From positions 8,218 to 72,217 of the forward strand of contig CAIRFN010000009.1 in assembly GCA_903877885.1 (NCBI GenBank): 64,000 bases of DNA, written 5' to 3'. How positions within the stretch are numbered: position 1 is the stretch's first letter; each line of letters begins with the position of its first letter. Of the stretch, positions 1-64,000 are shown piece after piece. The notes beneath the pieces are model-generated. The model was not told where the DNA came from. It was given only the letters and a program-made list of their open reading frames with translations, and searched no databases. This DNA comes from an uncultured Candidatus Berkelbacteria bacterium. Its GTDB lineage: Bacteria; Patescibacteriota; UBA1384; UBA12157. The translations under genes were made by a program, and so were the position numbers.

Positions 1-1113
1 GGCTTTTAGCAATTCTTCTGTTATGGCTTGATGTTTCGAGTTTAAAAATCCAATCTTTTCAAGAAAAAGCTTAATATTTTCTTTGCCAATATGGATTTCA
101 AATAACTGACCATCCAAACGGTAATTTTTTTTGACTCCATTAACGGTTTCATATTCGAAGCCAAATCTTTCTGGACGACTGCGATCATAAATTTTGGATT
201 TAATTCCTAAATTAAGAAGTAATATTTGAACATCTTTCAAAAGATTAATAGATTTGGATGTCAAACGGATAGTGCGACTATTTTTATCTTTCTGCCAGCC
301 AATCGTACCATCAGCGCTAAACAAACCCTTTAAAAATCCAATAACAGCTGATTTAGGAGCGGTAAAAATACTCTTTGGAACTCTTTTTGTCGCGGCATGA
401 TCTGATGTAACGCCAAGTGATAAAAAGAAATCGACAAGATATTGGCTATGATAAGATAAATGGTAAACACTGTCAGATCGTTTTATCGGTGTAATTTTTT
501 TAAGATAAAACTCATTAAGAATTTTCTGCGCCCGCGTCATCATATTCTCATCTTCCGAGCTAAAGGTAATTCCTAAACGGCAATTTTTACCTTGAGAAAT
601 GAGCCAGCCATCGCCAACAATTAATCCAAGAATTTCACCTAGTTCTTCGGACCACTTGTCAGGCAAATTTAAAACATATTTTCGACCGTTTTTACCTGTA
701 AAAGCTTTTTTTACGTCAAACGGTAAATCAAGATTTTGATTAAAATAACCTTCTTCTGGCTGGAGATAGATGGAGTGCGATCCTGGTACGATATCACTCA
801 TTAAAACCCAACCTAAATTAGTGTAGAATTTATGATCAGCAGTCGCGGAGATTTCATAACCTGACTCGGTGGTTAATTTGTATACTTGTTTTTTACCAGT
901 TTTAAAGACTGCGGTAGTTTTATTTAGCGAAAGTTTATGCTTAGTTTTGCCCAAAACTGCGATTGGGCCGTTAAAATAGGAATCAGGCTTAATATTGCCA
1001 AAAACAACTTCATCGGTTAAAATTTTTATTTCATTTTTTGAATAATTTTCTGCCAAATCTTTAATTTGAATTAAGCCGTTTTCTGTTGAAACAAAAGTAT
1101 TTCCGGCCACGCA
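1..1113 (-). mobile_element. Intein (partial, C-terminal splice junction lies outside the window) with a LAGLIDADG homing endonuclease domain, inserted at the NPC/GE active-site motif of NrdJ.
   Basis: After ...EVESTNP the reading frame continues CVAGNTFVSTENGLIQIKDL... for more than 370 aa. It contains two LAGLIDADG-type blocks (LGLIVGDGWL and FLKGLFSADGTI). The insertion is at the RNR site classically occupied by inteins. Confidence 0.7.
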
Positions 1114-2033
1114 CGGGTTGGTCGATTCGACTTCGCCCAAATGTTGAACCGGGCTTAGACGATTTATTTCATCAATAAAGATAATTCCTGGTTCGCCATT
1201 TCGCCAGGCACCTGCGACAATTTTTTCAAAAATATCACGGGCTTTCAAAGTATTTGTCACCGATTTATCGGACGGGTCGATTAAATCAAAATCTGTATCG
1301 TCTTCGACCGCTTTCATAAATTTATCGGTTACAGCTACGGAAATATTAAAATTACTTAAAGCACCTTCAGTTTCTTTGTAGGTGATAAATTCTATAATAT
1401 CCGGATGATCAACTCTTAGCATGCCCATGTTAGCACCGCGGCGGCGTCCACCTTCTTTGATGATGTTACTGGTGTCGTTATACATTTGCATAAAGCCAAG
1501 CGGACCAGAGGCAACGCCGCCGGTTGAACCGACTGGACTGTGATTTGGTCGAAGTCTGGAAAAACTAAAACCAGTACCGCCGCCGGATTTATGAATCAAA
1601 CCCATATCCATTTGGGTCTTTAAAATTGATTTCATATTATCTTCAATTGGCAACACAAAACAAGCCGAAAGTTGGCCGGATTTAGTGCCAGCGCCCCAGA
1701 AAGTCGGACTGTTTGGTAAAAATTCCATTTTGCACATGGTCTGGTAGATTTTATCTTCAAAAGCCTTTACTTCTGTTCCGGTGGCGCCGTATTCCAAATC
1801 AACTTTGGCAATACTGGTGGCTACTCGATGAAACATTTGGGCTGGAGTTTCAAGAAAATTATGATCTTTGTCTTTTTGTAAATAACGCTTTTCGACAACG
1901 CGCAAAGCATTTTCAGTTAGTTCTGGTTCTAATTTTTCTATTTCGTTTTTGCTGGCTAGAATAGTTTTTGATTTTTGCGGTTTCGAAGAAATAGCAAGAG
2001 TTGCTTGCTTTGGAACATTTGTTTCGTCAGGCA
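1..2033 (-). CDS. nrdJ: Class II (adenosylcobalamin-dependent) ribonucleotide reductase NrdJ, 5' part; the gene runs off the window start. N-extein is 1114..2033 and is followed by an intein.
   Basis: Own translation of the minus strand from the ATG at 2033..2031 with an upstream AGGAGG. It reads MPDETNV...FLPNSPTFWGAGT...QLSACFVLPIEDNM...GRRRGANMGML...EVESTNP, then an intein beginning CVAGNTFV. These are typical NrdJ motifs. It is absent from the ORF track only because it is truncated by the window edge. Confidence 0.8.
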
Positions 2034-2138
2034 TTCATCCTCCTTGTGATGAGTGCAAATAACAAACATTAATATAGGAAGGGCATCCTACTAATGTTTA
2101 TTATTCGCGGTTAGGTTTGTTTATAAGACACTTCGGCG

Positions 2139-3368
2139 TTATTTTAATTTTCTTCTAATAAAGGCTGGGACTTCCAATTCGTCGTCCATATTGTCATCAA
2201 CTTGCGGCATTTGTTCAGGCATACTTGGCATAGCAGTGGCTGGTCTTGATGGCGACATTGACGGTAGCCCACCAAAAGATGGTTTATTACCATATGATGG
2301 CATGCCGGTATATGATGGCGCAACGCCGTAACTGGAACGTTGGCTTGGCAAGCCGCCTAAACCAATGCCAGTCCCCATATTCATACCCAGACTTTTAGCT
2401 TTGCTTTCGCGAAAGCGATCCATTTCAAAACCAGTGGCAATCACAGTAATCTTGATTTCGCCAGACATGGCTTCGTCGATAATGGCACCAAAGATGATAT
2501 TAGCATCCGGATCAGCCGCTTCAGTAATAGCTTTAGCCGCTTCATCGATTTCGTACATACCCATATCTGGGCCACCAGTGATATTAAAAAGAATACCTTT
2601 GGCGCCGTCGATTGATAGTTCCAAAAGTGGTGAATCAATCGCTGCGCGCGCCGCTTCAATGGCTCGGTTGTCGCCTGAGGCGCGACCGATACCCATCAAA
2701 GCGGAACCAGCATCTTTCATGATGGTTCGAACATCGGCAAAGTCAACGTTAATAATTCCGTGCAAAGTAATCAAATCGGAAATACCTTGAACACCTTGAC
2801 GCAAAACATCATCAACAATACCAAAAGCATCGAATAATGAAGTTTTTTTATCAATGACTTGAAGTAAACGATCGTTTGGAATAGTGATCAAAGTATCAAC
2901 TTTATCACGAAGCTCTTCCACACCGATTTCTGCCATTTTCATCCGGCGATTACCTTCAAAAGAAAAAGGTTTGGTTACCACTGCCACAGTCAACGCACCA
3001 AGCTCTTTAGCAATCGAAGCTACCAACGGACCAGCACCAGTGCCAGTACCGCCGCCGGCGCCATAAGTCACAAAGACCATATCCGAACCTTTTAAGGCTT
3101 CGTAAATTTCATCTTTGTTTTCTTCGGCTGATTTGCGGCCTAACTCAATATCGCTCCCTGCGCCTAATCCACGAGTAGTTTCTTTGCCAATCTGAATTTT
3201 GATTGGTGCCTGGTTATGGACTAAGGCTTGGGCATCGGTGTTAATGGCAATAAATTCCACACCTTTTAATTTATAAGCAATCATACGATTGATCGCATTG
3301 CCGCCGGAACCACCACAGCCCACGACTCTAATTGTAGCAAATGTTTCGATTTCTGAACCTTTTTCCAT
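2139..3368 (-). CDS. ftsZ: Cell division GTPase FtsZ with a long low-complexity G/P/S/M-rich C-terminal tail.
   Basis: Tubulin signature [11 protein letters not shown]-terminal region [17 protein letters not shown]. Gene order ftsA-ftsZ. Confidence 0.95.
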
Positions 3369-3393
3369 GTTATCCTTCTAATGTGTTTGTATA

Positions 3394-4638
3394 TTACGGT
3401 AAAAACTGTTTAAAAAAGCCTTTGGCTTTATCCAAAATATTACCTGGATCCAAGCCTCGACTGGTTTGGGTATTTTGATTTTCCAAGCTATGTAGAATTA
3501 AACCCGTACTTGTAGAATAAATAGCTGGATCGATTTTGTCAACAAGACCGGCCATTTCAAAGAGTGGCATACCAATTTGTGCCGGAAGTCTTAATTCTTC
3601 TTTCGCTAGCGTGACTAAATCTTCAAGATTTGAACCGCCGCCAGTGAAAATGATTCCTGCTGGTAACATACCATCTTTACCAATCTTGCGCAACTCTTCT
3701 CTAATCATTGCAAAAATTTCCATCAGACGGGCATGAATAATTTCGGCGACATATTTTCGTTCAACTTTTTGCGTATCTTGTGGATCAAAATCAGCTAAAT
3801 CAATCGTTTCATTTTCTGCCACGTTTTCTGGAATAGCCGAACCATAATTAAGCTTAATTTTTTCTGCCACTTCTAAAGATGTTCTAAGGCCAATGGCTAA
3901 ATCGTTGGTAATATTTATAGATCCAACTGGTAAAACAGCGCAATGCAATAAGTCGCCATTTTCAAACACAGCCAGACTGGTTGTGCCGCCACCAATATCT
4001 ACCACAGCCAAACCCAAATCTTTTTGTTTTTTGTTAGTTAAAACATGAGCCGCCGCAATTGGAGCGAAAACCATACCTTCAATTGCAATATTAACTTGTT
4101 GTAGACTTTTAACCAAATTTTTGATCGCACTAGATGCGCCACTAACAACCACGGCCTCGACTTCCAGCCGAATACCGCTCATACCAATCGGATCAGAAAT
4201 TCCTTCTTGACCATCAATAATAAAATATTTTGGTACAACGTGAATAATTTCTCTGTTTGGCGGCAAGGCCACAGTTTGAGCCGCTTCCATGACACGATTA
4301 ACATCTGATGCGCTAATCTCACCATCAGCGCGACTAACAGCCACAACACCTTTGCTTAAGGTGGACATAATATGAGATCCGCCAATACTAATATTGGCGC
4401 TTTGAATTGGCATTCCAGAAATTCGCTCCGCTTCTTCTAAAGCCGAGGTAAGTGCAGAGATCGTATCTTCAGTATCTGTAATAATGCCTTTGCGCATACC
4501 AGCGTTTGGCACGCGACTAAAGCCGATAATATTAATTAAACCTTCATCAACACGACCAACAGTTACAGCCACTTTAGTCGTGCCAATATCAATCCCAACG
4601 AGCGTGTTGTCCTTTGACATATTAACTATTCCCTCCAC
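3394..4638 (-). CDS. ftsA: Cell division protein FtsA (actin-like ATPase).
   Basis: VGIDIGTTKVAVTVG actin-fold phosphate-1 motif. DIGGGTT motif. Immediately upstream of ftsZ. Confidence 0.9.
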   Translation of the reverse strand: MEGIVNMSKDNTLVGIDIGTTKVAVTVGRVDEGLINIIGFSRVPNAGMRKGIITDTEDTISALTSALEEAERISGMPIQSANISIGGSHIMSTLSKGVVAVSRADGEISASDVNRVMEAAQTVALPPNREIIHVVPKYFIIDGQEGISDPIGMSGIRLEVEAVVVSGASSAIKNLVKSLQQVNIAIEGMVFAPIAAAHVLTNKKQKDLGLAVVDIGGGTTSLAVFENGDLLHCAVLPVGSINITNDLAIGLRTSLEVAEKIKLNYGSAIPENVAENETIDLADFDPQDTQKVERKYVAEIIHARLMEIFAMIREELRKIGKDGMLPAGIIFTGGGSNLEDLVTLAKEELRLPAQIGMPLFEMAGLVDKIDPAIYSTSTGLILHSLENQNTQTSRGLDPGNILDKAKGFFKQFLP

Positions 4639-4712
4639 AGTAAATTAGTCTCTACTAAAAATTTCCCCCGCCAATATATTAATAATACCAAAAAAATTGG
4701 AAAAAACCAAAA

Positions 4713-5072
4713 TTAGTCGCCAGGATGATGAATTCCAATCAAGTGAAGAACTGAATGTTCGATTAATTTCAAAATTGGATCCTTGGCCATTTCCGGACAA
4801 AGAATAATATCGCCGAGAAGAATCGGTGCATTCGTATCGGATTCAATTTTGTCATGAATTGGAAAACTTAAAACATCGGTTGGTTTATCTATATCTCGGT
4901 ATTCTTCATTTAAAGCATGGATTTCCTCAACATCAACGATTTTAAGATCCACTTCAAAAATGCCCTCAAGATTATTTTCCTTAAGGACTTTTAAAATCGC
5001 TTCTTCAGCGTCAATAGCAGAAAAAGCGAAATTAATGGTATCATCAATATTTAAGTTAACTTTAAGACTCAT
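4713..5072 (-). CDS. ybeY: rRNA maturation endoribonuclease YbeY.
   Basis: TDVLSFP motif and the zinc-binding motif HSVLHLIGIHH (H..LHL.G..H). Overlaps yqeY by 4 nt. Confidence 0.8.
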   Translation of the reverse strand: MSLKVNLNIDDTINFAFSAIDAEEAILKVLKENNLEGIFEVDLKIVDVEEIHALNEEYRDIDKPTDVLSFPIHDKIESDTNAPILLGDIILCPEMAKDPILKLIEHSVLHLIGIHHPGD

Positions 5073-5512
5073 TTAGACAATTCTTCCTTGACGATTTGGC
5101 TAACTTTTGATGGATCAGCTTTGCCTTTTGTTTCTGGCATGATTTTACCCATCACTTTACCCATATCTTGCATGCCAGTTGCGCCAGTTTCAGCAATCGC
5201 CTTAACGATGATTGCTTCAATATCTTCATCACTCATCTGTTCTGGTAAATAGGCCATTAAAATAGCAATTTCCGCTTCTTCCTTTTGAGCTAATTCCTCG
5301 CGGCCGCCTTGTTTATAAAGTTCAACCGAATCCTTGCGCGATTTAATTTGGCTTTGAATCACGCCTAAAATATCTGATTCATCCAAATCTTTCATTTTCT
5401 GGATTTCAGAGTTTTTAATTGCGCTTTTTAACATTCGTAAAACCGTCAACGCATTTTCATTGTGCGATTTCATCGCTTCGATAATGTCTTTGTCGATTTT
5501 TTCTTTAATCAT
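5069..5512 (-). CDS. yqeY: GatB/YqeY domain protein.
   Basis: N-terminal IKEKIDKDIIEAMKSHNENALTVLRMLKSAIKN is typical of the YqeY family. Lies in an rpsU-yqeY-ybeY arrangement. Confidence 0.65.
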   Translation of the reverse strand: MIKEKIDKDIIEAMKSHNENALTVLRMLKSAIKNSEIQKMKDLDESDILGVIQSQIKSRKDSVELYKQGGREELAQKEEAEIAILMAYLPEQMSDEDIEAIIVKAIAETGATGMQDMGKVMGKIMPETKGKADPSKVSQIVKEELSK

Positions 5513-5520
5513 TTTTTTCC

Positions 5521-5745
5521 TTAATAACCTCGCTTAATGCGACGAATTTCGGTTTTGCGACGAGCGGCAACGCGACGCTTTTCGCGAGAAATTTCCTTAT
5601 CACGGAATCGGCGTTTTTTAATTTCGGTCAAAATACCTGATTGTTGAACATCACGAAAAAAGCGGCGTAAAGTCACTTCAAAATTTTCGCTTCGTTCTGG
5701 CCGTTGGCGATCAGATCTTTCTGACGATCGATTTTGTTCTTCCAA
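5521..5745 (-). CDS. rpsU: 30S ribosomal protein S21.
   Basis: 74 aa, very basic. LRRFFRDVQQSGILTEIKKRRFRDK... matches the S21 pattern. Confidence 0.85.
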   Translation of the reverse strand: MEEQNRSSERSDRQRPERSENFEVTLRRFFRDVQQSGILTEIKKRRFRDKEISREKRRVAARRKTEIRRIKRGY

Positions 5746-5887
5746 GAGAAATCACCTACCTTCCGTTATTTGATATATCAATTGTACCAAAAAACATGTT
5801 AAAAGTCAATTTAAAATTGTTATTAAATGTCATCCCAGACAGGTTGGTAAACCTGATCTGGGATCCAGGATAAATACTAATATTCTA

Positions 5888-5926
5888 GATTCCAGATCCT
5901 GCTTCCAGCCGGTCTGGAATGACAAA
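5888..5926 (+). repeat. First copy of the about 40-bp TTCCAGA...TCTGGAA element, embedded in a hairpin-rich intergenic region.
   Basis: gattccagatcctgcttccagccggtctggaatgacaaa. Adjacent IR cccagacagg-ttggtaaa-cctgatctggg. Confidence 0.55.
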
Positions 5927-5937
5927 GAAACGATTTT

Positions 5938-6282
5938 TTAATCAGTCATCTCACCCAATGGCTCGCCGCCCATCAAATGCAAATGAATATGGTTAACAAC
6001 TTGGCCGGAATGTTTGCCCACATTAAAAACCAGTCTGTAACCATCTTCAGAGATTCCTTTTTTTTCAGCCAAAAGTTTAGCCACCATCACCATTTTGCCA
6101 ATCAATGGTGAATCAATATCTTGAAGGTCGGTAATCGAAGGAATATGTTTTTTGGGTACTATTAGAATATGAACTTCAACTTTTGGTTCAATATCCCAAA
6201 AAGCCATAATTTCTTCATCTTCGTATTCGATATTGGCTGGTGTTTCCTTGGCTACGATCGAGCAAAAAATGCAATCTTCCAA
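5938..6282 (-). CDS. HIT-family (histidine triad) nucleotide hydrolase.
   Basis: C-terminal NHIHLHLMGG histidine triad motif. N-terminal CIFC zinc-binding motif. Confidence 0.85.
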   Translation of the reverse strand: MEDCIFCSIVAKETPANIEYEDEEIMAFWDIEPKVEVHILIVPKKHIPSITDLQDIDSPLIGKMVMVAKLLAEKKGISEDGYRLVFNVGKHSGQVVNHIHLHLMGGEPLGEMTD

Positions 6283-6399
6283 AACTCCTCTTTCTATTTA
6301 TTAATAGATTTTGCCCTCCGAAATCCGCACTATAAGAACAGGATGGAATCCGTTTTATAGTAAGGATTATAGGATGGGCTGATATTCAAATTTATAAAA

Positions 6400-6822
6400 T
6401 TATTTTTCATGTTCTATTAAATATGTTCGCCAATTGGCTTTAACCCATTTTTTTTCGGACCTTAGCAAATCTGCCAATCCTCTGTCAATTAATTCATGAT
6501 TAACAACCCCGCCTTGGTGTGGCTTAGCAAATTTTTGTTCATGCGGACTACAAAATCCTTGGGCGTAATGAGTTAATTCATGAGCCAAAACTGCATCAAC
6601 AACTGACTCTGGAATCATTTCATCCTTAAAATAACCATTGATGGTAATAATTGTGTTTGGATCTTCGGTTTTGCGACCAAATTTGATTGAACCTAATCTT
6701 GTTCGACACGGCCGACCGAATTTCACAAAAACATTATTTGCCACCATAATATCGGGAAAATGCTTAGCCCAGATGGTTTCTAATCTAAATTTTAACCAAT
6801 TGTGATCTCTTTGTATTTGCAT
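6400..6822 (-). CDS. HExxH zinc metallohydrolase, YgjP/DUF45-like or SprT-like.
   Basis: CRTRLGSIKF...VVDAVLAHELTHYAQGF with an HELTH zinc-binding motif. Confidence 0.5.
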   Translation of the reverse strand: MQIQRDHNWLKFRLETIWAKHFPDIMVANNVFVKFGRPCRTRLGSIKFGRKTEDPNTIITINGYFKDEMIPESVVDAVLAHELTHYAQGFCSPHEQKFAKPHQGGVVNHELIDRGLADLLRSEKKWVKANWRTYLIEHEK

Positions 6823-6885
6823 AGTTAAAGTATATCAGAATGAAAAAAAATTACAAAAAACCCGCTAATTAAAGCGGGAGTGAGA

Positions 6886-7545
6886 TCAAGGAATTACATA
6901 GACAATGGAATCAGTCGGCGACCAAGGATGATACCAATCAGCATCCTTATAATACAGTCGGCAGCAACCGTGACTTGAAGGATGTTTGCGCATTTCAGTT
7001 GAGCCATGAAGCGCAACGCAACCATTAAAATAAACCGGATTATACATTGAGCCACCCCAGGGTCTGCCGGTAACTTTATGTTTGCTTTTGATTTTTTTGT
7101 AAACACGGAAGATACCAGGCGGGGTAGAATATCCTTTGCGGCCAGTACAAGTGGCAAAATCGCGAACCATTTTCAAACCTTCAAAAGCGAAAACGCGTTG
7201 CTTGGCTAAACTTACTAGAGTAATTTTTTGATCAATTTTCCAGGTAATATCACCAATAGTTAATGAATTATCGGTTTTGATAATATCCAATTTCAATTTT
7301 TTAGCAATTAATCTAGCAGGAATGAAAGCGATGGTTTTTTTGTGATTTTCGTCTTTTAGTTTAATAGCATTAAATTCCAAAAACAAACTTGGGTTACAGC
7401 TTAAACCTTTGGCAATTTCGTTGCCATTTACATAGGTCGTGCCGTTTATTTCAAACGGCGGGTAGTCGAATTTTTCAAAGTGCTGATCAGCCATGGCGGC
7501 TAGCGATAATAAAATCACTAGTAAACAGAAATACAAGCGGCTCAT
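6886..7545 (-). CDS. L,D-transpeptidase (YkuD family), secreted.
   Basis: Signal peptide. Catalytic motif HGSTEMRKHPSSHGCCRL (SHGC[IC]R). Confidence 0.75.
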   Translation of the reverse strand: MSRLYFCLLVILLSLAAMADQHFEKFDYPPFEINGTTYVNGNEIAKGLSCNPSLFLEFNAIKLKDENHKKTIAFIPARLIAKKLKLDIIKTDNSLTIGDITWKIDQKITLVSLAKQRVFAFEGLKMVRDFATCTGRKGYSTPPGIFRVYKKIKSKHKVTGRPWGGSMYNPVYFNGCVALHGSTEMRKHPSSHGCCRLYYKDADWYHPWSPTDSIVYVIP

Positions 7546-7618
7546 CTGAATTCCTCCTTGCAGATTGACTGGATACCAAAAATTATACCAGATTCAAATC
7601 AGTTATTCAAGAGTTCGA

Positions 7619-8959
7619 TTAGCGTAATTTTTCGGAAGATGCAAAAATCCGGCTAAAAATGGACTCAAATTCAGTTTGATCGGTGACGATTTTTGGTTGG
7701 CAGGCATTATAAATATGAACCGGTACTAGCTCGATTCCAGTGATTTTACCAAGAGTAAGAGTGAAATTTGCCACCAATCCTTGTTCAGTTTCCGTTGACC
7801 AAGGTTGATCAAAAATAAAATTTCCTAAGGAGTAATCGATAAATTTACCCTTATAAAACTCCAGTCCTTGAACTACATGCGGATGATGGCCAATAACCAA
7901 ATCAGCGCCATTATCGATCGCTGTATGAGCAAATTCAATTTGTTTATCGTTAGCATATGGTGTGTATTCGTAACCAGCGTGCATGGAAACAATCACCAAA
8001 TCCGCTTGCTTTTTTGCCTTGGCTAAATCAGTCTTTAAATCATTTAAATCCATCGCATTTGTACCAGCCCGTTGAACGGATGCTAAGTAAGAATCGGGCG
8101 TAACGCTAGTATCGGCGTAGCCTAAAAAAGCGATTTTAAGTCCATTTATTTCTTTAATTAATGGTTTGTGTGATTCAATGCTATTTTTGCCAGCGCCAAA
8201 ATAATCAATTTTGTTTTGATTTAAAAAATCAAAAGTTGTCATCATACCGGTTTGACCCTGATTACCAAAATGATTATTAGCTAAATTTAAAGCATCGAAA
8301 CCAGCGGCAATCAAACCTTGAATAGAAGTTTTTTCCGCGCCAAAAATCATTGGTTGAACCAAAGAATTACCTTCTCTAAACGGTGATTCTAAATTACCAA
8401 AAGTAAAATCGGCATTTTTAGTTAAGTCTAAAGTCTGCTCAAAAGGGTAAATCCGGCTAGTCTTGTCCATTTTCGTATCCACATCGCGGCTTAACATTAT
8501 ATCGCCGACGGTCGTGAGCTTAATACTTTTTGGCTTATTTTGGACAAATGACGTTTTTAAATAATCCATTAATTTTTGTGAATTTGCGGTCGAATCAGAT
8601 GCCAAATATAGAATTAAATCGGAATCAGGAATTTCTCCTTGAAAAAATTTACCTAAACCAATCGGCATTAAATCCAGGTTTTGTGCATAGATAATATCGC
8701 TTTGCCAATCTGTTGGCCAGTCATTATCAAATGTTGTAATTTTAATGTTCGCATTATCATCAAAACTAATATTTTGATCAAAATTCTCTAATCGATTTTT
8801 GATTTCAGATTTAACTTCAGCTTGGACTTCAATTTTAACTGGTGTAATTGTATCGGCTTGAAGTTTAGCTTTGACTTTGGCGAAATAAATTACCAAGGAT
8901 AAGCTAACTAATAAAATCAAACTAATTGTAATAATTATTTTTTTCATTAATTTAATCAT
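7619..8959 (-). CDS. CapA/PGA_cap family metallophosphatase (poly-gamma-glutamate capsule biosynthesis-like). The start was chosen at an internal Met; the track ORF extends to 8983.
   Basis: DLVIVSMHAGYEYTPYANDKQIEFAHTAIDNGADLVIGHHPHVVQG...DYSLGNFIFDQ. N-terminal TM segment. Confidence 0.7.
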   Translation of the reverse strand: MIKLMKKIIITISLILLVSLSLVIYFAKVKAKLQADTITPVKIEVQAEVKSEIKNRLENFDQNISFDDNANIKITTFDNDWPTDWQSDIIYAQNLDLMPIGLGKFFQGEIPDSDLILYLASDSTANSQKLMDYLKTSFVQNKPKSIKLTTVGDIMLSRDVDTKMDKTSRIYPFEQTLDLTKNADFTFGNLESPFREGNSLVQPMIFGAEKTSIQGLIAAGFDALNLANNHFGNQGQTGMMTTFDFLNQNKIDYFGAGKNSIESHKPLIKEINGLKIAFLGYADTSVTPDSYLASVQRAGTNAMDLNDLKTDLAKAKKQADLVIVSMHAGYEYTPYANDKQIEFAHTAIDNGADLVIGHHPHVVQGLEFYKGKFIDYSLGNFIFDQPWSTETEQGLVANFTLTLGKITGIELVPVHIYNACQPKIVTDQTEFESIFSRIFASSEKLR

Positions 8960-8968
8960 ACACCACCC

Positions 8969-8997
8969 TTGACAAAACTGCATAGATCTGGTATTAT
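8969..8997 (+). promoter_or_regulatory. Sigma70-like promoter TTGACA-17-TATTAT for the downstream transglycosylase gene.
   Basis: Consensus -35 and -10 hexamers with 17-nt spacing in the divergent intergenic region. Confidence 0.5.
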
Positions 8998-9096
8998 CTA
9001 ACCTTACTTCTGGTAACCCCAGAAGTTTTTTAAATCTTGAATTAGTCCTTCTGGCTCGCTAATATTGGGTGCGGAAAAGATTAAGCCAAGAAAGAA

Positions 9097-9852
9097 TTGG
9101 TTAACATGATATTTTTAAAAAGCGTGAATCTTGTAGTTATTAGCTTTAAAAAATGGTTTCAACTAAAATTAAATAAATTTGTTTTCAATCTACCAAAGAT
9201 TACTCAACTAGCTACGGCTGGGAAAATGGTAACTCTTTTGATTGTGTTCTCGATCTCTCCAATAGGTTCAATCAAACCTGATTTTACCATCAATTTACCA
9301 AAACACGAAACTTATGAAACAAGACTTGTTTTTGATCAAAACAATGTTTTTGTGTTAGCTGAAAATAAACCAGAAATAATTATTGAACCTGGTGTATCAA
9401 ATTACACTATTAGTCAAAAACCAACGATTGCCACGAGTACTGCAGTTTTATATCCTGATGCTCACGCTCACACTGATCCGGCCGAATTTAGACCGATTTA
9501 TATGGCTGCGGCTAAACAATTTAATATTCCCTGGCAGTTAATCGAAGCTGTCCACTAAGTTGAATCCGGTAAATCTGGTTCAACTAATACTCGTTCCTAT
9601 GCTGGTGCCACCGGACCAATGCAATTTATGCCAGGGACTTGGCGCACTTATGCTATCGACGGTGATGGCGATGGAGTGGCTGACATTACTAATGTCACAG
9701 ACGCAATTTATACAGCGGCTAATTATTTAGCTAAATCCGGTGCCGACGAAGGCCGTTACGACGATGCCATTTTTAACTATAACCATTCCCAAAGTTATGT
9801 GAATTTAGTTAAAGGTATCGCCTGTGAAATTGGTTTGAACCCGAGCGCTTAA
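9097..9852 (+). pseudogene. Lytic transglycosylase (SLT domain) interrupted by one in-frame TAA at 9556-9558. The two track ORFs 9097..9558 and 9619..9852 are in the same frame.
   Basis: ...NIPWQLIEAVH*VESGKSGSTNTRSYAGATGPMQFMPGTW...AIFNYNHSQSYV shows SLT motifs (ES...GAxGxMQ, AYN-like). The stop sits two codons before the catalytic-Glu-containing VESG. The interrupting codon is TAA. Confidence 0.6.
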
Positions 9853-9937
9853 TAACCCTTATACCTTGACATTTTGGTTGAACTATGATATACTTACCGG
9901 TTCTTCCAAAACGGGAGAACTTTTTTAAAGGATAAAA

Positions 9938-10489
9938 ATGAATAAAATATTTAACCTTTCCAAACAATCTATTCTGGCTTTAGTGTTATTTACTATTTTA
10001 ATAGTATTTACTCCGACCCAGTCGGCTAAAGCATATGATGTTAATTCCGTGCTCAGTCTTAATACTGCTCAATACTTCCCTTTTAATATTGCTCCTAAAC
10101 CAGCTGATGTTAAACCGGATGTACCGCAGGTTGATATGAACAAGGTTAACATTGACCATGATCCAGATGCAATTAAGGCTTACATGCAACAAATTGCTCC
10201 TGAATATGGCGTGGACTGGAAATTAGTTTATGCTATTGGTGCTTATGAGTCTGGCTATTACAAGTCAAGTTTAGCCCAATATAGCAATAACTTCTTTGGT
10301 CGCAAGGCCACCTCTACCACTTGGATGAGCTATGCTTCAGCCGAGGAAGGTATTCGAGATCAGTTTCTTTATGTTAAGGAACATTATCTTGATCGAGGTT
10401 TAGATACTCCAGCCAAAATGAACCATATTTATTGTGAGGGTGATACCTGGCAGTACAAGGTTCAGTACATCATGGATAATACGCAGTAA
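9938..10489 (+). CDS. Secreted peptidoglycan hydrolase of the N-acetylglucosaminidase (glucosaminidase/FlgJ-like) domain family.
   Basis: Signal peptide. VDWKLVYAIGAYESGYYKSSLAQYSNNFFGRKA matches the Glucosaminidase-domain core. Confidence 0.6.
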   Translation: MNKIFNLSKQSILALVLFTILIVFTPTQSAKAYDVNSVLSLNTAQYFPFNIAPKPADVKPDVPQVDMNKVNIDHDPDAIKAYMQQIAPEYGVDWKLVYAIGAYESGYYKSSLAQYSNNFFGRKATSTTWMSYASAEEGIRDQFLYVKEHYLDRGLDTPAKMNHIYCEGDTWQYKVQYIMDNTQ

Positions 10490-10564
10490 TGTCGTATTTG
10501 ACAAAAAAAGGGCTTTTGAGCCGCATTTAGCGGTTTCAGGAGCCCTTTTTGTTATCTAAAAACA

Positions 10565-10590
10565 CTAAAAAACCACCCGTAAAGGTGGTT
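10565..10590 (-). terminator. Rho-independent terminator (AACCACC-cgtaaa-GGTGGTT followed by a U-run on the minus strand).
   Basis: 7-bp GC-containing stem followed by T-run on the minus strand. Immediately downstream of the 10603 gene. A near-identical hairpin recurs at 12155..12180. Confidence 0.6.
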
Positions 10591-10602
10591 ATATGGTTAA
10601 GG

Positions 10603-12075
10603 TCAGGGTTGGTAGAGTAATAATCTGGTGTCAATGATAAGCATTAAAAATCCGAAATCCTTACCCAAAAAGCTATTAGGTGGAGTATTTTTTATATCAC
10701 TAATCATTTTTTTGATAAAGTGATTTCGTTGATCGTCAGTGGTATAAAACAGTAAATCTTTTAAGATATCGGTTTCATCATAATTAAGTTTCGCAATATT
10801 CTCATTAGTGATCTGGCCATTGATTAAGTCTTTGAAATAATCATCGTTAATTTTTTTCAAAGAAAATATCAGACTCATTTTAGTATCGTTATCCAATTGA
10901 TTAGTGATAAATGTGTAAATAATGGAATAATTTGATTCCACATCGGAAATTTTATCATTTTTTAAAACAGTAAAGAGTTGGCAGATTTTTGGTAAAAGTT
11001 GCTTAACAGTATTCTGATTCATATCAAACAGGATTTGTCTAAGATTAGTCGCCGGTTTCTGTTGGTAGATAACATCAATATAGAGGTTTAGAAAATCTAA
11101 ACGATCCAGATCTTGATAGCCTAGTTTTGGTTTAGTCTTTAGTTCGGAAATCTTCTTAGAAATTATCGTAGCAAATTCCGGATCAACTGTTTGGAAAAGC
11201 TCAACTGAATCTAAACCAGCGTAAATTCCTTCAATGTTATCGATTTTAGCCAGTTCTGCTTTAGTGTTTGCTAAAATTTGATTCGCTTGTTTAATCAGAT
11301 CTAGATCTTTTGATTGTTTGCAGAAATTAATCAGTTTCTGGATATGCTCCGAATCAAAGGTGTAAGGCATTTGTTGGCCTAATGGCTCTGGTAAATGGGT
11401 ACACCGATTAAAACCGTTAGCGATAGCTAATCGAAGAAGTTGTAATTCCGGTTTATTTACAAATAAAAATTTACTCTTTGAATCTTGTTCAACTTTTGAT
11501 TCGCAATCCTTGATTAAGGCATCAAACTTTTCGTGTTTCAAGATTGCGGCAACGGTAAGTAGGTAAACCTGATCTTCTAATTCAAAATCGAGATTATTCG
11601 AGTCATTCAAAATTCGATTAAAAGCTCTTTCAGCTTCATAGTCACGGTATCTTAAGGTAATCATGGCAATTTTAGCGCGTTGTCTGATCACTGATGAATC
11701 GCTGAAACAACCGTCGTCCCAATTATTTTTTACCTGGCAGACAGCCAAATCGGTCAAGGTTGTCTCCCAGTTATTTTCAATATATTGTTCAGCCCAGTCA
11801 TCGAATTTTTTATTATCAAATAGGTAATCAGCAAAATTTAGTAGTACCACTTTTTTAACCAGCGGCGATTTAATCTTGTTGGCAACTTTGATCGCTTTCG
11901 CTGGATCATAAGCCAACTCATTGATGGCCATTGTGGCCAAAATCTGATCCTTGACCATCGGAGTAATATTTTCCTTTTGGACCTGGATCATCACTTGGTT
12001 GACGATTTGATTGGTAGCATGTGCAAACATTACTCCAATCATAAGGCAGACAGTGAGAAGGGTAAACCGGAACAT
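10603..12075 (-). CDS. Secreted hypothetical protein, paralog of 12190..13710.
   Basis: Signal peptide. Shares blocks with its neighbour (EQYIENNWETTLTDLAV vs KKYIDGNWRTIYQHLAV; NNWDDGCFS vs WNDDYREACS). Confidence 0.6.
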   Translation of the reverse strand: MFRFTLLTVCLMIGVMFAHATNQIVNQVMIQVQKENITPMVKDQILATMAINELAYDPAKAIKVANKIKSPLVKKVVLLNFADYLFDNKKFDDWAEQYIENNWETTLTDLAVCQVKNNWDDGCFSDSSVIRQRAKIAMITLRYRDYEAERAFNRILNDSNNLDFELEDQVYLLTVAAILKHEKFDALIKDCESKVEQDSKSKFLFVNKPELQLLRLAIANGFNRCTHLPEPLGQQMPYTFDSEHIQKLINFCKQSKDLDLIKQANQILANTKAELAKIDNIEGIYAGLDSVELFQTVDPEFATIISKKISELKTKPKLGYQDLDRLDFLNLYIDVIYQQKPATNLRQILFDMNQNTVKQLLPKICQLFTVLKNDKISDVESNYSIIYTFITNQLDNDTKMSLIFSLKKINDDYFKDLINGQITNENIAKLNYDETDILKDLLFYTTDDQRNHFIKKMISDIKNTPPNSFLGKDFGFLMLIIDTRLLLYQP

Positions 12076-12154
12076 GGGCGTTCTCCTTTTTGCGATAGAT
12101 TGTTAAGGTTTGGAACCTTATTTTTTAGTCTATAGAATATCAGGTTAAAAGTCA

Positions 12155-12180
12155 ACAAAAAACCACCTGTAAAGGTGGTG
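12155..12180 (-). terminator. Rho-independent terminator, near-identical copy of 10565..10590.
   Basis: aaaaaaccacctgtaaaggtgg. Hairpin plus U-run on the minus strand, downstream of 12190 gene. Confidence 0.6.
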
Positions 12181-12189
12181 TATGGTTCG

Positions 12190-13710
12190 TTATCTTATAA
12201 ATTTATGGAGATTATGTAAGACTCCTAAGTAGTAATAGTTATTATCAATATCCATACCAAAAATATGTAACTTTGGCCGATGTTTGATGTTGTCAATCAG
12301 ATGCTTTAAATAAATTTTAAAAACATCTTCTTTACTATTGGCGACCAGCTCTTGAAGTAGATCATCACTGTCAATTATTTTGGGATTGACTTGAAGTTCG
12401 AAATACCAATCGTCTATTATTGAAAAATTGTCGTTTTTAGTTAATAAAGAAATAAGCAGTCGGGTTTTAGTGATATCATTACCTTTTTCCATGGCAAAAT
12501 ATCTAATCCCGTCGACTTCCATTGAATTATCGCCATCAACATTTTTAATATCTCTCAGATCTGATTTAGCAATAAAATCGCAAATCATATCCAAATACTC
12601 TTTAGTATTTTCCTCATTCAGATTATAAAGAGCTTGATAAACATCAGTATATGGGACTTTTTCTTTTAAAATTACTTCCTTAATATATTGAATAAAGAAG
12701 CTAAAACTGGCTTGGTCTTGCAAACATAAATTCTTTTGCTCACTTAAAATCTTCACCTGTTCGGCTAAAATTTTTCCCAAACTTGGGTCAAGCGGCGTAA
12801 AGGCCACGGCGGCCTGACAGGCAGTGGGAATATCTTCAGCTTTTTTCAATTGCTTGAATTGAGTTTCAAGCTCCAGCCTGATTTTATCTAATCTCTTGTC
12901 GAATTCTAATTCTGGTTTTTTTGCTGCTTTGATGTAATTTAGGTAACAAGTAATATTATTATCATTAAAAGTGTAGTAAGGATATAAACCCTCGGGATCA
13001 GGTACAATGAAATGTGGATGACCAGCTTGGGCGGCCATAGCATACAATTCAATGCCTGGTTTGTAAAAATACAGAAATTCTTTTGTTTGACTAGCAAACG
13101 GAGAATTCTGGCTATAGCTAACTAGCTCTCGATCAAGATCATCAACACTGATTTGCGATAAAATGGCCAATAAGCCATATTCATTTTCGAAATCTCTTTT
13201 CATATTATTAGAACAATAATACGATTCGGCCATGACTTTTTGCATAATCGAGCAAGCCTCGCGATAATCATCATTCCAACAAATTGCCCAAGCTACCAAA
13301 GCCTTTTGATTAAGGATTTCTCTGTTTGCAGCAAATTCAGAGGCATAAGACTCGTTTTGAGCCTGTTTTACAGCTAAATGCTGGTAAATAGTTCTCCAAT
13401 TTCCATCAATGTATTTTTTTGCCCAATCTCTCTGTGTTCCTTCGCGGAAAAAATAACCGGCTACCAGAAGCGAAGTTAAATCTTTTAATTCCGGATCCTT
13501 AATAGCTTTAATCCTTTTTATTGTCAGATCCGGATTGTTGTCGATTTCGTTTAAAAGAATGTCTAACTTTAATTCGTTGCGAACCGAATCAGACATCTTA
13601 ACTTTTTCTAAACCAGAAAGAATTGTTTTCAGGTTTGTCGATTGGTCGGCCATGACCGCAAAGCAAATCCCTAGCAACAGCGTGATCGCTAGAATACGAC
13701 CTAGTTTCAT
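12190..13710 (-). CDS. Secreted hypothetical protein, paralog of 10603..12075. Start chosen at an internal Met with an AGGAG RBS and a signal peptide; the track ORF extends to 13917.
   Basis: MKLGRILAITLLLGICFAVMA signal peptide preceded by AGGAG. Paralogy blocks with the neighbouring gene. Confidence 0.6.
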   Translation of the reverse strand: MKLGRILAITLLLGICFAVMADQSTNLKTILSGLEKVKMSDSVRNELKLDILLNEIDNNPDLTIKRIKAIKDPELKDLTSLLVAGYFFREGTQRDWAKKYIDGNWRTIYQHLAVKQAQNESYASEFAANREILNQKALVAWAICWNDDYREACSIMQKVMAESYYCSNNMKRDFENEYGLLAILSQISVDDLDRELVSYSQNSPFASQTKEFLYFYKPGIELYAMAAQAGHPHFIVPDPEGLYPYYTFNDNNITCYLNYIKAAKKPELEFDKRLDKIRLELETQFKQLKKAEDIPTACQAAVAFTPLDPSLGKILAEQVKILSEQKNLCLQDQASFSFFIQYIKEVILKEKVPYTDVYQALYNLNEENTKEYLDMICDFIAKSDLRDIKNVDGDNSMEVDGIRYFAMEKGNDITKTRLLISLLTKNDNFSIIDDWYFELQVNPKIIDSDDLLQELVANSKEDVFKIYLKHLIDNIKHRPKLHIFGMDIDNNYYYLGVLHNLHKFIR

Positions 13711-13822
13711 CGGTTTTCTCCTCAAGGTTAAATTGTCCAAGTACAGGACTACTGTTATATTATCAAATAATCTTTTATTGTCAATTATGATTAAAAAACC
13801 GCCGTTTGGCGGTTTTTTCGCG

Positions 13823-14917
13823 TTATTTAATTGTGATTTGTTGGAAAACTTCCGGTGGAGCAATTTCATACCAGAATTGGCCGGGAATAAATTTAATTTC
13901 TGACCCATTTTCATCAAAAAATAAGGTTCGATCGGTTAAACCGGTTTTCTTCCATGTAGCTTTGATTTGTTTTCCATCAATAAAAACTAAAGCATTACCA
14001 GTGCCAATCGTTTTCATTGCAAAGCCTTCTTCGTTAATCGTTGTTGGCGCTGACCAACGTTCCACTTCTTGAATGATCAGGTTTGAAGCGGCCAATTGCG
14101 GACCGCTTAGCTCATCACGATGCGGGCTACCTGCTAAGGTTCTTAAATAGGTATTAGTTTTAGCATCATAATCCCAACGGACCAGGTAAGAACTAGTGGA
14201 AAAATTAATGGTAATAGTCTGGATAGAATCTGGATTTGGCGCTGGTTGACGAAAATTTAAAGCTTGAAAATTACTAGCCTGTGGATAACTTTTGGTTTTT
14301 GCTGCTTGATACAGGTTCGTGGTATTGCTATACATCGTATGTTCAATCGCTTTAGTGGCATCGGCAATTCGATAATAAGTTGGCTCGCCCAAACTGAACT
14401 GGTCTAAATCTAAAATATTATCAGTTTTAATCTGGTCGAGCGCATCTAAATTACCGCCAACATGAGCATAATAAGCATTGTATTCGCTTAACCAATCAAT
14501 AAAGTAAGTTCGAGCTGAGCGAATTGGACCGATCTTTGGTGCGTCAGCTGGGCCAAAAATTGCCATAAATCGAGTAATTCCACCTTCAGTTATTGCTTCG
14601 TAGACAATTGAAGCTTTGCTTAAACCTGATTGTGGCCGGGCATCAGGATGATTTTCGACCATAACGGCCAGAGGATGTCGTTTAGCTAAATCTTCATCAA
14701 CTGTTGTGCCATCAAGTTTACTAACAACTTGAGTTTTAATCTGATTATTATTTGAAAAAATGTTACCAAATGAGTTTCCTTTTAGGAAATAACGGAAGTA
14801 GATAACTGAACCAGTGAAAAAAACTGCCATGACTAGTATAATAATTAAAATCATCACCCATGGATTTTGAGTGTTTGATTCTTGATTATGATAATTTTGG
14901 TTCATTTTTACCTCCAT
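13823..14917 (-). CDS. DUF3048 (YerB-like) domain membrane-anchored protein.
   Basis: N-terminal TM. RPQSGLSKASIVYEAITEGGITRFMAIF block reminiscent of the DUF3048 N-domain. Confidence 0.45.
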   Translation of the reverse strand: MEVKMNQNYHNQESNTQNPWVMILIIILVMAVFFTGSVIYFRYFLKGNSFGNIFSNNNQIKTQVVSKLDGTTVDEDLAKRHPLAVMVENHPDARPQSGLSKASIVYEAITEGGITRFMAIFGPADAPKIGPIRSARTYFIDWLSEYNAYYAHVGGNLDALDQIKTDNILDLDQFSLGEPTYYRIADATKAIEHTMYSNTTNLYQAAKTKSYPQASNFQALNFRQPAPNPDSIQTITINFSTSSYLVRWDYDAKTNTYLRTLAGSPHRDELSGPQLAASNLIIQEVERWSAPTTINEEGFAMKTIGTGNALVFIDGKQIKATWKKTGLTDRTLFFDENGSEIKFIPGQFWYEIAPPEVFQQITIK

Positions 14918-15711
14918 GTAAAAATTTGATCGATTTTGGTCGGATAGTTGTAAATTTTGAATAACCCAGTTTTATTGATATTTATCTTATAGATACCGTC
15001 ATTTTCATGCCAAAACGCGATTTGGTCGCCTTCTGGAGAAAATACGGGGTAGAATGACTGACCGTCGGTGGTTAGCTGAAGTGAACTACCATCTTTAATC
15101 TGACTGACTTGAATATTATTCTCATTGGTTTGATTATTTTTAATCTGCAAAACTACCGAATTAGCGTCTTTAGAAATATTATAATTAGCGATTTCATTCG
15201 GTGTATTTAAGGTTAAAATTGTTTTATTTTGATTTGTACCAAAATCAAATAAATTAAGAATCGACGAAGTTTGATTGTTTGTTAGATAAAAAATTCCGTT
15301 GGTTTGATAATTTAGTTGGCTTACAATATTGTTGGAATCTACTTTAAATAATTGTTCAATTCTATTAGTTTGTAAATCGGTTAAATTTAAATTGGTTGAA
15401 CTATCATCATTTTTCTCTGCTTTAACATTTTTAGTTTTGTCTGGCGAAAGCGTTGGATCGAAAGAAAAATCTGAAGTGGTCAAAGGAGTTGTATTAGTGA
15501 TTAACCGATCAAGAGAATTGTCGGTATTAATGGAAAAAAGTTTGTTTTCGGCTTGAAAATAAAGATTATTTTGACTATTGTTCGATATGATTTGGCTGTC
15601 CTTACTATTATTAATAATTAAAGGATAATAATTTTTATAAGAAAAATAAACGCCAAAAATCAAGATTAAAAAGCCTAAAACAATAAAGATTAAACTGGAG
15701 ATTTTTGTCAT
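14908..15711 (-). CDS. Membrane-anchored hypothetical protein, possibly TolB-like beta-propeller repeats.
   Basis: N-terminal TM. Repetitive S/N/T-rich sequence. Weak PD40-like words (DGQSFYPVFSPEGDQIAF). Confidence 0.35.
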   Translation of the reverse strand: MTKISSLIFIVLGFLILIFGVYFSYKNYYPLIINNSKDSQIISNNSQNNLYFQAENKLFSINTDNSLDRLITNTTPLTTSDFSFDPTLSPDKTKNVKAEKNDDSSTNLNLTDLQTNRIEQLFKVDSNNIVSQLNYQTNGIFYLTNNQTSSILNLFDFGTNQNKTILTLNTPNEIANYNISKDANSVVLQIKNNQTNENNIQVSQIKDGSSLQLTTDGQSFYPVFSPEGDQIAFWHENDGIYKININKTGLFKIYNYPTKIDQIFTWR

Positions 15712-15712
15712 A

Positions 15713-17050
15713 TTACTCCTTAATAAATGGTAGGATCAAAGTAAATTTGCTACCTACATTTTCTTTTGATTCAAAAACAATATCACCGTTCATATGGTTA
15801 GCAATCGTTTTTGATATCCAAAGTCCCAAACCAGTGCCGCTAATGTCGGTGGTTTTTTCATTTTTAATTCGGTAAAATCGTTCAAACAAACGTTTCGAGT
15901 CTTCCACTGACATACCAATTCCAGTGTCTTTAACCGAGATTTTAAGATCACCTTTATCTAGAACATAATCAATGCTGATTTTGCCACTGGGAGTATATTT
16001 AATAGCATTCCCGACCAGATTTTCAACGACTTGGTGAAGTCTATCAGGATCGACAAAAACTGGTGGAAGTTGTTTCGGCACATTATGTTCTAAAGTCAAA
16101 CCTTTGTTTTTCGCCTGGTCGCCAATTTCATTTATGACATTAGCAATTACTTTGGATGCGTCAGCTGGTTGCATATCAAATTGCATTCGTTCTTGTTCTA
16201 ATCTGGAAACATCTAATAATTCGCTCACTAAAATATCTAACCGATTAATATTAGCAGAAATTTTCTGTAAATGTTGGCGGGTATTTTCATCATACTTGCC
16301 TATTAAACCTTGAAACATCATATCCAAATAACCCTTAACTGTCGCTAATGGTGTTTTTACTTCATGGCTAACCATAGAAATAAATTCATCTTTCATCTTA
16401 TCCAATTGTTGGATTTTGCGGAAGTTAACAAAATATTCAAAAAATCTGAAGTAATTAATTAAAAGAAGGAAGACAATGAAAACAGTGAAGACCAATAAAA
16501 CTAAAGATTGAGTGATGGTCGTACGACTTATAGCATCGATTTCATCAGTATTAATTCTTACAGTTAAAATTCCCATTGTACTGCCGTCAGCACTTTTTAC
16601 CGGATTAGCCGCTAGCCAAAAACGTTTCTGGGGTTTTTGACTTTTATCAACATATGATCGAACTAACGGTTGACCAGAAGTATTAATTTTAGCCAGATCA
16701 GCATCAGAAATAATGACACCTTGATTTTCAGAATTTGTAGAATTAGCAATCGAAAAACCAACGTCGCTAGATCTTAAGAAATTGATTTCGTCAATTTCTT
16801 TATTTGCTTGTTTAATGGAAACTAATTTTTGTTGGAGAGTATCGATATTAGTCGAAATATCGCTAATTGAACTAGATAAAATTGCCGCGACAATTTGAGT
16901 TTTATTAGTTAACTCCTGATTCATATTATTTTGATAAACATTAATCCGCCAAAGGCTATTGGCGATAATAAGCACTGGAATTAGAAAAATCAGAAATAAT
17001 GCGTAAAAGCGAGATAATTTTTCCTTGAATAGGATTTTGATTCCGTTCAT
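15713..17050 (-). CDS. Sensor histidine kinase; no adjacent response regulator.
   Basis: HisKA block MVSHEVKTPLATVKGY. HATPase_c blocks DTGIGMSVED and GTGLGLWISK. Two TM segments. Confidence 0.85.
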   Translation of the reverse strand: MNGIKILFKEKLSRFYALFLIFLIPVLIIANSLWRINVYQNNMNQELTNKTQIVAAILSSSISDISTNIDTLQQKLVSIKQANKEIDEINFLRSSDVGFSIANSTNSENQGVIISDADLAKINTSGQPLVRSYVDKSQKPQKRFWLAANPVKSADGSTMGILTVRINTDEIDAISRTTITQSLVLLVFTVFIVFLLLINYFRFFEYFVNFRKIQQLDKMKDEFISMVSHEVKTPLATVKGYLDMMFQGLIGKYDENTRQHLQKISANINRLDILVSELLDVSRLEQERMQFDMQPADASKVIANVINEIGDQAKNKGLTLEHNVPKQLPPVFVDPDRLHQVVENLVGNAIKYTPSGKISIDYVLDKGDLKISVKDTGIGMSVEDSKRLFERFYRIKNEKTTDISGTGLGLWISKTIANHMNGDIVFESKENVGSKFTLILPFIKE

Positions 17051-17058
17051 TTTTCTCC

Positions 17059-17964
17059 TTAATATGTGAAGATTAATTTAAAAATACTTACTAAATTGTG
17101 CCAGAAATTGATCAAAAATTTTTGCCAAGCCGGTTTTGTCATTTTGTTATCATCACTGGTTTTTTGATTAACATCATTATTAGATTTAGCATCTACGCTA
17201 GTAATATCAGTTGTATTAGCTTGGTTAAGATCAGGATTATTTTGAGAAAGTTTAATAGCCTGATTTAGGTTATCGGTTCTGGCTAAATCTGCGGCTGGCC
17301 AATAAAAATTAGCCTTAATATCAAAACTAGGGGTAAAGTTCTGCCAATGCCAGGAAATTTCCTTATCATTTTGTTGACCACCAATCGGTTCGAGTTTAAG
17401 GTCTAGGTCCGGATTAACGGTTTTGTTAAAACTTTCTAAATTAATACCATCCATCAGAACTAAATTAATTTTCAAATCTGTAATTGGCTTAAAAATTTTA
17501 TCTTTAAATATGTAATTAAAAGTTCTCATTCCGCGAATATCTGAACCATTGAGTTGTTGGTAACTTACTTTGATATTAGTAGATTTTTTTGTCGCAATAT
17601 TTGCGCTAAATTCCTGATTAGAATCAAGATTAACAGGTTTATCATCAACAAATATATGGATATTACTGATGCCATTAGGATTGTCACCGGTCAAAAACGA
17701 AAAAACAAATGTAGGGTTCTGATCAGTATTATGATTGTTTGCAAAAACATAATCTTGTTCTATTTCAGTAAATCCAAGATGAAGCTTAATATTTAGATTC
17801 TCGGAAATTATGGTTAAATCACCATTTTTTAGTGTCAAATTACCGCTTTGTCCACCAACGAAATTGTCTTGTGCATATACTCTACCGTAAAAAACTAGTG
17901 TTGCAACTAGCAAAAAAATACCAATAAGAGCGGCTTTTAATTTCATTTCCCTCCAGAGCGTCAT
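17059..17964 (-). CDS. Secreted hypothetical protein.
   Basis: Signal peptide. No recognisable motifs. Confidence 0.45.
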   Translation of the reverse strand: MTLWREMKLKAALIGIFLLVATLVFYGRVYAQDNFVGGQSGNLTLKNGDLTIISENLNIKLHLGFTEIEQDYVFANNHNTDQNPTFVFSFLTGDNPNGISNIHIFVDDKPVNLDSNQEFSANIATKKSTNIKVSYQQLNGSDIRGMRTFNYIFKDKIFKPITDLKINLVLMDGINLESFNKTVNPDLDLKLEPIGGQQNDKEISWHWQNFTPSFDIKANFYWPAADLARTDNLNQAIKLSQNNPDLNQANTTDITSVDAKSNNDVNQKTSDDNKMTKPAWQKFLINFWHNLVSIFKLIFTY

Positions 17965-17984
17965 TTATTTAATTGTAGCGCGTC

Positions 17985-18419
17985 TTAAGCTGATTCACAA
18001 CTAATACCGAGAATCGCATAGGCTTTTCGTAAAATCGGCTGGTTTTGCTCCTTATAACCGACTTTCTCTAAAGCTTCGGCTGGCGAAAACCACTGGGCAT
18101 CTTGAATTTCTTCTTCTTGATGTTTTAAATTATTATTTTCAACCGATTTAATCAGATAGAAATAAACAAATTTATGGATTAAATTGTCTTCCCACTTAAA
18201 CCAGTAATCAGCTTTTTCTAAAAGATCGGCAATCTCTAAATTGGTTAGACCAATTTCTTCTTCAGTTTCACGTAACGCCGCTGCCTCTGGTTTTTCGCCT
18301 TTTTCAATATGGCCCTTGGGGAATGTCCATTGGCTGTTAGTATCTAAAATTAGAGCGATTTTATAATCAGAGCTGACCTTGCAATAAACAATGCCACCAG
18401 CCGAAAATTCCATTTTCAT
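17985..18419 (-). CDS. NUDIX hydrolase.
   Basis: Nudix box GHIEKGEKPEAAALRETEEEIGL. Confidence 0.8.
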   Translation of the reverse strand: MKMEFSAGGIVYCKVSSDYKIALILDTNSQWTFPKGHIEKGEKPEAAALRETEEEIGLTNLEIADLLEKADYWFKWEDNLIHKFVYFYLIKSVENNNLKHQEEEIQDAQWFSPAEALEKVGYKEQNQPILRKAYAILGISCESA

Positions 18420-18420
18420 A

Positions 18421-19530
18421 TTAAAGTAGTTTAATCGAATTAATCATATTTTGGTAAATAACTTTGCCAGTATCAAAAGTCTTGGTTGGTGCGTAATAAG
18501 AAATAATCATAACTTTATTAGCCTGAAAAACATAAGTGTTGATCTGTTTAGTGCTGGCAGTAATAGTCTGTTGATACGCGTCTTTGCCATCAATTTTGAG
18601 TAGGGTTAAATTTGGTGTACCGTAGCCGCCAATTGTGTTGTCATCAGCAATCCAATCTTTGAGTAGTTTGCTATTGGTATTTTGAAAAGAAATTTCAACT
18701 TTGTAGCCATCAGCTGTAGTTGTCGTCGAGGGTTTGATGCTGGTAAAGGTCGCAGTATCGGCTTGGGTATTATCCGTATTTTGGCCAAACCAAGTATCGG
18801 GGAATTTGATAATATATTTATATTTATCATTATTATAATTTGTCCAATTACTAGTTAAATCACCTGAAGCTGAAGGACTGGCAGAAACTGATGGCGAAAT
18901 AGATGGAGAAATTTCTATTAGTGGGGCAATCTGGGCTGGGTTATCTTGGCTAATAGTATCGGCAGAAATAGCATTATTTTTTAATAAATCTGGATAATAT
19001 TTATAGCCGAAAAATCCACTACCTAAACCTAAAACTAAAACAATCATAGAAATGACAGTTGTCACTGCAACTGATCGATTATTATTAAACTGATAATGAT
19101 CGACGACTGGTCTTTGGTTTACTTCTGGCTCGCCGTGATCTTCAGTGTGATTTTCTTTTGAAAGCGGAATATCATATTGTTGAATTTCAATCTGGCCATT
19201 ATTGGTATTCGGGGTATTATTGGCAACTCGTTTAACTGTTTTAGGAAAAATATCATCATCGCCATTATTTGAACCAAAAATTTGTTTAAACGACCGATCT
19301 TTATCGGTAATACGAGGATCTTCTACCGCGGGCATCGTTGGCACATGAATTTCACCGGTGGCTATAGGTTTATTCTCTGGCATCTGATTGTCTGTTTCAA
19401 CCGGTATTTCTTGTGGCTTTAGTTGTGTCAATGAATCAATATTCATATCATCAACTTGACCATTGTTGTGATCGGTTGGCGTTTGAGTTTGGCTAGTTGG
19501 ATCTGGATTTATCATTTGATTATCATCCAT
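18421..19530 (-). CDS. Membrane-anchored hypothetical protein with a low-complexity N-terminal region.
   Basis: Long ORF, one TM segment, S/P-rich linker. No recognisable domain. Confidence 0.45.
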   Translation of the reverse strand: MDDNQMINPDPTSQTQTPTDHNNGQVDDMNIDSLTQLKPQEIPVETDNQMPENKPIATGEIHVPTMPAVEDPRITDKDRSFKQIFGSNNGDDDIFPKTVKRVANNTPNTNNGQIEIQQYDIPLSKENHTEDHGEPEVNQRPVVDHYQFNNNRSVAVTTVISMIVLVLGLGSGFFGYKYYPDLLKNNAISADTISQDNPAQIAPLIEISPSISPSVSASPSASGDLTSNWTNYNNDKYKYIIKFPDTWFGQNTDNTQADTATFTSIKPSTTTTADGYKVEISFQNTNSKLLKDWIADDNTIGGYGTPNLTLLKIDGKDAYQQTITASTKQINTYVFQANKVMIISYYAPTKTFDTGKVIYQNMINSIKLL

Positions 19531-19564
19531 TTGTCCTCCTTAGTTGGTATTTTACATCTTTAGT

Positions 19565-20122
19565 TTAAGGCTTTTGACCAATAATAACAAGAAAATCGTA
19601 GGTATCGCTTAAAGCTTGTGATTCATCTGTATATGGTTGATATGGATCATTAAGCAAGGTTTTGATTTTTAAAGCCGCATCTTTTTGTCCGGATTTGTAA
19701 TAAATAATTGAGCGATCAAACTTATTTGTCACCGTACCGGTTTGCTCAATCGTAAAATTATTGTCAGTCAAGATCTTTTGGAATTTTTCGGTTGCCAGAG
19801 AATCATCAGAAGCATTGATAATTCTAACTCTGGTAGGATTAGTCGAAGTTTGAGTACTTGGTAAAACGCTAGGATTTGGTGGAGGTGGTAAAATCGTGTT
19901 TTGGCTATCATCAAATTGATTAGAAATAAGAGTCAAATTCAAAGGTATTTTAAGGTTAAAAAGATTGTTTTGTAAAGCAATTTGAACAAATAGAATTAGA
20001 ACGAAACAAAATAAAATAATAACAAAAAACCAAGCTAATCGGCTTTTTGCTGAATCATTATTTTTGTGGTTTTTGTTTTTTTGTTTTGATTTTGGTGCGA
20101 TTATGTCGATATACTTTGGCAT
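19565..20122 (-). CDS. Membrane-anchored hypothetical protein, translationally coupled to dinB. Start 6 nt after the dinB stop; the track ORF extends to 20158.
   Basis: ATG immediately downstream of the dinB TAA. TM segment. P/S-rich linker. Confidence 0.45.
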   Translation of the reverse strand: MPKYIDIIAPKSKQKNKNHKNNDSAKSRLAWFFVIILFCFVLILFVQIALQNNLFNLKIPLNLTLISNQFDDSQNTILPPPPNPSVLPSTQTSTNPTRVRIINASDDSLATEKFQKILTDNNFTIEQTGTVTNKFDRSIIYYKSGQKDAALKIKTLLNDPYQPYTDESQALSDTYDFLVIIGQKP

Positions 20123-20129
20123 GCATTTA

Positions 20130-21353
20130 TTATAACATGATTCGCTTATTTCGACCATCGGGAATATTTTGAACCTTGTCTTTGATTTTAGTTAAGCTAG
20201 CTCGGAACAAAGTAAACTCGCCATAGCGGTCATTGATGGCGTCGCTAGCCTTAATAACCTCATTATTTTTAATATCTTCAGGTAAAAGTAAGGCTGGCGT
20301 ATCAACACTGTTTTTAAGATTAGTGATACTGATTCCAACCGCGCGGATTGGTTTGCTAAAATGATATTTAGTAATAATTTTAAGTCCAACTTGATAAATT
20401 TCTAGGCCGTCATTGGTGAAATGTGTCAAAGTGGTTTGCTCACCGTAACTTGTGAAATCGAAAAAACGAATATAAATATGAATTGTCCGACCTAAAACTT
20501 TGGCTTTGCGCAAACGTCTAGCCACTTTTTCCGCTAACTTTAATAGAACCTTGAAAGCTTCCTCTTTCTTGAAAACGTTTTTAGGTAAAGTGTAGGAATG
20601 ACCATATGATTTTTCTAAAGGAAATTGCCAGTAAGGCAAAACCGGTTCATAATCAATGCCTTGCCCCATCATTTTTAAAATCTTGGCTTGGCGGGGATTA
20701 AAAAAATGCGTTAACCGTTGAAGATTGGTTTGAGCTAAATCCTGCATTGATTTAATTCCGAGCGGATATAATCGTTTGGAAAGTCTTGGCCCAATGCCGC
20801 AAACATCTTCGATTGGAGTGGTAGCCAGAATATCATTCAAATTATTTTTGTCGATAATAGTTAGACCATCTGGTTTTTGTTTTTCACTAGCCAATTTTGC
20901 TAATAATTTATTATGGCTAATACCAATTGAACAGGTTAAATAATCGCCGACTTCAGACTTTAATCTGGCCTTAATATCCAAAGCAATATTTTGAGCTTCT
21001 TCGATATTTTTGCAAATTCTGGTCAAATCCACAAAAGCTTCATCAATCGAAAAAATTTCCACATTTGGGCTATAGCTTTCTAAAATAGAAAATAGCTGGC
21101 GACTAATAAATTGATATTTATTAAAATCAGCGGCAACCACAATAATATCAGGACACAGGTTTCGTGCTTCCCAAACCGACATAATACCTTTAACTCCCAT
21201 CTTTTTAGCTTCCACAGAAAGAGCGGCGCAAATAGTGCGTTCACCCGAACCTTTACCCGCAACACAAACAGGTTTGCCACGCAAAAATGGATTAGACTGT
21301 TGCTCGGCTGTGGCAAAATACGAATTCATATCAACATGTAAAATGATTTTCAA
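20130..21353 (-). CDS. dinB: DNA polymerase IV (Y-family, DinB).
   Basis: ILHVDMNSYFATAEQQSNPFLRGKPVCVAG and downstream Y-family blocks. Confidence 0.9.
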   Translation of the reverse strand: MKIILHVDMNSYFATAEQQSNPFLRGKPVCVAGKGSGERTICAALSVEAKKMGVKGIMSVWEARNLCPDIIVVAADFNKYQFISRQLFSILESYSPNVEIFSIDEAFVDLTRICKNIEEAQNIALDIKARLKSEVGDYLTCSIGISHNKLLAKLASEKQKPDGLTIIDKNNLNDILATTPIEDVCGIGPRLSKRLYPLGIKSMQDLAQTNLQRLTHFFNPRQAKILKMMGQGIDYEPVLPYWQFPLEKSYGHSYTLPKNVFKKEEAFKVLLKLAEKVARRLRKAKVLGRTIHIYIRFFDFTSYGEQTTLTHFTNDGLEIYQVGLKIITKYHFSKPIRAVGISITNLKNSVDTPALLLPEDIKNNEVIKASDAINDRYGEFTLFRASLTKIKDKVQNIPDGRNKRIML

Positions 21354-21574
21354 TTATTATCCTCCAAGAACCATTCTAGAGTTTCTGGTTCGAATCTTAA
21401 TTGGTATGAGTTAGCTTCGTCAGACATAAAAAAACGAAAAATGGTTTGGCCGCCCTCTTTAAAATGGTAAACAAGATTAAGTTTGAGGTTTTTATATAAA
21501 CGATCGTTTCGACGAAACGCCAGAGGTTTAATTTTTGGACCATCAAATTGAATTAGAACTTTAATTGGTTGCAT
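21350..21574 (-). CDS. Small hypothetical protein, first gene of the dinB operon (4-nt overlap with dinB).
   Basis: 74-aa ORF overlapping the dinB start. Preceded by the promoter carrying the candidate SOS box. Confidence 0.45.
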   Translation of the reverse strand: MQPIKVLIQFDGPKIKPLAFRRNDRLYKNLKLNLVYHFKEGGQTIFRFFMSDEANSYQLRFEPETLEWFLEDNN

Positions 21575-21580
21575 ATATCT

Positions 21581-21610
21581 ATTCTACACGAACAAAAAGC
21601 GAACGTCAAA
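21581..21610 (-). promoter_or_regulatory. Promoter of the dinB operon (TTTGAC-17-TAGAAT on the minus strand) carrying the direct repeat GTTCGC-N6-GTTCGT in its spacer; candidate LexA operator.
   Basis: Minus-strand read TTTGACGTTCGCTTTTTGTTCGTGTAGAAT. Same architecture as the lexA promoter at 25217..25246. Confidence 0.5.
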
Positions 21611-21664
21611 CTCAATAAAATTAACATCAAAAACCCCGGAAAAAATCCGGGGCGCGAGGGTTGG

Positions 21665-21871
21665 TTAGAATTGTTCGTCGCGCTTGGCGCAGGCGGCAAC
21701 GTTGATCTCATGGGCGATCCGCGGCCAGTCGGTTTCGCGATTGGAAGTAAAGTCTGCTAAGTGAGCCATGACACGGTTAAGTGAGAGAAAGATACCGCGA
21801 CCGGCGAGAATTTGCCGGATGTAAGAAACAGATGTTCGATCGGTTTGATCGAAAGTGATTTGGTTAAGCAT
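21665..21871 (-). CDS. Hypothetical small protein (68 aa) inside the high-GC island.
   Basis: Strong RBS AAGGAGG 8 nt upstream of the ATG at 21871. Followed by terminator hairpin ccccgg-aaaaaat-ccgggg plus U-run (21625-21655). GC-rich codons. Confidence 0.4.
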   Translation of the reverse strand: MLNQITFDQTDRTSVSYIRQILAGRGIFLSLNRVMAHLADFTSNRETDWPRIAHEINVAACAKRDEQF

Positions 21872-22038
21872 ATTCTTAACCTCCTTTGTAGTATTGGGCG
21901 CGATATGAACTAAAAAAGGCCTTTGCGCTGGAAGCGAAAGACCCAATTCTAGTTATTTGTGTGGCAATTAACTAAAACATAAGCCTTTCGCTTGCGCGAA
22001 GGTCTTTATCGTTTTTGCAAATTGACATAAAACAAATA

Positions 22039-22057
22039 GCCATAATCTAATTATGGC
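22039..22057. promoter_or_regulatory. Perfect 8-bp inverted repeat GCCATAATctaATTATGGC in the divergent intergenic region of the high-GC island; candidate operator.
   Basis: Read directly. Sits between the two divergent island genes, about 110 nt upstream of the consensus promoter. Confidence 0.35.
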
Positions 22058-22160
22058 GAGATTCTAAAACTTTGTCAACCCCACACAATTTCTTCCTGTA
22101 AAACGGCTTCCAGCCTGTTCTTACGGGAGCGAAATCTGCGGGGCAAGGTGCGGATGACTC

Positions 22161-22189
22161 TTGACTTTTGGGTGGTTTTGTGGTACAAT
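22161..22189 (+). promoter_or_regulatory. Consensus sigma70 promoter TTGACT-17-TACAAT driving the 22387 gene, with a roughly 190-nt structured leader.
   Basis: ttgacttttgggtggttttgtggtacaat. The leader contains a GCATGC...GCATGC stem and a ctctcaa-gga-ttgagag hairpin. Confidence 0.5.
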
Positions 22190-22386
22190 TTAGTAGTTTC
22201 GAAAATGAAATATGGTTTAAACCTGTTAAAAACTTTCCTTGTTGGAAATCTGGTTGCATGCTTTCCCCTCCTTGCATGCAGCCGGTTTTCTCTCAAGGAT
22301 TGAGAGTCCTTAAAAATCGAATAGCTAATACACGCGTCAAAGCCTCAAAGAGGTGGAGATGAACATTCTCAAAAAGGAGAAGAACG

Positions 22387-22863
22387 ATGAGAATGCATTT
22401 CACGCTGGTCAATGAGTTAAATCCGAATCTGCCTCAAGCAATTCGGGATGTCGTCAGTCAAATGACGGCGCGTCTTGCCCTTCAAGCTCCGGAAGCATTA
22501 GCAAACGGGGTCTACATTGCCAGGCCGATTTCTGATGGTCTAAGTGTCCATATTAAGTCGGACTCGAGTTTCGAATTCGACTATATGGGTCTTGGCGCCG
22601 ATTTCGGTAAGCTGCCTCTCGGGCTCAAAGATGCTGACGTCACAGGTATTTATATCTATGACGAAGGCGCGGAGTGTTGGCCGGTTCTCGGCCGATACAA
22701 AGGCCGTTCGGAAAATGGCGGTGAACTCTGGCGTGCAAGCGTCGGGCAATTCGCCAGCAACAGCCTGCCAATGTGGCGGCTGGAATTAACCGCCGACACA
22801 ATCGATTGGGCAGTCCGTGGCTGGGAGCAAATCCTTAGTCACGAAATCGACCCGATCGTCTAA
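22387..22863 (+). CDS. Hypothetical protein (158 aa) inside the high-GC island.
   Basis: RBS AAAGGAGAAG 5 nt upstream of ATG. GC-rich codon usage unlike neighbouring genes. No recognisable domain. Confidence 0.5.
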   Translation: MRMHFTLVNELNPNLPQAIRDVVSQMTARLALQAPEALANGVYIARPISDGLSVHIKSDSSFEFDYMGLGADFGKLPLGLKDADVTGIYIYDEGAECWPVLGRYKGRSENGGELWRASVGQFASNSLPMWRLELTADTIDWAVRGWEQILSHEIDPIV

Positions 22864-22871
22864 ATTAGGGA
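22852..22871. repeat. Left arm of a 20-bp inverted repeat pair (CCGATCGTCTAAATTAGGGA) flanking the PaaX-like gene; overlaps the stop codon of the 22387 gene.
   Basis: Reverse complement matches 23417..23436 at 19 of 20 positions. Confidence 0.6.
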
Positions 22872-22893
22872 TAGCTTTTAATCAAATAGAAAA

Positions 22894-23406
22894 TTAATCT
22901 TTATCTATATTAAAAAGTCGGCGGAATTTGTTCTCGTCATTTAGCGCCTTACAAATAAAATAATTAACTTCACCCTGAAGGTGTAATAAGTTAATAAGTT
23001 TCTCGATATTTATAGCAATATCATCTGGTGAAATCCAAACAGACTTTTGAATCGGTTTACAATTAAGTTCCGATAATTTAGATCTGAAAACTCGACGACT
23101 TTTGGCATATTTTTCCGGAATATCAAACGCAATAATTCGCCAATAACCGTCCCAATGATTGTTAATATTTGGCTTAATCAATCTGATAGAACCTTTTGTT
23201 GTTAGTTTAAGTTGTTTTCTGTTTTTGTTCTCAATTTCGACCAAAAATCCATGCTTTTTAAGATTGTAGACCGCTTTAGAAAGTTTGTTTGTAGCAACAT
23301 CAAATAAGTTTGGTATCGATTTATATGGATAGAAAATATCGCCGCCAGCTGATAATATCTCTTCGATAACAGACAATACTTTTTTGGTTATATTTTCTTT
23401 TTTCAT
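22894..23406 (-). CDS. PaaX-family-like transcriptional regulator (winged-helix N-terminus plus PaaX_C-like C-terminus).
   Basis: C-terminal block WDGYWRIIAFDIPEKYAKSRRVFRSKLSELNCKPIQKSVWISP resembles the PaaX C-domain (W.G.W.l..f..PE..R..R..L...G...l..gVWisP). Confidence 0.55.
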   Translation of the reverse strand: MKKENITKKVLSVIEEILSAGGDIFYPYKSIPNLFDVATNKLSKAVYNLKKHGFLVEIENKNRKQLKLTTKGSIRLIKPNINNHWDGYWRIIAFDIPEKYAKSRRVFRSKLSELNCKPIQKSVWISPDDIAINIEKLINLLHLQGEVNYFICKALNDENKFRRLFNIDKD

Positions 23407-23416
23407 TGTTTTTTTG

Positions 23417-23436
23417 TCCCTAAATTAGACGATCGG
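23417..23436. repeat. Right arm of the inverted repeat pair (TCCCTAAATTAGACGATCGG), 10 nt upstream of the PaaX-like gene start.
   Basis: 19 of 20 match to the reverse complement of 22852..22871. An additional direct word TAGGGATAG lies at both ends. Confidence 0.6.
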
Positions 23437-23508
23437 ATATTCTAGGGATAGTTAACATTAATTTAATCAGTAAAACGAGTTATGTTTATTATGGTTATGA
23501 TAATATAA

Positions 23509-24135
23509 TTATATCTTTATTTCTTCACCAGTACCGACGAGGTCGATTTTGTTGTTACGGATTAGAAAACCTTGTTGGTCAGTAAGAATCCGGACCGGAT
23601 ATTTAGATCGGTTGGCTTCGTGTTTGATTGTACTGTGCCATTTTGGCGCGTAGTGAACAAAAAGATTAAAAGGCACTAAGTTTAATCCGGTTAAATCCTT
23701 CAAACCGATAACGTTTCGATCAGCGCTTTTCCATAATCCGGTTTCGATAGTTTGGCCACAAACCATACTGCCAGCGCTGACGCCAATATAAATTTTTCCT
23801 TGTGCTATCATATCTTTTACCACTTCATCAAACCCGCTCTCGCGAATAGCATTTAAAAGATAGAAAGTGTTGCCGCCTTGAACATAAATTATATTAATGT
23901 CCTTTAAAAGTCTGAATAATGTTTTTTGGTTTTTGCCTTCAATATCAATTTCTTCAATATTAAATCCCAATTCTTCCATGATTTTGCGATCTTTTTCGAC
24001 AAAGGCTTTATCGGTCGAAGGTTTTGATGCCGTGGTGATATAAGCGACATTGATTTGATTGGCTGGGCGGGGTAGAATCTTTAAGATTTCATCTTTAATA
24101 TCCATACCAGCAGAGGTTAAAAGTATTGTTTTCAA
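23509..24135 (-). CDS. Peptidase E / S51 family (cyanophycinase-like) peptidase.
   Basis: Layout NVAYITTAS...YVQGGNTFYLL...IYIGVSAGSMVCGQTIE is typical of S51 dipeptidase E. Confidence 0.65.
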   Translation of the reverse strand: MKTILLTSAGMDIKDEILKILPRPANQINVAYITTASKPSTDKAFVEKDRKIMEELGFNIEEIDIEGKNQKTLFRLLKDINIIYVQGGNTFYLLNAIRESGFDEVVKDMIAQGKIYIGVSAGSMVCGQTIETGLWKSADRNVIGLKDLTGLNLVPFNLFVHYAPKWHSTIKHEANRSKYPVRILTDQQGFLIRNNKIDLVGTGEEIKI

Positions 24136-24212
24136 TTAAAAAATCTCCTTGTTTTTAGTAGTCCTGATATATTTTACTCGTTGGGGATTTTAAGTCAAGA
24201 GTCCAACTTTTG

Positions 24213-24566
24213 TTATTCCAGCCGATGCTCCTCGAAAGTTACTCGTCGGTCTTTAACAAGTTCGGCGATTCGTTTTTGCTTGTCGCTCATTCGACTAGTG
24301 GCGGTTTTAAATTCAATAAAAACTATTTTATCTTCATCAAATTGAATGCCATCGATCGGACTACCAATAAAACGAAAGTTTTGCGGATCATAGGGAAAGT
24401 CTTTCAAAAATGGCATAAATTGTTCGGTCATTTTACCGTATTTTGAGGAGAGCGATGATTTTTGAAAGGAAATTGCTGCGTGTCTGTCTGATGCTCGGCG
24501 CCATAACCAGAAAAACAACATGGTGAAAAACAGTAAAATCAAAATTGTATAAATTTGCCAAGACAT
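24213..24566 (-). CDS. Membrane-anchored PD-(D/E)XK endonuclease related to archaeal Holliday-junction resolvase (Endonuc_Holl-like), co-transcribed downstream of lexA.
   Basis: N-terminal TM segment. FIGSPIDGIQFDEDKIVFIEFKTATSRMSDKQKRIAELVKDRRVTFEE carries a D...E.K nuclease core. 22-nt gap after lexA. Confidence 0.5.
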   Translation of the reverse strand: MSWQIYTILILLFFTMLFFWLWRRASDRHAAISFQKSSLSSKYGKMTEQFMPFLKDFPYDPQNFRFIGSPIDGIQFDEDKIVFIEFKTATSRMSDKQKRIAELVKDRRVTFEEHRLE

Positions 24567-24588
24567 ATTTTACCTCCTTCTTATATCA

Positions 24589-25185
24589 TTATTTAAATTT
24601 TCTAATTACACCTTTAACGCGGCCTTGGACCATGACTTTATTGGAATAAATTGGTTTAAAATTAGAGTTGGCTGGTTGCAAACGAATGCGGTTTTTTTCT
24701 CTGAAAAAGCGTTTGACCGTGGCATTTTCATTGTCAATTAAAGCCACTACAATTTCGCCATTTCGCGGATTATCGGTTTGTTCGATAATAATATAATCAC
24801 CATCAAAAATGCCATCTTCAATCATCGAATCGCCACGAACTTTGAGCGCAAAAACATTTTTTCCCATCATATCGCGCGGAATATCAATTGTCTCACTAGT
24901 ACGAATCGCTTCAATTGGATAACCAGCGGCAACCAGACCCATCAAAGGAATTTCAAATTTACGCTCATCAAAGCGTGGAGTCAATTGCAGAGAGCGGGCC
25001 AGATTTGGGTCTTTGGTTAAAAAGCCCTTTGTCTCGAGATTTTCGAGATGGTCTGCCACAGTAGCAATTGATCCCAGCTTAAAATTGTCGGCAATCTCAC
25101 GATAAGAAGGGGCGTAATCATGAGACTCGATGAAAGTTTGAACAAAATCCAAGATTTCTTTTTGACGTTTGGTTAATGTTTCCAT
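24589..25185 (-). CDS. lexA: SOS repressor LexA.
   Basis: N-terminal winged helix. S24 peptidase domain with the catalytic Ser (GDSM) and the conserved Lys (VKR). Confidence 0.9.
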   Translation of the reverse strand: METLTKRQKEILDFVQTFIESHDYAPSYREIADNFKLGSIATVADHLENLETKGFLTKDPNLARSLQLTPRFDERKFEIPLMGLVAAGYPIEAIRTSETIDIPRDMMGKNVFALKVRGDSMIEDGIFDGDYIIIEQTDNPRNGEIVVALIDNENATVKRFFREKNRIRLQPANSNFKPIYSNKVMVQGRVKGVIRKFK

Positions 25186-25216
25186 AGCGCAATCCTCACT
25201 TATTTATTACATATTT

Positions 25217-25246
25217 ATCATACCGAACATTGACCGAACATGTCAA
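25217..25246 (-). promoter_or_regulatory. lexA promoter (TTGACA-17-TATGAT on the minus strand) with the direct repeat GTTCGG-N6-GTTCGG in its spacer; candidate LexA operator.
   Basis: Minus-strand read TTGACATGTTCGGTCAATGTTCGGTATGAT. Confidence 0.55.
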
Positions 25247-25279
25247 GTACCAAAGGCTGTGGATATCTTTTTTTTGATC

Positions 25280-26593
25280 CTAAATAGTACGGCCGAATTT
25301 GGTGGCTAGAACGTCATAGAGTTTGGACATTTTAACGGTTTCTTGAGAAGAATCATCCATATCGCGGACAATAACAGAATTATCAAGAACTTCGCGCTGA
25401 CCAATAATCAAAGCAAATTTAGCTCTCATTCGGCTAGCCAACCGTAATTGGCCTTTCAATGATTCTTTGCCTAAAATGCAAGCTGCATCGTAACCTTTTT
25501 CTTCCAATTCAGTTGCCAATGGCAAACATTTTTTCTGAGCTTTTTCACCAATTTGAACAATGCAAATATCGACAGATTTTAATTCTGGGACTTCGATCCC
25601 CTTTTCTTTGATCCGTTCAATCAACCGTTCCATACCGGCGGCAAAACCGATGGCTGGGGTGGCAGGTTGTCCAAACATTTTTAAAAGTCCGTCGTAACGA
25701 CCGCCGCCTAAAAGTGCGGTTTGATGATTAGTATCGCGACTATCGAAAAATTCAAAAACGGTTTTAGTATAATAGTCCAGACCACGAACTAATCTGGAAT
25801 TTAAATTGTAGGGAATTTGCAAATTATCCAAATTTTCCAAAACTGATTTAAAATGGCCTTTGCAATCAGTACATAATAAATCCATTAGTTGCGGCGCGCC
25901 AGCCATAATTCGTTGGCATTTTTCTTCTTTGCAATCTAAGATTCGAAGTGGATTAGTCGCATAGCGACGGTTGCAGTCCGGACACAATGTTGGCAAAAAT
26001 TTTTCAAAATATTCGACTAACTTTTTCTTCATCTTTGGTCGGCAAGATGGACAGCCGACAGAATTAATATCAATTACAATATCTTTACCTAAGCCCAACT
26101 TATTCATAATTTGGTAAGCCAGAAAGATCACTGAAGCATCGGTAAAAGGATCGGAATCGCCAAAAATTTCAATACCAAATTGATTAAATTGGCGAAAGCG
26201 ACCATTTTGCGGTCGATTGTAACGAAATAGTTGGCCCTCGTAATAAAGTTTGACTGGTTGAGGCCAAGCTTTCATCCCGTGTTGAATGTAAGCACGAGCC
26301 ACCGCCGCGGTCATTTCTGGTCGTAAAACCAAAGTCCGTTTTTCTTCCGTTTCTGATTTTTCAGTAGTATTGGAAGTACGGCTAACCTCATACATTTCTT
26401 TAGAAATTATATCGGATTCGTCGCCTAAACTTTTTTTAAAAACTTCGGCGTACTCAAAAGCCGGCGTATCAATTCGACCGCAACCGAAAGATTCACATTT
26501 TTTTTCCACGATTTCACGCAAATAGCGCCAGAACTTTTGATCATCTGGTAAAATATCACGAGTACCACGAACAGTTTGATAAATTTGTTCCAT
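25280..26593 (-). CDS. hisS: Histidine--tRNA ligase; carries an unusual Cys4 insertion.
   Basis: RGTRDILP motif and class II aaRS motifs. Insertion CPSC...CPDC...C. Confidence 0.9.
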   Translation of the reverse strand: MEQIYQTVRGTRDILPDDQKFWRYLREIVEKKCESFGCGRIDTPAFEYAEVFKKSLGDESDIISKEMYEVSRTSNTTEKSETEEKRTLVLRPEMTAAVARAYIQHGMKAWPQPVKLYYEGQLFRYNRPQNGRFRQFNQFGIEIFGDSDPFTDASVIFLAYQIMNKLGLGKDIVIDINSVGCPSCRPKMKKKLVEYFEKFLPTLCPDCNRRYATNPLRILDCKEEKCQRIMAGAPQLMDLLCTDCKGHFKSVLENLDNLQIPYNLNSRLVRGLDYYTKTVFEFFDSRDTNHQTALLGGGRYDGLLKMFGQPATPAIGFAAGMERLIERIKEKGIEVPELKSVDICIVQIGEKAQKKCLPLATELEEKGYDAACILGKESLKGQLRLASRMRAKFALIIGQREVLDNSVIVRDMDDSSQETVKMSKLYDVLATKFGRTI

Positions 26594-26676
26594 ATTGCCT
26601 CCAGTAAAAAATTGATAACAAGATGATTTTACCAGGCAATGAGGATAAATACAAGAGTTGGCAAAAACGATTTTAA

Positions 26677-28161
26677 TTATTTAAGTCGCAGTGAAGCACG
26701 GATTTTACTCTTAGCGCCGGTAGTTTTGACAATTTTGAGCCAATCTTGTTTTGGTTTAGAGTTCTTTTTGGTCAGAATTTCGATAATATCACCGTTTTGC
26801 AAGGAATGCGAAAAGTCGACCATTTTACCATTAATTTTGGCGCCTGTAGTCGCGTTTCCGACATCAGTATGAATAGCGTAAGCAAAATCAATCGGGGTGG
26901 CATTAAAAGGTAAATTATAGACATCGCCTTGAGGTGTGTAAACGAAAATACGTTTGGAGAAAAAATCAGTCGAAAGATCTTTTACCACTTCGTGATCGTC
27001 TTGGATTGCTTCTTGCCAACGAGAAAGTTCATTAACCCAAGCCAAATCTTCGCGTGGCACCGGCCCTTTTTGTTTTATAATAAAGTCTAAGGCATTTTTC
27101 TTTTCCGAATAATGCCAATGAGCGGCGATACCATTTTCCGCTCGATCGTGCATTTCCTTAGTTCGAATCTGAATTTCCACAATTTGACCGCCATCGGCAA
27201 AAACCGTGGTATGAAGCGATTGATAACCGTTTGGTTTTGGTTGAGCGATGTAATCTTTAATCCGACCAACTAGAGGTTTATACATTTCATGAATTATACC
27301 TAAAACTCTGTAACATTGTTCGATATCTGAAACGACGATTCGAAGTGCAACTAAATCGTAAATTTGGCTTAAATCATTATTAAATCTTTGTACCTTGCGC
27401 CAAAGTGAATACCAATGCTTGGCCCGGCCATTGATTTCAGCTCGAATATTATTTTTCGCCAATTTTTTAAGCAAATGTAATTTTAGTTTTTCTAAATATT
27501 TTTCTTTTTCGGCTCGAGGATGAATTACTAATTTAGTTAAATTTTTATATTCTTCCGGGTAAACATAAGGAAAAGCTAAATCTTCCAATTGACCTTTGAG
27601 TTCTCCCATACCTAACCGGTAAGCCAGCGGGGCGTAAATTTCCAAAGTTTCTTTGGCAATCCGATATTGTTTTTTAGAATCAACGGCATCAAGCGTTTTC
27701 ATATTGTGCAATCGATCAGCCAGTTTTATTAAAATAACGCGAATATCGTGAGCCATGGCCACAAACATTTTACGCAGATTTTCCACCTGGCGTTCAAAAT
27801 CTTTCAATTGGCGTTCATCTTTAACAAAAAGCCACTTTCGAACAATTCGAATGTGGCCAAGTTTAGTCACGCCGTCAACCAATTCAGCGATTTTGGGACC
27901 AAAGTTTTTCTTAATATCTAGTTGAGTTGAGTCTGTATCTTCGCAAACGTCGTGTAAAAGCGCGGCGGCGATAGCTTCATAATCAAGCTTTAAATCGGCA
28001 ATAAAAGCGGCGGTTTCTAGTTCGTGAGTAACAAAAGGTTCGCCAGAATGGCGAGTTTGATCCTTGTGAGCTTCCGCAGCAAAATCAAAAGCGCGACGGA
28101 TCACTTTAAGATCTTGTTCTGAAATATAATTAAGTTTTTTTTCAAGGTCATTATATGTCAT
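26677..28161 (-). CDS. rel: Bifunctional (p)ppGpp synthetase/hydrolase (Rel/SpoT homolog, short form). Start set at an internal Met with an AAGGAAAC RBS; the track ORF extends to 28266.
   Basis: HD domain (HDVCEDT). Synthetase block RIKDYIAQPKPNGYQSLHTTV. TGS domain at the C-terminus. Confidence 0.85.
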   Translation of the reverse strand: MTYNDLEKKLNYISEQDLKVIRRAFDFAAEAHKDQTRHSGEPFVTHELETAAFIADLKLDYEAIAAALLHDVCEDTDSTQLDIKKNFGPKIAELVDGVTKLGHIRIVRKWLFVKDERQLKDFERQVENLRKMFVAMAHDIRVILIKLADRLHNMKTLDAVDSKKQYRIAKETLEIYAPLAYRLGMGELKGQLEDLAFPYVYPEEYKNLTKLVIHPRAEKEKYLEKLKLHLLKKLAKNNIRAEINGRAKHWYSLWRKVQRFNNDLSQIYDLVALRIVVSDIEQCYRVLGIIHEMYKPLVGRIKDYIAQPKPNGYQSLHTTVFADGGQIVEIQIRTKEMHDRAENGIAAHWHYSEKKNALDFIIKQKGPVPREDLAWVNELSRWQEAIQDDHEVVKDLSTDFFSKRIFVYTPQGDVYNLPFNATPIDFAYAIHTDVGNATTGAKINGKMVDFSHSLQNGDIIEILTKKNSKPKQDWLKIVKTTGAKSKIRASLRLK

Positions 28162-28275
28162 ATGTTTCCTTGCTTTTGAACTTCTTTTGGTACAACTAAC
28201 CATACCACCAAAATAATAATCGGTCAAGTAAAACAAAAAAGAGCCTGTTTTTAGGCTCTTTTTCATAAATACTTA

Positions 28276-28830
28276 TTATCGAAGAATGCCGAGTCCCATG
28301 TAAAAACCTTGGGGTTTTGTACAAAGCGGGCATTTGTCTGGAGCGGTTTTGCCTTTGTGAACATAACCGCAGTTTAAACATTTCCATTCGATTTCTTCGT
28401 CTTCTTCAAACATCTTGCCGGCCTCCATGCGATCAACTAATTTTTGATAACGTTCGGCATGCTTTTCTTCGGTTTCAGCAATTTCCTGGAAAAGCTTGGT
28501 TGCCGCTTCGTCGCCTTCTTCTTTAGCTTTATCGCGGAAACCTGGATACATAGTGTCGGTTTCATAGCGTTCGCCTTCGACAGCATGTTTTAAATTGGTT
28601 AAAGTATCAGCCAAGGGATCAATCGTATAAGTATTTGTCATCTCGGTTTTTTCTTTGAGTTGTTCCAACTCCTCTTGAGCGTGAGCCCGTTCATTACCAG
28701 CGGTTTCTTCGAAAACCGCGGCCACCCATTCATAACCTTCCTTGCGAGCGATTTCAGCAAAATAAGTGTATTTGTTGCGAGCCATACTTTCGCCAGCAAT
28801 AGCCTTAAGTAAATTTGATGGTGTTTCCAT
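28276..28830 (-). CDS. rbr: Rubrerythrin with a C-terminal rubredoxin-like domain.
   Basis: Di-iron E..H motifs (ETAGNERAHAQE, AETEEKHAERY). C-terminal CxxC...CxxC. Confidence 0.85.
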   Translation of the reverse strand: METPSNLLKAIAGESMARNKYTYFAEIARKEGYEWVAAVFEETAGNERAHAQEELEQLKEKTEMTNTYTIDPLADTLTNLKHAVEGERYETDTMYPGFRDKAKEEGDEAATKLFQEIAETEEKHAERYQKLVDRMEAGKMFEEDEEIEWKCLNCGYVHKGKTAPDKCPLCTKPQGFYMGLGILR

Positions 28831-28971
28831 GTAACTCCTTTCTTTAATTTATTCTATTATACTACAGTCTATGTATATCATCAAATGCTATTGATTTTTT
28901 TATACGACTTTAAATTGATGTTATACTTGAGTAAATTGGACGCAACTTGAAAATTGGACAAGGAGGACGAT

Positions 28972-29766
28972 ATGAGTGCGGACCATAAATGCGGGATTCA
29001 TCTCTATGATAACAGCCAATACTGTTATCTTCATAAAGCAATCGATTTCAATAATCGCGATGTGGTGAATGCAATTTTAGAGACACGCCATAATTGCGTT
29101 AACGCGACTTTGCAAGACGGTCGATCAGCTTTATATGCGGCGGCCTTCCATAAATGTTTAGAGATTGTTCAAACACTCGTCTGGCATGGCGCTAATATCA
29201 ATGCCAGAGATAGTTTTGACAATACGCCATTACTACTTGCGGCTGGTAGCTCAGATATCGAGTTACTAACTTTTCTTATAGATCATGGAGCTGATACTTG
29301 TTGTGAAAATAGAGCCGGTACTAATATTTGCCATCGTCTGGCGCAATTTAGTAATGTTAGTACGGCTCAAAGGCTTTTTGGTTTATACGGTGATATTCAA
29401 TATCAATTATTGAATCGAGCTGACCATTGCGGTCAAATTCCGCTCCATTATGCCGCTATGCTTGGTCATCTCGAATTAGTCAGCTTCTTTATAAACTGCG
29501 GAGCAAATCCCAATTATCGAAATGCAATGGATCAAACGCCGCTACATGTTGCCGCTATCTGGGGCAAAGTGGAAATAATCGAGGCTTTAATTCACTTTGA
29601 AGTGGCTGACGTTAAGGCTAACTCTTGTGGGATAACCTGGACTGCTTGGCAGTATTTTGAGCAAAATTTCCCTGATCATCAGGACAAAGAAAAAGTCAAG
29701 CAATTACTTTGCCCTCAAAAAATCTACATGCCTAATTTTGAACAATCCGTTTTAACCTGCAAATAA
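28972..29766 (+). CDS. Ankyrin-repeat protein. Start set at the ATG with an AGGAGG RBS; the track ORF starts at 28954.
   Basis: At least four ankyrin repeats (e.g. GANINARDSFDNTPLLLAAGSSDIELLTFLIDHGAD, GANPNYRNAMDQTPLHVAA). Confidence 0.8.
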   Translation: MSADHKCGIHLYDNSQYCYLHKAIDFNNRDVVNAILETRHNCVNATLQDGRSALYAAAFHKCLEIVQTLVWHGANINARDSFDNTPLLLAAGSSDIELLTFLIDHGADTCCENRAGTNICHRLAQFSNVSTAQRLFGLYGDIQYQLLNRADHCGQIPLHYAAMLGHLELVSFFINCGANPNYRNAMDQTPLHVAAIWGKVEIIEALIHFEVADVKANSCGITWTAWQYFEQNFPDHQDKEKVKQLLCPQKIYMPNFEQSVLTCK

Positions 29767-29782
29767 TCCATCTCTTACATAT

Positions 29783-29806
29783 CGGCCCTTAATCGGGCCT
29801 TTTTTA
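29783..29806 (+). terminator. Rho-independent terminator (CGGCCC-ttaat-CGGGCC followed by TTTTTT) after the ankyrin gene.
   Basis: Perfect 6-bp GC stem followed by a T6 run, 17 nt after the stop. Confidence 0.7.
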
Positions 29807-29832
29807 ATTAATAAATTTGTTTTAACAATACT

Positions 29833-29852
29833 ACCCTGGAAGTTACCTTCTG
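29833..29852 (+). repeat. Dispersed intergenic repeat copy 1 (core ACCCTGGAAGTTACCTTCTG).
   Basis: Same core at 45846..45866, 61386..61406 and 62003..62023, all in plus orientation. Confidence 0.6.
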
Positions 29853-29937
29853 ATTAAAATAGAACAAAAAATACAAATTATACAAAAATAGTATCTTTTT
29901 TAGTAGATACTATTTTATGTGAATAAAAGTTTTGGAT

Positions 29938-30141
29938 TTAGTTCTTAATTTCTTTTTCTTTGGAAATGACGTAAATGTAAAGAATTTCTAAAATACCAAC
30001 AGTATTAACCACGAACATAATAACAAACCAGACCAAATCCTTCTTGCCGCCGGCCCTCCAGAGGGCTATACCTTTCCAAATCATAGACCAAATCATCGCT
30101 AAGACGAACAGTGACATCATCCCGGGATTAAATGGATACAT
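29938..30141 (-). CDS. Small two-TM membrane protein.
   Basis: 67 aa, two hydrophobic helices. Downstream of the 30154 membrane-protein gene. Confidence 0.4.
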   Translation of the reverse strand: MYPFNPGMMSLFVLAMIWSMIWKGIALWRAGGKKDLVWFVIMFVVNTVGILEILYIYVISKEKEIKN

Positions 30142-30153
30142 TTTACTCCTTTC

Positions 30154-31161
30154 CTAAATATTTTTATTAAAACCTGGTGGAATAATTTCTGGTTCGCGCT
30201 CGGGGATAAAAAAAGAAATAATGACAAGCAGTAGTCCGATGCCAAAACAAATACCCATCGTTTGAGTAAAGCTACTCGTGAATATCTCTACCAAACCACT
30301 TATAATTGGGTAGACAAATTGGCTGACAAGATTATTCATACCGGGGAAATGTGACAAAATAATATTCAAGCCGTCAAAATAAAACAGGCTAAAACAAATC
30401 GTCAAAAGACTGGTGCCTAAGAGGATCGACAAGCCAATCCAGCGAAAAATTGAACGCCAGTCAGGCGTACCCAAGGCGATTAATGACAATGCTGTTCCCA
30501 GCAAGCCCAAGAGTGAAGCCCAGAAAATAAGATTCAACCAAGAATAGTCTTTTTGTAACTGGCTAAAAGACGTTTTATTTTTATTAAAAAAATCATCAAG
30601 CTTAATCTGATCAGGAATATTCTTACTCAATTCGGTTGGATTAGTATTGGCAACAATAGTAGAGATTGCGCTAGACGTTAGATCATCGTGCTTACAATCA
30701 ATCGGTAAAGAATTATTCTGGACAAACTTTTCTTGTTGTTCAGTCGTGCAAGCTGGTAGTTGATCGTAGCTTTCACTGTAAATTTGCGGTGCAGTCGTTG
30801 ACCATTTGGCAACAAAATCAGCCTTGAATTTGGTTAAATCAATTAAAGCAGCCTGATCATATTTTTTTTGCGTTAGATAATTTTGAGTTGTTTTGATTGA
30901 ACTTTCAGTTTGAGCTTGAAGTTCGGCGGGATCTAGGCTTTGAACTAAAATCTTAATAAAGCCCGTATAACCTAAATCAGATTTGATCGTTTTCTGATCA
31001 ATTACCTGACTAGGTATTTTTTGATAGACCTGGGCTTTAGCTAAACTTTTAATAATAAAATCAGATTCTAACCAATATTTAGTCTGACCAGAGATTACAA
31101 ATAGACCAAAAAAGAGAACGAAAAAGAAAACGGCTATTCCAGCTAATGTTTTATAACGCAT
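30154..31161 (-). CDS. Integral membrane hypothetical protein.
   Basis: N-terminal signal/TM segment. Large periplasmic-like region. About four C-terminal TM helices. Confidence 0.5.
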   Translation of the reverse strand: MRYKTLAGIAVFFFVLFFGLFVISGQTKYWLESDFIIKSLAKAQVYQKIPSQVIDQKTIKSDLGYTGFIKILVQSLDPAELQAQTESSIKTTQNYLTQKKYDQAALIDLTKFKADFVAKWSTTAPQIYSESYDQLPACTTEQQEKFVQNNSLPIDCKHDDLTSSAISTIVANTNPTELSKNIPDQIKLDDFFNKNKTSFSQLQKDYSWLNLIFWASLLGLLGTALSLIALGTPDWRSIFRWIGLSILLGTSLLTICFSLFYFDGLNIILSHFPGMNNLVSQFVYPIISGLVEIFTSSFTQTMGICFGIGLLLVIISFFIPEREPEIIPPGFNKNI

Positions 31162-31185
31162 TTATAACCCCTCTAATTTATATAA

Positions 31186-33696
31186 TTACTCTTTAATTTT
31201 GCGCCGAGTTGTGGCTTTTGTAAAGATGATATTATGATCGGAAATTTTAATATTGATTGTATCTCCTGGTTCAAATTTATTATCAAGAATCTGTTCAGAC
31301 AGCGGACTTTCGATATAATCAGCAATCGCTCGTCGAATCGGCCTGGCACCAAACTCTGGTTCGTAGCCACGAATCACTATTTCCGCAATTACCTCTTTCG
31401 AAAATTTGATTTTATAGCCATGTTTATGTAATCGTTCAGCTAATTCTTCGAGATTTAAATTAGCAATTTCGATAATATTATCCATGCTTAATGGTTTAAA
31501 AACCACTGTTTTATCCAGTCGATTTAAAAACTCCGGGCGAAAGTTATCTTTAACTTTCTTTAAAACCTCGTGCTTCATTTTTTCATATTCATTAGCGCGG
31601 TCATCTTCAGCTTTTTTGGTCGTAAAGCCAATCGCCACTTGAGATTTTAATTCTTGCATCCCAATATTGCTGGTCAAAATAATGATTGTATTTTTGAAAC
31701 TCACCTTTCGACCACGACCATCAGTTAATTGACCATCTTCTAAAATCTGAAGTAAGAGATTAAAAACCTCGCGATCAGCTTTTTCAATCTCGTCAAAAAG
31801 AACGATGGAATATGGTTTTTGCCGTACTTCTTCAGTTAACTTTCCGGCATCCTCGTAACCAACATATCCTGGAGGCGCGCCAACAAGCCTGGAAACATTG
31901 TGGTGTTCCATAAATTCTGACATATCAATTTTGATTAAATTAGTACGCGAACCGAACAATTCTTCAGCCAAAACGCGAGAAAGTTCGGTTTTTCCCACTC
32001 CAGTTGGGCCGAGAAATAGAAACGAACCAATTGGCCGATTTGGATCAGATAAACCAGTTTTAGATCGTTTGATGGCTGACGAAATCATTTCCACGGCTTC
32101 ATCTTGACCAATAATTTTCTTTTTTAAATTTTCCGCCAATTTGGCATATTTTTCTTTTTCTTCAATTTTCAAGCTTTCCACTGGAATATTTGTCCAGAGT
32201 GCTAAAACTTTGGCAATATCTTCTCGCGTAATTTCATCTTTAAGAATAGGTTTAGCTTTTTGCAAAACTTGAAGTTCTTCTTCTAAACGGATTTCCAAAG
32301 TCCGTAAATGAGCCGCTTTGGCGAAATTTTCGACTTCGACTTCTTTTTCTTTTTCCAACTTAACCTGATCTAATTGTTTTTGAATTAACTGACGTTGCAA
32401 TTCACCTTTATCTTCATGTTTGATCTGCCAGGCTGAAGCAGCTTCATCAATCAAATCGATTGCCTTATCAGGTAAAAATCGATCGTTAATGTAGCGAACT
32501 GAAAATTCCACTGCTGCTTTTACTGCATCGTCAGAGATTTTCACCCCGTGATGAGCTTCGAAAGCTGGTTTGATGCCTTTGAGAATCTGAACAGTTTCTT
32601 CTTCACTTGGCTCGTTGACCGTAACTTTTTGTAAACGTCGTTCGAGCGCTGAATCTTTTTCAATAAATTTGCGGTATTCGTTAAAAGTCGTTGCCCCAAC
32701 TAATCTTAATTTGCCTTTGCTTAAGGCTGGCTTCAAAATATTGGCAACATCTAATGAACCTTCAGCTGTACCAGCACCAATAATAGTATGAATTTCGTCG
32801 ATAAATAAAATCACATTGCCACGATTAATAATTTCGTCGAGAACTTTTTTGATTCTGTCTTCAAACTGACCGCGATACATTGTTCCAGCAATCAAAAGCG
32901 CCAAATCCAGCATAATCACTTGTTTGTTTAAAAATTTGCCCGGGACATTACCTTCAACAATTCGACGAGCCAAACCTTCAACAATCGCGGTTTTACCGAC
33001 CCCTGGTTCGCCAACTAAAACAGGATTATTCTTAGTTCTTCGACCCAAAATTTGGGTCACACGTTCAATTTCGTGATCGCGGCCAACTACTGGATCAATT
33101 TTCCCTTGTTTAGCTAGTTCCGTTAAATCAGTGGTAAAACTTTCGACATTAACCTTGCTCGCACCTGGAAACATCGGCATTTCAGTTGGCATTTGATTTG
33201 GCGGCATTTGAAAATTGAAAGGCAGATCGCCAATAGCTTTTGGATTATCTTCTAAATCTTCCATTTCTTCAAAAAACCCGCGAATCTGATCAATAATTTG
33301 ATTCGGATCTGAACCAATTCGATCAACCACCTCGGTTGCATGAAATTTTTCTTCGGAAATAATCCCAGCTAATAAATGCTCGGTGTCAATTTGATTATGA
33401 CCATATTCGGCCGCTACTTCAGCCGCCGCTTTGAGTGCGTCTTTGGCTTCAGCGGTCATGCCTGGCGCTGGTTCTTTGGTAAAATGTTGCAACGAAACAA
33501 TCAGTCTAATCTGATCTAGACCAACCATTTGTTCTCGCAAAATACTTTGAGCCAAAGTTTTAGGTGTAATTGCCAGAGCCAACAAAATGTGTTCACTGCC
33601 CAAGGCAGTCCCCATTTGACCGGCAATTTTCTGAGCCGAAATTAAAATTTTGCGAGCGTTTTGGGAAAACTTATCAAAAATCTCATGATCACTCAT
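31186..33696 (-). CDS. clpC: Clp/Hsp100 ATPase ClpC-like (Clp_N repeats, two AAA+ modules, IGF loop).
   Basis: Walker A motifs GEPGVGKT and GPTGVGKT. Clp_N repeats. AIGF motif. Confidence 0.9.
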   Translation of the reverse strand: MSDHEIFDKFSQNARKILISAQKIAGQMGTALGSEHILLALAITPKTLAQSILREQMVGLDQIRLIVSLQHFTKEPAPGMTAEAKDALKAAAEVAAEYGHNQIDTEHLLAGIISEEKFHATEVVDRIGSDPNQIIDQIRGFFEEMEDLEDNPKAIGDLPFNFQMPPNQMPTEMPMFPGASKVNVESFTTDLTELAKQGKIDPVVGRDHEIERVTQILGRRTKNNPVLVGEPGVGKTAIVEGLARRIVEGNVPGKFLNKQVIMLDLALLIAGTMYRGQFEDRIKKVLDEIINRGNVILFIDEIHTIIGAGTAEGSLDVANILKPALSKGKLRLVGATTFNEYRKFIEKDSALERRLQKVTVNEPSEEETVQILKGIKPAFEAHHGVKISDDAVKAAVEFSVRYINDRFLPDKAIDLIDEAASAWQIKHEDKGELQRQLIQKQLDQVKLEKEKEVEVENFAKAAHLRTLEIRLEEELQVLQKAKPILKDEITREDIAKVLALWTNIPVESLKIEEKEKYAKLAENLKKKIIGQDEAVEMISSAIKRSKTGLSDPNRPIGSFLFLGPTGVGKTELSRVLAEELFGSRTNLIKIDMSEFMEHHNVSRLVGAPPGYVGYEDAGKLTEEVRQKPYSIVLFDEIEKADREVFNLLLQILEDGQLTDGRGRKVSFKNTIIILTSNIGMQELKSQVAIGFTTKKAEDDRANEYEKMKHEVLKKVKDNFRPEFLNRLDKTVVFKPLSMDNIIEIANLNLEELAERLHKHGYKIKFSKEVIAEIVIRGYEPEFGARPIRRAIADYIESPLSEQILDNKFEPGDTINIKISDHNIIFTKATTRRKIKE

Positions 33697-33733
33697 ATAT
33701 ATTCAATCCAATTCTAAAATTTAAATCAACAAT

Positions 33734-34969
33734 TTATTCAACAATAGGAGTTTCATCTACGGCTGGTTCTTCAACAGTTTCTTCTACGGCTGGTTCAACA
33801 GTAATAACTTCATCTTGAACATCATCGATTGGTTTTTCAATCGCATCGATATCGATTTCTTTTTTGGCTTTTTTGGCTTTTGTCTTCTTTTCTTCGGCTT
33901 TTTCTTCTTCAGTGCCTTCATTTACCTGTTCCACTTTTTCAAAATCCAAGCTCCAACCAGTTAATTTGGAAGCCAGGCGAACATTTTGACCACCAGTACC
34001 GATAGCCAAGGAGAATTGATCATCTGGAACCATAACTTTCGCCCGTTTTTCGGCTTTATTTAGTTCAACCGAAGCAACTTTTGCCGGGCTCAAAGCATTG
34101 ATAATATATTTCTTGTCATCTTCATTCCAAAGAATAATATCGATTTTTTCCTCGCCAAGTTCAGCTAAAATCGCTTGAATACGGGAACCACGTTGACCAA
34201 CACAACTTCCAACTGGATCAAGACCTTCTTGATCGGTGTAAACTGCGACTTTACTGCGGCTTCCAGCCTCACGTGCAATATCTTTAATAATCACATTGCC
34301 GGCGGCAATTTCCGGCACTTCATTTTCAAACAAACCTTGAACTAAACCTGGTTCGGTACGGCTAACCAAAATCCGCGGGCCGCGACTAGATTCTTCAACG
34401 GCTTTGACATAGACCTTTAAGCGTTGACCGGAATAATAGCGTTCATTTTTAACCTGATCAAATGGCAAAATCACGCCGTTTACTTTACCTAAATCAATCA
34501 CCACATTACCGTTTTCAATCTGTTGAATTACTCCATTGATAAGCTGACCTTCTTTTTCTTTGAATTCCGAAAACAGCATGTCGCGTTCAGTTTCGCGCAG
34601 GCGTTGAGTAATAACTTGTTTAGCGGTTTGAGCCGCAATTCGACCGAATTCCGAGTGAGTTTCGAGTGGAAATTCAACGGCATCGCCGACTTCAGCTTTT
34701 TTGTTAATCTTACGAATTTCGCTCAAGGTTTTTTGTGCTTCTGGTTCTTCAACTTCTTCTAGAGTTTCGACTACATTAAAAACGCGGGCGAATTTTGTTT
34801 CTCCAGTTTCCGGATCAAGTTTAGCAATGATAATTTGGCCTGGTTCACCGTAATCTTTTCGATAAGCGGCAGCTAAAGCGGCTTCGATTGTTTCGATGAC
34901 GGAATCTTTAGAAATTCCTTTTTCATCGCAAATTTGGTTGATCGCGGCGATAAATGGTGATGTAGCCAT
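33734..34969 (-). CDS. nusA: Transcription termination/antitermination factor NusA with an acidic C-terminal tail.
   Basis: N-terminal domain, S1 domain and two KH domains (SLAIGTGGQNVRLASKLTGW). Confidence 0.9.
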   Translation of the reverse strand: MATSPFIAAINQICDEKGISKDSVIETIEAALAAAYRKDYGEPGQIIIAKLDPETGETKFARVFNVVETLEEVEEPEAQKTLSEIRKINKKAEVGDAVEFPLETHSEFGRIAAQTAKQVITQRLRETERDMLFSEFKEKEGQLINGVIQQIENGNVVIDLGKVNGVILPFDQVKNERYYSGQRLKVYVKAVEESSRGPRILVSRTEPGLVQGLFENEVPEIAAGNVIIKDIAREAGSRSKVAVYTDQEGLDPVGSCVGQRGSRIQAILAELGEEKIDIILWNEDDKKYIINALSPAKVASVELNKAEKRAKVMVPDDQFSLAIGTGGQNVRLASKLTGWSLDFEKVEQVNEGTEEEKAEEKKTKAKKAKKEIDIDAIEKPIDDVQDEVITVEPAVEETVEEPAVDETPIVE

Positions 34970-35126
34970 GATTTTTAGTCTCCTGTATGTAAAGAACGCT
35001 TTACATTTCTTAATTTAATTTTATTATTTTTGTAGTTGCATGTCAATAATTAAATTGGCAACAAAAAAAGTAGGTTATCCATAACCTACTTCACTAGTAC
35101 TATTATATAGCAATTTTTTTGTCTTG

Positions 35127-35840
35127 TCAATTTTTTAGTTCTTTAAATACTTCTGGTCTAATTTTAGCGGCGCGGCCAACAAGAACGCCGTCGAGATTAC
35201 CAAGTTTGGTTTTGAGATCTTCGCTGGTTTTAATATCGCCGCTACCTAAAATTATTAAGTCCGGAAAATGCTTTCTAATCTCATGAATTTTTTTATAATC
35301 AGCCTCTCCCCGATATTTTTGGGTTAAAGTGCGGCCGTGGATGGCAACCATTTGGATGCCAGCGCGCTCGGCTCTATTAATAAAATCGATCGTATCACCA
35401 ATATTGTCATTTAAACGGATTTTTATACTCAAAGGCGTAGTTTTAAGAGCAGATTTGACGGCTTTAATAATTTGGATTGCCTTTTTAGTATCACGAAGTA
35501 GTACCGCGCCAAAACCTTGTTTGGTTGCTTTTTGGACCGGACAACCAAAATTAATATCAATGCCGTCAGGTGCATATTCAGTTTCAATAATTTGTGCCGC
35601 TTGTGCCATACTTTCCGGATTTGAACCAAAGATTTGCAAAATCACCGGCCGTTCGGCCTTAGTAAATTCTAACTGCGATAAGACAGCTGGTACTCTTCTA
35701 ATAATTCCTTCAGCAGCCACCATTTCCGAATAAACCAAATCCGCGCCGAAATTTCTGCACTTCAAACGAAATTCACTGTTGGTGAACCCATGCATCGGCG
35801 CCAAGGCAATAATCGGCTTTGGTAAATCTAAATAGGACAT
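35127..35840 (-). CDS. dus: tRNA-dihydrouridine synthase (catalytic TIM-barrel only, short form).
   Basis: IALAPMHGFTNSEFR...DINFGCP...GFGAVLL Dus motifs. Confidence 0.85.
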   Translation of the reverse strand: MSYLDLPKPIIALAPMHGFTNSEFRLKCRNFGADLVYSEMVAAEGIIRRVPAVLSQLEFTKAERPVILQIFGSNPESMAQAAQIIETEYAPDGIDINFGCPVQKATKQGFGAVLLRDTKKAIQIIKAVKSALKTTPLSIKIRLNDNIGDTIDFINRAERAGIQMVAIHGRTLTQKYRGEADYKKIHEIRKHFPDLIILGSGDIKTSEDLKTKLGNLDGVLVGRAAKIRPEVFKELKN

Positions 35841-35880
35841 TGGAATTAGTATACCTTAAAATAGTATTTTTATCAATCGA

Positions 35881-35925
35881 TTCCTAACCGTTCCATACAC
35901 CTCGTAGGTGTATCAATTGGTTTGC
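35881..35925 (+). repeat. REP-like element copy a (TTCCATACACCT-cgt-AGGTGTATCAATTGG hairpin with conserved flanks).
   Basis: 8-bp stem ATACACCT/AGGTGTAT with loop CGT. Same element at 36811..36855 (same orientation) and 37532..37570 (inverted). Confidence 0.65.
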
Positions 35926-35965
35926 TAATCGAGAAATAAAAAAACCTCCCGTAAGGAAGGTTGTA

Positions 35966-36727
35966 CTAATAATGATATAATTCTAGCGGGACTGGAAAAT
36001 TACCAGTCAAATATGCGACAACGGCTCGAGCATGGAGTTCAAATAATTCTGACTCAGTTACATCAATTTGCCAATACTTCGATTTGTCATTGATAACAAT
36101 ATTGTAAGTTGGGAATGAGTTATATCCGTTATACATTGAATCTAGCACTGAAAAGTTGCAAAGATTATTTGTACCCAGATAATAATATTTTGACTTTTGA
36201 TGAAAAAGTCTAAAGCCTAATGATGTATGTAGCCAGAAATTGTCAAAATATGTTTTTTGCAAACTTTCAATTGTTGAATCTTCGTAAATCGCAATTGATG
36301 TGCAAGCAGTAAGAAAAACAACAGCTAACTCGTGAATTTGACTTTCAATATTTATCAGCATTAGTTCTCTAATATTTACACTGAAAATATTATGAAAGTC
36401 ATTATCCGTTTCGGCGCATTCAAATTTAATTAAACTCGGTTGACTGAATTCATAGGGCTTTTGTTTTTTAACTAAACCGCCCAATAAATTGGAAATCATC
36501 TGTAAATTATTTTTTAAAGCCTGGTTTTTGTCATCAACATCAGCTAAATACAAAAAGTATTTTTTAACTTCATTAGGCGGCATTCGATTAAAATGCTTGT
36601 AGTCAGTCTTGGGTATCTCAATTGAAATACCAGGACAAATAATTAGATAAGAATTTTCCAATTCTAAAGTCAGACGATAATAATTGGCGTTTTTAACAAC
36701 GCATTTTGCATAATCACGCAAATCCAT
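35966..36727 (-). CDS. Hypothetical protein lying between two direct REP-like copies next to the RAYT.
   Basis: 253-aa ORF. Own terminator-like hairpin ccttcc-ttac-gggagg plus U6 on the minus strand (35936-35960). No recognisable domain. Confidence 0.5.
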   Translation of the reverse strand: MDLRDYAKCVVKNANYYRLTLELENSYLIICPGISIEIPKTDYKHFNRMPPNEVKKYFLYLADVDDKNQALKNNLQMISNLLGGLVKKQKPYEFSQPSLIKFECAETDNDFHNIFSVNIRELMLINIESQIHELAVVFLTACTSIAIYEDSTIESLQKTYFDNFWLHTSLGFRLFHQKSKYYYLGTNNLCNFSVLDSMYNGYNSFPTYNIVINDKSKYWQIDVTESELFELHARAVVAYLTGNFPVPLELYHY

Positions 36728-36810
36728 CAGAATTCTCCTTTGTTCAGGTTCTGGTGATATTTTAACATAGAATAATTAAATTGTAAACCAGTAAATACTA
36801 TATTCCCCAA

Positions 36811-36855
36811 TTTCTAACCCTTCCATCCACCTCGTAGGTGTATCAATAGGTTAGA
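36811..36855 (+). repeat. REP-like element copy b; overlaps the RAYT stop codon.
   Basis: tttctaacccttccatccacctcgtaggtgtatcaatagg. Confidence 0.65.
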
Positions 36856-37514
36856 TAATCAAGTAAAATCTTTTTAATAATTTTTAGTTCACGTTGATAA
36901 GAAATTCGGTCATCAACAAAATCCTTATATTTTTCTGGTGCAAAATCCATTAAATTATCTAAATTACAAATTTTTCGAGTATATGGCATAATATATTCAT
37001 TATATGACGAGTATTCATAATCTTCTGGTTTATCGACCAAATTGGCCGTGACAGGGTTTAGATGGATATATCGCGTCGTGTGCAACAATTGTTCATCATC
37101 TTCGATATGCTTGTTTTTAAACCGACTTTCCCAAAGAGGACCAATTCTATCGTGTTTAATATTAAAATACCGGCTATAACTATTCAGAACCTTAGACATG
37201 AAATTGGAAATTCCGCCATCTTCAAGTTGCTGTAGTACTAAATGAATATGAGTGGGCATAATACAAAATGCAATGATATCAACCGATCGGTTGCCATTTC
37301 TATGTAATTCATTAATAATTCTTGTTTGAGTCGAAATTGCTAATCGCTTAAACATATGATATTTATAGCAAAAATCCTTGTATTGAAAAAGATTCAGCAT
37401 TTCAACCAATCTTAAATAGTCATAATCATTATTAAATATAATGTACTTAGCGATACTTCGAGTAAAAATATGGTAGCATTCATTAGTTCTTAATGGATCT
37501 GTTCTGTATTGCAT
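36843..37514 (-). CDS. REP-associated tyrosine transposase (RAYT / TnpA_REP, IS200-like Y1 HuH enzyme).
   Basis: Conserved CYHIFTRSI block. HuH motif IMPTHIHLVLQ. Catalytic-Tyr motif TRYIHLNPVTANLV. Flanked by inverted REP-like hairpins. RBS GGAGGGG. Confidence 0.7.
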   Translation of the reverse strand: MQYRTDPLRTNECYHIFTRSIAKYIIFNNDYDYLRLVEMLNLFQYKDFCYKYHMFKRLAISTQTRIINELHRNGNRSVDIIAFCIMPTHIHLVLQQLEDGGISNFMSKVLNSYSRYFNIKHDRIGPLWESRFKNKHIEDDEQLLHTTRYIHLNPVTANLVDKPEDYEYSSYNEYIMPYTRKICNLDNLMDFAPEKYKDFVDDRISYQRELKIIKKILLDYLTY

Positions 37515-37531
37515 TTCCCCTCCTTATCCAA

Positions 37532-37570
37532 CCAATTGATACACCTACGAGGTGTATGGAAAGGTTAAGA
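37532..37570 (-). repeat. REP-like element copy c, inverted relative to copies a and b and immediately upstream of the RAYT start.
   Basis: ccaattgatacacctacgaggtgtatggaaaggttaaga. Reverse complement matches copies a and b including flanks. Confidence 0.65.
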
Positions 37571-37591
37571 AAAAACCACCAATGATGGTGG
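37569..37591 (-). terminator. Rho-independent terminator (CCACCA-tcat-TGGTGG plus U6 on the minus strand) after the Cys-rich gene.
   Basis: Same hairpin family as the terminators at 10565 and 12155. Confidence 0.55.
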
Positions 37592-37608
37592 AGTTTTCTG
37601 TGGACGAA

Positions 37609-37848
37609 TTATTCTTTTTCGTCTTCTTTTTCGTCTTCGTCGTCGTGTTTGTGGCAGGAGGCGCAGCAGCCGGAACAGCCTTCGTCTTCGTTTTCATCGA
37701 GCTCGTTGTCGGCTTCGGCTTTAGCAGTGCAACCGCATTCGCAATCATCATCGCAGTTGCAGCAGTGAATACAAACACCTTTTTCGCACTTGCATTCGGT
37801 TTTTTCATCGAGCGGCATTCCGCACGCACATTTGGTATCGTCAGACAT
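37609..37848 (-). CDS. Cysteine-rich small protein, metallothionein-like (79 aa, about 18 Cys, acidic C-terminal tail).
   Basis: MSDDTKCACGMPLDEKTECKCEKGVCIHCCNCDDDCECGC...GCSGCCASCHKHDDEDEKEDEKE. RBS AAGAAAGGA 5 nt upstream of ATG. Terminator follows. Competing overlapping frames are low-complexity artefacts. Confidence 0.55.
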   Translation of the reverse strand: MSDDTKCACGMPLDEKTECKCEKGVCIHCCNCDDDCECGCTAKAEADNELDENEDEGCSGCCASCHKHDDEDEKEDEKE

Positions 37849-37904
37849 AGTGTCCTTTCTTGTTAATTTTTCGGAATATATAATTCCGTTTATTTTATAT
37901 TAGC

Positions 37905-38333
37905 CTATTTTACTTGATTTTTAAAGACTTCTAAAATTTGTTCTGTCTCAATCCGATCCATTTTCTTAAAAACATTTCGTTGCAACTTTTCATAAGACTG
38001 ATAAATTTCATCATCGAGTGTTCGCGGGATTAAATGAAAATGGATATGATCAACTTTAAGATCGTTTTGTTTTTGAAATGGTCTGTAATTTTCGCGAATA
38101 TCACAACCACCACCAAACATATCAATTAATATATCTTGATATTTTAAAACCGTTTCAAATAGTTCAATTCTTTCTTTGGAAGTTAAATCAGATGGTTTTT
38201 CGATATGGCGCTTAGGAATAACCAATAAATGACCTTTTGTTAAACATGGATTACTTAGTATTACAAAAACCGTTTCACTTTCGTAAATTACTCTGTTTAT
38301 ATCACTATTTAAATTGCAAAACGGACAATCCAT
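37905..38333 (-). CDS. HIT-family protein (second copy in the window).
   Basis: Histidine triad DHIHFHLIP. N-terminal CPFC. Confidence 0.8.
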   Translation of the reverse strand: MDCPFCNLNSDINRVIYESETVFVILSNPCLTKGHLLVIPKRHIEKPSDLTSKERIELFETVLKYQDILIDMFGGGCDIRENYRPFQKQNDLKVDHIHFHLIPRTLDDEIYQSYEKLQRNVFKKMDRIETEQILEVFKNQVK

Positions 38334-38347
38334 TAAACCTTTGCTTA

Positions 38348-39064
38348 TTATTTCTTAAATTTTGAGATCAAAACTAATATTGGAAAGACTATTACCGCTC
38401 TAAAGACCCGTTTCCAGCGGTTTGGTTGGGAAAATAAGCGGTAGAGCCATTCCAGACCAGTATTTCTCATCCACTCTGGCGCATATGGTACAATGCCGGC
38501 GATATAATCAAAAGTACCGCCGACACCCATGGCTAATTTTACTTTCAAAGCGTCTTTATTATCAAAGATGAATTTTTCTTGTTTAGGCGCGCCAAAGGCA
38601 ACGAATAAAATATCGGGATTGGTTTCATTAATTTTTTGCGCTAAGCCTTCTTCATCTGGTGTACCGGAATACGCGCCGGCGATTTTCAAATTGTGATGTA
38701 AAAGTTTGACCCGATTAGCCACTGTTTCGGCCACTCCTTCAGCGGCGCCGAGAAAATAAATTGAATAGCCTCTTTCAGCCGCGATTTTACAAACTTCCCA
38801 AGTTAAATCAACACCGGTAATTCGTTCACCGATTTTTTTGCCTAAGAATTTGGCAGCGCATTGAAGGCCCACGCCATCGGGAACATTAAGAGCGGTTTGA
38901 TTTAAAATTTCTTTAAATTTTTTATCGGTTTGAGCGGCCACCACAAATTCCGGATTAACCGTAGCAATCATATGAAATTCATCAACCATTAAAAACGCCT
39001 GGATTTTAGCCAACGCCTCTGTCCAGGAAACTTGATCAATTCTGATTCCTAGTATTTTAAACAT
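38348..39064 (-). CDS. WecB/TagA/CpsF-family glycosyltransferase. Start set at an internal Met with a GGTGG RBS; the track ORF extends to 39139.
   Basis: ILGIRIDQVSWTEALAKIQAF...ATVNPEFVV...NVPDGVGL...ILFVAFGAPKQEKFI. Confidence 0.75.
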   Translation of the reverse strand: MFKILGIRIDQVSWTEALAKIQAFLMVDEFHMIATVNPEFVVAAQTDKKFKEILNQTALNVPDGVGLQCAAKFLGKKIGERITGVDLTWEVCKIAAERGYSIYFLGAAEGVAETVANRVKLLHHNLKIAGAYSGTPDEEGLAQKINETNPDILFVAFGAPKQEKFIFDNKDALKVKLAMGVGGTFDYIAGIVPYAPEWMRNTGLEWLYRLFSQPNRWKRVFRAVIVFPILVLISKFKK

Positions 39065-40148
39065 TCTTTTCCACCTTTTTAAAAACTTCCAAAGTTTCTT
39101 GGGCCGCTTTGTCCCAAGAAAAAAGTCCGGAGCGGACACGGCCTTTTAGAATCAGGCTTTTTTTAAAACTAGTATCATTAATTAGTTTACTAAGTGCCGC
39201 GGCAATTTCGATTGGTTTTTTCGGATCAATTAGCATGGCGGCGTTTCCAGCGATTTCCGGCATGGAACTCACATTTGAAGTTACGACAGCCGTGCCGCAG
39301 GCAAAAGCTTCGACAATCGGCATACCGAAACCTTCAAAATTGGTTGTAAACAAAAATATATCCGCTTCTTGTAAGCGCTTAACATAATCGCTTTCTGAAA
39401 TATAACCGGTTTCAATAATATCTTTTTGAATTTCGGCTGGTAATTTAGCGATTTCGGCTTTGATTTTATCATAACCAAAACCTGGAGATCCGGCCAAAAC
39501 TAGCTTGTGATTAATCGATTTTTCTTGGCGCAAAAGTCCATAGGCAGAAATCATATTACGAATATTTTTCTTTTCTTCAAGACGACCGATAAACAAAATA
39601 TATGGTTGTTTCTCAACATTCGGATCTGGTTTGAATCTGTCTTTATCAAAACCATGCCAGACAACATGAATTTTGTTTGGCTTTAAATTATAGGTTTTGA
39701 TTAAATCTTGCTTGGTAAATTCCGAGGGCGTAATAATTTCGGCTGAATTATTGGCCGAAAAATTCATTGTCCAATTGTGATAGGCCAGTTCTTCTTGAGA
39801 ATAAAGTTCCGGAAAATGCTTAAAACCCAAATCGTGCAAAGTGACAACCGTATTTTCCGGATGAATTAACGGCACCGTGTGGCTGGGCACAAACAAAACA
39901 TCAGGGCGGTGCCACAACATTTCCCAAGAAAGTCGAACCTGACTCCAAAGTCTGGGAAATGGCATAATTTTAGTTTTGAAATTGCTCGGTAAGTTTCCCA
40001 ACCGTGCCGAAGGATCAGTTTGCGCATACAAAAGATATTGATTTTCTTGATCAATTTTAGCTAAATGTTTAATAATTTCAATCGAATAATATTCAGTACC
40101 AGTTAATTTTGGTTTGGTTGTGCGTGAAGTATCAATTCCTATTATCAT
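39057..40148 (-). CDS. Glycosyltransferase family 1 (GT4-type).
   Basis: FEGFGMPIVEAFACGTAVVTSNVSSMPEIAG E-x7-E region. Confidence 0.85.
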   Translation of the reverse strand: MIIGIDTSRTTKPKLTGTEYYSIEIIKHLAKIDQENQYLLYAQTDPSARLGNLPSNFKTKIMPFPRLWSQVRLSWEMLWHRPDVLFVPSHTVPLIHPENTVVTLHDLGFKHFPELYSQEELAYHNWTMNFSANNSAEIITPSEFTKQDLIKTYNLKPNKIHVVWHGFDKDRFKPDPNVEKQPYILFIGRLEEKKNIRNMISAYGLLRQEKSINHKLVLAGSPGFGYDKIKAEIAKLPAEIQKDIIETGYISESDYVKRLQEADIFLFTTNFEGFGMPIVEAFACGTAVVTSNVSSMPEIAGNAAMLIDPKKPIEIAAALSKLINDTSFKKSLILKGRVRSGLFSWDKAAQETLEVFKKVEKNV

Positions 40149-40209
40149 AATGATTTAATGCAGAATTCAGAATTTATTAATTATGCATTCTGAATTTTAT
40201 AATTAATTT

Positions 40210-41217
40210 TTATTTTGCCCATAAAACTGACTTTTTAAAACTTTCCAGGTTTTCCACCGCAATGCCAGTACCTTTGGCCACACACAAAAGCGGATCTTCG
40301 GCAGTCTGGCATGGTACACCGGTAATTTTAGTTAACATCTGATCAAGCGAACGAAGTTGAGAACCGCCGCCAGTCATAACGATGCCTTTATCCATCACAT
40401 CACTGGCTAGTTCTGGTGGCGTATTTTGTAAGACGGTTTTCACCGCCGCGATAATTTCTTGCAAAACTTCACGAACGCCCAAAACCACATCAGACGAAGA
40501 AATCATAATACTTTCCGGTAGTCCTGTAATTGTATTACTGCCAGAAACTTCCATGGTTAATTCTTTTTTGAGCGGCAAGGCGGCGCCGACTTTGATTTTG
40601 ATTTTTTCGGCCGTGGCCTCGCCCACAACTAAATTATACTTTTTTCGAATGTAACTGGCGATAGCCGCATCCATTTTATTGCCGCCAACTCGGACCGATG
40701 TTGAAGCCACAATGTCGCCAAGAGCGATCACTGCAACTTCAGTTGTGCCGCCACCAATATCAATAATCATGTTACCGGAACTTGAGGCAATCGGAATGCC
40801 AGCGCCGAGTGCGGCCGCAATTGGTTCTTTAATAACGTAGGCATTTTTAGCGCCGGCGGCGATGGCCGCATCGACGACGGCGCGCCGTTCAGTTGATGTT
40901 ACTCCAGCCGGAATCGCCACCATCAAATCTGGCCGAAACAAGCGAATTCGGCCGCCGAGCTTATTAATATAGTACTTCAACATCGCTTTAGTGATATTAA
41001 AATTAGCAATCACCCCGTCTTTCAACGGATGCGCAGCAATAATACTGTCAGGCGTGCGGCCCAACATCTCTTTGGCCTCTTGACCAATCGCCATCACTTG
41101 GTTATTGGAAGCGTCGAGCGCCACAACTGAAGGTTCGTTAACCACAATCCCCTTGTCAGGTAAATAAACCAAAATATTGGTTGTGCCTAAATCAATCCCA
41201 ATCTTCTTTAGTATCAT
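40210..41217 (-). CDS. mreB: Rod-shape-determining protein MreB.
   Basis: IGIDLGTTNILVY and actin-fold motifs. 4-nt overlap with murA. Confidence 0.9.
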   Translation of the reverse strand: MILKKIGIDLGTTNILVYLPDKGIVVNEPSVVALDASNNQVMAIGQEAKEMLGRTPDSIIAAHPLKDGVIANFNITKAMLKYYINKLGGRIRLFRPDLMVAIPAGVTSTERRAVVDAAIAAGAKNAYVIKEPIAAALGAGIPIASSSGNMIIDIGGGTTEVAVIALGDIVASTSVRVGGNKMDAAIASYIRKKYNLVVGEATAEKIKIKVGAALPLKKELTMEVSGSNTITGLPESIMISSSDVVLGVREVLQEIIAAVKTVLQNTPPELASDVMDKGIVMTGGGSQLRSLDQMLTKITGVPCQTAEDPLLCVAKGTGIAVENLESFKKSVLWAK

Positions 41218-42464
41218 GTAATCCTTTTTATTTTGGCGCCGAGTTTAGCCAAACGTTCTTCAATTTTTTCATAACCACGATCAACAATTTCTGCGTTATC
41301 GATGACAGTTTTTCCTTCAGCCATAAGTCCAGCCAAAATCAAAGTGGCGCCGGCGCGCAAATCTAAACTTTCAATATGCGCGCCATGGAGTTTAGTTGGA
41401 CCTGTAATTTGGGCAGTATGATTATCTAAAATTTCAATTTTTGCACCCATTTTTTCCAACTCTTTTAGATAGCCTAATCTGTTTTCAAATAGTTTTTCGG
41501 AAATTTTACTTTCGCCATTTGCTTGAGTTAAAACCAAACTCGTTTGCGATTGCATATCGGTCGAAAATTCCGGATAAAATCCAGTAGTAATATCTGTTGC
41601 TTTCAAATTATTTGCCGATTTTACTTCCACAAAATCTTGGCCGAGCACAAATTCCACGCCGATTTCTTGCAGTTTATCCAAAAATGGATAAAGATGATCT
41701 GGATTACAATTGGTAATTTTAAAATGACTATTCGTCGCCGCGGCTAGACAGATAAAAGTGCAAGCTTCAAATGGATCAGGCATCACTTTATAGGTTAAAC
41801 CGTGGAGCGCATCCACACCTTCAATATCAATTGTATCGGTGCCGGCACCAGTGATTTTCGCTCCCGCTTCGTTTAGAAAATTAGCTAAATCAGCAATTTG
41901 CGGTTCGCAGGCAACATCAGTGATTTTAGTTTGACCCGTTGCTAGTACTTGAGTCATAATCATATTTTCTGTGGCAGTAACTGATGGGCAAAGCTTAATT
42001 TGGCGACCTTCAATTTTTTCGCGCTTAAAATGGTAAATGGCATCGATTTTTTCAAAATTAGTATCGACTTGCTTAAAACCGTTCAAATGATCATCAATTG
42101 GTCGACTACCAATAGCACAACCACCAGGTTGCGGAATATTAACTTTGCCGAATCTCGCCAAATATGGCCCGGCTAAAACAATCGAACCGCGAAATTTTCG
42201 CACCAAATCGGCATCCGGATCATCATTTGTTAAATTAGTGGTATCAATCGTTAAAGTATGTTGATCACGACTAATTTGAGCGCCGTTTTTAGTTAAAATA
42301 TTAATTAAAGTTTCGATATCAGAAATATCGGGCACATTTTCCAAAATCACTTTATCTTTAATCAAAACTGTGGCGGCAATAAGTTTTAGAGCCGAATTTT
42401 TCGCACCTAAAACCGGAATTTCACCGCTTAATTTTGATAAACCTTCAATTTCGAATTTACTCAC
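41214..42464 (-). CDS. murA: UDP-N-acetylglucosamine 1-carboxyvinyltransferase MurA. GTG start with a GAAAGG RBS chosen by homology; the track ORF extends to 42545.
   Basis: VSKFEIEGLSKLSGEIPVLGAKNSALK N-terminus. Active-site region CAIGSRPID. C-terminal DLRAGATLILAGL. Confidence 0.85.
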   Translation of the reverse strand: MSKFEIEGLSKLSGEIPVLGAKNSALKLIAATVLIKDKVILENVPDISDIETLINILTKNGAQISRDQHTLTIDTTNLTNDDPDADLVRKFRGSIVLAGPYLARFGKVNIPQPGGCAIGSRPIDDHLNGFKQVDTNFEKIDAIYHFKREKIEGRQIKLCPSVTATENMIMTQVLATGQTKITDVACEPQIADLANFLNEAGAKITGAGTDTIDIEGVDALHGLTYKVMPDPFEACTFICLAAATNSHFKITNCNPDHLYPFLDKLQEIGVEFVLGQDFVEVKSANNLKATDITTGFYPEFSTDMQSQTSLVLTQANGESKISEKLFENRLGYLKELEKMGAKIEILDNHTAQITGPTKLHGAHIESLDLRAGATLILAGLMAEGKTVIDNAEIVDRGYEKIEERLAKLGAKIKRIT

Positions 42465-42523
42465 AATTACCTTTCTACTTGCTTTTGTTACGTTTATTGT
42501 ATTATGATTGATAGTAGAAAGCA

Positions 42524-43222
42524 ATGAAGAAAAAACTAAAAACAAGAATATTATTTATCTTACTCTGGATCTTTTTGATCAGCTCATTTTCGCTACTGGC
42601 AATTTTTGTGTTGTACGAGGCCAATGGTTATCGGCTCAATAAAACCACCTTGCGTTTAGAACAAGCTGGACTAATTTCCCTCGATGGACAGCCGAAGCAA
42701 TCATATATTACAATAAATGGAAAAGTTTCAGCCAGCAGTTTACCGGTCAGATTTCAAAAGATTTTCCCTGGCCAATATACTATTTTAGTTAGCCATGATG
42801 GTTACAATTCATGGGCTAAGACTGTTAAAATTGAAGGCGGCCAAGCCTATGAAAACAAAAAAGTTTATTTGTATTTAAGTAATATTACAGCCGCAGAAAC
42901 CACTCGCAATATTACTTTGGAAAATATCACTAATGATGCGCAAAGCCAGAAATCATCGGTTCAGATTCTAAATAATGAAATTTGGTACAAAGAAAAATTA
43001 GTGACCAGATTTGGCTTATCACCAGCCGAAGCCATTTTAACTGATGACCACACTCATATTATGTTTCAACTTGGCCAAGAATTACGAGTGATGGATTTAG
43101 ACGGTACCAACAATATCAAGCTATTGGATTTTTCTAGTAGCGATAGTCATATTTTTGCACTGGACAGTACTAATGTTTTGTTTTCCGATAATGGTAAAAT
43201 TATGGAGGCAAGAATCCGTTAG
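42524..43222 (+). CDS. Membrane-anchored PEGA-domain protein.
   Basis: N-terminal TM segment. LPVRFQKIFPGQYTILVSHDGYNSWAKTVKIEGGQA resembles a PEGA repeat. Confidence 0.5.
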   Translation: MKKKLKTRILFILLWIFLISSFSLLAIFVLYEANGYRLNKTTLRLEQAGLISLDGQPKQSYITINGKVSASSLPVRFQKIFPGQYTILVSHDGYNSWAKTVKIEGGQAYENKKVYLYLSNITAAETTRNITLENITNDAQSQKSSVQILNNEIWYKEKLVTRFGLSPAEAILTDDHTHIMFQLGQELRVMDLDGTNNIKLLDFSSSDSHIFALDSTNVLFSDNGKIMEARIR

Positions 43223-43238
43223 ATTTTAAATATTTTAT

Positions 43239-43850
43239 TTAGTTCTCAACCTGATTAGCCGTTACAACTAATCTTTTTAAACTTGTACCAACCGGCACGC
43301 AAGTCATCAAAGTTAGAGTTTTAGTTGGAGTTTGTGCCAGAACGGAAATATCATTAGGATAAATCACTTTTTTATTATTTATAACGTAGGTATAAACCTT
43401 ATTTTGATAAGAAATATAGATTTTATCGCCAACTTGGACTTGATCTAAATTTGCGAAAATCTCTTTATAAAGACCTTTGTTCCACCAATAATTTGAAGAG
43501 TGACCAAAAACAAAAACATTCCCGATTTGACCAGGCAAAGCTGTACCGGCGTAATGCGCTAGTCCTTTTTCTAAAGGTTTATCGATTTCATTTTCAACGA
43601 TATTCCAAGAAATCGGCGCCACCAGTGCTAGTTTTGGAATAAATAAATGATTATCATCTCGAGCCATATTATCGAGCATCGAATTTGTAGTGATGATATT
43701 AGCCGGATGTTTAGCCAGTAAATACCTTGCTTTTGACCAATAAGCCGGAAAATTGATCGTCAAAAAAGTAATGATAAAAATGCCAGCAAAAACTAACACG
43801 ATTTTCACGCCTTCTAAAACATTTTGCCAAAATTTATGTCGATGATGCAT
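43239..43850 (-). CDS. Sortase (transpeptidase).
   Basis: N-terminal TM segment. Catalytic His region VFVFGHSS. TLTLMTCVP (TLxTC) motif. Confidence 0.7.
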   Translation of the reverse strand: MHHRHKFWQNVLEGVKIVLVFAGIFIITFLTINFPAYWSKARYLLAKHPANIITTNSMLDNMARDDNHLFIPKLALVAPISWNIVENEIDKPLEKGLAHYAGTALPGQIGNVFVFGHSSNYWWNKGLYKEIFANLDQVQVGDKIYISYQNKVYTYVINNKKVIYPNDISVLAQTPTKTLTLMTCVPVGTSLKRLVVTANQVEN

Positions 43851-43922
43851 TTTACCTCAATTAAATTGTAACATATTTTTATAACTTGCGTTAGATATTT
43901 TTTATGTTAAACTTAATCTACA

Positions 43923-44354
43923 ATGTATAATCAAATTTCAAAATTAAAATTCAAAAAACTGCGACATCTTCTAGCTATGCCATTTATTATTGGAATGGCA
44001 ATTCCGATTGTGGTGTTGGATTTTATGATTGAAATTTACCATCATGTGGCTTTCCCGCTTTATGGCCTACCAATTAATAAACGCGGAAATTATATTCGGA
44101 TTGACCGCCAAAAATTATCTTACCTTAAACCAATTGATAAGGTTTGGTGTATGTATTGCGGTTATGCCAATGGTTTTTTGGCTTATGCGGTTAAAATCGC
44201 CGGCGACACAGAAAAATATTGGTGTGGGATTAAACATCATGACGGCGACAATTTTATCCCTCAACCGCATCAGGCTGATTTTTTACCTTACAACGACGAG
44301 CAAGCTTATAAAGATTTTGTTAACCAAAAAACCTGCGATTTAGAGAAAAAGTAG
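43923..44354 (+). CDS. Hypothetical protein with an N-terminal TM segment and Cys/His motifs (CMYCGY, YWCGIKHHDGD).
   Basis: ORF only. No recognisable domain. Lies in a tRNA-adjacent region of hypothetical genes. Confidence 0.4.
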   Translation: MYNQISKLKFKKLRHLLAMPFIIGMAIPIVVLDFMIEIYHHVAFPLYGLPINKRGNYIRIDRQKLSYLKPIDKVWCMYCGYANGFLAYAVKIAGDTEKYWCGIKHHDGDNFIPQPHQADFLPYNDEQAYKDFVNQKTCDLEKK

Positions 44355-44390
44355 CGAACTTTTTGTACTCAATGTTATAATAAAAATATC

Positions 44391-45071
44391 ATGTTTGATC
44401 AACTTTCTCAGCCAAATAAATCGAAAGCAATTTTTTCCACTCTTGTTTTAATTATTGCCAATTTATATCCAATTATTGGTATTGCCTTTTTGCATTGGGA
44501 TGTTCTGTCGATCGGTTTGATTTATTCAGCTGAAGGTTTAATTTTTATCGCTATAAGTTGTATTAAAACTTTGATTATCGGCACCTATTTTTATAAACAT
44601 CAACCGGAGACCAAAACCAAACTTTTCTTTCAACTTTTTTGGTCATATCTATTTATTACCATTACTTATCTATTTCTCTTGATTAGTGCCTATGCTATTT
44701 TGTATTTATATTTTTATGATTTTATGCCTAGCGTCCTTGCCGGAAGCCAATATCTTAATTCACTCCAAACCACTTCCTGGCAAATGGATTTTAGAATCGT
44801 CTCCTATCCAATTCTAGCGCTCTTACTATCGCATCTCGTATCCTTTTTTCTTAACTTTATTGGTAAAAAGGAATATTCTAAAGTTCAAAAATTCAGTCTG
44901 TGGGGCATTTTTGTCAGCCGCTATTTGTATGCATTTATCATCATTCTTCCTTTTACTTTTCTCTTTGATGAAATTACCACCGCCCAAAATCCAAATTTTT
45001 GGATTTCAATCTTTATTTGTTTTAAAATTATTTTTGATATTTTCAGACACATCCTCGAACATAATCGGTAA
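44391..45071 (+). CDS. Integral membrane hypothetical protein (about six TM helices).
   Basis: Hydrophobicity pattern only. Confidence 0.4.
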   Translation: MFDQLSQPNKSKAIFSTLVLIIANLYPIIGIAFLHWDVLSIGLIYSAEGLIFIAISCIKTLIIGTYFYKHQPETKTKLFFQLFWSYLFITITYLFLLISAYAILYLYFYDFMPSVLAGSQYLNSLQTTSWQMDFRIVSYPILALLLSHLVSFFLNFIGKKEYSKVQKFSLWGIFVSRYLYAFIIILPFTFLFDEITTAQNPNFWISIFICFKIIFDIFRHILEHNR

Positions 45072-45163
45072 ATATATTGCATAAACTAAAACTAACCAAC
45101 CTTGACCGGCTAGTTGTTTTATGATATAAATTAACCAGACTTCACTATCTGGAGGGCACCTTA

Positions 45164-45805
45164 ATGAGCAATCGGAACCATTACGTTGATTTTGAAAAAT
45201 TTGGCAAATTAGCCAAAGTATTGAGCGATCACCTAAACTATCTTCAGAATCATTGTTCAGAAATTGATTTTCCGGCTGAAAAATGGAAGGTTGTAAAATT
45301 GTTTAAATTACGACCAATGACGCCGGAATCGGATACACGTTTTATTTTTTCTTTTGCCATGCGTGTCGCATTAAGCTATTCGCCGGAGAAAATTCAACGA
45401 ATCATCAATCAAATCGCCAAGTATCACTCGATTCTTGCCGATCATCATTTTGGTAAGGGTGAGTACATTGAGCGAATCAAACCAATTGGACCGCGTATCG
45501 ACAGGATCTTGGATAATAAATATCTCCAGATTTTTAAAACTAAAATGAATCCTTGGAGTCCTAGCTGGAATAACGAGAGCTATGAATATCATTACCAAAT
45601 GATTGCCATCTCGATTATATTCAGAGGCGAAACATATGTTTTGTGTGATGGCCCAGATTACAGTGATGGTACTCGTTGGGAAACTCTCGAATACGTTGGC
45701 CTTAATCCGCAACACATTTCCTGGCAATTCGCTCATAATTTTGAACAGATCGAAAAAACCAAAAACAATCGAAACAAAGCAAACTTTAAATTAACATTTT
45801 TTTAG
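45164..45805 (+). CDS. Hypothetical protein.
   Basis: RBS GGAGGG. Followed by terminator agctgaaat-tatcat-atttcagct plus T6 (45803-45835). Confidence 0.45.
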   Translation: MSNRNHYVDFEKFGKLAKVLSDHLNYLQNHCSEIDFPAEKWKVVKLFKLRPMTPESDTRFIFSFAMRVALSYSPEKIQRIINQIAKYHSILADHHFGKGEYIERIKPIGPRIDRILDNKYLQIFKTKMNPWSPSWNNESYEYHYQMIAISIIFRGETYVLCDGPDYSDGTRWETLEYVGLNPQHISWQFAHNFEQIEKTKNNRNKANFKLTFF

Positions 45806-45838
45806 CTGAAATTATCATATTTCAGCTTTTTTATATCT

Positions 45839-45884
45839 AAATACAACCCTGGAAGTTACCTTCTGGTTTAAATCGGAAGTTTTT
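45839..45884 (+). repeat. Dispersed intergenic repeat copy 2 (AATACAACCCTGGAAGTTACCTTCTGGTTTAAATCGGAAGTTTTT).
   Basis: About 45-bp near-identity with the copy at 61378..61425. Confidence 0.6.
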
Positions 45885-45916
45885 AAAAAAGACCAACAAC
45901 TGTTGTTCTTTTTTTG

Positions 45917-46046
45917 GACCTGGCGAGAAACTTTATGACGCAACGCGTCTGGTTACCTGAAGGCGGACTCGAGCGTTATAAATATAATTTGGACCTGGCG
46001 AGAAGCTATAACCTAAAGGCGGACTCGCGCGTTATCAATATAATTT
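45917..46046. repeat. Two tandem direct repeats (about 74 bp and 56 bp) abutting the 3' end of tRNA-Ala. Each begins TGGACCT, identical to the tRNA 3' acceptor end, and ends GGCGGACTCG[AC]GCGTTAT[AC]AATATAATT.
   Basis: Read directly. Repeat 1 equals repeat 2 plus an about 18-nt insertion containing hairpin GACGC-aac-GCGTC. Repeat 2 also contains ACCTAAAG, identical to the tRNA T-arm junction. Confidence 0.6.
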
Positions 46047-46119
46047 TGGACCTAAAGAGATTCGAACTCTCTACCTCTTCAATGCGAATGAAGCGCTCTA
46101 CCAACTGAGCTATAGGCCC
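46047..46119 (-). tRNA. tRNA-Ala (anticodon CGC); CCA not encoded.
   Basis: Minus-strand sequence GGGCCTATAGCTCAGTTGGTAGAGCGCTTCATTCGCATTGAAGAGGTAGAGAGTTCGAATCTCTTTAGGTCCA. Cloverleaf with G3:U70. Anticodon loop TTCGCAT. Confidence 0.8.
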
Positions 46120-46266
46120 AAAATTATATCGACAATGCGAATGTGGTGTTGTGCCACTTAACCACAGGCCCAGATATATCTTTACAACCCCATCTTACCA
46201 CTTTCTTCCCTTGAATTCAATTAAGAAATCGATTATAATAGTATTAAGGTAATTGGATTATCATTT

Positions 46267-46352
46267 GCCCGGGTGATGGAACGGTAGACATGTAGGTCTC
46301 AAAAACCTATGAGCGCAAGCTCATGCGAGTTCGATTCTCGCCCCGGGCACCA
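46267..46352 (+). tRNA. tRNA-Leu (anticodon CAA), type II with a long variable arm; CCA encoded.
   Basis: GCCCGGG...TAGGT-CTCAAAA-ACCTA-TGAGCGCAAGCTCA-...CCCGGGCACCA. 7-bp acceptor stem. Variable-arm hairpin. Confidence 0.85.
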
Positions 46353-46365
46353 AATTTGATTCTGG

Positions 46366-46405
46366 ATTCCAGATCCTGCTTTCAGCCGGTCTGGAATGAC
46401 AAAAG
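46366..46405 (+). repeat. About 40-bp element GATTCCAGATCCTGCTT[TC]CAGCCGGTCTGGAATGACAAA, second copy at 5888..5926; contains 7-bp inverted repeat TTCCAGA/TCTGGAA.
   Basis: 38 of 39 identity between the two copies. Here it lies between tRNA-Leu and the histidine-kinase start. The other copy lies between the HIT gene and rpsU. Confidence 0.55.
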
Positions 46406-46414
46406 AGAGGGGTT

Positions 46415-47971
46415 ATGACAGCTCATACAATTATTCATTTGTTACTTATTGTTAGTGCGCTCTTCGGTTTATTTTTTATTTTTCTTGTTCTCAAAGCAGA
46501 GTCAAAAAATTGGCTCAATCGATTTTTGGCAATTATTATTTTTTTGGCGGAAATTTGGGATCTTTCCATTTACGCCAGTCTAAAATTTAATCTAACGGCA
46601 TTGGCTCCATTCGCCTTTTTTGCTACCTGTTGGATTAGCGTTGTTGGTATCTTAATGTTCTTTTATTTACGCCAGAAGTTAACCCGAACCACTGGGATTT
46701 TATTGACTCTGCCTGGCGCCGTTATGTCGATATTTACTCTTTTGCCTGGTTTGATCATCAAACAATCGATCATTCAACATGATTACATTCAGGTTGTCGC
46801 CACTGGCCCGCTTTTTTATGTTTTTTTCTGTTTAATTATTGGTTATGTCCTGCTCTTAATTTTCAACGCATTCAAGGCGTTTTATGAAACTGAAGAAGCT
46901 CGTCGATTGCAAATCGCTTACATTATTATTGGTTTTACCATGGCCGCGGTTTTGGGTATAATTTTTAACCTAATTTTACCAGCTATCGGCGATTTCCAAT
47001 TTAACGCGCTTGGCCCGGTTTTTATGCTCTTCCTCTTCGGCGGCGCCGCCTATGTCGCGGTCAAACATTATATCTACGATTATCAAGTCGCGCTTTCGGA
47101 ACTTTGGGCCTTTTTGCTGATTATGATCGGTATTATTTGGCTGGTTAATAATTTAACAGTTTTTAACGTGATTTTGTTTAGCCTTTTATTTAGTATCTGT
47201 TTTCTCTTTATTCGCACCACGGTTAGCGAGGCAGACAAAAAAATCCAATTACAAAAAGATAAAGAATCACTCCAAAAACTTGATCAACTGAAAGATGAAT
47301 TTTTGGAAATGACCGAGCATGAGCTGAATACACCAATTGCCATTATTGAAGGCAAACTTTCGATGATTCTTGATGATAATATTGGCAGTTTCAATGACAA
47401 ACAAAAAAAATTTTTAAAACCAATTTTTAAAGATGCTAAACGCTTAGCCAATCTATCGCGCGATTTAAACGAGGTTTCGCAAATCGATCTTGGTGAAATG
47501 GAAATCTTTGCGGAAAAAATTAATATTTTAGATTTGATTAGTCAAACGGTGACTGAAAAACGACCAGAAGCCCAAACTAAAGGTTTAAAAATCGAAATTG
47601 TCGCGCAAGAAGATTTACCAAAAATTAGAATCGATCGTCACAAAATTAAACGTGTTTTGGATAATTTGACTAGTAATGCGATTAAATTTACTAAAACCGG
47701 TCTGATTCGAATTTCAGCGGAACGCAAGAAAAATGAACTGGTTGTTTCAATTAGCGATACTGGCGTGGGAATTCAAAAAGAAGAACAAGAATTGATTTTT
47801 GGTAAGTTTTACCAAGCTAATCGGTTTGCCGAAATTCCAATGGAACAACAAGGCACTGGTTTAAATTTATATATTACCAAAAATTTAGTTAAACTTCATG
47901 GCGGCCGCATTTGGGTTGAGTCCACTCCTGGCCACGGCAGCACTTTTTCCTTTACCATACCCATCAGCTAA
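46415..47971 (+). CDS. Sensor histidine kinase with a polytopic (about 7-TM) N-terminal domain; no adjacent response regulator.
   Basis: HisKA block LKDEFLEMTEHELNTPIAIIEG. HATPase_c blocks DTGVGIQKEE and GTGLNLYITKNLVKLHGGRIWVES. Confidence 0.85.
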   Translation: MTAHTIIHLLLIVSALFGLFFIFLVLKAESKNWLNRFLAIIIFLAEIWDLSIYASLKFNLTALAPFAFFATCWISVVGILMFFYLRQKLTRTTGILLTLPGAVMSIFTLLPGLIIKQSIIQHDYIQVVATGPLFYVFFCLIIGYVLLLIFNAFKAFYETEEARRLQIAYIIIGFTMAAVLGIIFNLILPAIGDFQFNALGPVFMLFLFGGAAYVAVKHYIYDYQVALSELWAFLLIMIGIIWLVNNLTVFNVILFSLLFSICFLFIRTTVSEADKKIQLQKDKESLQKLDQLKDEFLEMTEHELNTPIAIIEGKLSMILDDNIGSFNDKQKKFLKPIFKDAKRLANLSRDLNEVSQIDLGEMEIFAEKINILDLISQTVTEKRPEAQTKGLKIEIVAQEDLPKIRIDRHKIKRVLDNLTSNAIKFTKTGLIRISAERKKNELVVSISDTGVGIQKEEQELIFGKFYQANRFAEIPMEQQGTGLNLYITKNLVKLHGGRIWVESTPGHGSTFSFTIPIS

Positions 47972-48052
47972 CCCTTGCGCCGATGCTCTCTAATTGATAT
48001 ATTTAATATGTAGAAGTCGAATCGACCAATTTTTAAGTAAAAGATATTTAAT

Positions 48053-49138
48053 TTGCCAGGAGGCGGCATGACCAACAATCTCGATAATTTAAACACAATC
48101 TCTAAGCTCGACGAAGCAGACATTTTAAAAACTATTCGTGATCTGCCCGCTCAAATCGAGCGTTGTTGGAGCGATTGGCAAAGAATTGCTATTCCATCAC
48201 ACTACATCACCTGTAAAAACGTTTTAATTTTAGGTATGGGCGGTTCTGGTGTGGCCGGCGCTTTAGTTAGCTCACTTGCTCGCTACGAATGCAAATTACC
48301 GGTTGAAGTTTGCCGTGATTATAATATCCCAACCTGGGTTGATAAAAATACTTTGGTTATTGCCATTTCTTTTTCTGGTGAAACCGAAGAAACTTTGGAG
48401 GCATTTCGACAAGCCGCTACTAAAACCGAAAAACTAATTACCATTTCCACCGGTGGCAGTCTAGCCTCAATTGGTAGTAATAATAAAGCTTTAAAATATC
48501 AATATGAATATTCGTCTCAACCACGAGCCGCAATTGGTTTTTCTTTAACCGCTGTTTTAGCCATTTTTGCTAAGCTTCACTTGATTGAAATTCGAAGCCA
48601 AGATATGGCTGAAGTAGTGGAACTATTACAAGGTTTACTCAAACAAATTGACAGTGATGTTCAACACTATCGAAACCCGGCCAAATTATTGGCGCAAAAG
48701 ATTTATGGTAAAATTCCAGTGATTTTAGCCAGCGGTAGTCTGGTTGAAGTCGCTCGACGTTGGAAAGGTGATTTCAACGAAAACGCCAAAAACCAGGCCT
48801 ATTTTGAAGAAATTCCCGAGATGAATCACAATGCCCTGGTCGGTTTAGAGCGACCGGAAGATCTGGCGAAAAAAGTATTTTTTATTATTTTAGAATCAAA
48901 CTATAACTTGGAACGCAATAAATTACGCCAGAATATTGTCGGACAAATTTTAACTAAACAAAAAATCGGTTATGAAAATGTGGTCATGGATCCGACCGGT
49001 TCAGTTCTAGCTGAAATGTTTCAAATGATTTTATATGGTAGCTATGTTTCTTATTATTTGGCAATTCTAAACAATGTTGCGCCAGAACCAGTAAAAATGA
49101 TTTCATTTCTCAAAGAAAAATTGGCTGAAAAAAGCTAA
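48053..49138 (+). CDS. pgi: Bifunctional phosphoglucose/phosphomannose isomerase (SIS domain, archaeal-type PGI/PMI family).
   Basis: ILGMGGSGVAGALV SIS P-loop. Overall length and architecture. Confidence 0.7.
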   Translation: MPGGGMTNNLDNLNTISKLDEADILKTIRDLPAQIERCWSDWQRIAIPSHYITCKNVLILGMGGSGVAGALVSSLARYECKLPVEVCRDYNIPTWVDKNTLVIAISFSGETEETLEAFRQAATKTEKLITISTGGSLASIGSNNKALKYQYEYSSQPRAAIGFSLTAVLAIFAKLHLIEIRSQDMAEVVELLQGLLKQIDSDVQHYRNPAKLLAQKIYGKIPVILASGSLVEVARRWKGDFNENAKNQAYFEEIPEMNHNALVGLERPEDLAKKVFFIILESNYNLERNKLRQNIVGQILTKQKIGYENVVMDPTGSVLAEMFQMILYGSYVSYYLAILNNVAPEPVKMISFLKEKLAEKS

Positions 49139-49159
49139 TTTAGAATATATTGGAGGGGT

Positions 49160-50338
49160 TTGATGAGTACAATCAAAGACATCGAGGCACGAAAAATTTT
49201 AGATTCTCGCGGCGTGGAAACAGTTGAAGTCAGAATTTCGACTGATTCTGGGATTATTGTGACTGATTCAGTGCCGTCAGGAACTTCTACTGGCAGTATG
49301 GAAGCAGTCGTTGTCGCGCCGGAAGTAGCCATTAATAATGTTAATGATATTATTAAGCCTAAACTGGTCGGTTTAAACCCGGCTGAACAAGGCAAAATCG
49401 ATCAGATTATGTTGGAACTCGATGGTACACCCGATAAATCCAAACTTGGTGCCAACGCTATTTTAGGTGTTTCGCTGGCAGTTTCTAGAGCGGCCGCCGC
49501 CGCGGCTAAAATGCCGCTTTATCGTTATTTAAATTCTTTATTTAATCTGGTTTCTGGACTCGATATTAAACCGGCAATTCCTACGCCAATGATGGTTATG
49601 ATTGAAGGCGGCAAACACGCTTCGGAAGGCCAAAACTGCATTCAGGAATTTCTCTGTATAACCAGTTTGGAAAACGGCGGCAAAATTTGGAACCGTTTAA
49701 AAAGGAATTTAACTCGCGAAAATTTAGGTGTAACGCTGGGACTTGAAGGCGGTTTTACACCAAAACTTGAATACGATGAAGATGCCCTGCGTTTAATTAT
49801 GGAAGCCATCAATGAGGAAGGTTTGGTTATCAATGAAAATGTCAAACTTGGGTTAGATATTGCCGGTAATCATTGCCAAATGTCACACGATGATGTTTTG
49901 TCAATGGCCGAACGTTACCCGATTTATTCGCTTGAAGATCCGTTTGCAGAAAACGAATGGCAAACTTGGGGTCAATTGAAAAATTCCTTGGACCAATTAC
50001 ATCGGGAATATTTATTGATTGGCGATGATCTTTTTACTACCAATTTGCAACGTTTTGAAAAAGGCGCGGACAATTTTGACGCCAATGGTATTATTATTAA
50101 GGTAAACCAAGTCGGAACTTTGACCGAAACATTAACAGTTATTGCTAAAGCGGTTAAATCCAATTTTACTCATGTTGTTTCACACCGATCAGGTGAAACT
50201 ATGGATACTTATATTTCCGATTTAGCTGTGGCCACAGCCAGTAAGTTTTTAAAATCTGGCGCGCCATTTGCGACCGAACGGGTCATTAAATATAATCGAC
50301 TTCGAGAAATTGCGCAAGAATTAGGTAAAAATACATAA
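49160..50338 (+). CDS. eno: Enolase (short form).
   Basis: N-terminus IEARKILDSRGVETVEV. C-terminal block SHRSGETMDTYISDLAVA...RVIKYNRLREI. Confidence 0.85.
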   Translation: MMSTIKDIEARKILDSRGVETVEVRISTDSGIIVTDSVPSGTSTGSMEAVVVAPEVAINNVNDIIKPKLVGLNPAEQGKIDQIMLELDGTPDKSKLGANAILGVSLAVSRAAAAAAKMPLYRYLNSLFNLVSGLDIKPAIPTPMMVMIEGGKHASEGQNCIQEFLCITSLENGGKIWNRLKRNLTRENLGVTLGLEGGFTPKLEYDEDALRLIMEAINEEGLVINENVKLGLDIAGNHCQMSHDDVLSMAERYPIYSLEDPFAENEWQTWGQLKNSLDQLHREYLLIGDDLFTTNLQRFEKGADNFDANGIIIKVNQVGTLTETLTVIAKAVKSNFTHVVSHRSGETMDTYISDLAVATASKFLKSGAPFATERVIKYNRLREIAQELGKNT

Positions 50339-50344
50339 TTAAAA

Positions 50345-51895
50345 TTGGGAGGGGTTTTGCGACCATTAGTTTTGGTAATTTTAGATGGCTGGGGTTTGAG
50401 TCCGGAAACCGAGGGAAATTCAATTTTGACTGTACCCACGCCAACGATGGATAAATTAATTTCCATGTACCCATTTGCCTCTTTACACGCTTCTGGCGAA
50501 GAAGTTGGTTTAAGTTGGGGTGAAATGGGAAACTCGGAAGTCGGCCATTTGAATTTGGGCACCGGCCGAGTCGTCATGCAAGATTTATCGCGCATCAATA
50601 AAACCGTTGATGACGGCACTTTCTTAAACAATACGATTTTACTCCAAACTTTCGATTACACTGAAACCCAAAATAAAAATTTACATTTGATTGGACTCTT
50701 TTCCGCCGGCGGCGTTCATTCGCACATGGACCATCTTTTTTCTTTGCTAAAAATGGCCAAACTTAAAAATTTCACTCGAGTTTTTATTCATTTAATTAGC
50801 GATGGTCGAGATACGGCGCCAAAAGTTATTTTACAAGATTTAACTAAATTAAATAAATTAATTGCCGAACTAAAAATCGGTCAAATTTCCTCGGTCATGG
50901 GTCGGTTTTATGGCATGGATCGCGACAAACATTGGGAACGAACTGATTTGGCTTACAATTGTTTAATCGGTAAAAATACACCGGAAGCCGCCACTGCCGA
51001 GGAAGCCATCAATCAAGCCTACCAAAAAAACCTGACCGACGAATTTATTGTGCCAACAATGATTACTGGTGGTGGTCGAGTTGCGGCTGGTGATGCCGTT
51101 ATTTTCTACAATTTCCGTGCAGATAGGTCTAAACAATTATCGCAGAAACTGATTGAATCTGACGATCTTTATTTTACTTCTTTCACTAGTTACGGTTATG
51201 AACCAACGCCTAAAGTTAAAGTGGCTTTTTTAACGCCAAAAATTAGTAATCAGTTGAGTATGATTTTGGAAAAAAATAGTTTTAGCCAATTGCATATGGC
51301 GGAAACCGAAAAATACGCTCACGTGACTTACTTTTTCAATGGTGGTTGGGAAAATCCTTTTGATAATGAAAAAAGGATTCTTGTTCCCTCGCCTCGAGTT
51401 GAAACTTACGATTTAAAGCCGGAGATGTCGGCTACTGAACTAACCGATAAGTTTATTCAAGCTTTTAAAACAGATAAACCTGGCTTTACGGTTTTAAATT
51501 ATGCCAATGCGGATATGGTCGGCCATACCGGAAATTTTGCGGCCGCTCAATTAGCGATTAAAACTGTTGATGAAAATTTGGGTCGATTAGCTACGGCGGT
51601 TTTTGACGCTGGCGCCGATTTAATTGTCACCGCTGATCACGGTAATGCTGAACAGATGATTAATCCCCAAACTCATGAGGTTGACAAAGAACATACCACT
51701 AATCCCGTACCCTTGATTTTAGGTTTTCAAGATCATGCACACACTAGTCTTTTACCGAGTTTAGAAACAAAAATTGCTTGGTCAGTTCAACCGCCAATTG
51801 GCGTGTTAGCTGATGTCGCCGCCTCAATTCTTAAACGGATTCAATTAAATCAACCAGCCGAAGTCACCGGTCAAAGTTTAACGGAGGTAATGTGA
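50345..51895 (+). CDS. gpmI: 2,3-bisphosphoglycerate-independent phosphoglycerate mutase, copy 1.
   Basis: ILDGWG, MGNSEVGHLN, SDGRDT, ADMVGHTGN, TADHGNAEQM motifs. Confidence 0.85.
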   Translation: MGGVLRPLVLVILDGWGLSPETEGNSILTVPTPTMDKLISMYPFASLHASGEEVGLSWGEMGNSEVGHLNLGTGRVVMQDLSRINKTVDDGTFLNNTILLQTFDYTETQNKNLHLIGLFSAGGVHSHMDHLFSLLKMAKLKNFTRVFIHLISDGRDTAPKVILQDLTKLNKLIAELKIGQISSVMGRFYGMDRDKHWERTDLAYNCLIGKNTPEAATAEEAINQAYQKNLTDEFIVPTMITGGGRVAAGDAVIFYNFRADRSKQLSQKLIESDDLYFTSFTSYGYEPTPKVKVAFLTPKISNQLSMILEKNSFSQLHMAETEKYAHVTYFFNGGWENPFDNEKRILVPSPRVETYDLKPEMSATELTDKFIQAFKTDKPGFTVLNYANADMVGHTGNFAAAQLAIKTVDENLGRLATAVFDAGADLIVTADHGNAEQMINPQTHEVDKEHTTNPVPLILGFQDHAHTSLLPSLETKIAWSVQPPIGVLADVAASILKRIQLNQPAEVTGQSLTEVM

Positions 51896-53460
51896 ACGAA
51901 ACTCAAGAAAAAGTTATTTTACTGATTATGGATGGTTGGGGCTTGGCGCCAGCCTGGGGTGGCAATGCGATTGAAATGGCTCAAACCCCAAATATCGATC
52001 AGCTCTGGCGTAAGTATCCGCATACCGAACTTAAAGCGGCCGAGGAAGCCGTCGGCTTGCCAATTCATGAAATGGGAAACTCGGAAGTCGGCCATTTAAA
52101 TTTAGGTTCTGGCCAGATTGCTTTCCAAAACTTAACTGGCATAAATTCGATGATTGACGACGGTACATTTAGCAAAAATGAGATTTTAATTAACGCTTGC
52201 AACCATGTCAAAAAAAATAATTCCTGTTTAAATCTTTTAGGTCTTGTCTCTGATGGTGGCATTCATTCGCATATCAATCATCTTTTTGCTTTATTAAAAT
52301 TAGCTAAAGACCAAGGTGTAACCAGTGTTCAAATTCATATGATTACTGACGGCCGCGACACTGATCCGATGAGCGCCTACAATTATGTTGCCAGTTTAAA
52401 AAGTAAAATTGCGGAATTAGGCTTAGGCAAAATTGTGACGATTATGGGTCGATATTTTGCCATGGACCGCGACAAACATTGGGATCGAATTAAATTGGCT
52501 TATGATTGTATGGTTAAAGCCGTGGCGCCAGTGGCCGAAAGCGCGGAAATAGCGATTGCGGAAAACTACCGCCAAAATCATACTGATGAATTTATCACAC
52601 CGACCATTATTCAGACTAAACAAGATCCTTTTAAACCAATTTCCGATAACGACGCGATTATATTTTTCAATTTCCGGGCTGATCGAGTCAGAGAAATTAC
52701 TGACGCTTTGGCGGGAACTAATTTCCGCGGTTTTGAACAGAAAAAATTTCAGAATTTATATTTTGCTACTTTTTCCTTTTTGGAAGAATATGCTCAAAGT
52801 ACTAATATCAAACCTGTTTTTCAAAGTCGCGATATTAAATTTCCTTTAGCGCGAGTTTTGTCTGACGCCGGTCTAACTCAATTTCATATTGCTGAAACGG
52901 AAAAATACGCCCATGTTACTTTCTTTTTTAACGGCGGTACCGAAACACTTTTCCCGGGCGAAGTCCATTTTCTGGTTCAATCACCAAAGGTGCCAACTTT
53001 TGATTTAAAACCGGAAATGTCTGCGCCAGAAATTACCAAAAAAGTGATTGATGATTTTTCTAAATATGATTTTACAGTTTGTAACTTTGCCAACGCTGAT
53101 ATGGTTGGCCACACTGGCAATATTAAAGCCACGATTGCCGCTTGTGAGGCTGTGGATAAGTGCGTTGGTGAAGTAGTTAAGACAGCCTTAAGTAAAAACG
53201 CCACTGTGATGATTACGGCTGACCATGGCAATGCTGAACAAAAACTTAATCCTAATAATGGCGAAGCCTATACGGAACACACCACTAATTTAGTGCCATT
53301 TATTTTATGTTCCAACAATCCTAAATTTGAGCGCCCCTTGCGCAATTCCGGCGGTAAATTCGGACCGGTTTTGTCTGATGTGGCGCCAACGATTTTAGAT
53401 ATTTTTAAGATTCAAAAACCAGAGGAAATGACTGGCACAAGTTTAATTATCAATGCCTAG
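51892..53460 (+). CDS. gpmI: iPGM paralog, copy 2 (4-nt overlap with copy 1).
   Basis: IMDGWG, MGNSEVGHLN, TDGRDT, ADMVGHTGN, TADHGNAEQK motifs all intact. Confidence 0.85.
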   Translation: MNETQEKVILLIMDGWGLAPAWGGNAIEMAQTPNIDQLWRKYPHTELKAAEEAVGLPIHEMGNSEVGHLNLGSGQIAFQNLTGINSMIDDGTFSKNEILINACNHVKKNNSCLNLLGLVSDGGIHSHINHLFALLKLAKDQGVTSVQIHMITDGRDTDPMSAYNYVASLKSKIAELGLGKIVTIMGRYFAMDRDKHWDRIKLAYDCMVKAVAPVAESAEIAIAENYRQNHTDEFITPTIIQTKQDPFKPISDNDAIIFFNFRADRVREITDALAGTNFRGFEQKKFQNLYFATFSFLEEYAQSTNIKPVFQSRDIKFPLARVLSDAGLTQFHIAETEKYAHVTFFFNGGTETLFPGEVHFLVQSPKVPTFDLKPEMSAPEITKKVIDDFSKYDFTVCNFANADMVGHTGNIKATIAACEAVDKCVGEVVKTALSKNATVMITADHGNAEQKLNPNNGEAYTEHTTNLVPFILCSNNPKFERPLRNSGGKFGPVLSDVAPTILDIFKIQKPEEMTGTSLIINA

Positions 53461-53487
53461 CGATGTTCGCCAAAATGAAAGGAAAAA

Positions 53488-55086
53488 ATGCAATTTAGAC
53501 CAATCGTATTAATTATTCTCGACGGCTGGGGTTTGTCACCATCCTGGGGCGGCAATGCTCTAACCATGAATAATCCGAAAAATATCGATAATTTGTGGCG
53601 AAATTACCCACATAAGGTTTTGCAAGCTTTGAGTACTATTGTCACTGACGAAATTGTTGGCGATTCCAGATTGGGCCACACTTTAATCGGCGCCGGCAGA
53701 CCGATAAAAAGTAACTTTGCGATTATTTCCGAATCAATCAAAAAGCGCGATTTTTACCGAAACGATACTTTGCTTGGCGCCATCAACTGGGCTAAGAAAA
53801 ATAATTCAAATTTGCATTTGATGGGACTGGTTTCTGATGGCGGCGTCCACGCCCACATTAATCACCTTTTAGGTTTATTACAGTTGGCTCATGAAAAAAA
53901 CTTTGATCGGGTTTTTATTGATATGATTTGTGACGGCACTGATTCGGCCGCGACTGATGCTTTGCGTTATATTGAAAAAATTGAAAATAAGATCGAAGAA
54001 TTAGGTATTGGTAAATTTAGCTCGATTGGCGGCCGTCATTTTGCCATGGATCGCGACAAACATTGGGAACGAATCAGTAATTATTATAAAACTCTGACTG
54101 GTAAAGGAAACATTATTTATCCTTCGATTCGCAAAGCAGTGACGACTAATTATACCAATGGTCTGAATGATGAATTTATTAAACCAGGCCTAATTGCCGA
54201 TGAGAGTAAAAAGGTTTATCCAATTAAAGAAAACGATGCTGTGATTTTCTTTAATTTTCGTGAGGATCGCGCTCGCGAGTTAACTCAAGTTTTTGTTGAT
54301 TCCAAATTTAGAAATGGTCTTTGGAAACCCAAAAAAATCGATGATTTGTATTTTGCCACTTTTATTAATTATCGAAAAGACTTGCCGGCCAAGGTCGTTT
54401 TTCCCGATATGAATTATTCAAATACGCTTTCGGAAACTATTTCTAAAAATTATTTTAAACAACTGAAGGTAGCGGAATCGCAAAAAGCCGCTCACGTTTC
54501 TTATTTCTTCAATGGCGGAACCGAGGAACCATTTGTCGGTGAAAATCAAAAAATTATTCCATCACTTGATATTACTTCGTATGATCAACGCCCAGAAATG
54601 TCGGCCGAGGCTATTTGCGAAACTGTCATCAAGGCAATTAATAACAAACATCACGAATTAATCGTAGTTAATTTTGCCAATGTGGATATGGTAGCGCACA
54701 CCGGCAATATTGTGGCTACCGGTCAGGCTGTTCAAGTTCTTGATCGGTTAGTTAAAAAAATCGTCGACGAAAACTTAAAAAACAATGGCGCAACCATTAT
54801 TACGGCCGACCATGGTAATGCTGAACAAATGGTTCAGTTAAAACAAAGCTTAGTTGGTGAAAAAGAATCGCTCCACACCTTAAACCCCGTGCCTTTTATT
54901 TTAGTCACACCAAAAAATCAAAAACATTTATTCCACAGCGCGATTGGCCATAGCGCTAATTCGCTCGGGAAAATTATGACTGCCAAGAGCACTTTGGCTG
55001 ATGTCGCCCCAACCATTTTGGAATTAATGGGTATTGGCAAACCAAAAGAAATGACCGGTCATTCATTATTAAATAAACTGGAGTAA
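53488..55086 (+). CDS. iPGM paralog, copy 3, the most diverged (MGNSEVGH becomes VGDSRLGH; DGRD becomes DGTD).
   Basis: ILDGWG, VDMVAHTGN, TADHGNAEQM retained. Substrate-phosphate-binding Arg of the DGRD motif replaced by Thr. Confidence 0.75.
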   Translation: MQFRPIVLIILDGWGLSPSWGGNALTMNNPKNIDNLWRNYPHKVLQALSTIVTDEIVGDSRLGHTLIGAGRPIKSNFAIISESIKKRDFYRNDTLLGAINWAKKNNSNLHLMGLVSDGGVHAHINHLLGLLQLAHEKNFDRVFIDMICDGTDSAATDALRYIEKIENKIEELGIGKFSSIGGRHFAMDRDKHWERISNYYKTLTGKGNIIYPSIRKAVTTNYTNGLNDEFIKPGLIADESKKVYPIKENDAVIFFNFREDRARELTQVFVDSKFRNGLWKPKKIDDLYFATFINYRKDLPAKVVFPDMNYSNTLSETISKNYFKQLKVAESQKAAHVSYFFNGGTEEPFVGENQKIIPSLDITSYDQRPEMSAEAICETVIKAINNKHHELIVVNFANVDMVAHTGNIVATGQAVQVLDRLVKKIVDENLKNNGATIITADHGNAEQMVQLKQSLVGEKESLHTLNPVPFILVTPKNQKHLFHSAIGHSANSLGKIMTAKSTLADVAPTILELMGIGKPKEMTGHSLLNKLE

Positions 55087-55090
55087 GATT

Positions 55091-57070
55091 ATGGAAAAAC
55101 TTTTTGACCCGCAATCAATTGCCATTATTGGCGCTTCACGCGACGTTAATAAATTAGGTTATCAAATTCTGAATGTTTTAATTAAAAATGGCTATAAAGG
55201 CAAAATTTTTCCGGTCAATCCTGAAGCGACGGAAATTTTAAATTTACAATGTTTTAAAAAAATCACTGATATTGATGAGGCAATTGACTTGGCAATTATT
55301 GTTGTGCCAGCGGCAATTGTGCCAACGGTCTTAAATGATTGCGTTTCCAAAAATGTCAGTTTCTCAGTCATTATTTCTTCTGGTTTTTCCGAAGTTGGCG
55401 AAGCCGGAAAATTACTTCAAAATCAAATTAAAGAAATACTAAAAACGACAACCATGCGAATTGTTGGACCGAATTGCTTGGGTGTTTTTAATACGGCTAC
55501 TAATTTTGATGCTACTTTTGCGGCACCAAAAATTACTCAAGGCGGCGTTGGCGCCATTTTCCAATCCGGCGCTTTGGGCGTGGCACTACTTGATTGGGCC
55601 GACCAATATCATTTCGGTTTTTCCAAATTTGTGAGTTTGGGTAACAAAGTCGATATTGAAGAATCAGAACTGATTGATTATTTGGCTGATGATCCGGACA
55701 CTAAAATCATTGCTTTGTATTTGGAAGATGTAGCCAACCCAATTAAATTTTTGGAAGTTTGCCGTCGGGCCACCGAAAAAAAGCCGGTCATTATTTTGAA
55801 AGGTGGTATGACCAATTTAGGTGCCAAGGCTGCTTTTAGCCATACCGCCGCCATGGTCACGTCGAGCTTGACCACTAAGGCCATTTTTCATCAAGCTAAT
55901 TTACTGATTGCTCAAAGCATTGAAGATATGCTTAATATGATTCAAATTTTAACTTCTGAACCGCAGATTATTTCCAAGCAAATGTGTATTATTACCAATG
56001 CCGGCGGCCCTGGAATTCTGGCTACCGATATGGTTGACCGAATGGGCATGAGTTTACCAGCAATTGACGAAAATAGCGCCGAAAGTTTAAAAAAATTATT
56101 GTTACCGGCTGCCTCGATTCATAATCCGCTAGATTTAACTGGTGAGGCTAAAGCTAGCCACTATGAAGCGGCTTTAAAATACGCTATTTCCCGCGATGAA
56201 TTTTCTTCAATTTTGGTTTTATTAACGCCGCAAACCGCGACTGAAATTAGCGAAACAGCCAATATTTTAGCCAGTCTTTCCAAAAATCCTAAACCAATCA
56301 TTGCTTCCTTTTTAGGTGATAAAGCCATTGCCAAAGGAATTGATATTCTGAACGAATATAAAGTCCCCCATTTTACTGATCCCGAAATTGCCGTTTACAC
56401 CATTCATAAGATTGCTAAATATTGGGAAAATGTCTGGAAGAAGAAATATCCAATTGATTTTGAATCTAATGGCGCCAATATTGCGGCGCTTGGCGATCCA
56501 ATTCAATTAGTCCAAAGCTATAATATTCCAGTGCCACCAAGCGGTCTGGCGACCACCTTGGAGGTGGCCTTACAGGTTGTTAAACGAATCGGTTATCCGG
56601 TCGCCGTTAAAAATGTGGGTAAATTCGGCGAGCATAAATTTAAGGCTGGCAAAGTTAAATTAAATATTGAAAGTGAACAAGCGCTGGAGAACGCGATCAA
56701 AGCTGTTCAATTCCCGGTCTTAATTCAAAAAATGGTCGACTTACCATTCGAAGTGATTGTCGGCGCCAAACGTGATCCCAAATTAGGCATTGTTTTAACC
56801 TTTGGTTGGGGCGGTGTTTATGTTGAAGATTTGGGTGATTTGTCGGCGCGGATTTTGCCATTGACAGAATCAGACTTAGACGAGATGATACAAGAGACGA
56901 AAATCGGCAAAGTTTTAATTCGCGAACACGTTGATCTTTCTGGAATTAAAAATATTTTAGTGGCCGTTGGTCAGATTATGACTGATTACAGTCAAATCAC
57001 TGAAATCGATTTAAATCCAATTAAGGTTTCAGCCGATCGCGCCATTTGCGTTGATGCGCGTTACAAATAA
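55091..57070 (+). CDS. acd: ADP-forming acetyl-CoA synthetase (NDP-forming acyl-CoA synthetase, fused alpha/beta).
   Basis: CoA-binding N-domain (FDPQSIAIIGASRDVNKLGY...FPVNP). Succinyl-CoA-synthetase-like domain. C-terminal ATP-grasp domain. Confidence 0.8.
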   Translation: MEKLFDPQSIAIIGASRDVNKLGYQILNVLIKNGYKGKIFPVNPEATEILNLQCFKKITDIDEAIDLAIIVVPAAIVPTVLNDCVSKNVSFSVIISSGFSEVGEAGKLLQNQIKEILKTTTMRIVGPNCLGVFNTATNFDATFAAPKITQGGVGAIFQSGALGVALLDWADQYHFGFSKFVSLGNKVDIEESELIDYLADDPDTKIIALYLEDVANPIKFLEVCRRATEKKPVIILKGGMTNLGAKAAFSHTAAMVTSSLTTKAIFHQANLLIAQSIEDMLNMIQILTSEPQIISKQMCIITNAGGPGILATDMVDRMGMSLPAIDENSAESLKKLLLPAASIHNPLDLTGEAKASHYEAALKYAISRDEFSSILVLLTPQTATEISETANILASLSKNPKPIIASFLGDKAIAKGIDILNEYKVPHFTDPEIAVYTIHKIAKYWENVWKKKYPIDFESNGANIAALGDPIQLVQSYNIPVPPSGLATTLEVALQVVKRIGYPVAVKNVGKFGEHKFKAGKVKLNIESEQALENAIKAVQFPVLIQKMVDLPFEVIVGAKRDPKLGIVLTFGWGGVYVEDLGDLSARILPLTESDLDEMIQETKIGKVLIREHVDLSGIKNILVAVGQIMTDYSQITEIDLNPIKVSADRAICVDARYK

Positions 57071-57096
57071 ATGATATAAGAAAGCCGAAGGATATT

Positions 57097-58161
57097 ATGA
57101 AAAAAGAATTTTTAACTGGCAATGAAGCGGTGGTTCGCGGCGCGTTGGCCGCTGGCGCAAAGATGCTGACTGGCTATCCAATCACTCCAACCACCGAAAT
57201 AATGCATTATTGGTCAAGAGAACAAGCCGACCCGATGAACTTAGATCGCGGAATTAAATTTCTGCAAACCGAAGATGAAATGGCGGCTGGTTTTGCCATG
57301 ATCGGCGGCGTTCTAGCTGGCGTCAAAGCATATACTGCCACGGCCGGCCCGGGAAATGTCTTAATGCAAGACGCTTTTTCCATGGCTGAAAACTTACGAC
57401 TGCCAACTGTCGCCTTTATCAACCAGCGGGGTGGGCCTTCAACTGGCACAGTCATTTATAGTCAACAAGAAGTTAATTTAACTTGTTTTGGCGGCAATGG
57501 CGAAGGTTTGCGCATTGTTTATTCGGCCAGCTCTGTTCAGGAAATGTTTGATTTTGCCATTCGCGCCTTTAATACTGCCTGGAAATATCGCTTTCCGACT
57601 TTTGTTTTGTCTGACGGCTACACGGCTAAAACCGAAATCGAAATTGAAACATATGAACCAAAAGAAAAAAATATTGATTTGATTGATATCAAACCTTATC
57701 TTTGTGGTAATACTTCTCAAAATTCGGTTAATATTCGAAATTGCTATAATTTAGAAACTGAATTAAACGAAATTGTCACCGCCAACAAACATGCCTTTGA
57801 CGCGATTAAAGCCGAAATTGTCGATTTTGAAGATTATAAAACTGAAGATGCCGATATTATAATTATGGCTCATGGCATTGTCGGCGCCGCCGCTAAAATG
57901 GCTGTCAATCTTTTGCGCGATGATAATATCAAAGCCGGCCTATTTCGACCAATTACCTTAAATCCGTTTCCAGCTGAAGCGGCAAAACAGGCCGCGGAAA
58001 ACGTAAAAGCCATTCTGATTGCCGAATCTTCTTTGGGCCAGTTTGAAAGTATGGTAAAAAATAATTTGTATGGGCAGACTGTGCCGATTGAGGCGCTACT
58101 ATCACCAGCCAAAGGTATTAGCGTTGAAGAAATCGTAGCTAAAGTTAAGGAGATGATATGA
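57097..58161 (+). CDS. porA: 2-oxoacid:ferredoxin oxidoreductase (pyruvate/2-ketoisovalerate type) alpha subunit.
   Basis: GNEAVVRGALAAGAKMLTGYPITPTTEI N-terminal signature. Confidence 0.8.
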   Translation: MKKEFLTGNEAVVRGALAAGAKMLTGYPITPTTEIMHYWSREQADPMNLDRGIKFLQTEDEMAAGFAMIGGVLAGVKAYTATAGPGNVLMQDAFSMAENLRLPTVAFINQRGGPSTGTVIYSQQEVNLTCFGGNGEGLRIVYSASSVQEMFDFAIRAFNTAWKYRFPTFVLSDGYTAKTEIEIETYEPKEKNIDLIDIKPYLCGNTSQNSVNIRNCYNLETELNEIVTANKHAFDAIKAEIVDFEDYKTEDADIIIMAHGIVGAAAKMAVNLLRDDNIKAGLFRPITLNPFPAEAAKQAAENVKAILIAESSLGQFESMVKNNLYGQTVPIEALLSPAKGISVEEIVAKVKEMI

Positions 58162-58889
58162 CCGAACCAGTTTTTCCTAAATCCTGGAAAAAAGAAAGCA
58201 AACCGCATAAATTCTGCCCTGGCTGCGGCCAAGCTTTAGCCTTAAAAATTCTAGGCTATGCCATTGACGAATTAGATATCGCTAAAAAATTGGTCTATGG
58301 TTGCGACATTGGTTGCTCGCTTTTAACCTGGGATATGTTTAATGTCGATACGATTCAAACCCATCACGGCCGAGTTATTCCAACAATGGTTGGTTTTAAA
58401 TTAGCCAAGCCAGAAGCGATTACGATTGCCTTTTTGGGTGACGGTGGTGGTTATGCTATCGGTGCGCAACATTTGGTTAATGCCGCCATGCGTAATGATA
58501 AAATTACTGTAATCTTGATCAATAATGCCAATTATGCCATGACCGGCGGCCAACTAGCACCAACGACTTTAGTTGGTCAGAAAACCGATACCACGCCTAA
58601 TGGCCGCGATGAAGCAGTTTTTGGTAATCCGATTCACGGCCCAGAAATGATTGCCGCCATTGCCGCACCCGGCGCTTACATCGCCCGAACCACATCGAAT
58701 AATTTTGAAGATTGCAAAGATAAAATCAAAAAAGCCTTGCAAAATCAGATTGATGGCAAGGGCTTTAGTTTTGTGGAAATTTTGAGCATGTGTCCGGTTA
58801 ACTGGAAAACAAATACGGTTGAATCACTCGAGTATGTGGATAAAAACATGGCCAATATTTTTCCACTGGGAGAAATAAAAAATGATTAA
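58158..58889 (+). CDS. porB: 2-oxoacid:ferredoxin oxidoreductase beta subunit (TPP-binding).
   Basis: FCPGCGQ...GCS Cys motif. TPP motif FLGDGGGYAIGAQHLVNA...NNANYAMTGGQ. Confidence 0.85.
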   Translation: MTEPVFPKSWKKESKPHKFCPGCGQALALKILGYAIDELDIAKKLVYGCDIGCSLLTWDMFNVDTIQTHHGRVIPTMVGFKLAKPEAITIAFLGDGGGYAIGAQHLVNAAMRNDKITVILINNANYAMTGGQLAPTTLVGQKTDTTPNGRDEAVFGNPIHGPEMIAAIAAPGAYIARTTSNNFEDCKDKIKKALQNQIDGKGFSFVEILSMCPVNWKTNTVESLEYVDKNMANIFPLGEIKND

Positions 58890-59700
58890 AATATTATTAG
58901 CTGGCGAAGGCGGCCAAGGCGTTCAAACCGTAGCCAAGATTATCACTGAAGCGGCTCAAGCTAGAAATGAAAAAACCAGTTTTATTCCGTCGTTTGGTGT
59001 CGAGCAACGCGGCGGAGTAAGTCTTGCTTACATTCAAATCGCCGAGGAAAATATTCCTTATCCTCGCTTTGAAACAGCCGATATTATTGTCGCTTTTTGT
59101 AACCGCGCTATTAAAGCAATCGAAAATTATATTACCGATCAGACGATTTTTATTTATGATAGTTCAGCTATCAGTGACGACTTTCTTGAGCCGATAAAAT
59201 CCAAGGTAAAAATCCATATTGGCATTCCAGCTCAAAAAATCGCTAAAGAAAAATATTCAACCAAAATTTTGAATATGATTTTGCTGGGAGCGCTCGCCCA
59301 TCAATTAAAATTTAATCTTGAAGAAGTTAAATCAGCCACTCACAAAACCTTGGGCGATAAGTTTAAAACCGAAGAAGTCGAAAAAATGAACCTGGATGCA
59401 CTAGCCGAAGGCCTGACGCTATCCGAGAATTTTGATTCTAAATCCGAATTTGTCGGTAGTGGAAAACCGGAAATTAAACTGGAATTTTCTGATGACAAGA
59501 AAACTTGGACTAGATTTCCCGAGCATTGCAAAGGCTGCGGCCTCTGTGTTTTTCGTTGTCCAGTCAAAGCCATTCAATTTAAAAAAGAAGTTGGTTTTTT
59601 GGGCAATCCCCTGCCAGAAGTTGATATTGAAAAATGCATCGCCTGCGGTATGTGTCAGCGAACATGTCCAGATGGAGCGATAAGACTGGAAAAGAAATAA
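58882..59700 (+). CDS. porGD: Fused gamma-delta subunit of 2-oxoacid:ferredoxin oxidoreductase (PorG domain plus 2x[4Fe-4S] ferredoxin).
   Basis: N-terminal LLAGEGGQGVQT (gamma). C-terminal CKGCGLCVFRCP and CIACGMCQRTCP (two ferredoxin-type clusters). Confidence 0.8.
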   Translation: MIKILLAGEGGQGVQTVAKIITEAAQARNEKTSFIPSFGVEQRGGVSLAYIQIAEENIPYPRFETADIIVAFCNRAIKAIENYITDQTIFIYDSSAISDDFLEPIKSKVKIHIGIPAQKIAKEKYSTKILNMILLGALAHQLKFNLEEVKSATHKTLGDKFKTEEVEKMNLDALAEGLTLSENFDSKSEFVGSGKPEIKLEFSDDKKTWTRFPEHCKGCGLCVFRCPVKAIQFKKEVGFLGNPLPEVDIEKCIACGMCQRTCPDGAIRLEKK

Positions 59701-60623
59701 TGGATAAACTAAAAATCGGTTTAATTTATGGCGGCGCTTCGCCAGAACATGAAGTTTCAATTTCAACGGCTAAATCAATTCGCGAAAATATCGATCGCGA
59801 TAGATTTGATGTTGTGGATATTTTTATTGATAAAGACGGCAAATTAAATGAAAACCTTTTAGATAATATCGATGTCGCTTTTCTAGCTGTTCATGGACCA
59901 AATTGTGAAGATGGAAAACTGCAACAATATCTCGAAGATCGAAAAATCAAATATACAGGTTCAGGCGTTAAGGCAAGCCAAATTAATATGGATAAGATTT
60001 TAATGCACGATGCTTTTAAAGCTGCTGGATTGCCAGTCGTCGAATACAAAGGTTTTGATAAAAATAATATCGATCATATAAAAAATTATGTCGAGGAAAT
60101 TGATTGTCCAGTTTTTATCAAACCAAACAATGGCGGTTCGTCAATTGGTATGACAAAAGTTGATTCAATCGACGACCTTGAAAAGGCCATTCAAGAAGCA
60201 TTTAAATTTGATGACAAAATTATAGTTGAGAAAGCGGTTGTAAAACCAAGAGAAATCGAACTGGCTGTTTTAGGCAACAATGATTTGATTATTTCCGAGC
60301 CAGGCGAAATTAATTACCAAGAAGAATTTTATGATTACAATGCTAAATATTTTAATCAAGATACCAGTGTTTTGTTTGACACTTTAGATGAAAATATGAA
60401 TAAAAAGATAAAAGAAATGACATCAAAAGCATATTTAGGTACTGGTTGCAAAGGATACGCCAGAGTAGATTTTCTGATTGATAAAAACGAAAATATTTTT
60501 ATTAATGAAATAAATACACTTCCAGGATGCACAGCAACAAGCATGTTTCCGAAATTAATGGCCAAAAGCGGTATTGGTTACAAAGAGCTCATTTCTCGAA
60601 TAATAAATCTCGCGCTCGAATAA
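59701..60623 (+). CDS. ddl: D-alanine--D-alanine ligase. Start set at the ATG immediately after the por stop; the track ORF starts at 59634 inside porGD.
   Basis: KIGLIYGGASPEHEVSISTAKSI N-terminus. ATP-grasp motifs. Confidence 0.85.
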
Positions 60624-60625
60624 AA

Positions 60626-61243
60626 TTATTCTTTATTTTCGGATTTGAATTTAGGTACTAAACTTTTATAATGTTCGGGATTATTATCGCCTCTAAAAGT
60701 TAGAAAATGCAGATGATCTCTATCTGTCCAACCGGTTTTTCCAGTTGTAGCGATAACTTGACCTTCCTTAACTTTTTTATTGGTTAGAATTTCTTGTGGA
60801 ATAGAATTTTTGGCTAAGTGAGCATATTGTGTAAATTCTACCGTGCCATCTTCGTTTGTATGCCTAATTGTCAAATAATTTAGTTCATCGGCAAAGTCTG
60901 AACTCGGACCCCATTTCTCATGACTGACATCGTAGGCTACGATTAAACCATCTCGTGATGCTAAAACAGGTGTCCCGTCAGGCACTAAAAAATCGATTGC
61001 TTGTTTTTGTACTCCCTGATGCGATTCCGGGCTTCGTGATATTATGAACGGTCCAATCTTTTCTGTAACTTGTTCTGGCGGATCTTGATCAGCAATTTGT
61101 TGACCAAGATCTGTCGCATTTTCAATAATTGGGATCGGAAAGCTGTAATCGCCTTTGGCGACTTCCCCATCTTCTAATGGATCGATTAACTCTGCGTGTT
61201 CAATATTATTTCCGGTTGGTTTTAATGGTTCTGACATATTCAC
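60626..61243 (-). CDS. M23-family peptidase (LytM domain).
   Basis: DFLVPDGTPVLASRDGLIV block. Zinc-ligand block GKTGWTDRDHLHFLTFR. Confidence 0.75.
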   Translation of the reverse strand: MNMSEPLKPTGNNIEHAELIDPLEDGEVAKGDYSFPIPIIENATDLGQQIADQDPPEQVTEKIGPFIISRSPESHQGVQKQAIDFLVPDGTPVLASRDGLIVAYDVSHEKWGPSSDFADELNYLTIRHTNEDGTVEFTQYAHLAKNSIPQEILTNKKVKEGQVIATTGKTGWTDRDHLHFLTFRGDNNPEHYKSLVPKFKSENKE

Positions 61244-61377
61244 CTCATTTATTATCTTTATTCAAAGTTTTCTTTAACCACTCGTCAAATTCATTTTCTT
61301 TTCTTTTATTTTCCGCCATGATTTTGGCGATTTGTTGATTTTGAGAGATCAAACCTTGCTCGCCCACCATTGACTCA

Positions 61378-61425
61378 ACAATACAACCCTGGAAGTTACC
61401 TTCTGGTTTAATTCGAAAGTTTTTG
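61378..61425 (+). repeat. Dispersed intergenic repeat copy 3.
   Basis: caacaatacaaccctggaagttaccttctggtttaattcgaaagttttt. Confidence 0.6.
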
Positions 61426-61430
61426 TTATT

Positions 61431-61931
61431 TTACCAAACTTTAATTTTGTAATCCTCAATTTTTTGGTCTTTGGTAAACGCAAATTCAGCGCGGACGATT
61501 TTATTGGCTAAAACATGCGGTAGCCAAATCCAATCATCAGCCCACATTTTTGCAAATGGCAATTTAGTTTTATTAAACCATTTTGGCTTCATTTCTTCAG
61601 TTTCAATGGGTTTTCCATCCCAACTTTCGGCAATGTAAACCAAGACTTGTTGATTCCAATCTTCCTTTAAATCGACATGTGGAAAGTAAAAATCCAATAC
61701 CGCGACTTTCTTTGGCTTAAGTATTTTAACGCCGATTTCCTCTTCGACCTCACGAATCGCACACTTTAAAATCGATTCATCTTTTTCCGGCTTACCACCA
61801 ACTCCATTAAACCGATCTTTACCAAAACCCCGCTTTTTCATAGCCAGCAAAATCTTATCGTCTTTAACCAGAAAACAAAGTGTAGTCTGTCGCAACGGTT
61901 TTTCAATTTTATTTTTAAATTCATTTATCAT
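61431..61931 (-). CDS. NUDIX hydrolase (MutT-like), flanked by two copies of the dispersed 45-bp repeat.
   Basis: Nudix box GGKPEKDESILKCAIREVEEEIGV. Confidence 0.8.
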   Translation of the reverse strand: MINEFKNKIEKPLRQTTLCFLVKDDKILLAMKKRGFGKDRFNGVGGKPEKDESILKCAIREVEEEIGVKILKPKKVAVLDFYFPHVDLKEDWNQQVLVYIAESWDGKPIETEEMKPKWFNKTKLPFAKMWADDWIWLPHVLANKIVRAEFAFTKDQKIEDYKIKVW

Positions 61932-62002
61932 AATTCTAGTTTAATATTATCTACGCTTTTTTGCAAAATATCGTCTCATTTAGCAATCATCCCCACAGCC
62001 CT

Positions 62003-62023
62003 ACCCTGGAAGTTACCTTCTGG
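62003..62023 (+). repeat. Dispersed intergenic repeat copy 4 (CTACCCTGGAAGTTACCTTCTGG).
   Basis: Core identical. Flank CTACC shared with copy 1. Confidence 0.6.
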
Positions 62024-62335
62024 TCAAATTGAAGTCTAAATTGAAAGTTATTATTATTTTTGCGAAAATTTGGCACAAAAAAGGATCGTGAGATCCTTAA
62101 GATTGAATTAAAATATTTTAGTCATCGCCCTGTGGATAACTTGTGATTTGTTGATCAGTAAATGAAAATGATGCGATCGATGCTTGAGGCGCCGGTCGAG
62201 GATTTTGACGCAATTCTTCAGCAATCGCTTCTTGAACCGAAACCGGTTCTTGATCATTGTAAGGAATGCAAGTGGCAGCCAGTGGCTGACCGGTAAATAC
62301 TTCTCTGTCATTGCCCCATCCTCCTCGTCAAAATA

Positions 62336-62488
62336 TCAACGTTTTGCCATTTTTTTCAACCGTTGATTAAGATCCTTCAGCGCTTGAAGCAATATTTCTG
62401 CTTCGATCTGCTCCTGGCTTTTCCCACGATTACGACGACGGTCCCTGGCCGCACCAGAAGTATCAAAACAATCATCGAAGAAACCCAT
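62336..62488 (-). CDS. Possible small basic protein (50 aa).
   Basis: Strong RBS AAAGGAG 6 nt upstream of ATG. MGFFDDCFDTSGAARDRRRNRGKSQEQIEAEILLQALKDLNQRLKKMAKR. No homology recognised. Confidence 0.3.
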   Translation of the reverse strand: MGFFDDCFDTSGAARDRRRNRGKSQEQIEAEILLQALKDLNQRLKKMAKR

Positions 62489-62559
62489 TTCAGTCTCCTT
62501 TAACAGAAAAGATAGACTAATTATAACGAAATATTTAAATAATGTCAATGCATAGACTA

Positions 62560-62590
62560 AAAAAACAGGCATAAGCCTGATTTTTCGTGG
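62560..62590 (-). terminator. Hairpin plus U7 terminator (CAGGC-ataa-GCCTG) downstream of the 62750 gene; a related copy lies at 63966..64000.
   Basis: Minus strand reads ccacgaaaaatcaggcttatgcctgttttttt. Second copy acaggcctaaacctgatatttttcttgg at the window end. Confidence 0.45.
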
Positions 62591-62749
62591 TGGACCAGAG
62601 CCTAAAAACTTGGAACACTTTCTTTGAGATAGCTATCGACTGGGCACCGAAGTTGAAAAAAATCTACAACTACATTGATGGTCATGCAATAAAACGACTT
62701 CTCTGATAGCACTTTGACAATTGAATAAATTAGATTGCCTTCTAAACTA

Positions 62750-63865
62750 TTACTCGACTTTAATTTTAGTATTTTTATCTTTAATCCAAAATTGCAATGC
62801 TATGAATTTTGCCATTTTTTTGCCTACAAACTTGGCAAAGTCGATCCACTTCTGATCTTTTTCAAACGCTTCTAAATCATCGCCGCGATGATTTATTGAT
62901 ATTCTGTGCCTTTCTTCATCTAGTTTCATTGGTCTGTGATATATTGGAGTATCAGAACTATTTACCCTAATATCTGATCTAGTTATGCGTAAATCAGGAA
63001 GTTCTTGAGTTGCCTCATCAATGATCGAATTAAGTGAACGCCGAGTTACACCTTCATTGATCGCCTCGTCATAACAAGATATCGTAATTTGCCCCGGATG
63101 AGTCTCTGAATACGACTTTATAGTTTCCGTTGATTCATCAATCAAATCAAACATATCCATAATTTGTGTTCTAAACGCTGCTAGCGTTTGTTCGTTTAGT
63201 TCTTTATACTTATGACTACCGGTCGTCAATGATAGATCTGCTCGAATTTGATTTAGATCTTCAGGCACAGACTCCCTGTTTGGATATTTTTCTAGAATTT
63301 GCCAAATCCCTATGTAATTGAATTGTCCGCCGTAAATATAATTTTTTTCTGTATAAGGCATATTATATTTTGCAAATGATTTATTATGCGGGAAAAAGAA
63401 AAATGGTTTCCTAAATCCCTGATTCCATTTTGAGAAATTATAATTTTTCTCTAACTCTTCACAGCAAGCGCTTGCAGCAAATGCCGGCATAAATGCACCT
63501 GTAGGTGCAATATAAATCATATCAGGATTATCCTTGATTAGACCATACATTAAATCAAAAGTATTATGACTTAGATCACCTACAATTTCTTCACATAAAT
63601 GAACGCTACGTTCGGGAGCGATCCTTTCAGCCTCTTTTAGGAGCGTATCTTGGTTATCTTCATATACTTTATCCCATTCAACATCTAGCGGAGATCTGTT
63701 CGCTTCCCCTTCTGTAACCAAGGGGATACTCTTTAACCAGCTAAGGCCTTCTGGGTCTTTTTCTATCTCGGGCTGTGCAACGTTTTCATTATTATGACCT
63801 AAATTAAGACTGCGATCATTTTCAGATATTATTGTGCTTGGATCTATAGGTTGAGATTCATACAT
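62750..63865 (-). CDS. Hypothetical protein (371 aa), flanked by two related terminator-like elements.
   Basis: Long ORF with acidic N-terminal region. No recognisable domain. Confidence 0.5.
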   Translation of the reverse strand: MYESQPIDPSTIISENDRSLNLGHNNENVAQPEIEKDPEGLSWLKSIPLVTEGEANRSPLDVEWDKVYEDNQDTLLKEAERIAPERSVHLCEEIVGDLSHNTFDLMYGLIKDNPDMIYIAPTGAFMPAFAASACCEELEKNYNFSKWNQGFRKPFFFFPHNKSFAKYNMPYTEKNYIYGGQFNYIGIWQILEKYPNRESVPEDLNQIRADLSLTTGSHKYKELNEQTLAAFRTQIMDMFDLIDESTETIKSYSETHPGQITISCYDEAINEGVTRRSLNSIIDEATQELPDLRITRSDIRVNSSDTPIYHRPMKLDEERHRISINHRGDDLEAFEKDQKWIDFAKFVGKKMAKFIALQFWIKDKNTKIKVE

Positions 63866-64000
63866 ATTTACTCCTTAATTTTATTTTATCATCCTAAGTA
63901 TAAAAAGCAACGCAGAAATCCTATCAACTACATCATATAGTTCCAAACTCCGTTGACCTATATACAAAAAATACAGGCCTAAACCTGATATTTTTCTTGG

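Follow-up and report, generated by a model that had tools for sequence, protein, structure and literature searches.

A cysteine-rich small protein of Patescibacteria with a conserved 11-Cys core: a candidate new metallothionein-like family

SmtA offers 11 ligands (Cys9His2) to four Zn, the alpha-domain of mammalian metallothionein has an M4Cys11 stoichiometry, and the mycobacterial Cu(I) metallothionein MymT is copper-induced. Biological function has been investigated for only two bacterial metallothioneins, SmtA of the SmtA/BmtA family and MymT (PMC7387436); MymT, cited in this source, is a precedent for the independent invention of a metallothionein in bacteria. The zinc load per protein is four for SmtA and three for PflQ2MT, and bacterial metallothioneins of the SmtA kind have rigid, well-folded structures (PMC10612145). 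Here we compare these systems with a small Cys-rich protein encoded in a window of 64,000 nucleotides, the whole stretch of DNA analyzed, from an uncultured Candidatus Berkelbacteria bacterium.

The ORF list and its translation place the gene at 37609..37848 on the minus strand, where a complete CDS encodes 79 amino acids plus stop, exactly matching the protein sequence quoted in the initial annotation. The protein contains 15 Cys among its 79 residues (19.0%, lower than the approximately 23% first stated), at positions 7, 9, 19, 21, 26, 29, 30, 32, 36, 38, 40, 58, 61, 62, and 65, together with 3 His, 27 Asp+Glu and 8 Lys+Arg, and it lacks aromatics. Because Cys makes up only about 1% of the codons in the other genes of the window (174 per roughly 18,000), the ORF is about 19-fold enriched in Cys. 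No other ORF of the window is strongly Cys-rich: only two more reach 10% Cys, both of them short, with 4 and 6 Cys.

The gene has its own expression signals, as the initial annotation had recognized. A Shine-Dalgarno-like GAAAGGA (37853..37859, minus strand) lies 4 nt before the ATG, and homologues have AGGAGG or AAGGAG at equal spacing from the start. A terminator scan located an intrinsic terminator (37570..37591, minus strand) made up of the hairpin CCACCA-UCAU-UGGUGG (37576..37591), with a GC-rich 6-bp stem and a 4-nt loop, followed by U6 (37570..37575). The 106-nt stretch 37520..37625, which includes this hairpin and a neighboring REP-like hairpin, has an RNA fold z-score of -4.8, and in many homologues, too, a hairpin plus T-run stands directly 3' of the stop codon. 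The gene is real and has an expression unit of its own, with this SD-like site and this terminator. The 56-nt spacer between the stop of the upstream HIT gene and the ATG also contains a perfect palindrome, CGGAAT-ATATA-ATTCCG (37872..37888, assigned to neither strand), a possible operator or 5'-UTR hairpin. Since it is not conserved upstream of homologues, its link to the Cys-rich gene is uncertain.

Two alternative ORFs over the same DNA, 37545..37829 on the minus strand and 37552..37866 on the plus strand, are open in the window and carry stops in most homologues. The initial annotation had named conservation of a rival frame such as 37545..37829 as an argument against the gene; among 14 homologues, the Cys frame alone is open in every one, the other frames being mostly broken. 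Over the core of the protein the family mean was 0.86 for pS (synonymous sites saturated) and 0.24 for pN, and the comparison of the window gene with its homologue L001 gave a pS of 0.82 and a pN of 0.04. TGT and TGC interchange at every Cys column. All 11 Cys of the core are under strict purifying selection. On the basis of the open Cys frame and the pS/pN values we rejected a spurious ORF or a wrong frame.

Alignments, the AlphaFold model and the TGT/TGC exchange define a core domain at residues 7-40 (37729..37830, minus strand), in which the 11 Cys follow the pattern CxCGMPL-x5-CxC-x4-CxxCCxC-x3-CxCxC. The core is strongly acidic (8 D/E vs 3 K/R) and has four CxC motifs, one CC and additional CxxC spacings, so that the CxC/CC clusters described initially are indeed present and consist of well-conserved columns. 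Residues 41-57 (37678..37728, minus strand) form an acidic linker whose length and sequence differ among homologues; according to DSSP on the AlphaFold model it is largely taken up by a helix (H40-54), along which the pLDDT drops from 85 to about 56. The linker is followed by a second Cys/His cluster, CSGCCASCHKH (residues 58-68; 37645..37677, minus strand), modeled with a low pLDDT of about 55-59. Comparison of homologues showed this cluster to be lineage-specific, being restricted to the Berkelbacteria-like clade of the window, where it follows the pattern G-C-x2-3-C-x2-[C/H]-x2-4-[C/H] with Cys and His swapping between relatives. The protein ends in the poly-acidic tail DDEDEKEDEKE (residues 69-79; 37612..37644, minus strand), which the initial annotation had also noted; E/D/K-rich charged tails recur in the family.

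AlphaFold modeled the core as compact, with a pLDDT of about 90 and almost no regular secondary structure (no helices, short bridges only). The prediction is of a single, defined and compact fold that has no hydrophobic core, and such a confident model lacking secondary structure would be expected of a metal-organized knot.

A search of 1.84 billion proteins yielded 58 family representatives at 50% identity, and the family comprises at least 86 clusters at 90% identity, every one of them labeled 'hypothetical'. Scanning metagenome contigs with a degenerate DNA pattern gave 0 loci, and profile-derived peptide patterns gave 43. All members are stand-alone proteins of 38-127 aa, and their named sources are Patescibacteria MAGs throughout, apart from one MAG labeled Gammaproteobacteria. 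The homologues come from groundwater and the hypolimnia of anoxic lakes. Because the family occurs sporadically within Patescibacteria, it is not a core component of homeostasis there. The 112 aligned members have a median length of 51 aa, 22% Cys, a median of 0 aromatic residues and a net charge of -4, and 74 of them have exactly 11 Cys. In alignments of 77 and 112 members, each of the 11 Cys columns is either invariant or conserved to at least 90%; M11 and P12 likewise reach at least 90% in both, and G10 and L13 reach 81-82% among the 112. Position 28 is occupied by His in 64 members, by Tyr in 29 and by other residues in 19. One member, P0101, reads CAQHCTC at the CxxCCxC segment, with His in place of a Cys shared by the other 111 aligned members; this swap fits a role of that position as a ligand. 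Some members (P0010, P0040, P0124, L047, and L050) carry extra CxC-rich low-complexity modules at their ends, to which the C-terminal cluster of the window clade can be added. The gain of such end modules is the metallothionein mode of growth, unlike that of zinc fingers or ferredoxins. Literature searches on the motif, on metallothioneins of Patescibacteria and on Cys-rich small proteins of CPR returned nothing relevant, and the family is previously undescribed and unannotated.

The initial annotation had read the protein as a metallothionein of the SmtA/BmtA type. Its composition and its CxC/CC motifs speak for the first part of this reading, whereas the family label did not hold. With hmmscan against Pfam, the window protein matched no family at E<=10, PF02069 included, and none of the 112 members matched PF02069 at E<=1; NCBIfam models likewise gave no match to the window protein, even at E<=10. 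Family profiles retrieved neither PDB 1JJD nor 6GV7/6GRV at E<=10, and hhalign of the family profile against an SmtA sequence, which itself matched 1JJD at E 3e-35, returned a probability of 1.7% over 9 columns. Foldseek searches with two models against solved structures gave no significant match and did not retrieve 1JJD. The two groups share their description as small bacterial cytosolic Cys-rich proteins and a K-C-x-C start, and the rigidity of SmtA, with its small zinc-finger-like element, has a counterpart in the confidently predicted rigid core of the protein described here. However, SmtA uses Cys9His2 and contains aromatics, whereas the present family has no conserved His ligands (in particular no conserved His pair), lacks aromatics and has an entirely different Cys spacing. 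The phyletic ranges differ as well, SmtA/BmtA occurring in cyanobacteria and proteobacteria and this family in Patescibacteria only. We therefore rejected membership in SmtA/BmtA, given the missing PF02069 match, the hhalign result and the lack of conserved His.

The only Pfam family approached by any member is PF02067 (insect metallothionein family 5), with weak, sub-threshold matches in 21 of the 112 members (best E 0.0064). When ten members were scanned singly, the better of two matches scored 16.1 bits against a cut-off of 25, and the window protein itself had no PF02067 match at E<=10. These matches are probably compositional. Eukaryotic metallothioneins such as the mammalian alpha-domain and Drosophila Mtn do share with the family 11 Cys in about 30-35 residues, CxC/CC motifs, the lack of aromatics and variable non-Cys positions, but they differ from it in that the present family has a well-conserved GMPL, one architecture that does not vary, and long charged tails; any likeness would be convergent. 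MymT, compared by description, is likewise small, bacterial, Cys-rich, lineage-restricted and unrelated to SmtA.

The genomic surroundings were as initially described, with a HIT gene (PF01230, E 1.5e-12) upstream and a Y1/IS200-like RAYT gene (PF01797, E 1.9e-8) downstream, close to REP-like palindromes. The initial annotation had asked whether homologues stand next to HIT genes in relatives. We rejected a functional link to HIT: the two genes are adjacent in only 3 of 43 contexts, and close relatives have an ankyrin-repeat gene or nothing at the HIT position. Across the 43 distinct contexts no partner gene is conserved, 127 neighbors matching 110 different Pfam families, and metal genes, metalloregulators and efflux pumps included, do not occur next to the Cys-rich gene with any consistency. 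Individual lineages do have such neighbors. In the L053/L055 lineage the next gene downstream, on the same strand, encodes a ZIP zinc transporter (PF02535, E 1e-21), and in two other lineages Fe/Mn superoxide dismutase or desulfoferrodoxin genes are at most two genes away. L036/L046 have an ArsR-family neighbor without obvious metal-site residues. Control by this ArsR is unsupported: its operator-like palindrome occurs in the promoter of arsR and again 3' of the arsR stop codon but is missing in front of the Cys-rich gene, and a search downstream gave no clear target gene.

The GC content of 0.50 over the ORF exceeds that of the flanking HIT and RAYT genes (0.28-0.31), in agreement with the initial annotation. 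Among two-fold pyrimidine-ending codons 25 of 34 end in C, against a fraction of 0.19-0.47, depending on the amino acid, for the remaining genes of the window, while GAA and AAA are still preferred for Glu and Lys. The GC excess results from the amino-acid composition and the preference for C-ending pyrimidine codons. This codon bias, which is partly reproducible (binomial p < 0.02 in 4 of 13 homologous loci), fits translational selection on a well-expressed gene, and the gene of the 11-Cys domain is probably well expressed. Relatives share the gene order MreB-GT4-WecG-[x]-gene-[x]-Dus, and viral contigs, phage records and plasmid records had no family matches. We rejected the idea that the high GC stems from horizontal transfer, on the strength of this synteny, the lack of viral, phage or plasmid matches and the NNC preference with GAA/AAA retained; the gene is inherited vertically, in conserved synteny.

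With its small size (79 aa), 19% Cys and absence of aromatics, the window protein shows operational metallothionein traits. We give roughly balanced credence to the view that it belongs to a new family that is metallothionein-like in function, a cytosolic metal-thiolate cluster protein whose metal binding we infer from the features above. The protein has no signal peptide, and in the reducing cytoplasm the conserved Cys would serve as metal ligands rather than form disulfides. The many CxC/CC motifs and the 11 ligands point to a metal site of the clustered type instead of isolated Cys4 zinc fingers, comparable to the M4Cys11 alpha-domain of mammalian metallothionein and the four-zinc cluster of SmtA. 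In this small, acidic protein the 11 thiolates of the 34-residue core would be the ligands of a compact polynuclear metal-thiolate cluster. At the N-terminus, the CxCG...CxC hairpin with its Gly-Met-Pro-Leu may act as a zinc-knuckle-like nucleus, similar to the rigid zinc-finger element of SmtA, around which the remaining cluster would fold. In the window clade, the acidic helix would join the core to the second Cys/His site, which could bind one extra metal ion with its 4-5 ligands. Such a protein might buffer, store or detoxify soft or borderline metals, for example Zn(II), Cu(I) or Cd(II), and could possibly add thiol-based antioxidant capacity.

One point against a metallothionein is that the conserved GMPL and the fixed Cys spacing are more typical of a structural or recognition domain than they are of classical metallothioneins. 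Both features are what a structural zinc micro-protein would have, in which a rigid mini-domain, held by 1-3 structural Zn ions and built for instance from a zinc knuckle and a Zn2/Zn3 cluster, binds and regulates a partner protein, the acidic tail modulating binding or mimicking nucleic acid. The single confident AlphaFold fold agrees with this explanation, the top Foldseek matches were RING/PHD-type cross-brace zinc domains, although at a non-significant E of about 4-7, and the CxCG knuckle resembles the motif of the C(P)XCG micro-proteins of Haloferax volcanii, which are described as stand-alone, often acidic regulatory proteins of 40-70 aa with CxxCG/CxCG knuckles (PMC11241148, PMC10716476). 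Yet by their motif definition (at least two motifs) the C(P)XCG proteins have about four Cys per predicted zinc site, and 11 Cys in 34 residues, mostly in CxC/CC, far exceed what a scaffold needs. CxC/CC motifs also prevail over the CxxC knuckles that zinc fingers usually have, the lineage-specific CxC-rich modules would make no sense in a recognition domain, the acidity of the core excludes direct binding to nucleic acid, and no partner gene co-occurs in the 43 contexts. We regard a structural zinc micro-protein as rather unlikely.

The invariant CxxCxxCxxxC spacing within the core, C26-x2-C29-x2-C32-x3-C36, would also suit a miniature Fe-S protein, with one [4Fe-4S] cubane and possibly a second metal site from C7/C9/C19/C21, serving as a low-potential electron carrier in anaerobes. 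This spacing, small size and acidity are shared with clostridial-type [4Fe-4S] ferredoxins, and the residue after the first Cys is often Ile or Val, another ferredoxin trait. The only PDB sequence matches of the family profile were of ferredoxin type (NdhI/NuoI, E 0.46-5.5; 1CLF, E 1.4; 1DUR, E 4.1), and one member weakly matched the ndhI model (E 0.65), but all ferredoxin-type matches are statistically insignificant and no Pfam Fer4 model matched any of the 112 members at E<=1. The Pro of the ferredoxin CP motif is absent after the fourth Cys, the inter-Cys positions carry polar or charged residues (D, E, N, S, K) instead of small hydrophobics that shield a cubane, aromatics are lacking and a hydrophobic core is almost nil, the predicted structure misses the ferredoxin beta-alpha-beta fold, and extra CxC modules are not ferredoxin-like; together these features make an Fe-S protein improbable. 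We consider it highly improbable that the protein is a RiPP precursor, an option the initial annotation had kept, with a maturase gene at another genomic locus and Cys modified by its product (for example through ranthipeptide or sactipeptide thioether crosslinks). The small size and high Cys content would permit this, and in a single context, L019, a gene 1.3 kb downstream gives a faint SPASM match. However, radical-SAM, YcaO, Lan-type, peptidase or exporter genes do not recur in the 43 distinct and six further annotated contexts, as judged from neighbor clusters present in at least 3 of the 43, the 25 most frequent of the 110 Pfam families and the six further contexts; no NCBIfam precursor model matched any of the 112 members at E<=1; and the Cys-rich region is the conserved, confidently folded part of the protein, not a variable core behind a conserved leader. 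Long charged tails at the protein end and a monocistronic gene with its own terminator also argue against a precursor.

Returning to a metallothionein-like function, it is possible, though we lean slightly against it, that the family represents a third bacterial lineage of metallothioneins, one that evolved independently, is restricted to Patescibacteria (CPR), has its own fold and acts as a cytosolic Zn/Cu buffer or thiol reservoir. Such a lineage would be built on a 34-residue, 11-Cys single-cluster domain nucleated by the CxCGMPL zinc knuckle, with Cys/His modules added in some lineages. CPR/Patescibacteria are episymbiotic cells with genomes of roughly 1 Mb, and most small proteins of this lineage are uncharacterized; to our knowledge, nothing is known of metal or thiol buffering in these bacteria. 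The reduced genomes of such ultra-small cells would leave little room for other metal-handling systems. The Cys-rich proteins described here would form a new Pfam-level family, and also if they turned out to be zinc micro-protein regulators or minimal Fe-S proteins, they would still represent a new small-protein family. An 11-Cys domain without a structural relative would be a tractable target of 40-50 residues for metallobiochemistry and structure determination, and the gene may serve as a marker of metal or redox stress in CPR populations of groundwater and anoxic lakes.

The Cys-rich CDS (37609..37848, minus strand) encodes 79 residues, and its translation was the same as in the initial annotation. 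The protein contains 15 Cys, 3 His, 27 Asp+Glu and 8 Lys+Arg residues and is devoid of aromatic residues; it is therefore Cys-rich as first described, but at 19.0% (15/79) and not the ~23% given. Cys codons amount to ~1% in the other genes of the window (174 Cys codons), and no other ORF of the 64 kb is strongly Cys-rich: only two more reach 10% Cys, both of them short and with 4 and 6 Cys. Several features reported initially were found as described: the GC content is well above that of the flanking genes (0.50 versus 0.28-0.31), a Shine-Dalgarno-like GAAAGGA lies 4 nt 5' of the ATG, a GC-rich 6-bp hairpin followed by U6 lies 3' of the stop codon, and the gene is flanked by HIT (PF01230) on its upstream side and by a Y1/IS200-like RAYT gene (PF01797) on its downstream side. 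The 106-nt stretch with the terminator hairpin and the neighbouring REP-like hairpin has a fold z-score of -4.8. Between the HIT stop and the start of the Cys-rich gene, a short spacer holds a perfect palindrome, CGGAAT-ATATA-ATTCCG (37872-37888), which is not conserved upstream of the homologues; it may act as an operator or 5'-UTR hairpin, or may have been left by the HIT insertion.

The possibility raised initially that another frame over this DNA is the conserved one was decided in favour of the Cys frame, which is open in all 14 sequences (13 homologous loci and the window), whereas the alternative frames, with two ORFs in the window, are broken in most relatives. Over the 34-codon core, comparison of the window with the related locus L001 gave pS 0.82 and pN 0.04, and the mean of 78 pairs was pS 0.86 and pN 0.24, that is, saturated synonymous sites and little non-synonymous change. 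TGT and TGC were exchanged with Cys kept in 11 of 11 core Cys columns. Of the gene's 34 two-fold pyrimidine-ending codons, 25 are NNC, against a share of 0.19-0.28 (Asp, Asn, His, Tyr, Phe) or 0.47 (Cys) in the remaining genes of the window. For Glu and Lys the genome preference holds (GAA 13 versus GAG 1, AAA 7 versus AAG 1). This pattern is more in keeping with efficient translation favouring C-ending codons than with import from a GC-rich donor, and it is suggestive only, because the bias reached binomial p < 0.02 in just 4 of 13 homologous loci.

Sequence search returned 13 homologues, profile search at least 86 clusters at 90% identity, and HMMER, run exhaustively over 1.84 billion representatives, 58 proteins, all stand-alone and 38-127 aa long. 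All clusters are unnamed or 'hypothetical', and the only one with a Pfam domain is P0082 (127 aa, on a 618-bp contig), in which the first 32 residues of the family are fused in frame to a NinG-like domain (PF05766); the probable explanation is a chimera, formed by assembly or recombination at a shared CxCG motif. Genome matches are MAGs of Berkelbacteria, Paceibacterota, Portnoybacteria, Saccharibacteria and Parcubacteria, plus one MAG labelled Gammaproteobacteria; no homologue was found among the viral contigs, phage records and plasmid records searched. The window itself is Berkelbacteria-like, its MreB being 94% identical to that of MAG ELA735 (L011).

Within the window's clade the gene holds a fixed position, MreB - GT4 - WecG - [variable] - gene - [variable] - Dus. 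The upstream slot contains HIT (window, L043, L049), an ankyrin-repeat gene (L011, L014) or nothing (L001, L003), so HIT adjacency is not a conserved neighbourhood, and the downstream slot contains a RAYT gene with REP-like palindromes or is empty. We conclude from this fixed position with variable flanking slots that the Cys-rich gene is vertically inherited and that HIT and RAYT are later insertions. Many homologues have a Shine-Dalgarno-like site, often a TATAAT-like box, and a hairpin with T-run right after the stop, which points to a monocistronic unit. Two paralogous Cys-rich copies lie 2.3 kb apart on one metagenome contig (L020, 572-715 and 2871-3014), so the family can duplicate locally.

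The REP-like palindrome ACACCTCGTAGGTGT occurs three times in the window (35897-35911, 36827-36841 and 37541-37555; one copy with 1 mismatch), with 0 copies expected by chance. These copies bracket the RAYT-like Y1 transposase gene (36843-37514) and, adjoining it between two of the palindromes, an unannotated 253-aa ORF (35966-36727, minus strand). This ORF matched nothing in Pfam at E<=1, and tblastn did not detect it in the relatives' loci; it may be cargo of the REP/RAYT insertion. L001 lacks the entire insert, and L003 has the REP-like palindrome right after its Cys-rich gene. Elsewhere in the window, a stretch of ~1.5 kb (21350-22890) holds a 158-aa ORF (22387-22863, plus strand) of 52% GC, far above the window norm; a 407-aa ORF (20130-21353) upstream of it resembles a Y-family DNA polymerase in its sequence. 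The stretch gave no Rfam match at E<=0.1 and may be foreign DNA.

Across 43 distinct contexts no neighbour was conserved beyond clade-level synteny, and 127 neighbouring proteins matched 110 different Pfam families. As hints at function we note that in L053/L055 the next gene downstream, in the same orientation, encodes a ZIP zinc transporter (PF02535, E about 1e-21), and that a desulfoferrodoxin is encoded two genes off in L016-L018. In the Paceibacterota loci L005 and L009, a LiaI/LiaF-like membrane protein of 58-59 aa (PF18917; L005 5823-5999, L009 5808-5987) with a Cys/His-rich C-terminal tail (CKKHGHCECGCEEKK / CHCGHEHKEK) is encoded directly upstream, and an Fe/Mn superoxide dismutase two genes downstream. 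L036/L046 have an ArsR-family gene directly after the Cys-rich gene, and two copies of the palindrome TTGAACAATTC-N4-GAATTGTCC (L036 4152-4181 and about 4507-4535; also in L046) lie inside that gene's own TTGAAC/TATAAT promoter and after its own stop. This looks like an autoregulatory operator with no second target gene evident; as it does not precede the Cys-rich gene, we gave the ArsR neighbour no weight as a functional hint. Further annotated contexts were mutually unrelated.

The core of the family has the consensus C-x-C-G-M-P-L-x5-C-x-C-x4-C-x2-C-C-x-C-x3-C-x-C-x-C. Each of its 11 Cys positions is either invariant or conserved to at least 90%; M and P also reach at least 90% and G and L ~81-82%, and the remaining positions are variable and mainly polar or charged. 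The 112 members have a median of 51 aa, 22% Cys, 0 aromatic residues and a net charge of -4; 74 of them have exactly 11 Cys, and many end in long E/D/K-rich tails. CxC-rich segments were added at the N-terminus (P0010, P0040, L050) or the C-terminus (P0124, L047), the window's clade carries a G-C-x2-3-C-x2-[C/H]-x2-4-[C/H] cluster after an acidic helix, and member P0101 has CAQHCTC in place of the family's CxxCCxC, with His at an otherwise conserved Cys. AlphaFold runs with family alignments predicted the core with confidence: in the window protein, residues 1-45 had pLDDT ~90, and a 49-aa member averaged 88.8. This core has only two short beta-bridges and lacks a helix; it is followed by a helix at about residues 40-54 and a low-confidence tail.

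The window protein had no Pfam or NCBIfam match even at E<=10, no metallothionein was matched when family profiles were compared with solved structures, and hhalign of the family profile against SmtA (sequence confirmed as PDB 1JJD) gave a probability of 1.7%. These results place the protein outside SmtA/BmtA, the type proposed in the initial annotation, and outside all described families. Among the 112 members Pfam gave just one recurring signal, a sub-threshold one to insect metallothionein family 5 (PF02067; 21/112, best E 0.0064); in ten members scanned singly the better of two hits reached 16 bits, below the cut-off of 25.

Given its acidic N-terminus and the absence of a signal peptide from its sequence, the protein should be cytoplasmic, and a role as metal ligands then best accounts for 11 invariant Cys within 34 residues; we consider Cys-mediated metal binding by the core likely. 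The dominance of CxC/CC motifs, the match of 11 ligands to the M4Cys11 alpha-domain and SmtA, the replacement of Cys by His at one core position and in the C-terminal cluster, the polar inter-Cys residues with no hydrophobic core, and the Cys modules added in some lineages all point to a clustered metal-thiolate site with metallothionein-like chemistry. The conserved GMPL motif and fixed architecture would also suit a structural zinc micro-protein with a regulatory partner, which we regard as unlikely; the rigid predicted fold is no argument against a metallothionein. Bacterial metallothioneins, SmtA among them, can be well folded, with a nucleus that resembles a zinc finger (PMC10612145). The CxCG-MPL hairpin may provide such a nucleus here. 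The invariant CxxCxxCxxxC spacing speaks for a minimal Fe-S protein, which is less probable still; the family profiles touched ferredoxin-type motifs of this spacing only at E 0.46-5.5. A RiPP precursor is highly improbable: NCBIfam, RiPP precursor models included, matched none of the 112 members, and no radical-SAM, YcaO, Lan or peptidase-exporter gene was found among recurrent neighbours or separately annotated contexts, in line with the initial remark that modifying enzymes are not adjacent. As to the metal of the proposed thiolate site, the ZIP neighbour and a His that is common at position 28 would favour Zn; Cu(I)-thioneins, too, are typically rich in CxC motifs.

Our searches found no annotation, Pfam or NCBIfam model, or literature on these proteins. 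They are a new family of a known kind of protein, confined to Patescibacteria and sporadic, not universal, within them, and metallothionein-like buffering, storage or detoxification has about an even chance of being their role.

Follow-up and report, generated by a model that had tools for sequence, protein, structure and literature searches.

The closest described relatives of the genes reported here are the bacterial cofactor-independent phosphoglycerate mutases (iPGM; GpmI/GpmM, TIGR01307), represented by the B. stearothermophilus structures 1EJJ, 1EQJ and 1O98. The archaeal-type iPGM (ApgM, TIGR00306), the 'proposed homoserine kinase' of TIGR02535 and the phosphonoformyl transferase PhpG (NF038358) show by precedent that iPGM-like enzymes can take on other reactions in which phosphoryl or phosphono groups are transferred on small acids, the substrate changing while the metal and nucleophile core stays. 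The phosphopentomutase DeoB (TIGR01696; 3M8W) has the same alkaline-phosphatase-superfamily core domain and metal site, but its cap domain is of another kind and its nucleophile is Thr (cf. the T85 variant structures). In small CPR genomes of the Parcubacteria/Magasanikiibacteriota type (L016, L031, L051, L054, L063, L076) a canonical iPGM gene adjoins a second, conserved but divergent 'GNSEAGH' paralog. Few bacteria carry iPGM paralogs, and most that do have large genomes (Foster et al. 2010, PMC2964296).

The window analysed, a stretch of 64,000 nucleotides, comes from a groundwater Candidatus Berkelbacteria bacterium with a tiny genome and holds three successive iPGM genes, here called copies 1, 2 and 3 (c1, c2 and c3). 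Residues are numbered as in B. stearothermophilus (Bst) iPGM 1EJJ, with equivalences taken from HMMER alignment. c1 and c2 match bacterial GpmI/GpmM in every tested respect. c3 resembles it in its two domains, metal ligands, Ser62 and closed fold (TM ~0.9), but the c3 clade lacks Arg153, has fixed N61D/E, E63R, V64L, H147D and G406A/S, has lost G53-L54 and is changed around K336, and a c3-type gene is never the only iPGM of a sampled genome (0 among 11 contexts). c3 is clearly of the bacterial GpmI type and no member of the archaeal-type, TIGR02535 or PhpG families. Matches to the archaeal-type, TIGR02535 and PhpG models were partial, lay in the C-terminal metal-binding region and reached 20-48 bits against cut-offs of 320-545. 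c3 itself scored 25-28 bits on the ApgM models (cut-offs 320-489) and had no TIGR02535 or PhpG match, c2 alone giving these (20-25 bits, cut-offs 446-545). DeoB models returned 20-40 bits against cut-offs of 254-341, which leaves c3 below the family threshold. The 'GNSEAGH' paralogs differ from c3 in forming an independent clade (~100% bootstrap), in lying upstream of their canonical partner, and in keeping Arg153 while replacing V64 with Ala.

The gene cluster and the age of the array

All genes of the cluster lie on the + strand. The first encodes a bifunctional phosphoglucose/phosphomannose isomerase (pgi/pmi, 48053..49138; NF006426 322.6 bits, cut-off 295; Pfam bact-PGI_C and SIS), which in fact probably begins at the ATG near 48068, public gene calls giving 356 aa. 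Enolase (eno, 49160..50338; 2PG -> PEP) follows, with Enolase_N and Enolase_C domains and 365 bits on TIGR01060 (cut-off 300). The three co-directional iPGM ORFs occupy 50345-55086: c1 at 50345..51895 (516 aa), c2 at 51892..53460 (522 aa) and c3 at 53488..55086 (532 aa). The TTG at 50357, which is preceded by the ribosome-binding site GGGAGGGG, is the more likely start of c1 and gives the 512 aa of public gene calls. Next comes an ADP-forming acetyl-CoA synthetase-like gene (acd, 55091..57070; acetyl-CoA -> acetate + ATP) with CoA_binding, Succ_CoA_lig and ATP-grasp_5 domains, scoring 507 bits on TIGR02717, under the cut-off of 567. The pyruvate/2-oxoacid:ferredoxin oxidoreductase genes (por, 57097..59700) close the cluster with an alpha subunit (57097-58161), a beta subunit (58158-58889) and a gamma/delta subunit (58882-59700), identified by Pfam POR_N/PFOR_II, TPP_enzyme_C, and POR plus Fer4 in precomputed matches for the identical contig. 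The initial annotation had described three consecutive full-length iPGM genes within a pgi-eno-gpmIx3-acd-porABGD cluster; the ORFs, Pfam and TIGR01307 bear out the genes, and the setting is confirmed with the refinement that gamma and delta are fused.

Gene spacing is 6 bases between eno and c1, -4 between c1 and c2 (the c2 start overlaps the c1 stop), 27 between c2 and c3, and 4 between c3 and acd. A scan for promoters and terminators within the cluster gave counts close to those of shuffled sequence and no internal signals. Because the gaps are short and terminator-like sites are in no excess over shuffles, we read pgi-eno-gpmI x3-acd-por as a tightly packed operon for lower glycolysis and acetate fermentation and infer co-expression of its genes. 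It covers 3PG->2PG, 2PG->PEP, pyruvate->acetyl-CoA and acetyl-CoA->acetate; none of its genes provides the PEP->pyruvate step.

Each iPGM copy carries Pfam Metalloenzyme (PF01676) and iPGM_N (PF06415), the phosphatase domain being interrupted by the transferase domain, which in c3 scores 233 bits. The TIGR01307 equivalog cut-off of 330.65 bits is exceeded by c1 (593), c2 (624.7) and c3 (524.7), and the stricter NF003897 cut-off of 862 is reached by none (472, 522 and 419, respectively). The copies are not near-identical duplicates, as had been judged by eye: pairwise identity is 46-47% for c1-c2, 40-41% for c1-c3 and 43% for c2-c3. Among 98 canonically invariant positions c1 and c2 each alter four, none of those in c1 being catalytic, and c3 alters 15 (canonical mean 0.8). 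The metal ligands D12, S62 (the nucleophile), D403, H407, D444, H445 and H462 are present in all three copies. The substrate set H123, R153-D154, R185, R191, R261-R264 and K336, which we take to be the UniProt/HAMAP annotation of Q9X519 (invariance itself was computed here), is complete in c1 and c2 and lacks R153 only in c3. From their sequences c1 and c2, the latter the most canonical of the three, look like canonical iPGMs (3PG <-> 2PG) feeding enolase. The motifs earlier assigned to all three copies are mostly as described, except that c3 has VDMVAHTGN in place of ADMVGHTGN and c2 has ADHGNAEQK.

The identical gene was read on 19 contigs. The arrangement pgi-eno-iPGM x3-(acd or pta/ack)-por recurs in the closed 915-kb Berkelbacteria genome CP011213.1 and in about three to four divergent relatives (L085, L086 and L087 among them), with separate orthologs of c1, c2 and c3 in CP011213.1 and in L085-L087. 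KKQ74655.1 is a c3 ortholog. Two-copy versions occur in L005, L088, L089 and L090, where the canonical partner is of the c2-like type. The c3-type gene comes last among the iPGM genes, directly after a canonical one, in every context sampled (11 of 11). Scanning genome contigs with a c3-clade profile returned mostly canonical iPGMs, because the seed peptides LDGWG.SP and ITADHGN.E are common to both, and missed the close relatives; the output served as a canonical reference set and to locate other CPR tandem pairs.

Neighbour-joining trees, in which deep canonical nodes are unresolved, place c1 and c2 on the canonical side, and c1 forms its own ortholog clade across the three-copy genomes (bootstrap ~100). 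The c3 clade of 69 sequences and its core of 41 each stand apart from all canonical iPGMs with 100% bootstrap, a result reproduced in a second tree; the phylogeny proposed as a check thus sets c3 outside the canonical enzymes. Synonymous sites are saturated (the closest ortholog with DNA is 58-59% identical), so ortholog identity ratios were used in place of dN/dS. Over the same genome pairs c3 orthologs are 58% identical against 63% for both c1 and c2, and 51% against 56% and 58%. The three-gene array is ancient, vertically inherited and lineage-wide. It had been called unexpected in so reduced a genome, and the rarity of bacterial paralogs agrees with this, but the age and spread of the array and the common occurrence of tandem iPGM pairs in other CPR groups do not.

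The substrate pocket of copy 3

Residues were counted in the 41 c3-core sequences and in 96 canonical sequences. The c3 sequences VGDSRLGH and DGTD, singled out in the initial annotation, are real and align to MGNSEVGH and DGRD of 1EJJ. At the nucleophile, c3 D59-S60-R61-L62 (53662..53673, + strand) corresponds to Bst N61-S62-E63-V64; the Ser persists between altered neighbours, the core having D (31) or E (10) at 61, R (37), H (3) or K (1) at 63, and L in all 41 at 64. The loss of an Arg from DGRD also stands: Thr151-Asp152 (53938..53943, +; Thr151 codon 53938-53940) takes the place of Arg153-Asp154. Arg153 is found in 96 of 96 canonical sequences and in 0 of 41 core sequences (I19, T12, V10), and D154 in all 41. 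His147 is replaced by Asp145 of c3 (53920..53922, +), an Asp in 38 of the 41 that co-varies with E63R; R63 and D147 occur together in 41 of the 45 sequences having a basic residue at 63. Ala403-His404 (54694..54699, +) corresponds to Gly406-His407, with the metal-ligand His invariant (41/41) and the adjacent Gly replaced by A (31) or S (10). The clade has further lost two residues, the conserved G53-L54, and c3 carries T334S, E335Q, Y337A and T341S near K336. Invariant in the core are S62, H66, H123, D154, R185, R261, R264, K336, D403, H407, D444, H445 and H462; R191 is kept in 40 of 41 and D12 in 38, the other three showing an alignment gap there.

R153 is still present in ~40% of the outer c3-family members. 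R63 and R153 never occur in one sequence (0/45), and 31 sequences lacking R153 also lack R63, so any compensation for R153 by R63 was not immediate. In the C. elegans iPGM the E63 equivalent faces the active-site cleft beside the nucleophile and metals (PMC8113725), and E63R would therefore place a guanidinium in the cleft. No open paper naming Arg153 of iPGM was found that would bear out the phosphate-binding role given to this Arg in the initial annotation, only the orientation of the Glu63 equivalent being recovered. Positions 153-154 are presumably annotated in UniProt/HAMAP only as 'substrate binding'.

An AF2 model of c3 (pLDDT 86), built and compared as had been suggested, has the iPGM fold and fits closed iPGM best (TM 0.87-0.92 to 1O98/1EJJ/5VPU; 0.37-0.48 to phosphopentomutase). 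Residues 50-59, the loop before the nucleophile, are of low confidence. By sequence comparison the c3 family is a conserved, Berkelbacteria-wide, undescribed iPGM subfamily ('G[DE]SRLGH / DG[TVI]D') in which the catalytic machinery is kept and the substrate pocket has been rebuilt. We regard the anatomy, age, conservation, fold and residue pattern of the array as shown, with high confidence.

What copy 3 may do

We put at about 0.5 the probability that a functional shift has made c3 a specialised, non-redundant enzyme at the 3PG/2PG/PEP node, rather than one more copy of the same mutase. c3 is predicted to be catalytically competent. Because the binuclear metal site, the phosphoserine nucleophile and the Arg/Lys/His/Asp set are kept, it would be expected to close both domains around a phosphoglycerate-like anion and to form a phospho-enzyme. 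The pocket has been rebuilt stepwise, with Arg153 lost first and repeatedly (to I, T, V, L, Q or Y) and N61D/E, E63R, V64L, H147D and G406A/S fixed afterwards. The outcome could be acceptance of a different phospho-acid, or an altered fate of the phospho-enzyme, through transfer to another position or acceptor or through hydrolysis. Any new substrate would most likely be a small phospho-carboxylic acid, because the iPGM transferase domain and H123, D154, R185, R191, R261, R264 and K336 are kept and the model fits closed iPGM.

A serious though less than probable alternative is that c3 interconverts 3PG and 2PG like the other two copies, as a third isozyme of the mutase that differs only in kinetics, pH or metal preference, or dosage. 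Arg153 would then be dispensable or replaced by R63, which is found only where R153 is absent and could supply the missing guanidinium from a new position, bringing back normal mutase activity. The score above the TIGR01307 cut-off, the fit to the closed fold, and the retention of every other catalytic and substrate residue (14 of 15 known) in a gene of a glycolytic operon are all expected of a plain isozyme. N61D and G406A adjoin metal ligands, which makes a change of metal preference plausible. The lineage, having kept two canonical copies, tolerates or needs iPGM multiplicity; c1 and c2 have been retained equally long, and long retention alone is no proof of new function. Against an isozyme stands the invariance of R153 in the canonical set, the fact that, of the 149 nearest 50% representatives, hardly any but c3-like sequences have replaced it, and the 31 sequences without either arginine. 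The 15 altered invariant positions, four of them around K336, and the absence of any sampled genome relying on a c3-type gene alone likewise count against an isozyme.

Decay of c3 after duplication, or a role for it as a pseudoenzyme without catalysis, whether in regulation or as a scaffold, is improbable. In favour are the loss of an invariant substrate-binding Arg, a family score (525 bits) below those of both other copies, and a poorly modelled pre-nucleophile loop, but the c3 ORF is full-length, the seven metal ligands including Ser62 are present in 38-41 of the 41 core sequences, and the new residues are themselves conserved clade-wide. c3 is not decaying, because it diverges about as slowly as c1 and c2, and real decay looks different, as in L087 copy 1 with H123N, R191Q and R261K. 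The suggestion that c3 might be another phosphosugar mutase, or a generic phosphatase of the alkaline-phosphatase superfamily, fares worse still. iPGM and phosphopentomutase have the core metalloenzyme domain in common, NCBIfam phosphopentomutase models give weak matches (E ~1e-10, 40 bits vs a cut-off of 254), and CPR nucleotide-salvage pathways use pentose phosphates (Jaffe et al. 2020); yet the canonical c1 and c2 match those models equally weakly, c3 keeps a full iPGM_N domain and, Arg153 apart, all the Arg holding the glycerate carboxylate and phosphate, and its structural similarity is to iPGM. Assemblies classically collapse or expand at tandem genes of one family, but there is next to no likelihood that the triplication arose recently, entered by horizontal transfer as a cassette or is an artefact of assembly or binning, given the divergence of the paralogs, the occurrence of the array, with orthologs for each copy, in a closed genome and several independent assemblies, and a GC content that is uniform over the region. 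Synteny and the ortholog clades refute the recent-duplication or artefact reading.

A narrower form of the specialised-enzyme reading, a new activity on the iPGM scaffold that fills a PEP->pyruvate gap in Berkelbacteria, is a long shot. PEP is 2PG minus the C3 hydroxyl, and a pocket with an aliphatic residue for the polar Arg153 could accept it and then hand the phosphoryl group on to water or a different acceptor, for instance glycerate. C2/C3 phospho-acids such as 2-phosphoglycolate or phospholactate would be alternative substrates. No more than about one CPR genome in three was found to have pyruvate kinase (Jaffe et al. 2020). On published Berkelbacteria metabolism, pyruvate kinase status and multi-copy pgm we found only CPR-wide statements; the supplements of Jaffe et al. 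contain neither 'pyruvate kinase' nor 'phosphoglycerate mutase', and no per-genome trait table for these enzymes was found.

The c3 clade amounts to a natural experiment on what Arg153, Glu63 and His147, a trio invariant elsewhere, do in iPGM. Parasite and Gram-positive pathogen iPGMs are studied as drug targets. CPR genomes are among the smallest known, and reconstructions of their central carbon metabolism, which usually rest on the presence or absence of HMM matches, would count all three genes as 'pgm'. Berkelbacteria have maintained two to three iPGM paralogs over a very long time, one with a systematically rebuilt pocket and intact catalytic machinery, and this suggests that these fermenters make an enzymatic distinction at the 3PG/2PG/PEP node that has gone unrecognised. 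If c3 has a new activity, TIGR01307-based annotation mislabels a whole subfamily.

The iPGM array and its operon

Three consecutive genes for cofactor-independent phosphoglycerate mutase (iPGM) lie on the forward strand of the window, copy 1 at 50345-51895 (ORF of 516 aa), copy 2 at 51892-53460 (522 aa) and copy 3 at 53488-55086 (532 aa). In all three, Pfam finds a Metalloenzyme domain split by iPGM_N, and the ORFs and domains together bear out the full-length triplication proposed in the initial annotation. The motifs it quoted are present, except that copy 3 reads VDMVAHTGN for ADMVGHTGN and copy 2 ends in ADHGNAEQK. Pairwise identities are 46-47% (copies 1 and 2), 40-41% (1 and 3) and 43% (2 and 3). 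Copy 1 more probably starts at TTG 50357, preceded by a GGGAGGGG ribosome-binding site, giving 512 aa and matching public gene calls. The first in-frame TTG codons of copy 1 (50345) and pgi (48053) overlap GGAGG-type ribosome-binding sites; translation of pgi probably begins near 48068, for a product of 356 aa that agrees with public gene calls.

Upstream of the array are genes for a bifunctional phosphoglucose/phosphomannose isomerase (pgi) and enolase (eno), and downstream an ADP-forming acetyl-CoA synthetase-like gene (acd) followed by three pyruvate:ferredoxin oxidoreductase (por) genes. The distances between eno, copies 1, 2 and 3, and acd are 6, -4, 27 and 4 bases, and terminator-like sites across the cluster show no excess over shuffled sequence, so that pgi, eno, the iPGM genes, acd and por most likely form a single operon. 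No PEP-to-pyruvate enzyme is encoded in it. An EPSP_synthase-family gene (41214-42545, reverse strand) probably encodes MurA, which uses PEP; such a gene, a sortase and usually PEGA-domain genes form a conserved group shortly before the glycolytic operon in the window and at loci L003 and L086-L089. Outside the operon the window holds ordinary small-genome housekeeping genes (ftsZ, ftsA, mreB, nusA, clpB, hisS, relA/spoT, a MurA-family gene and glycosyltransferases), and GC content is even throughout the window. Five reverse-strand ORFs of 301-575 aa (10603-12075, 12190-13917, 17059-17964, 18421-19530 and 30154-31161) drew no Pfam hit at E<=1e-5.

Databases assign the best-matching relatives of copy 3 to Candidatus Berkelbacteria, a lineage of the Candidate Phyla Radiation (CPR), and the identical protein is recorded from several samples, on contigs as long as 159 kb. 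The whole gene order recurs in a closed Berkelbacteria genome of 915 kb (CP011213.1), whose copy 3 ortholog is 59% identical. Three more relatives share it at 47-53% identity, one with pta/ack instead of acd, and more distant relatives carry two iPGM genes, one canonical and one of copy-3 type. In all 11 contexts examined the iPGM genes end with the copy-3-type gene, directly 3' of a canonical one, including one context in which the upstream gene is cut off and its type was taken from the focused tree described below. From this, the array is old and has been passed down vertically; recent duplication or artefact as its source was rejected, as the array is shared and its order kept in relatives. 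The acetate-forming module 3' of the array is exchanged among relatives, being ADP-forming acetyl-CoA synthetase in the window, pta and ack at L087 (11648-13368) and L091 (2921-4638), and, at L089 (9607-11337), an AMP-forming acyl-CoA synthetase encoded on the other strand.

Phylogeny of CPR iPGM paralogs

Neighbour-joining analysis (171 iPGM sequences, 510 columns, 100 bootstraps) splits a copy-3 family of 69 sequences from all others at 100% support, and nested in it, also at 100%, is a core of 41 that includes copy 3 of the window. Copies 1 and 2 lie with the canonical sequences, and the three-copy genomes hold separate orthologs of each. A focused tree (78 sequences, 200 bootstraps) agrees, and places the lone canonical gene of two-copy genomes closer to copy 2. 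Within the limits of distance-based trees whose deep canonical nodes lack resolution, the most economical history would begin with an early duplication that set the copy-3 family apart from a canonical gene, followed by a later event adding copy 1 and then by stepwise remodelling of the copy-3 lineage.

For the same genome pairs, ortholog identity of copy 3 is 58% against 63 and 63% for copies 1 and 2, 54% against 54 and 59%, and 51% against 56 and 58%. With values only slightly lower, copy 3 is under purifying selection comparable to that on copies 1 and 2. That copy 3 is decaying, or that the array is an artefact, is effectively excluded.

A second type of tandem occurs in other CPR genomes (Parcubacteria/Magasanikiibacteriota-type), with a divergent 'GNSEAGH' iPGM paralog 5' of the canonical copy (L016 8399-11560, L031 8403-11575, L051 8431-11575, L054 7515-10668, L063 8420-11572 and L076 7800-11500). 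This paralog differs in forming a separate clade (about 100% bootstrap) that keeps Arg153, carries V64A and is changed at about ten canonically invariant positions. L016, L054 and L063 are labelled 'uncultured Gammaproteobacteria', yet their pairs group with Parcubacteria-type CPR sequences, and these MAG taxonomy labels may be wrong. At L087, copy 1 of a three-copy relative (6810-8411) looks degenerate (H123N, R191Q and R261K, on a long branch) and copies 2 and 3 are intact; the dispensable paralog may differ from lineage to lineage.

The active site of copy 3

Residues are numbered as in Bacillus stearothermophilus iPGM, rebuilt from an alignment. At 98 positions at least 95% conserved among 78 canonical iPGMs, copies 1 and 2 each depart four times and copy 3 fifteen times (canonical mean 0.8, maximum 6). 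No core sequence has a substitution at D12, S62, H66, H123, D154, R185, R261, R264, K336, D403, H407, D444, H445 or H462, and R191 is kept in 40 of 41. Arg153, present in 96 of 96 canonical sequences, is found in none of the 41 (I in 19, T in 12, V in 10); of the outer family members, 12 have R here and 16 have L, Q, I, Y or another residue. All 41 core sequences also carry N61D or N61E, V64L and G406A or G406S, E63R occurs in 37 and H147D in 38, and the conserved G53-L54 is deleted. Changes flanking Lys336 in copy 3 include T334S, E335Q, Y337A and T341S.

A basic residue 63 occurs together with Arg153 in 0 of 45 sequences and with Asp147 in 41 of 45, and Glu63 is kept in 31 sequences that lack Arg153, so that the loss of Arg153 preceded the change at 63. 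In Caenorhabditis elegans iPGM the equivalent of Glu63, E87, faces the active-site cleft beside the nucleophile and metals (PMC8113725), and from this orientation E63R would place a guanidinium in the cleft. R63 may stand in for the lost R153; alternatively, 63 and 147 may form a charge-swapped inter-domain contact.

A search of 1.84 billion representatives at 50% identity gave 1,928 iPGM-like clusters at E<=1e-30, the core corresponding to practically a single one of them (P0075, 559 bits; next match 458 bits). Arg153 is retained in 125 of the 149 nearest representatives, and its replacements are mostly copy-3-like, a few still more derived. Of these more derived copy-3-like representatives, P0123, P0125 and P0146 have the nucleophile motif xDSR[YH]A[HF], a replaced Gly65 and I, E or V at position 153; P0146 has Phe at the conserved His66.

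An AlphaFold2 model of copy 3 with 21 clade members as input (mean pLDDT 86, pTM 0.86) gave its best superpositions with iPGM structures in the closed form with bound substrate (1O98, 1O99, 1EJJ and 5VPU; TM 0.87-0.92). Relative to the B. stearothermophilus enzyme, copy 3 has CPR-specific insertions at residues 448-465 and 483-490 (window ~54829-54957), near the phosphatase-domain C-terminus and modelled at pLDDT <50; copy 1 also has one.

Possible function of copy 3

Copies 1 and 2 appear to be ordinary iPGMs by each sequence test applied. Copy 3 qualifies as an iPGM by score, architecture and catalytic core, but lacks the complete substrate-binding set and does not group with canonical iPGMs. 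With its metal and nucleophile core and other cationic substrate contacts intact, it is expected to be catalytically active and still to bind a small phospho-carboxylic acid. The loss of an invariant pocket arginine, together with coherent neighbouring changes that are fixed and conserved, favours a change in substrate or reaction outcome, at a probability of about 0.5 and somewhat likelier than plain redundancy. Redundancy is nevertheless a substantial, if lesser, possibility: the rest of the site is intact, the gene context is glycolytic and two canonical-looking copies persist in the lineage as well, but the altered pocket speaks against it. The initial annotation, correct in its observation, had suggested that the substrate may have shifted, and this interpretation is partly supported. 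Phosphopentomutase superposed on the model at a TM of only 0.37-0.48, and action on a phosphosugar is unlikely. More speculatively, and with low probability, copy 3 might act on PEP or a related acid, as the operon lacks a PEP-to-pyruvate step. Pyruvate kinase was found in only about one third of CPR genomes, with undetected substitute enzymes considered possible (Jaffe et al. 2020, PMC7304191).

Bacterial iPGM paralogs are rare, with four cases of two bacterial-type genes per genome in one survey, and PGM paralogs occur mainly in larger genomes (Foster et al. 2010, PMC2964296). In CPR, pgm was scored as a single presence/absence trait (Jaffe et al. 2020), and our literature search found no description of multi-copy iPGM in CPR or of the copy-3 subfamily, whose proteins are named just iPGM by all sources. 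Within a known enzyme family, copy 3 and its relatives make up a new and conserved variant, and the genomic setting is notable.
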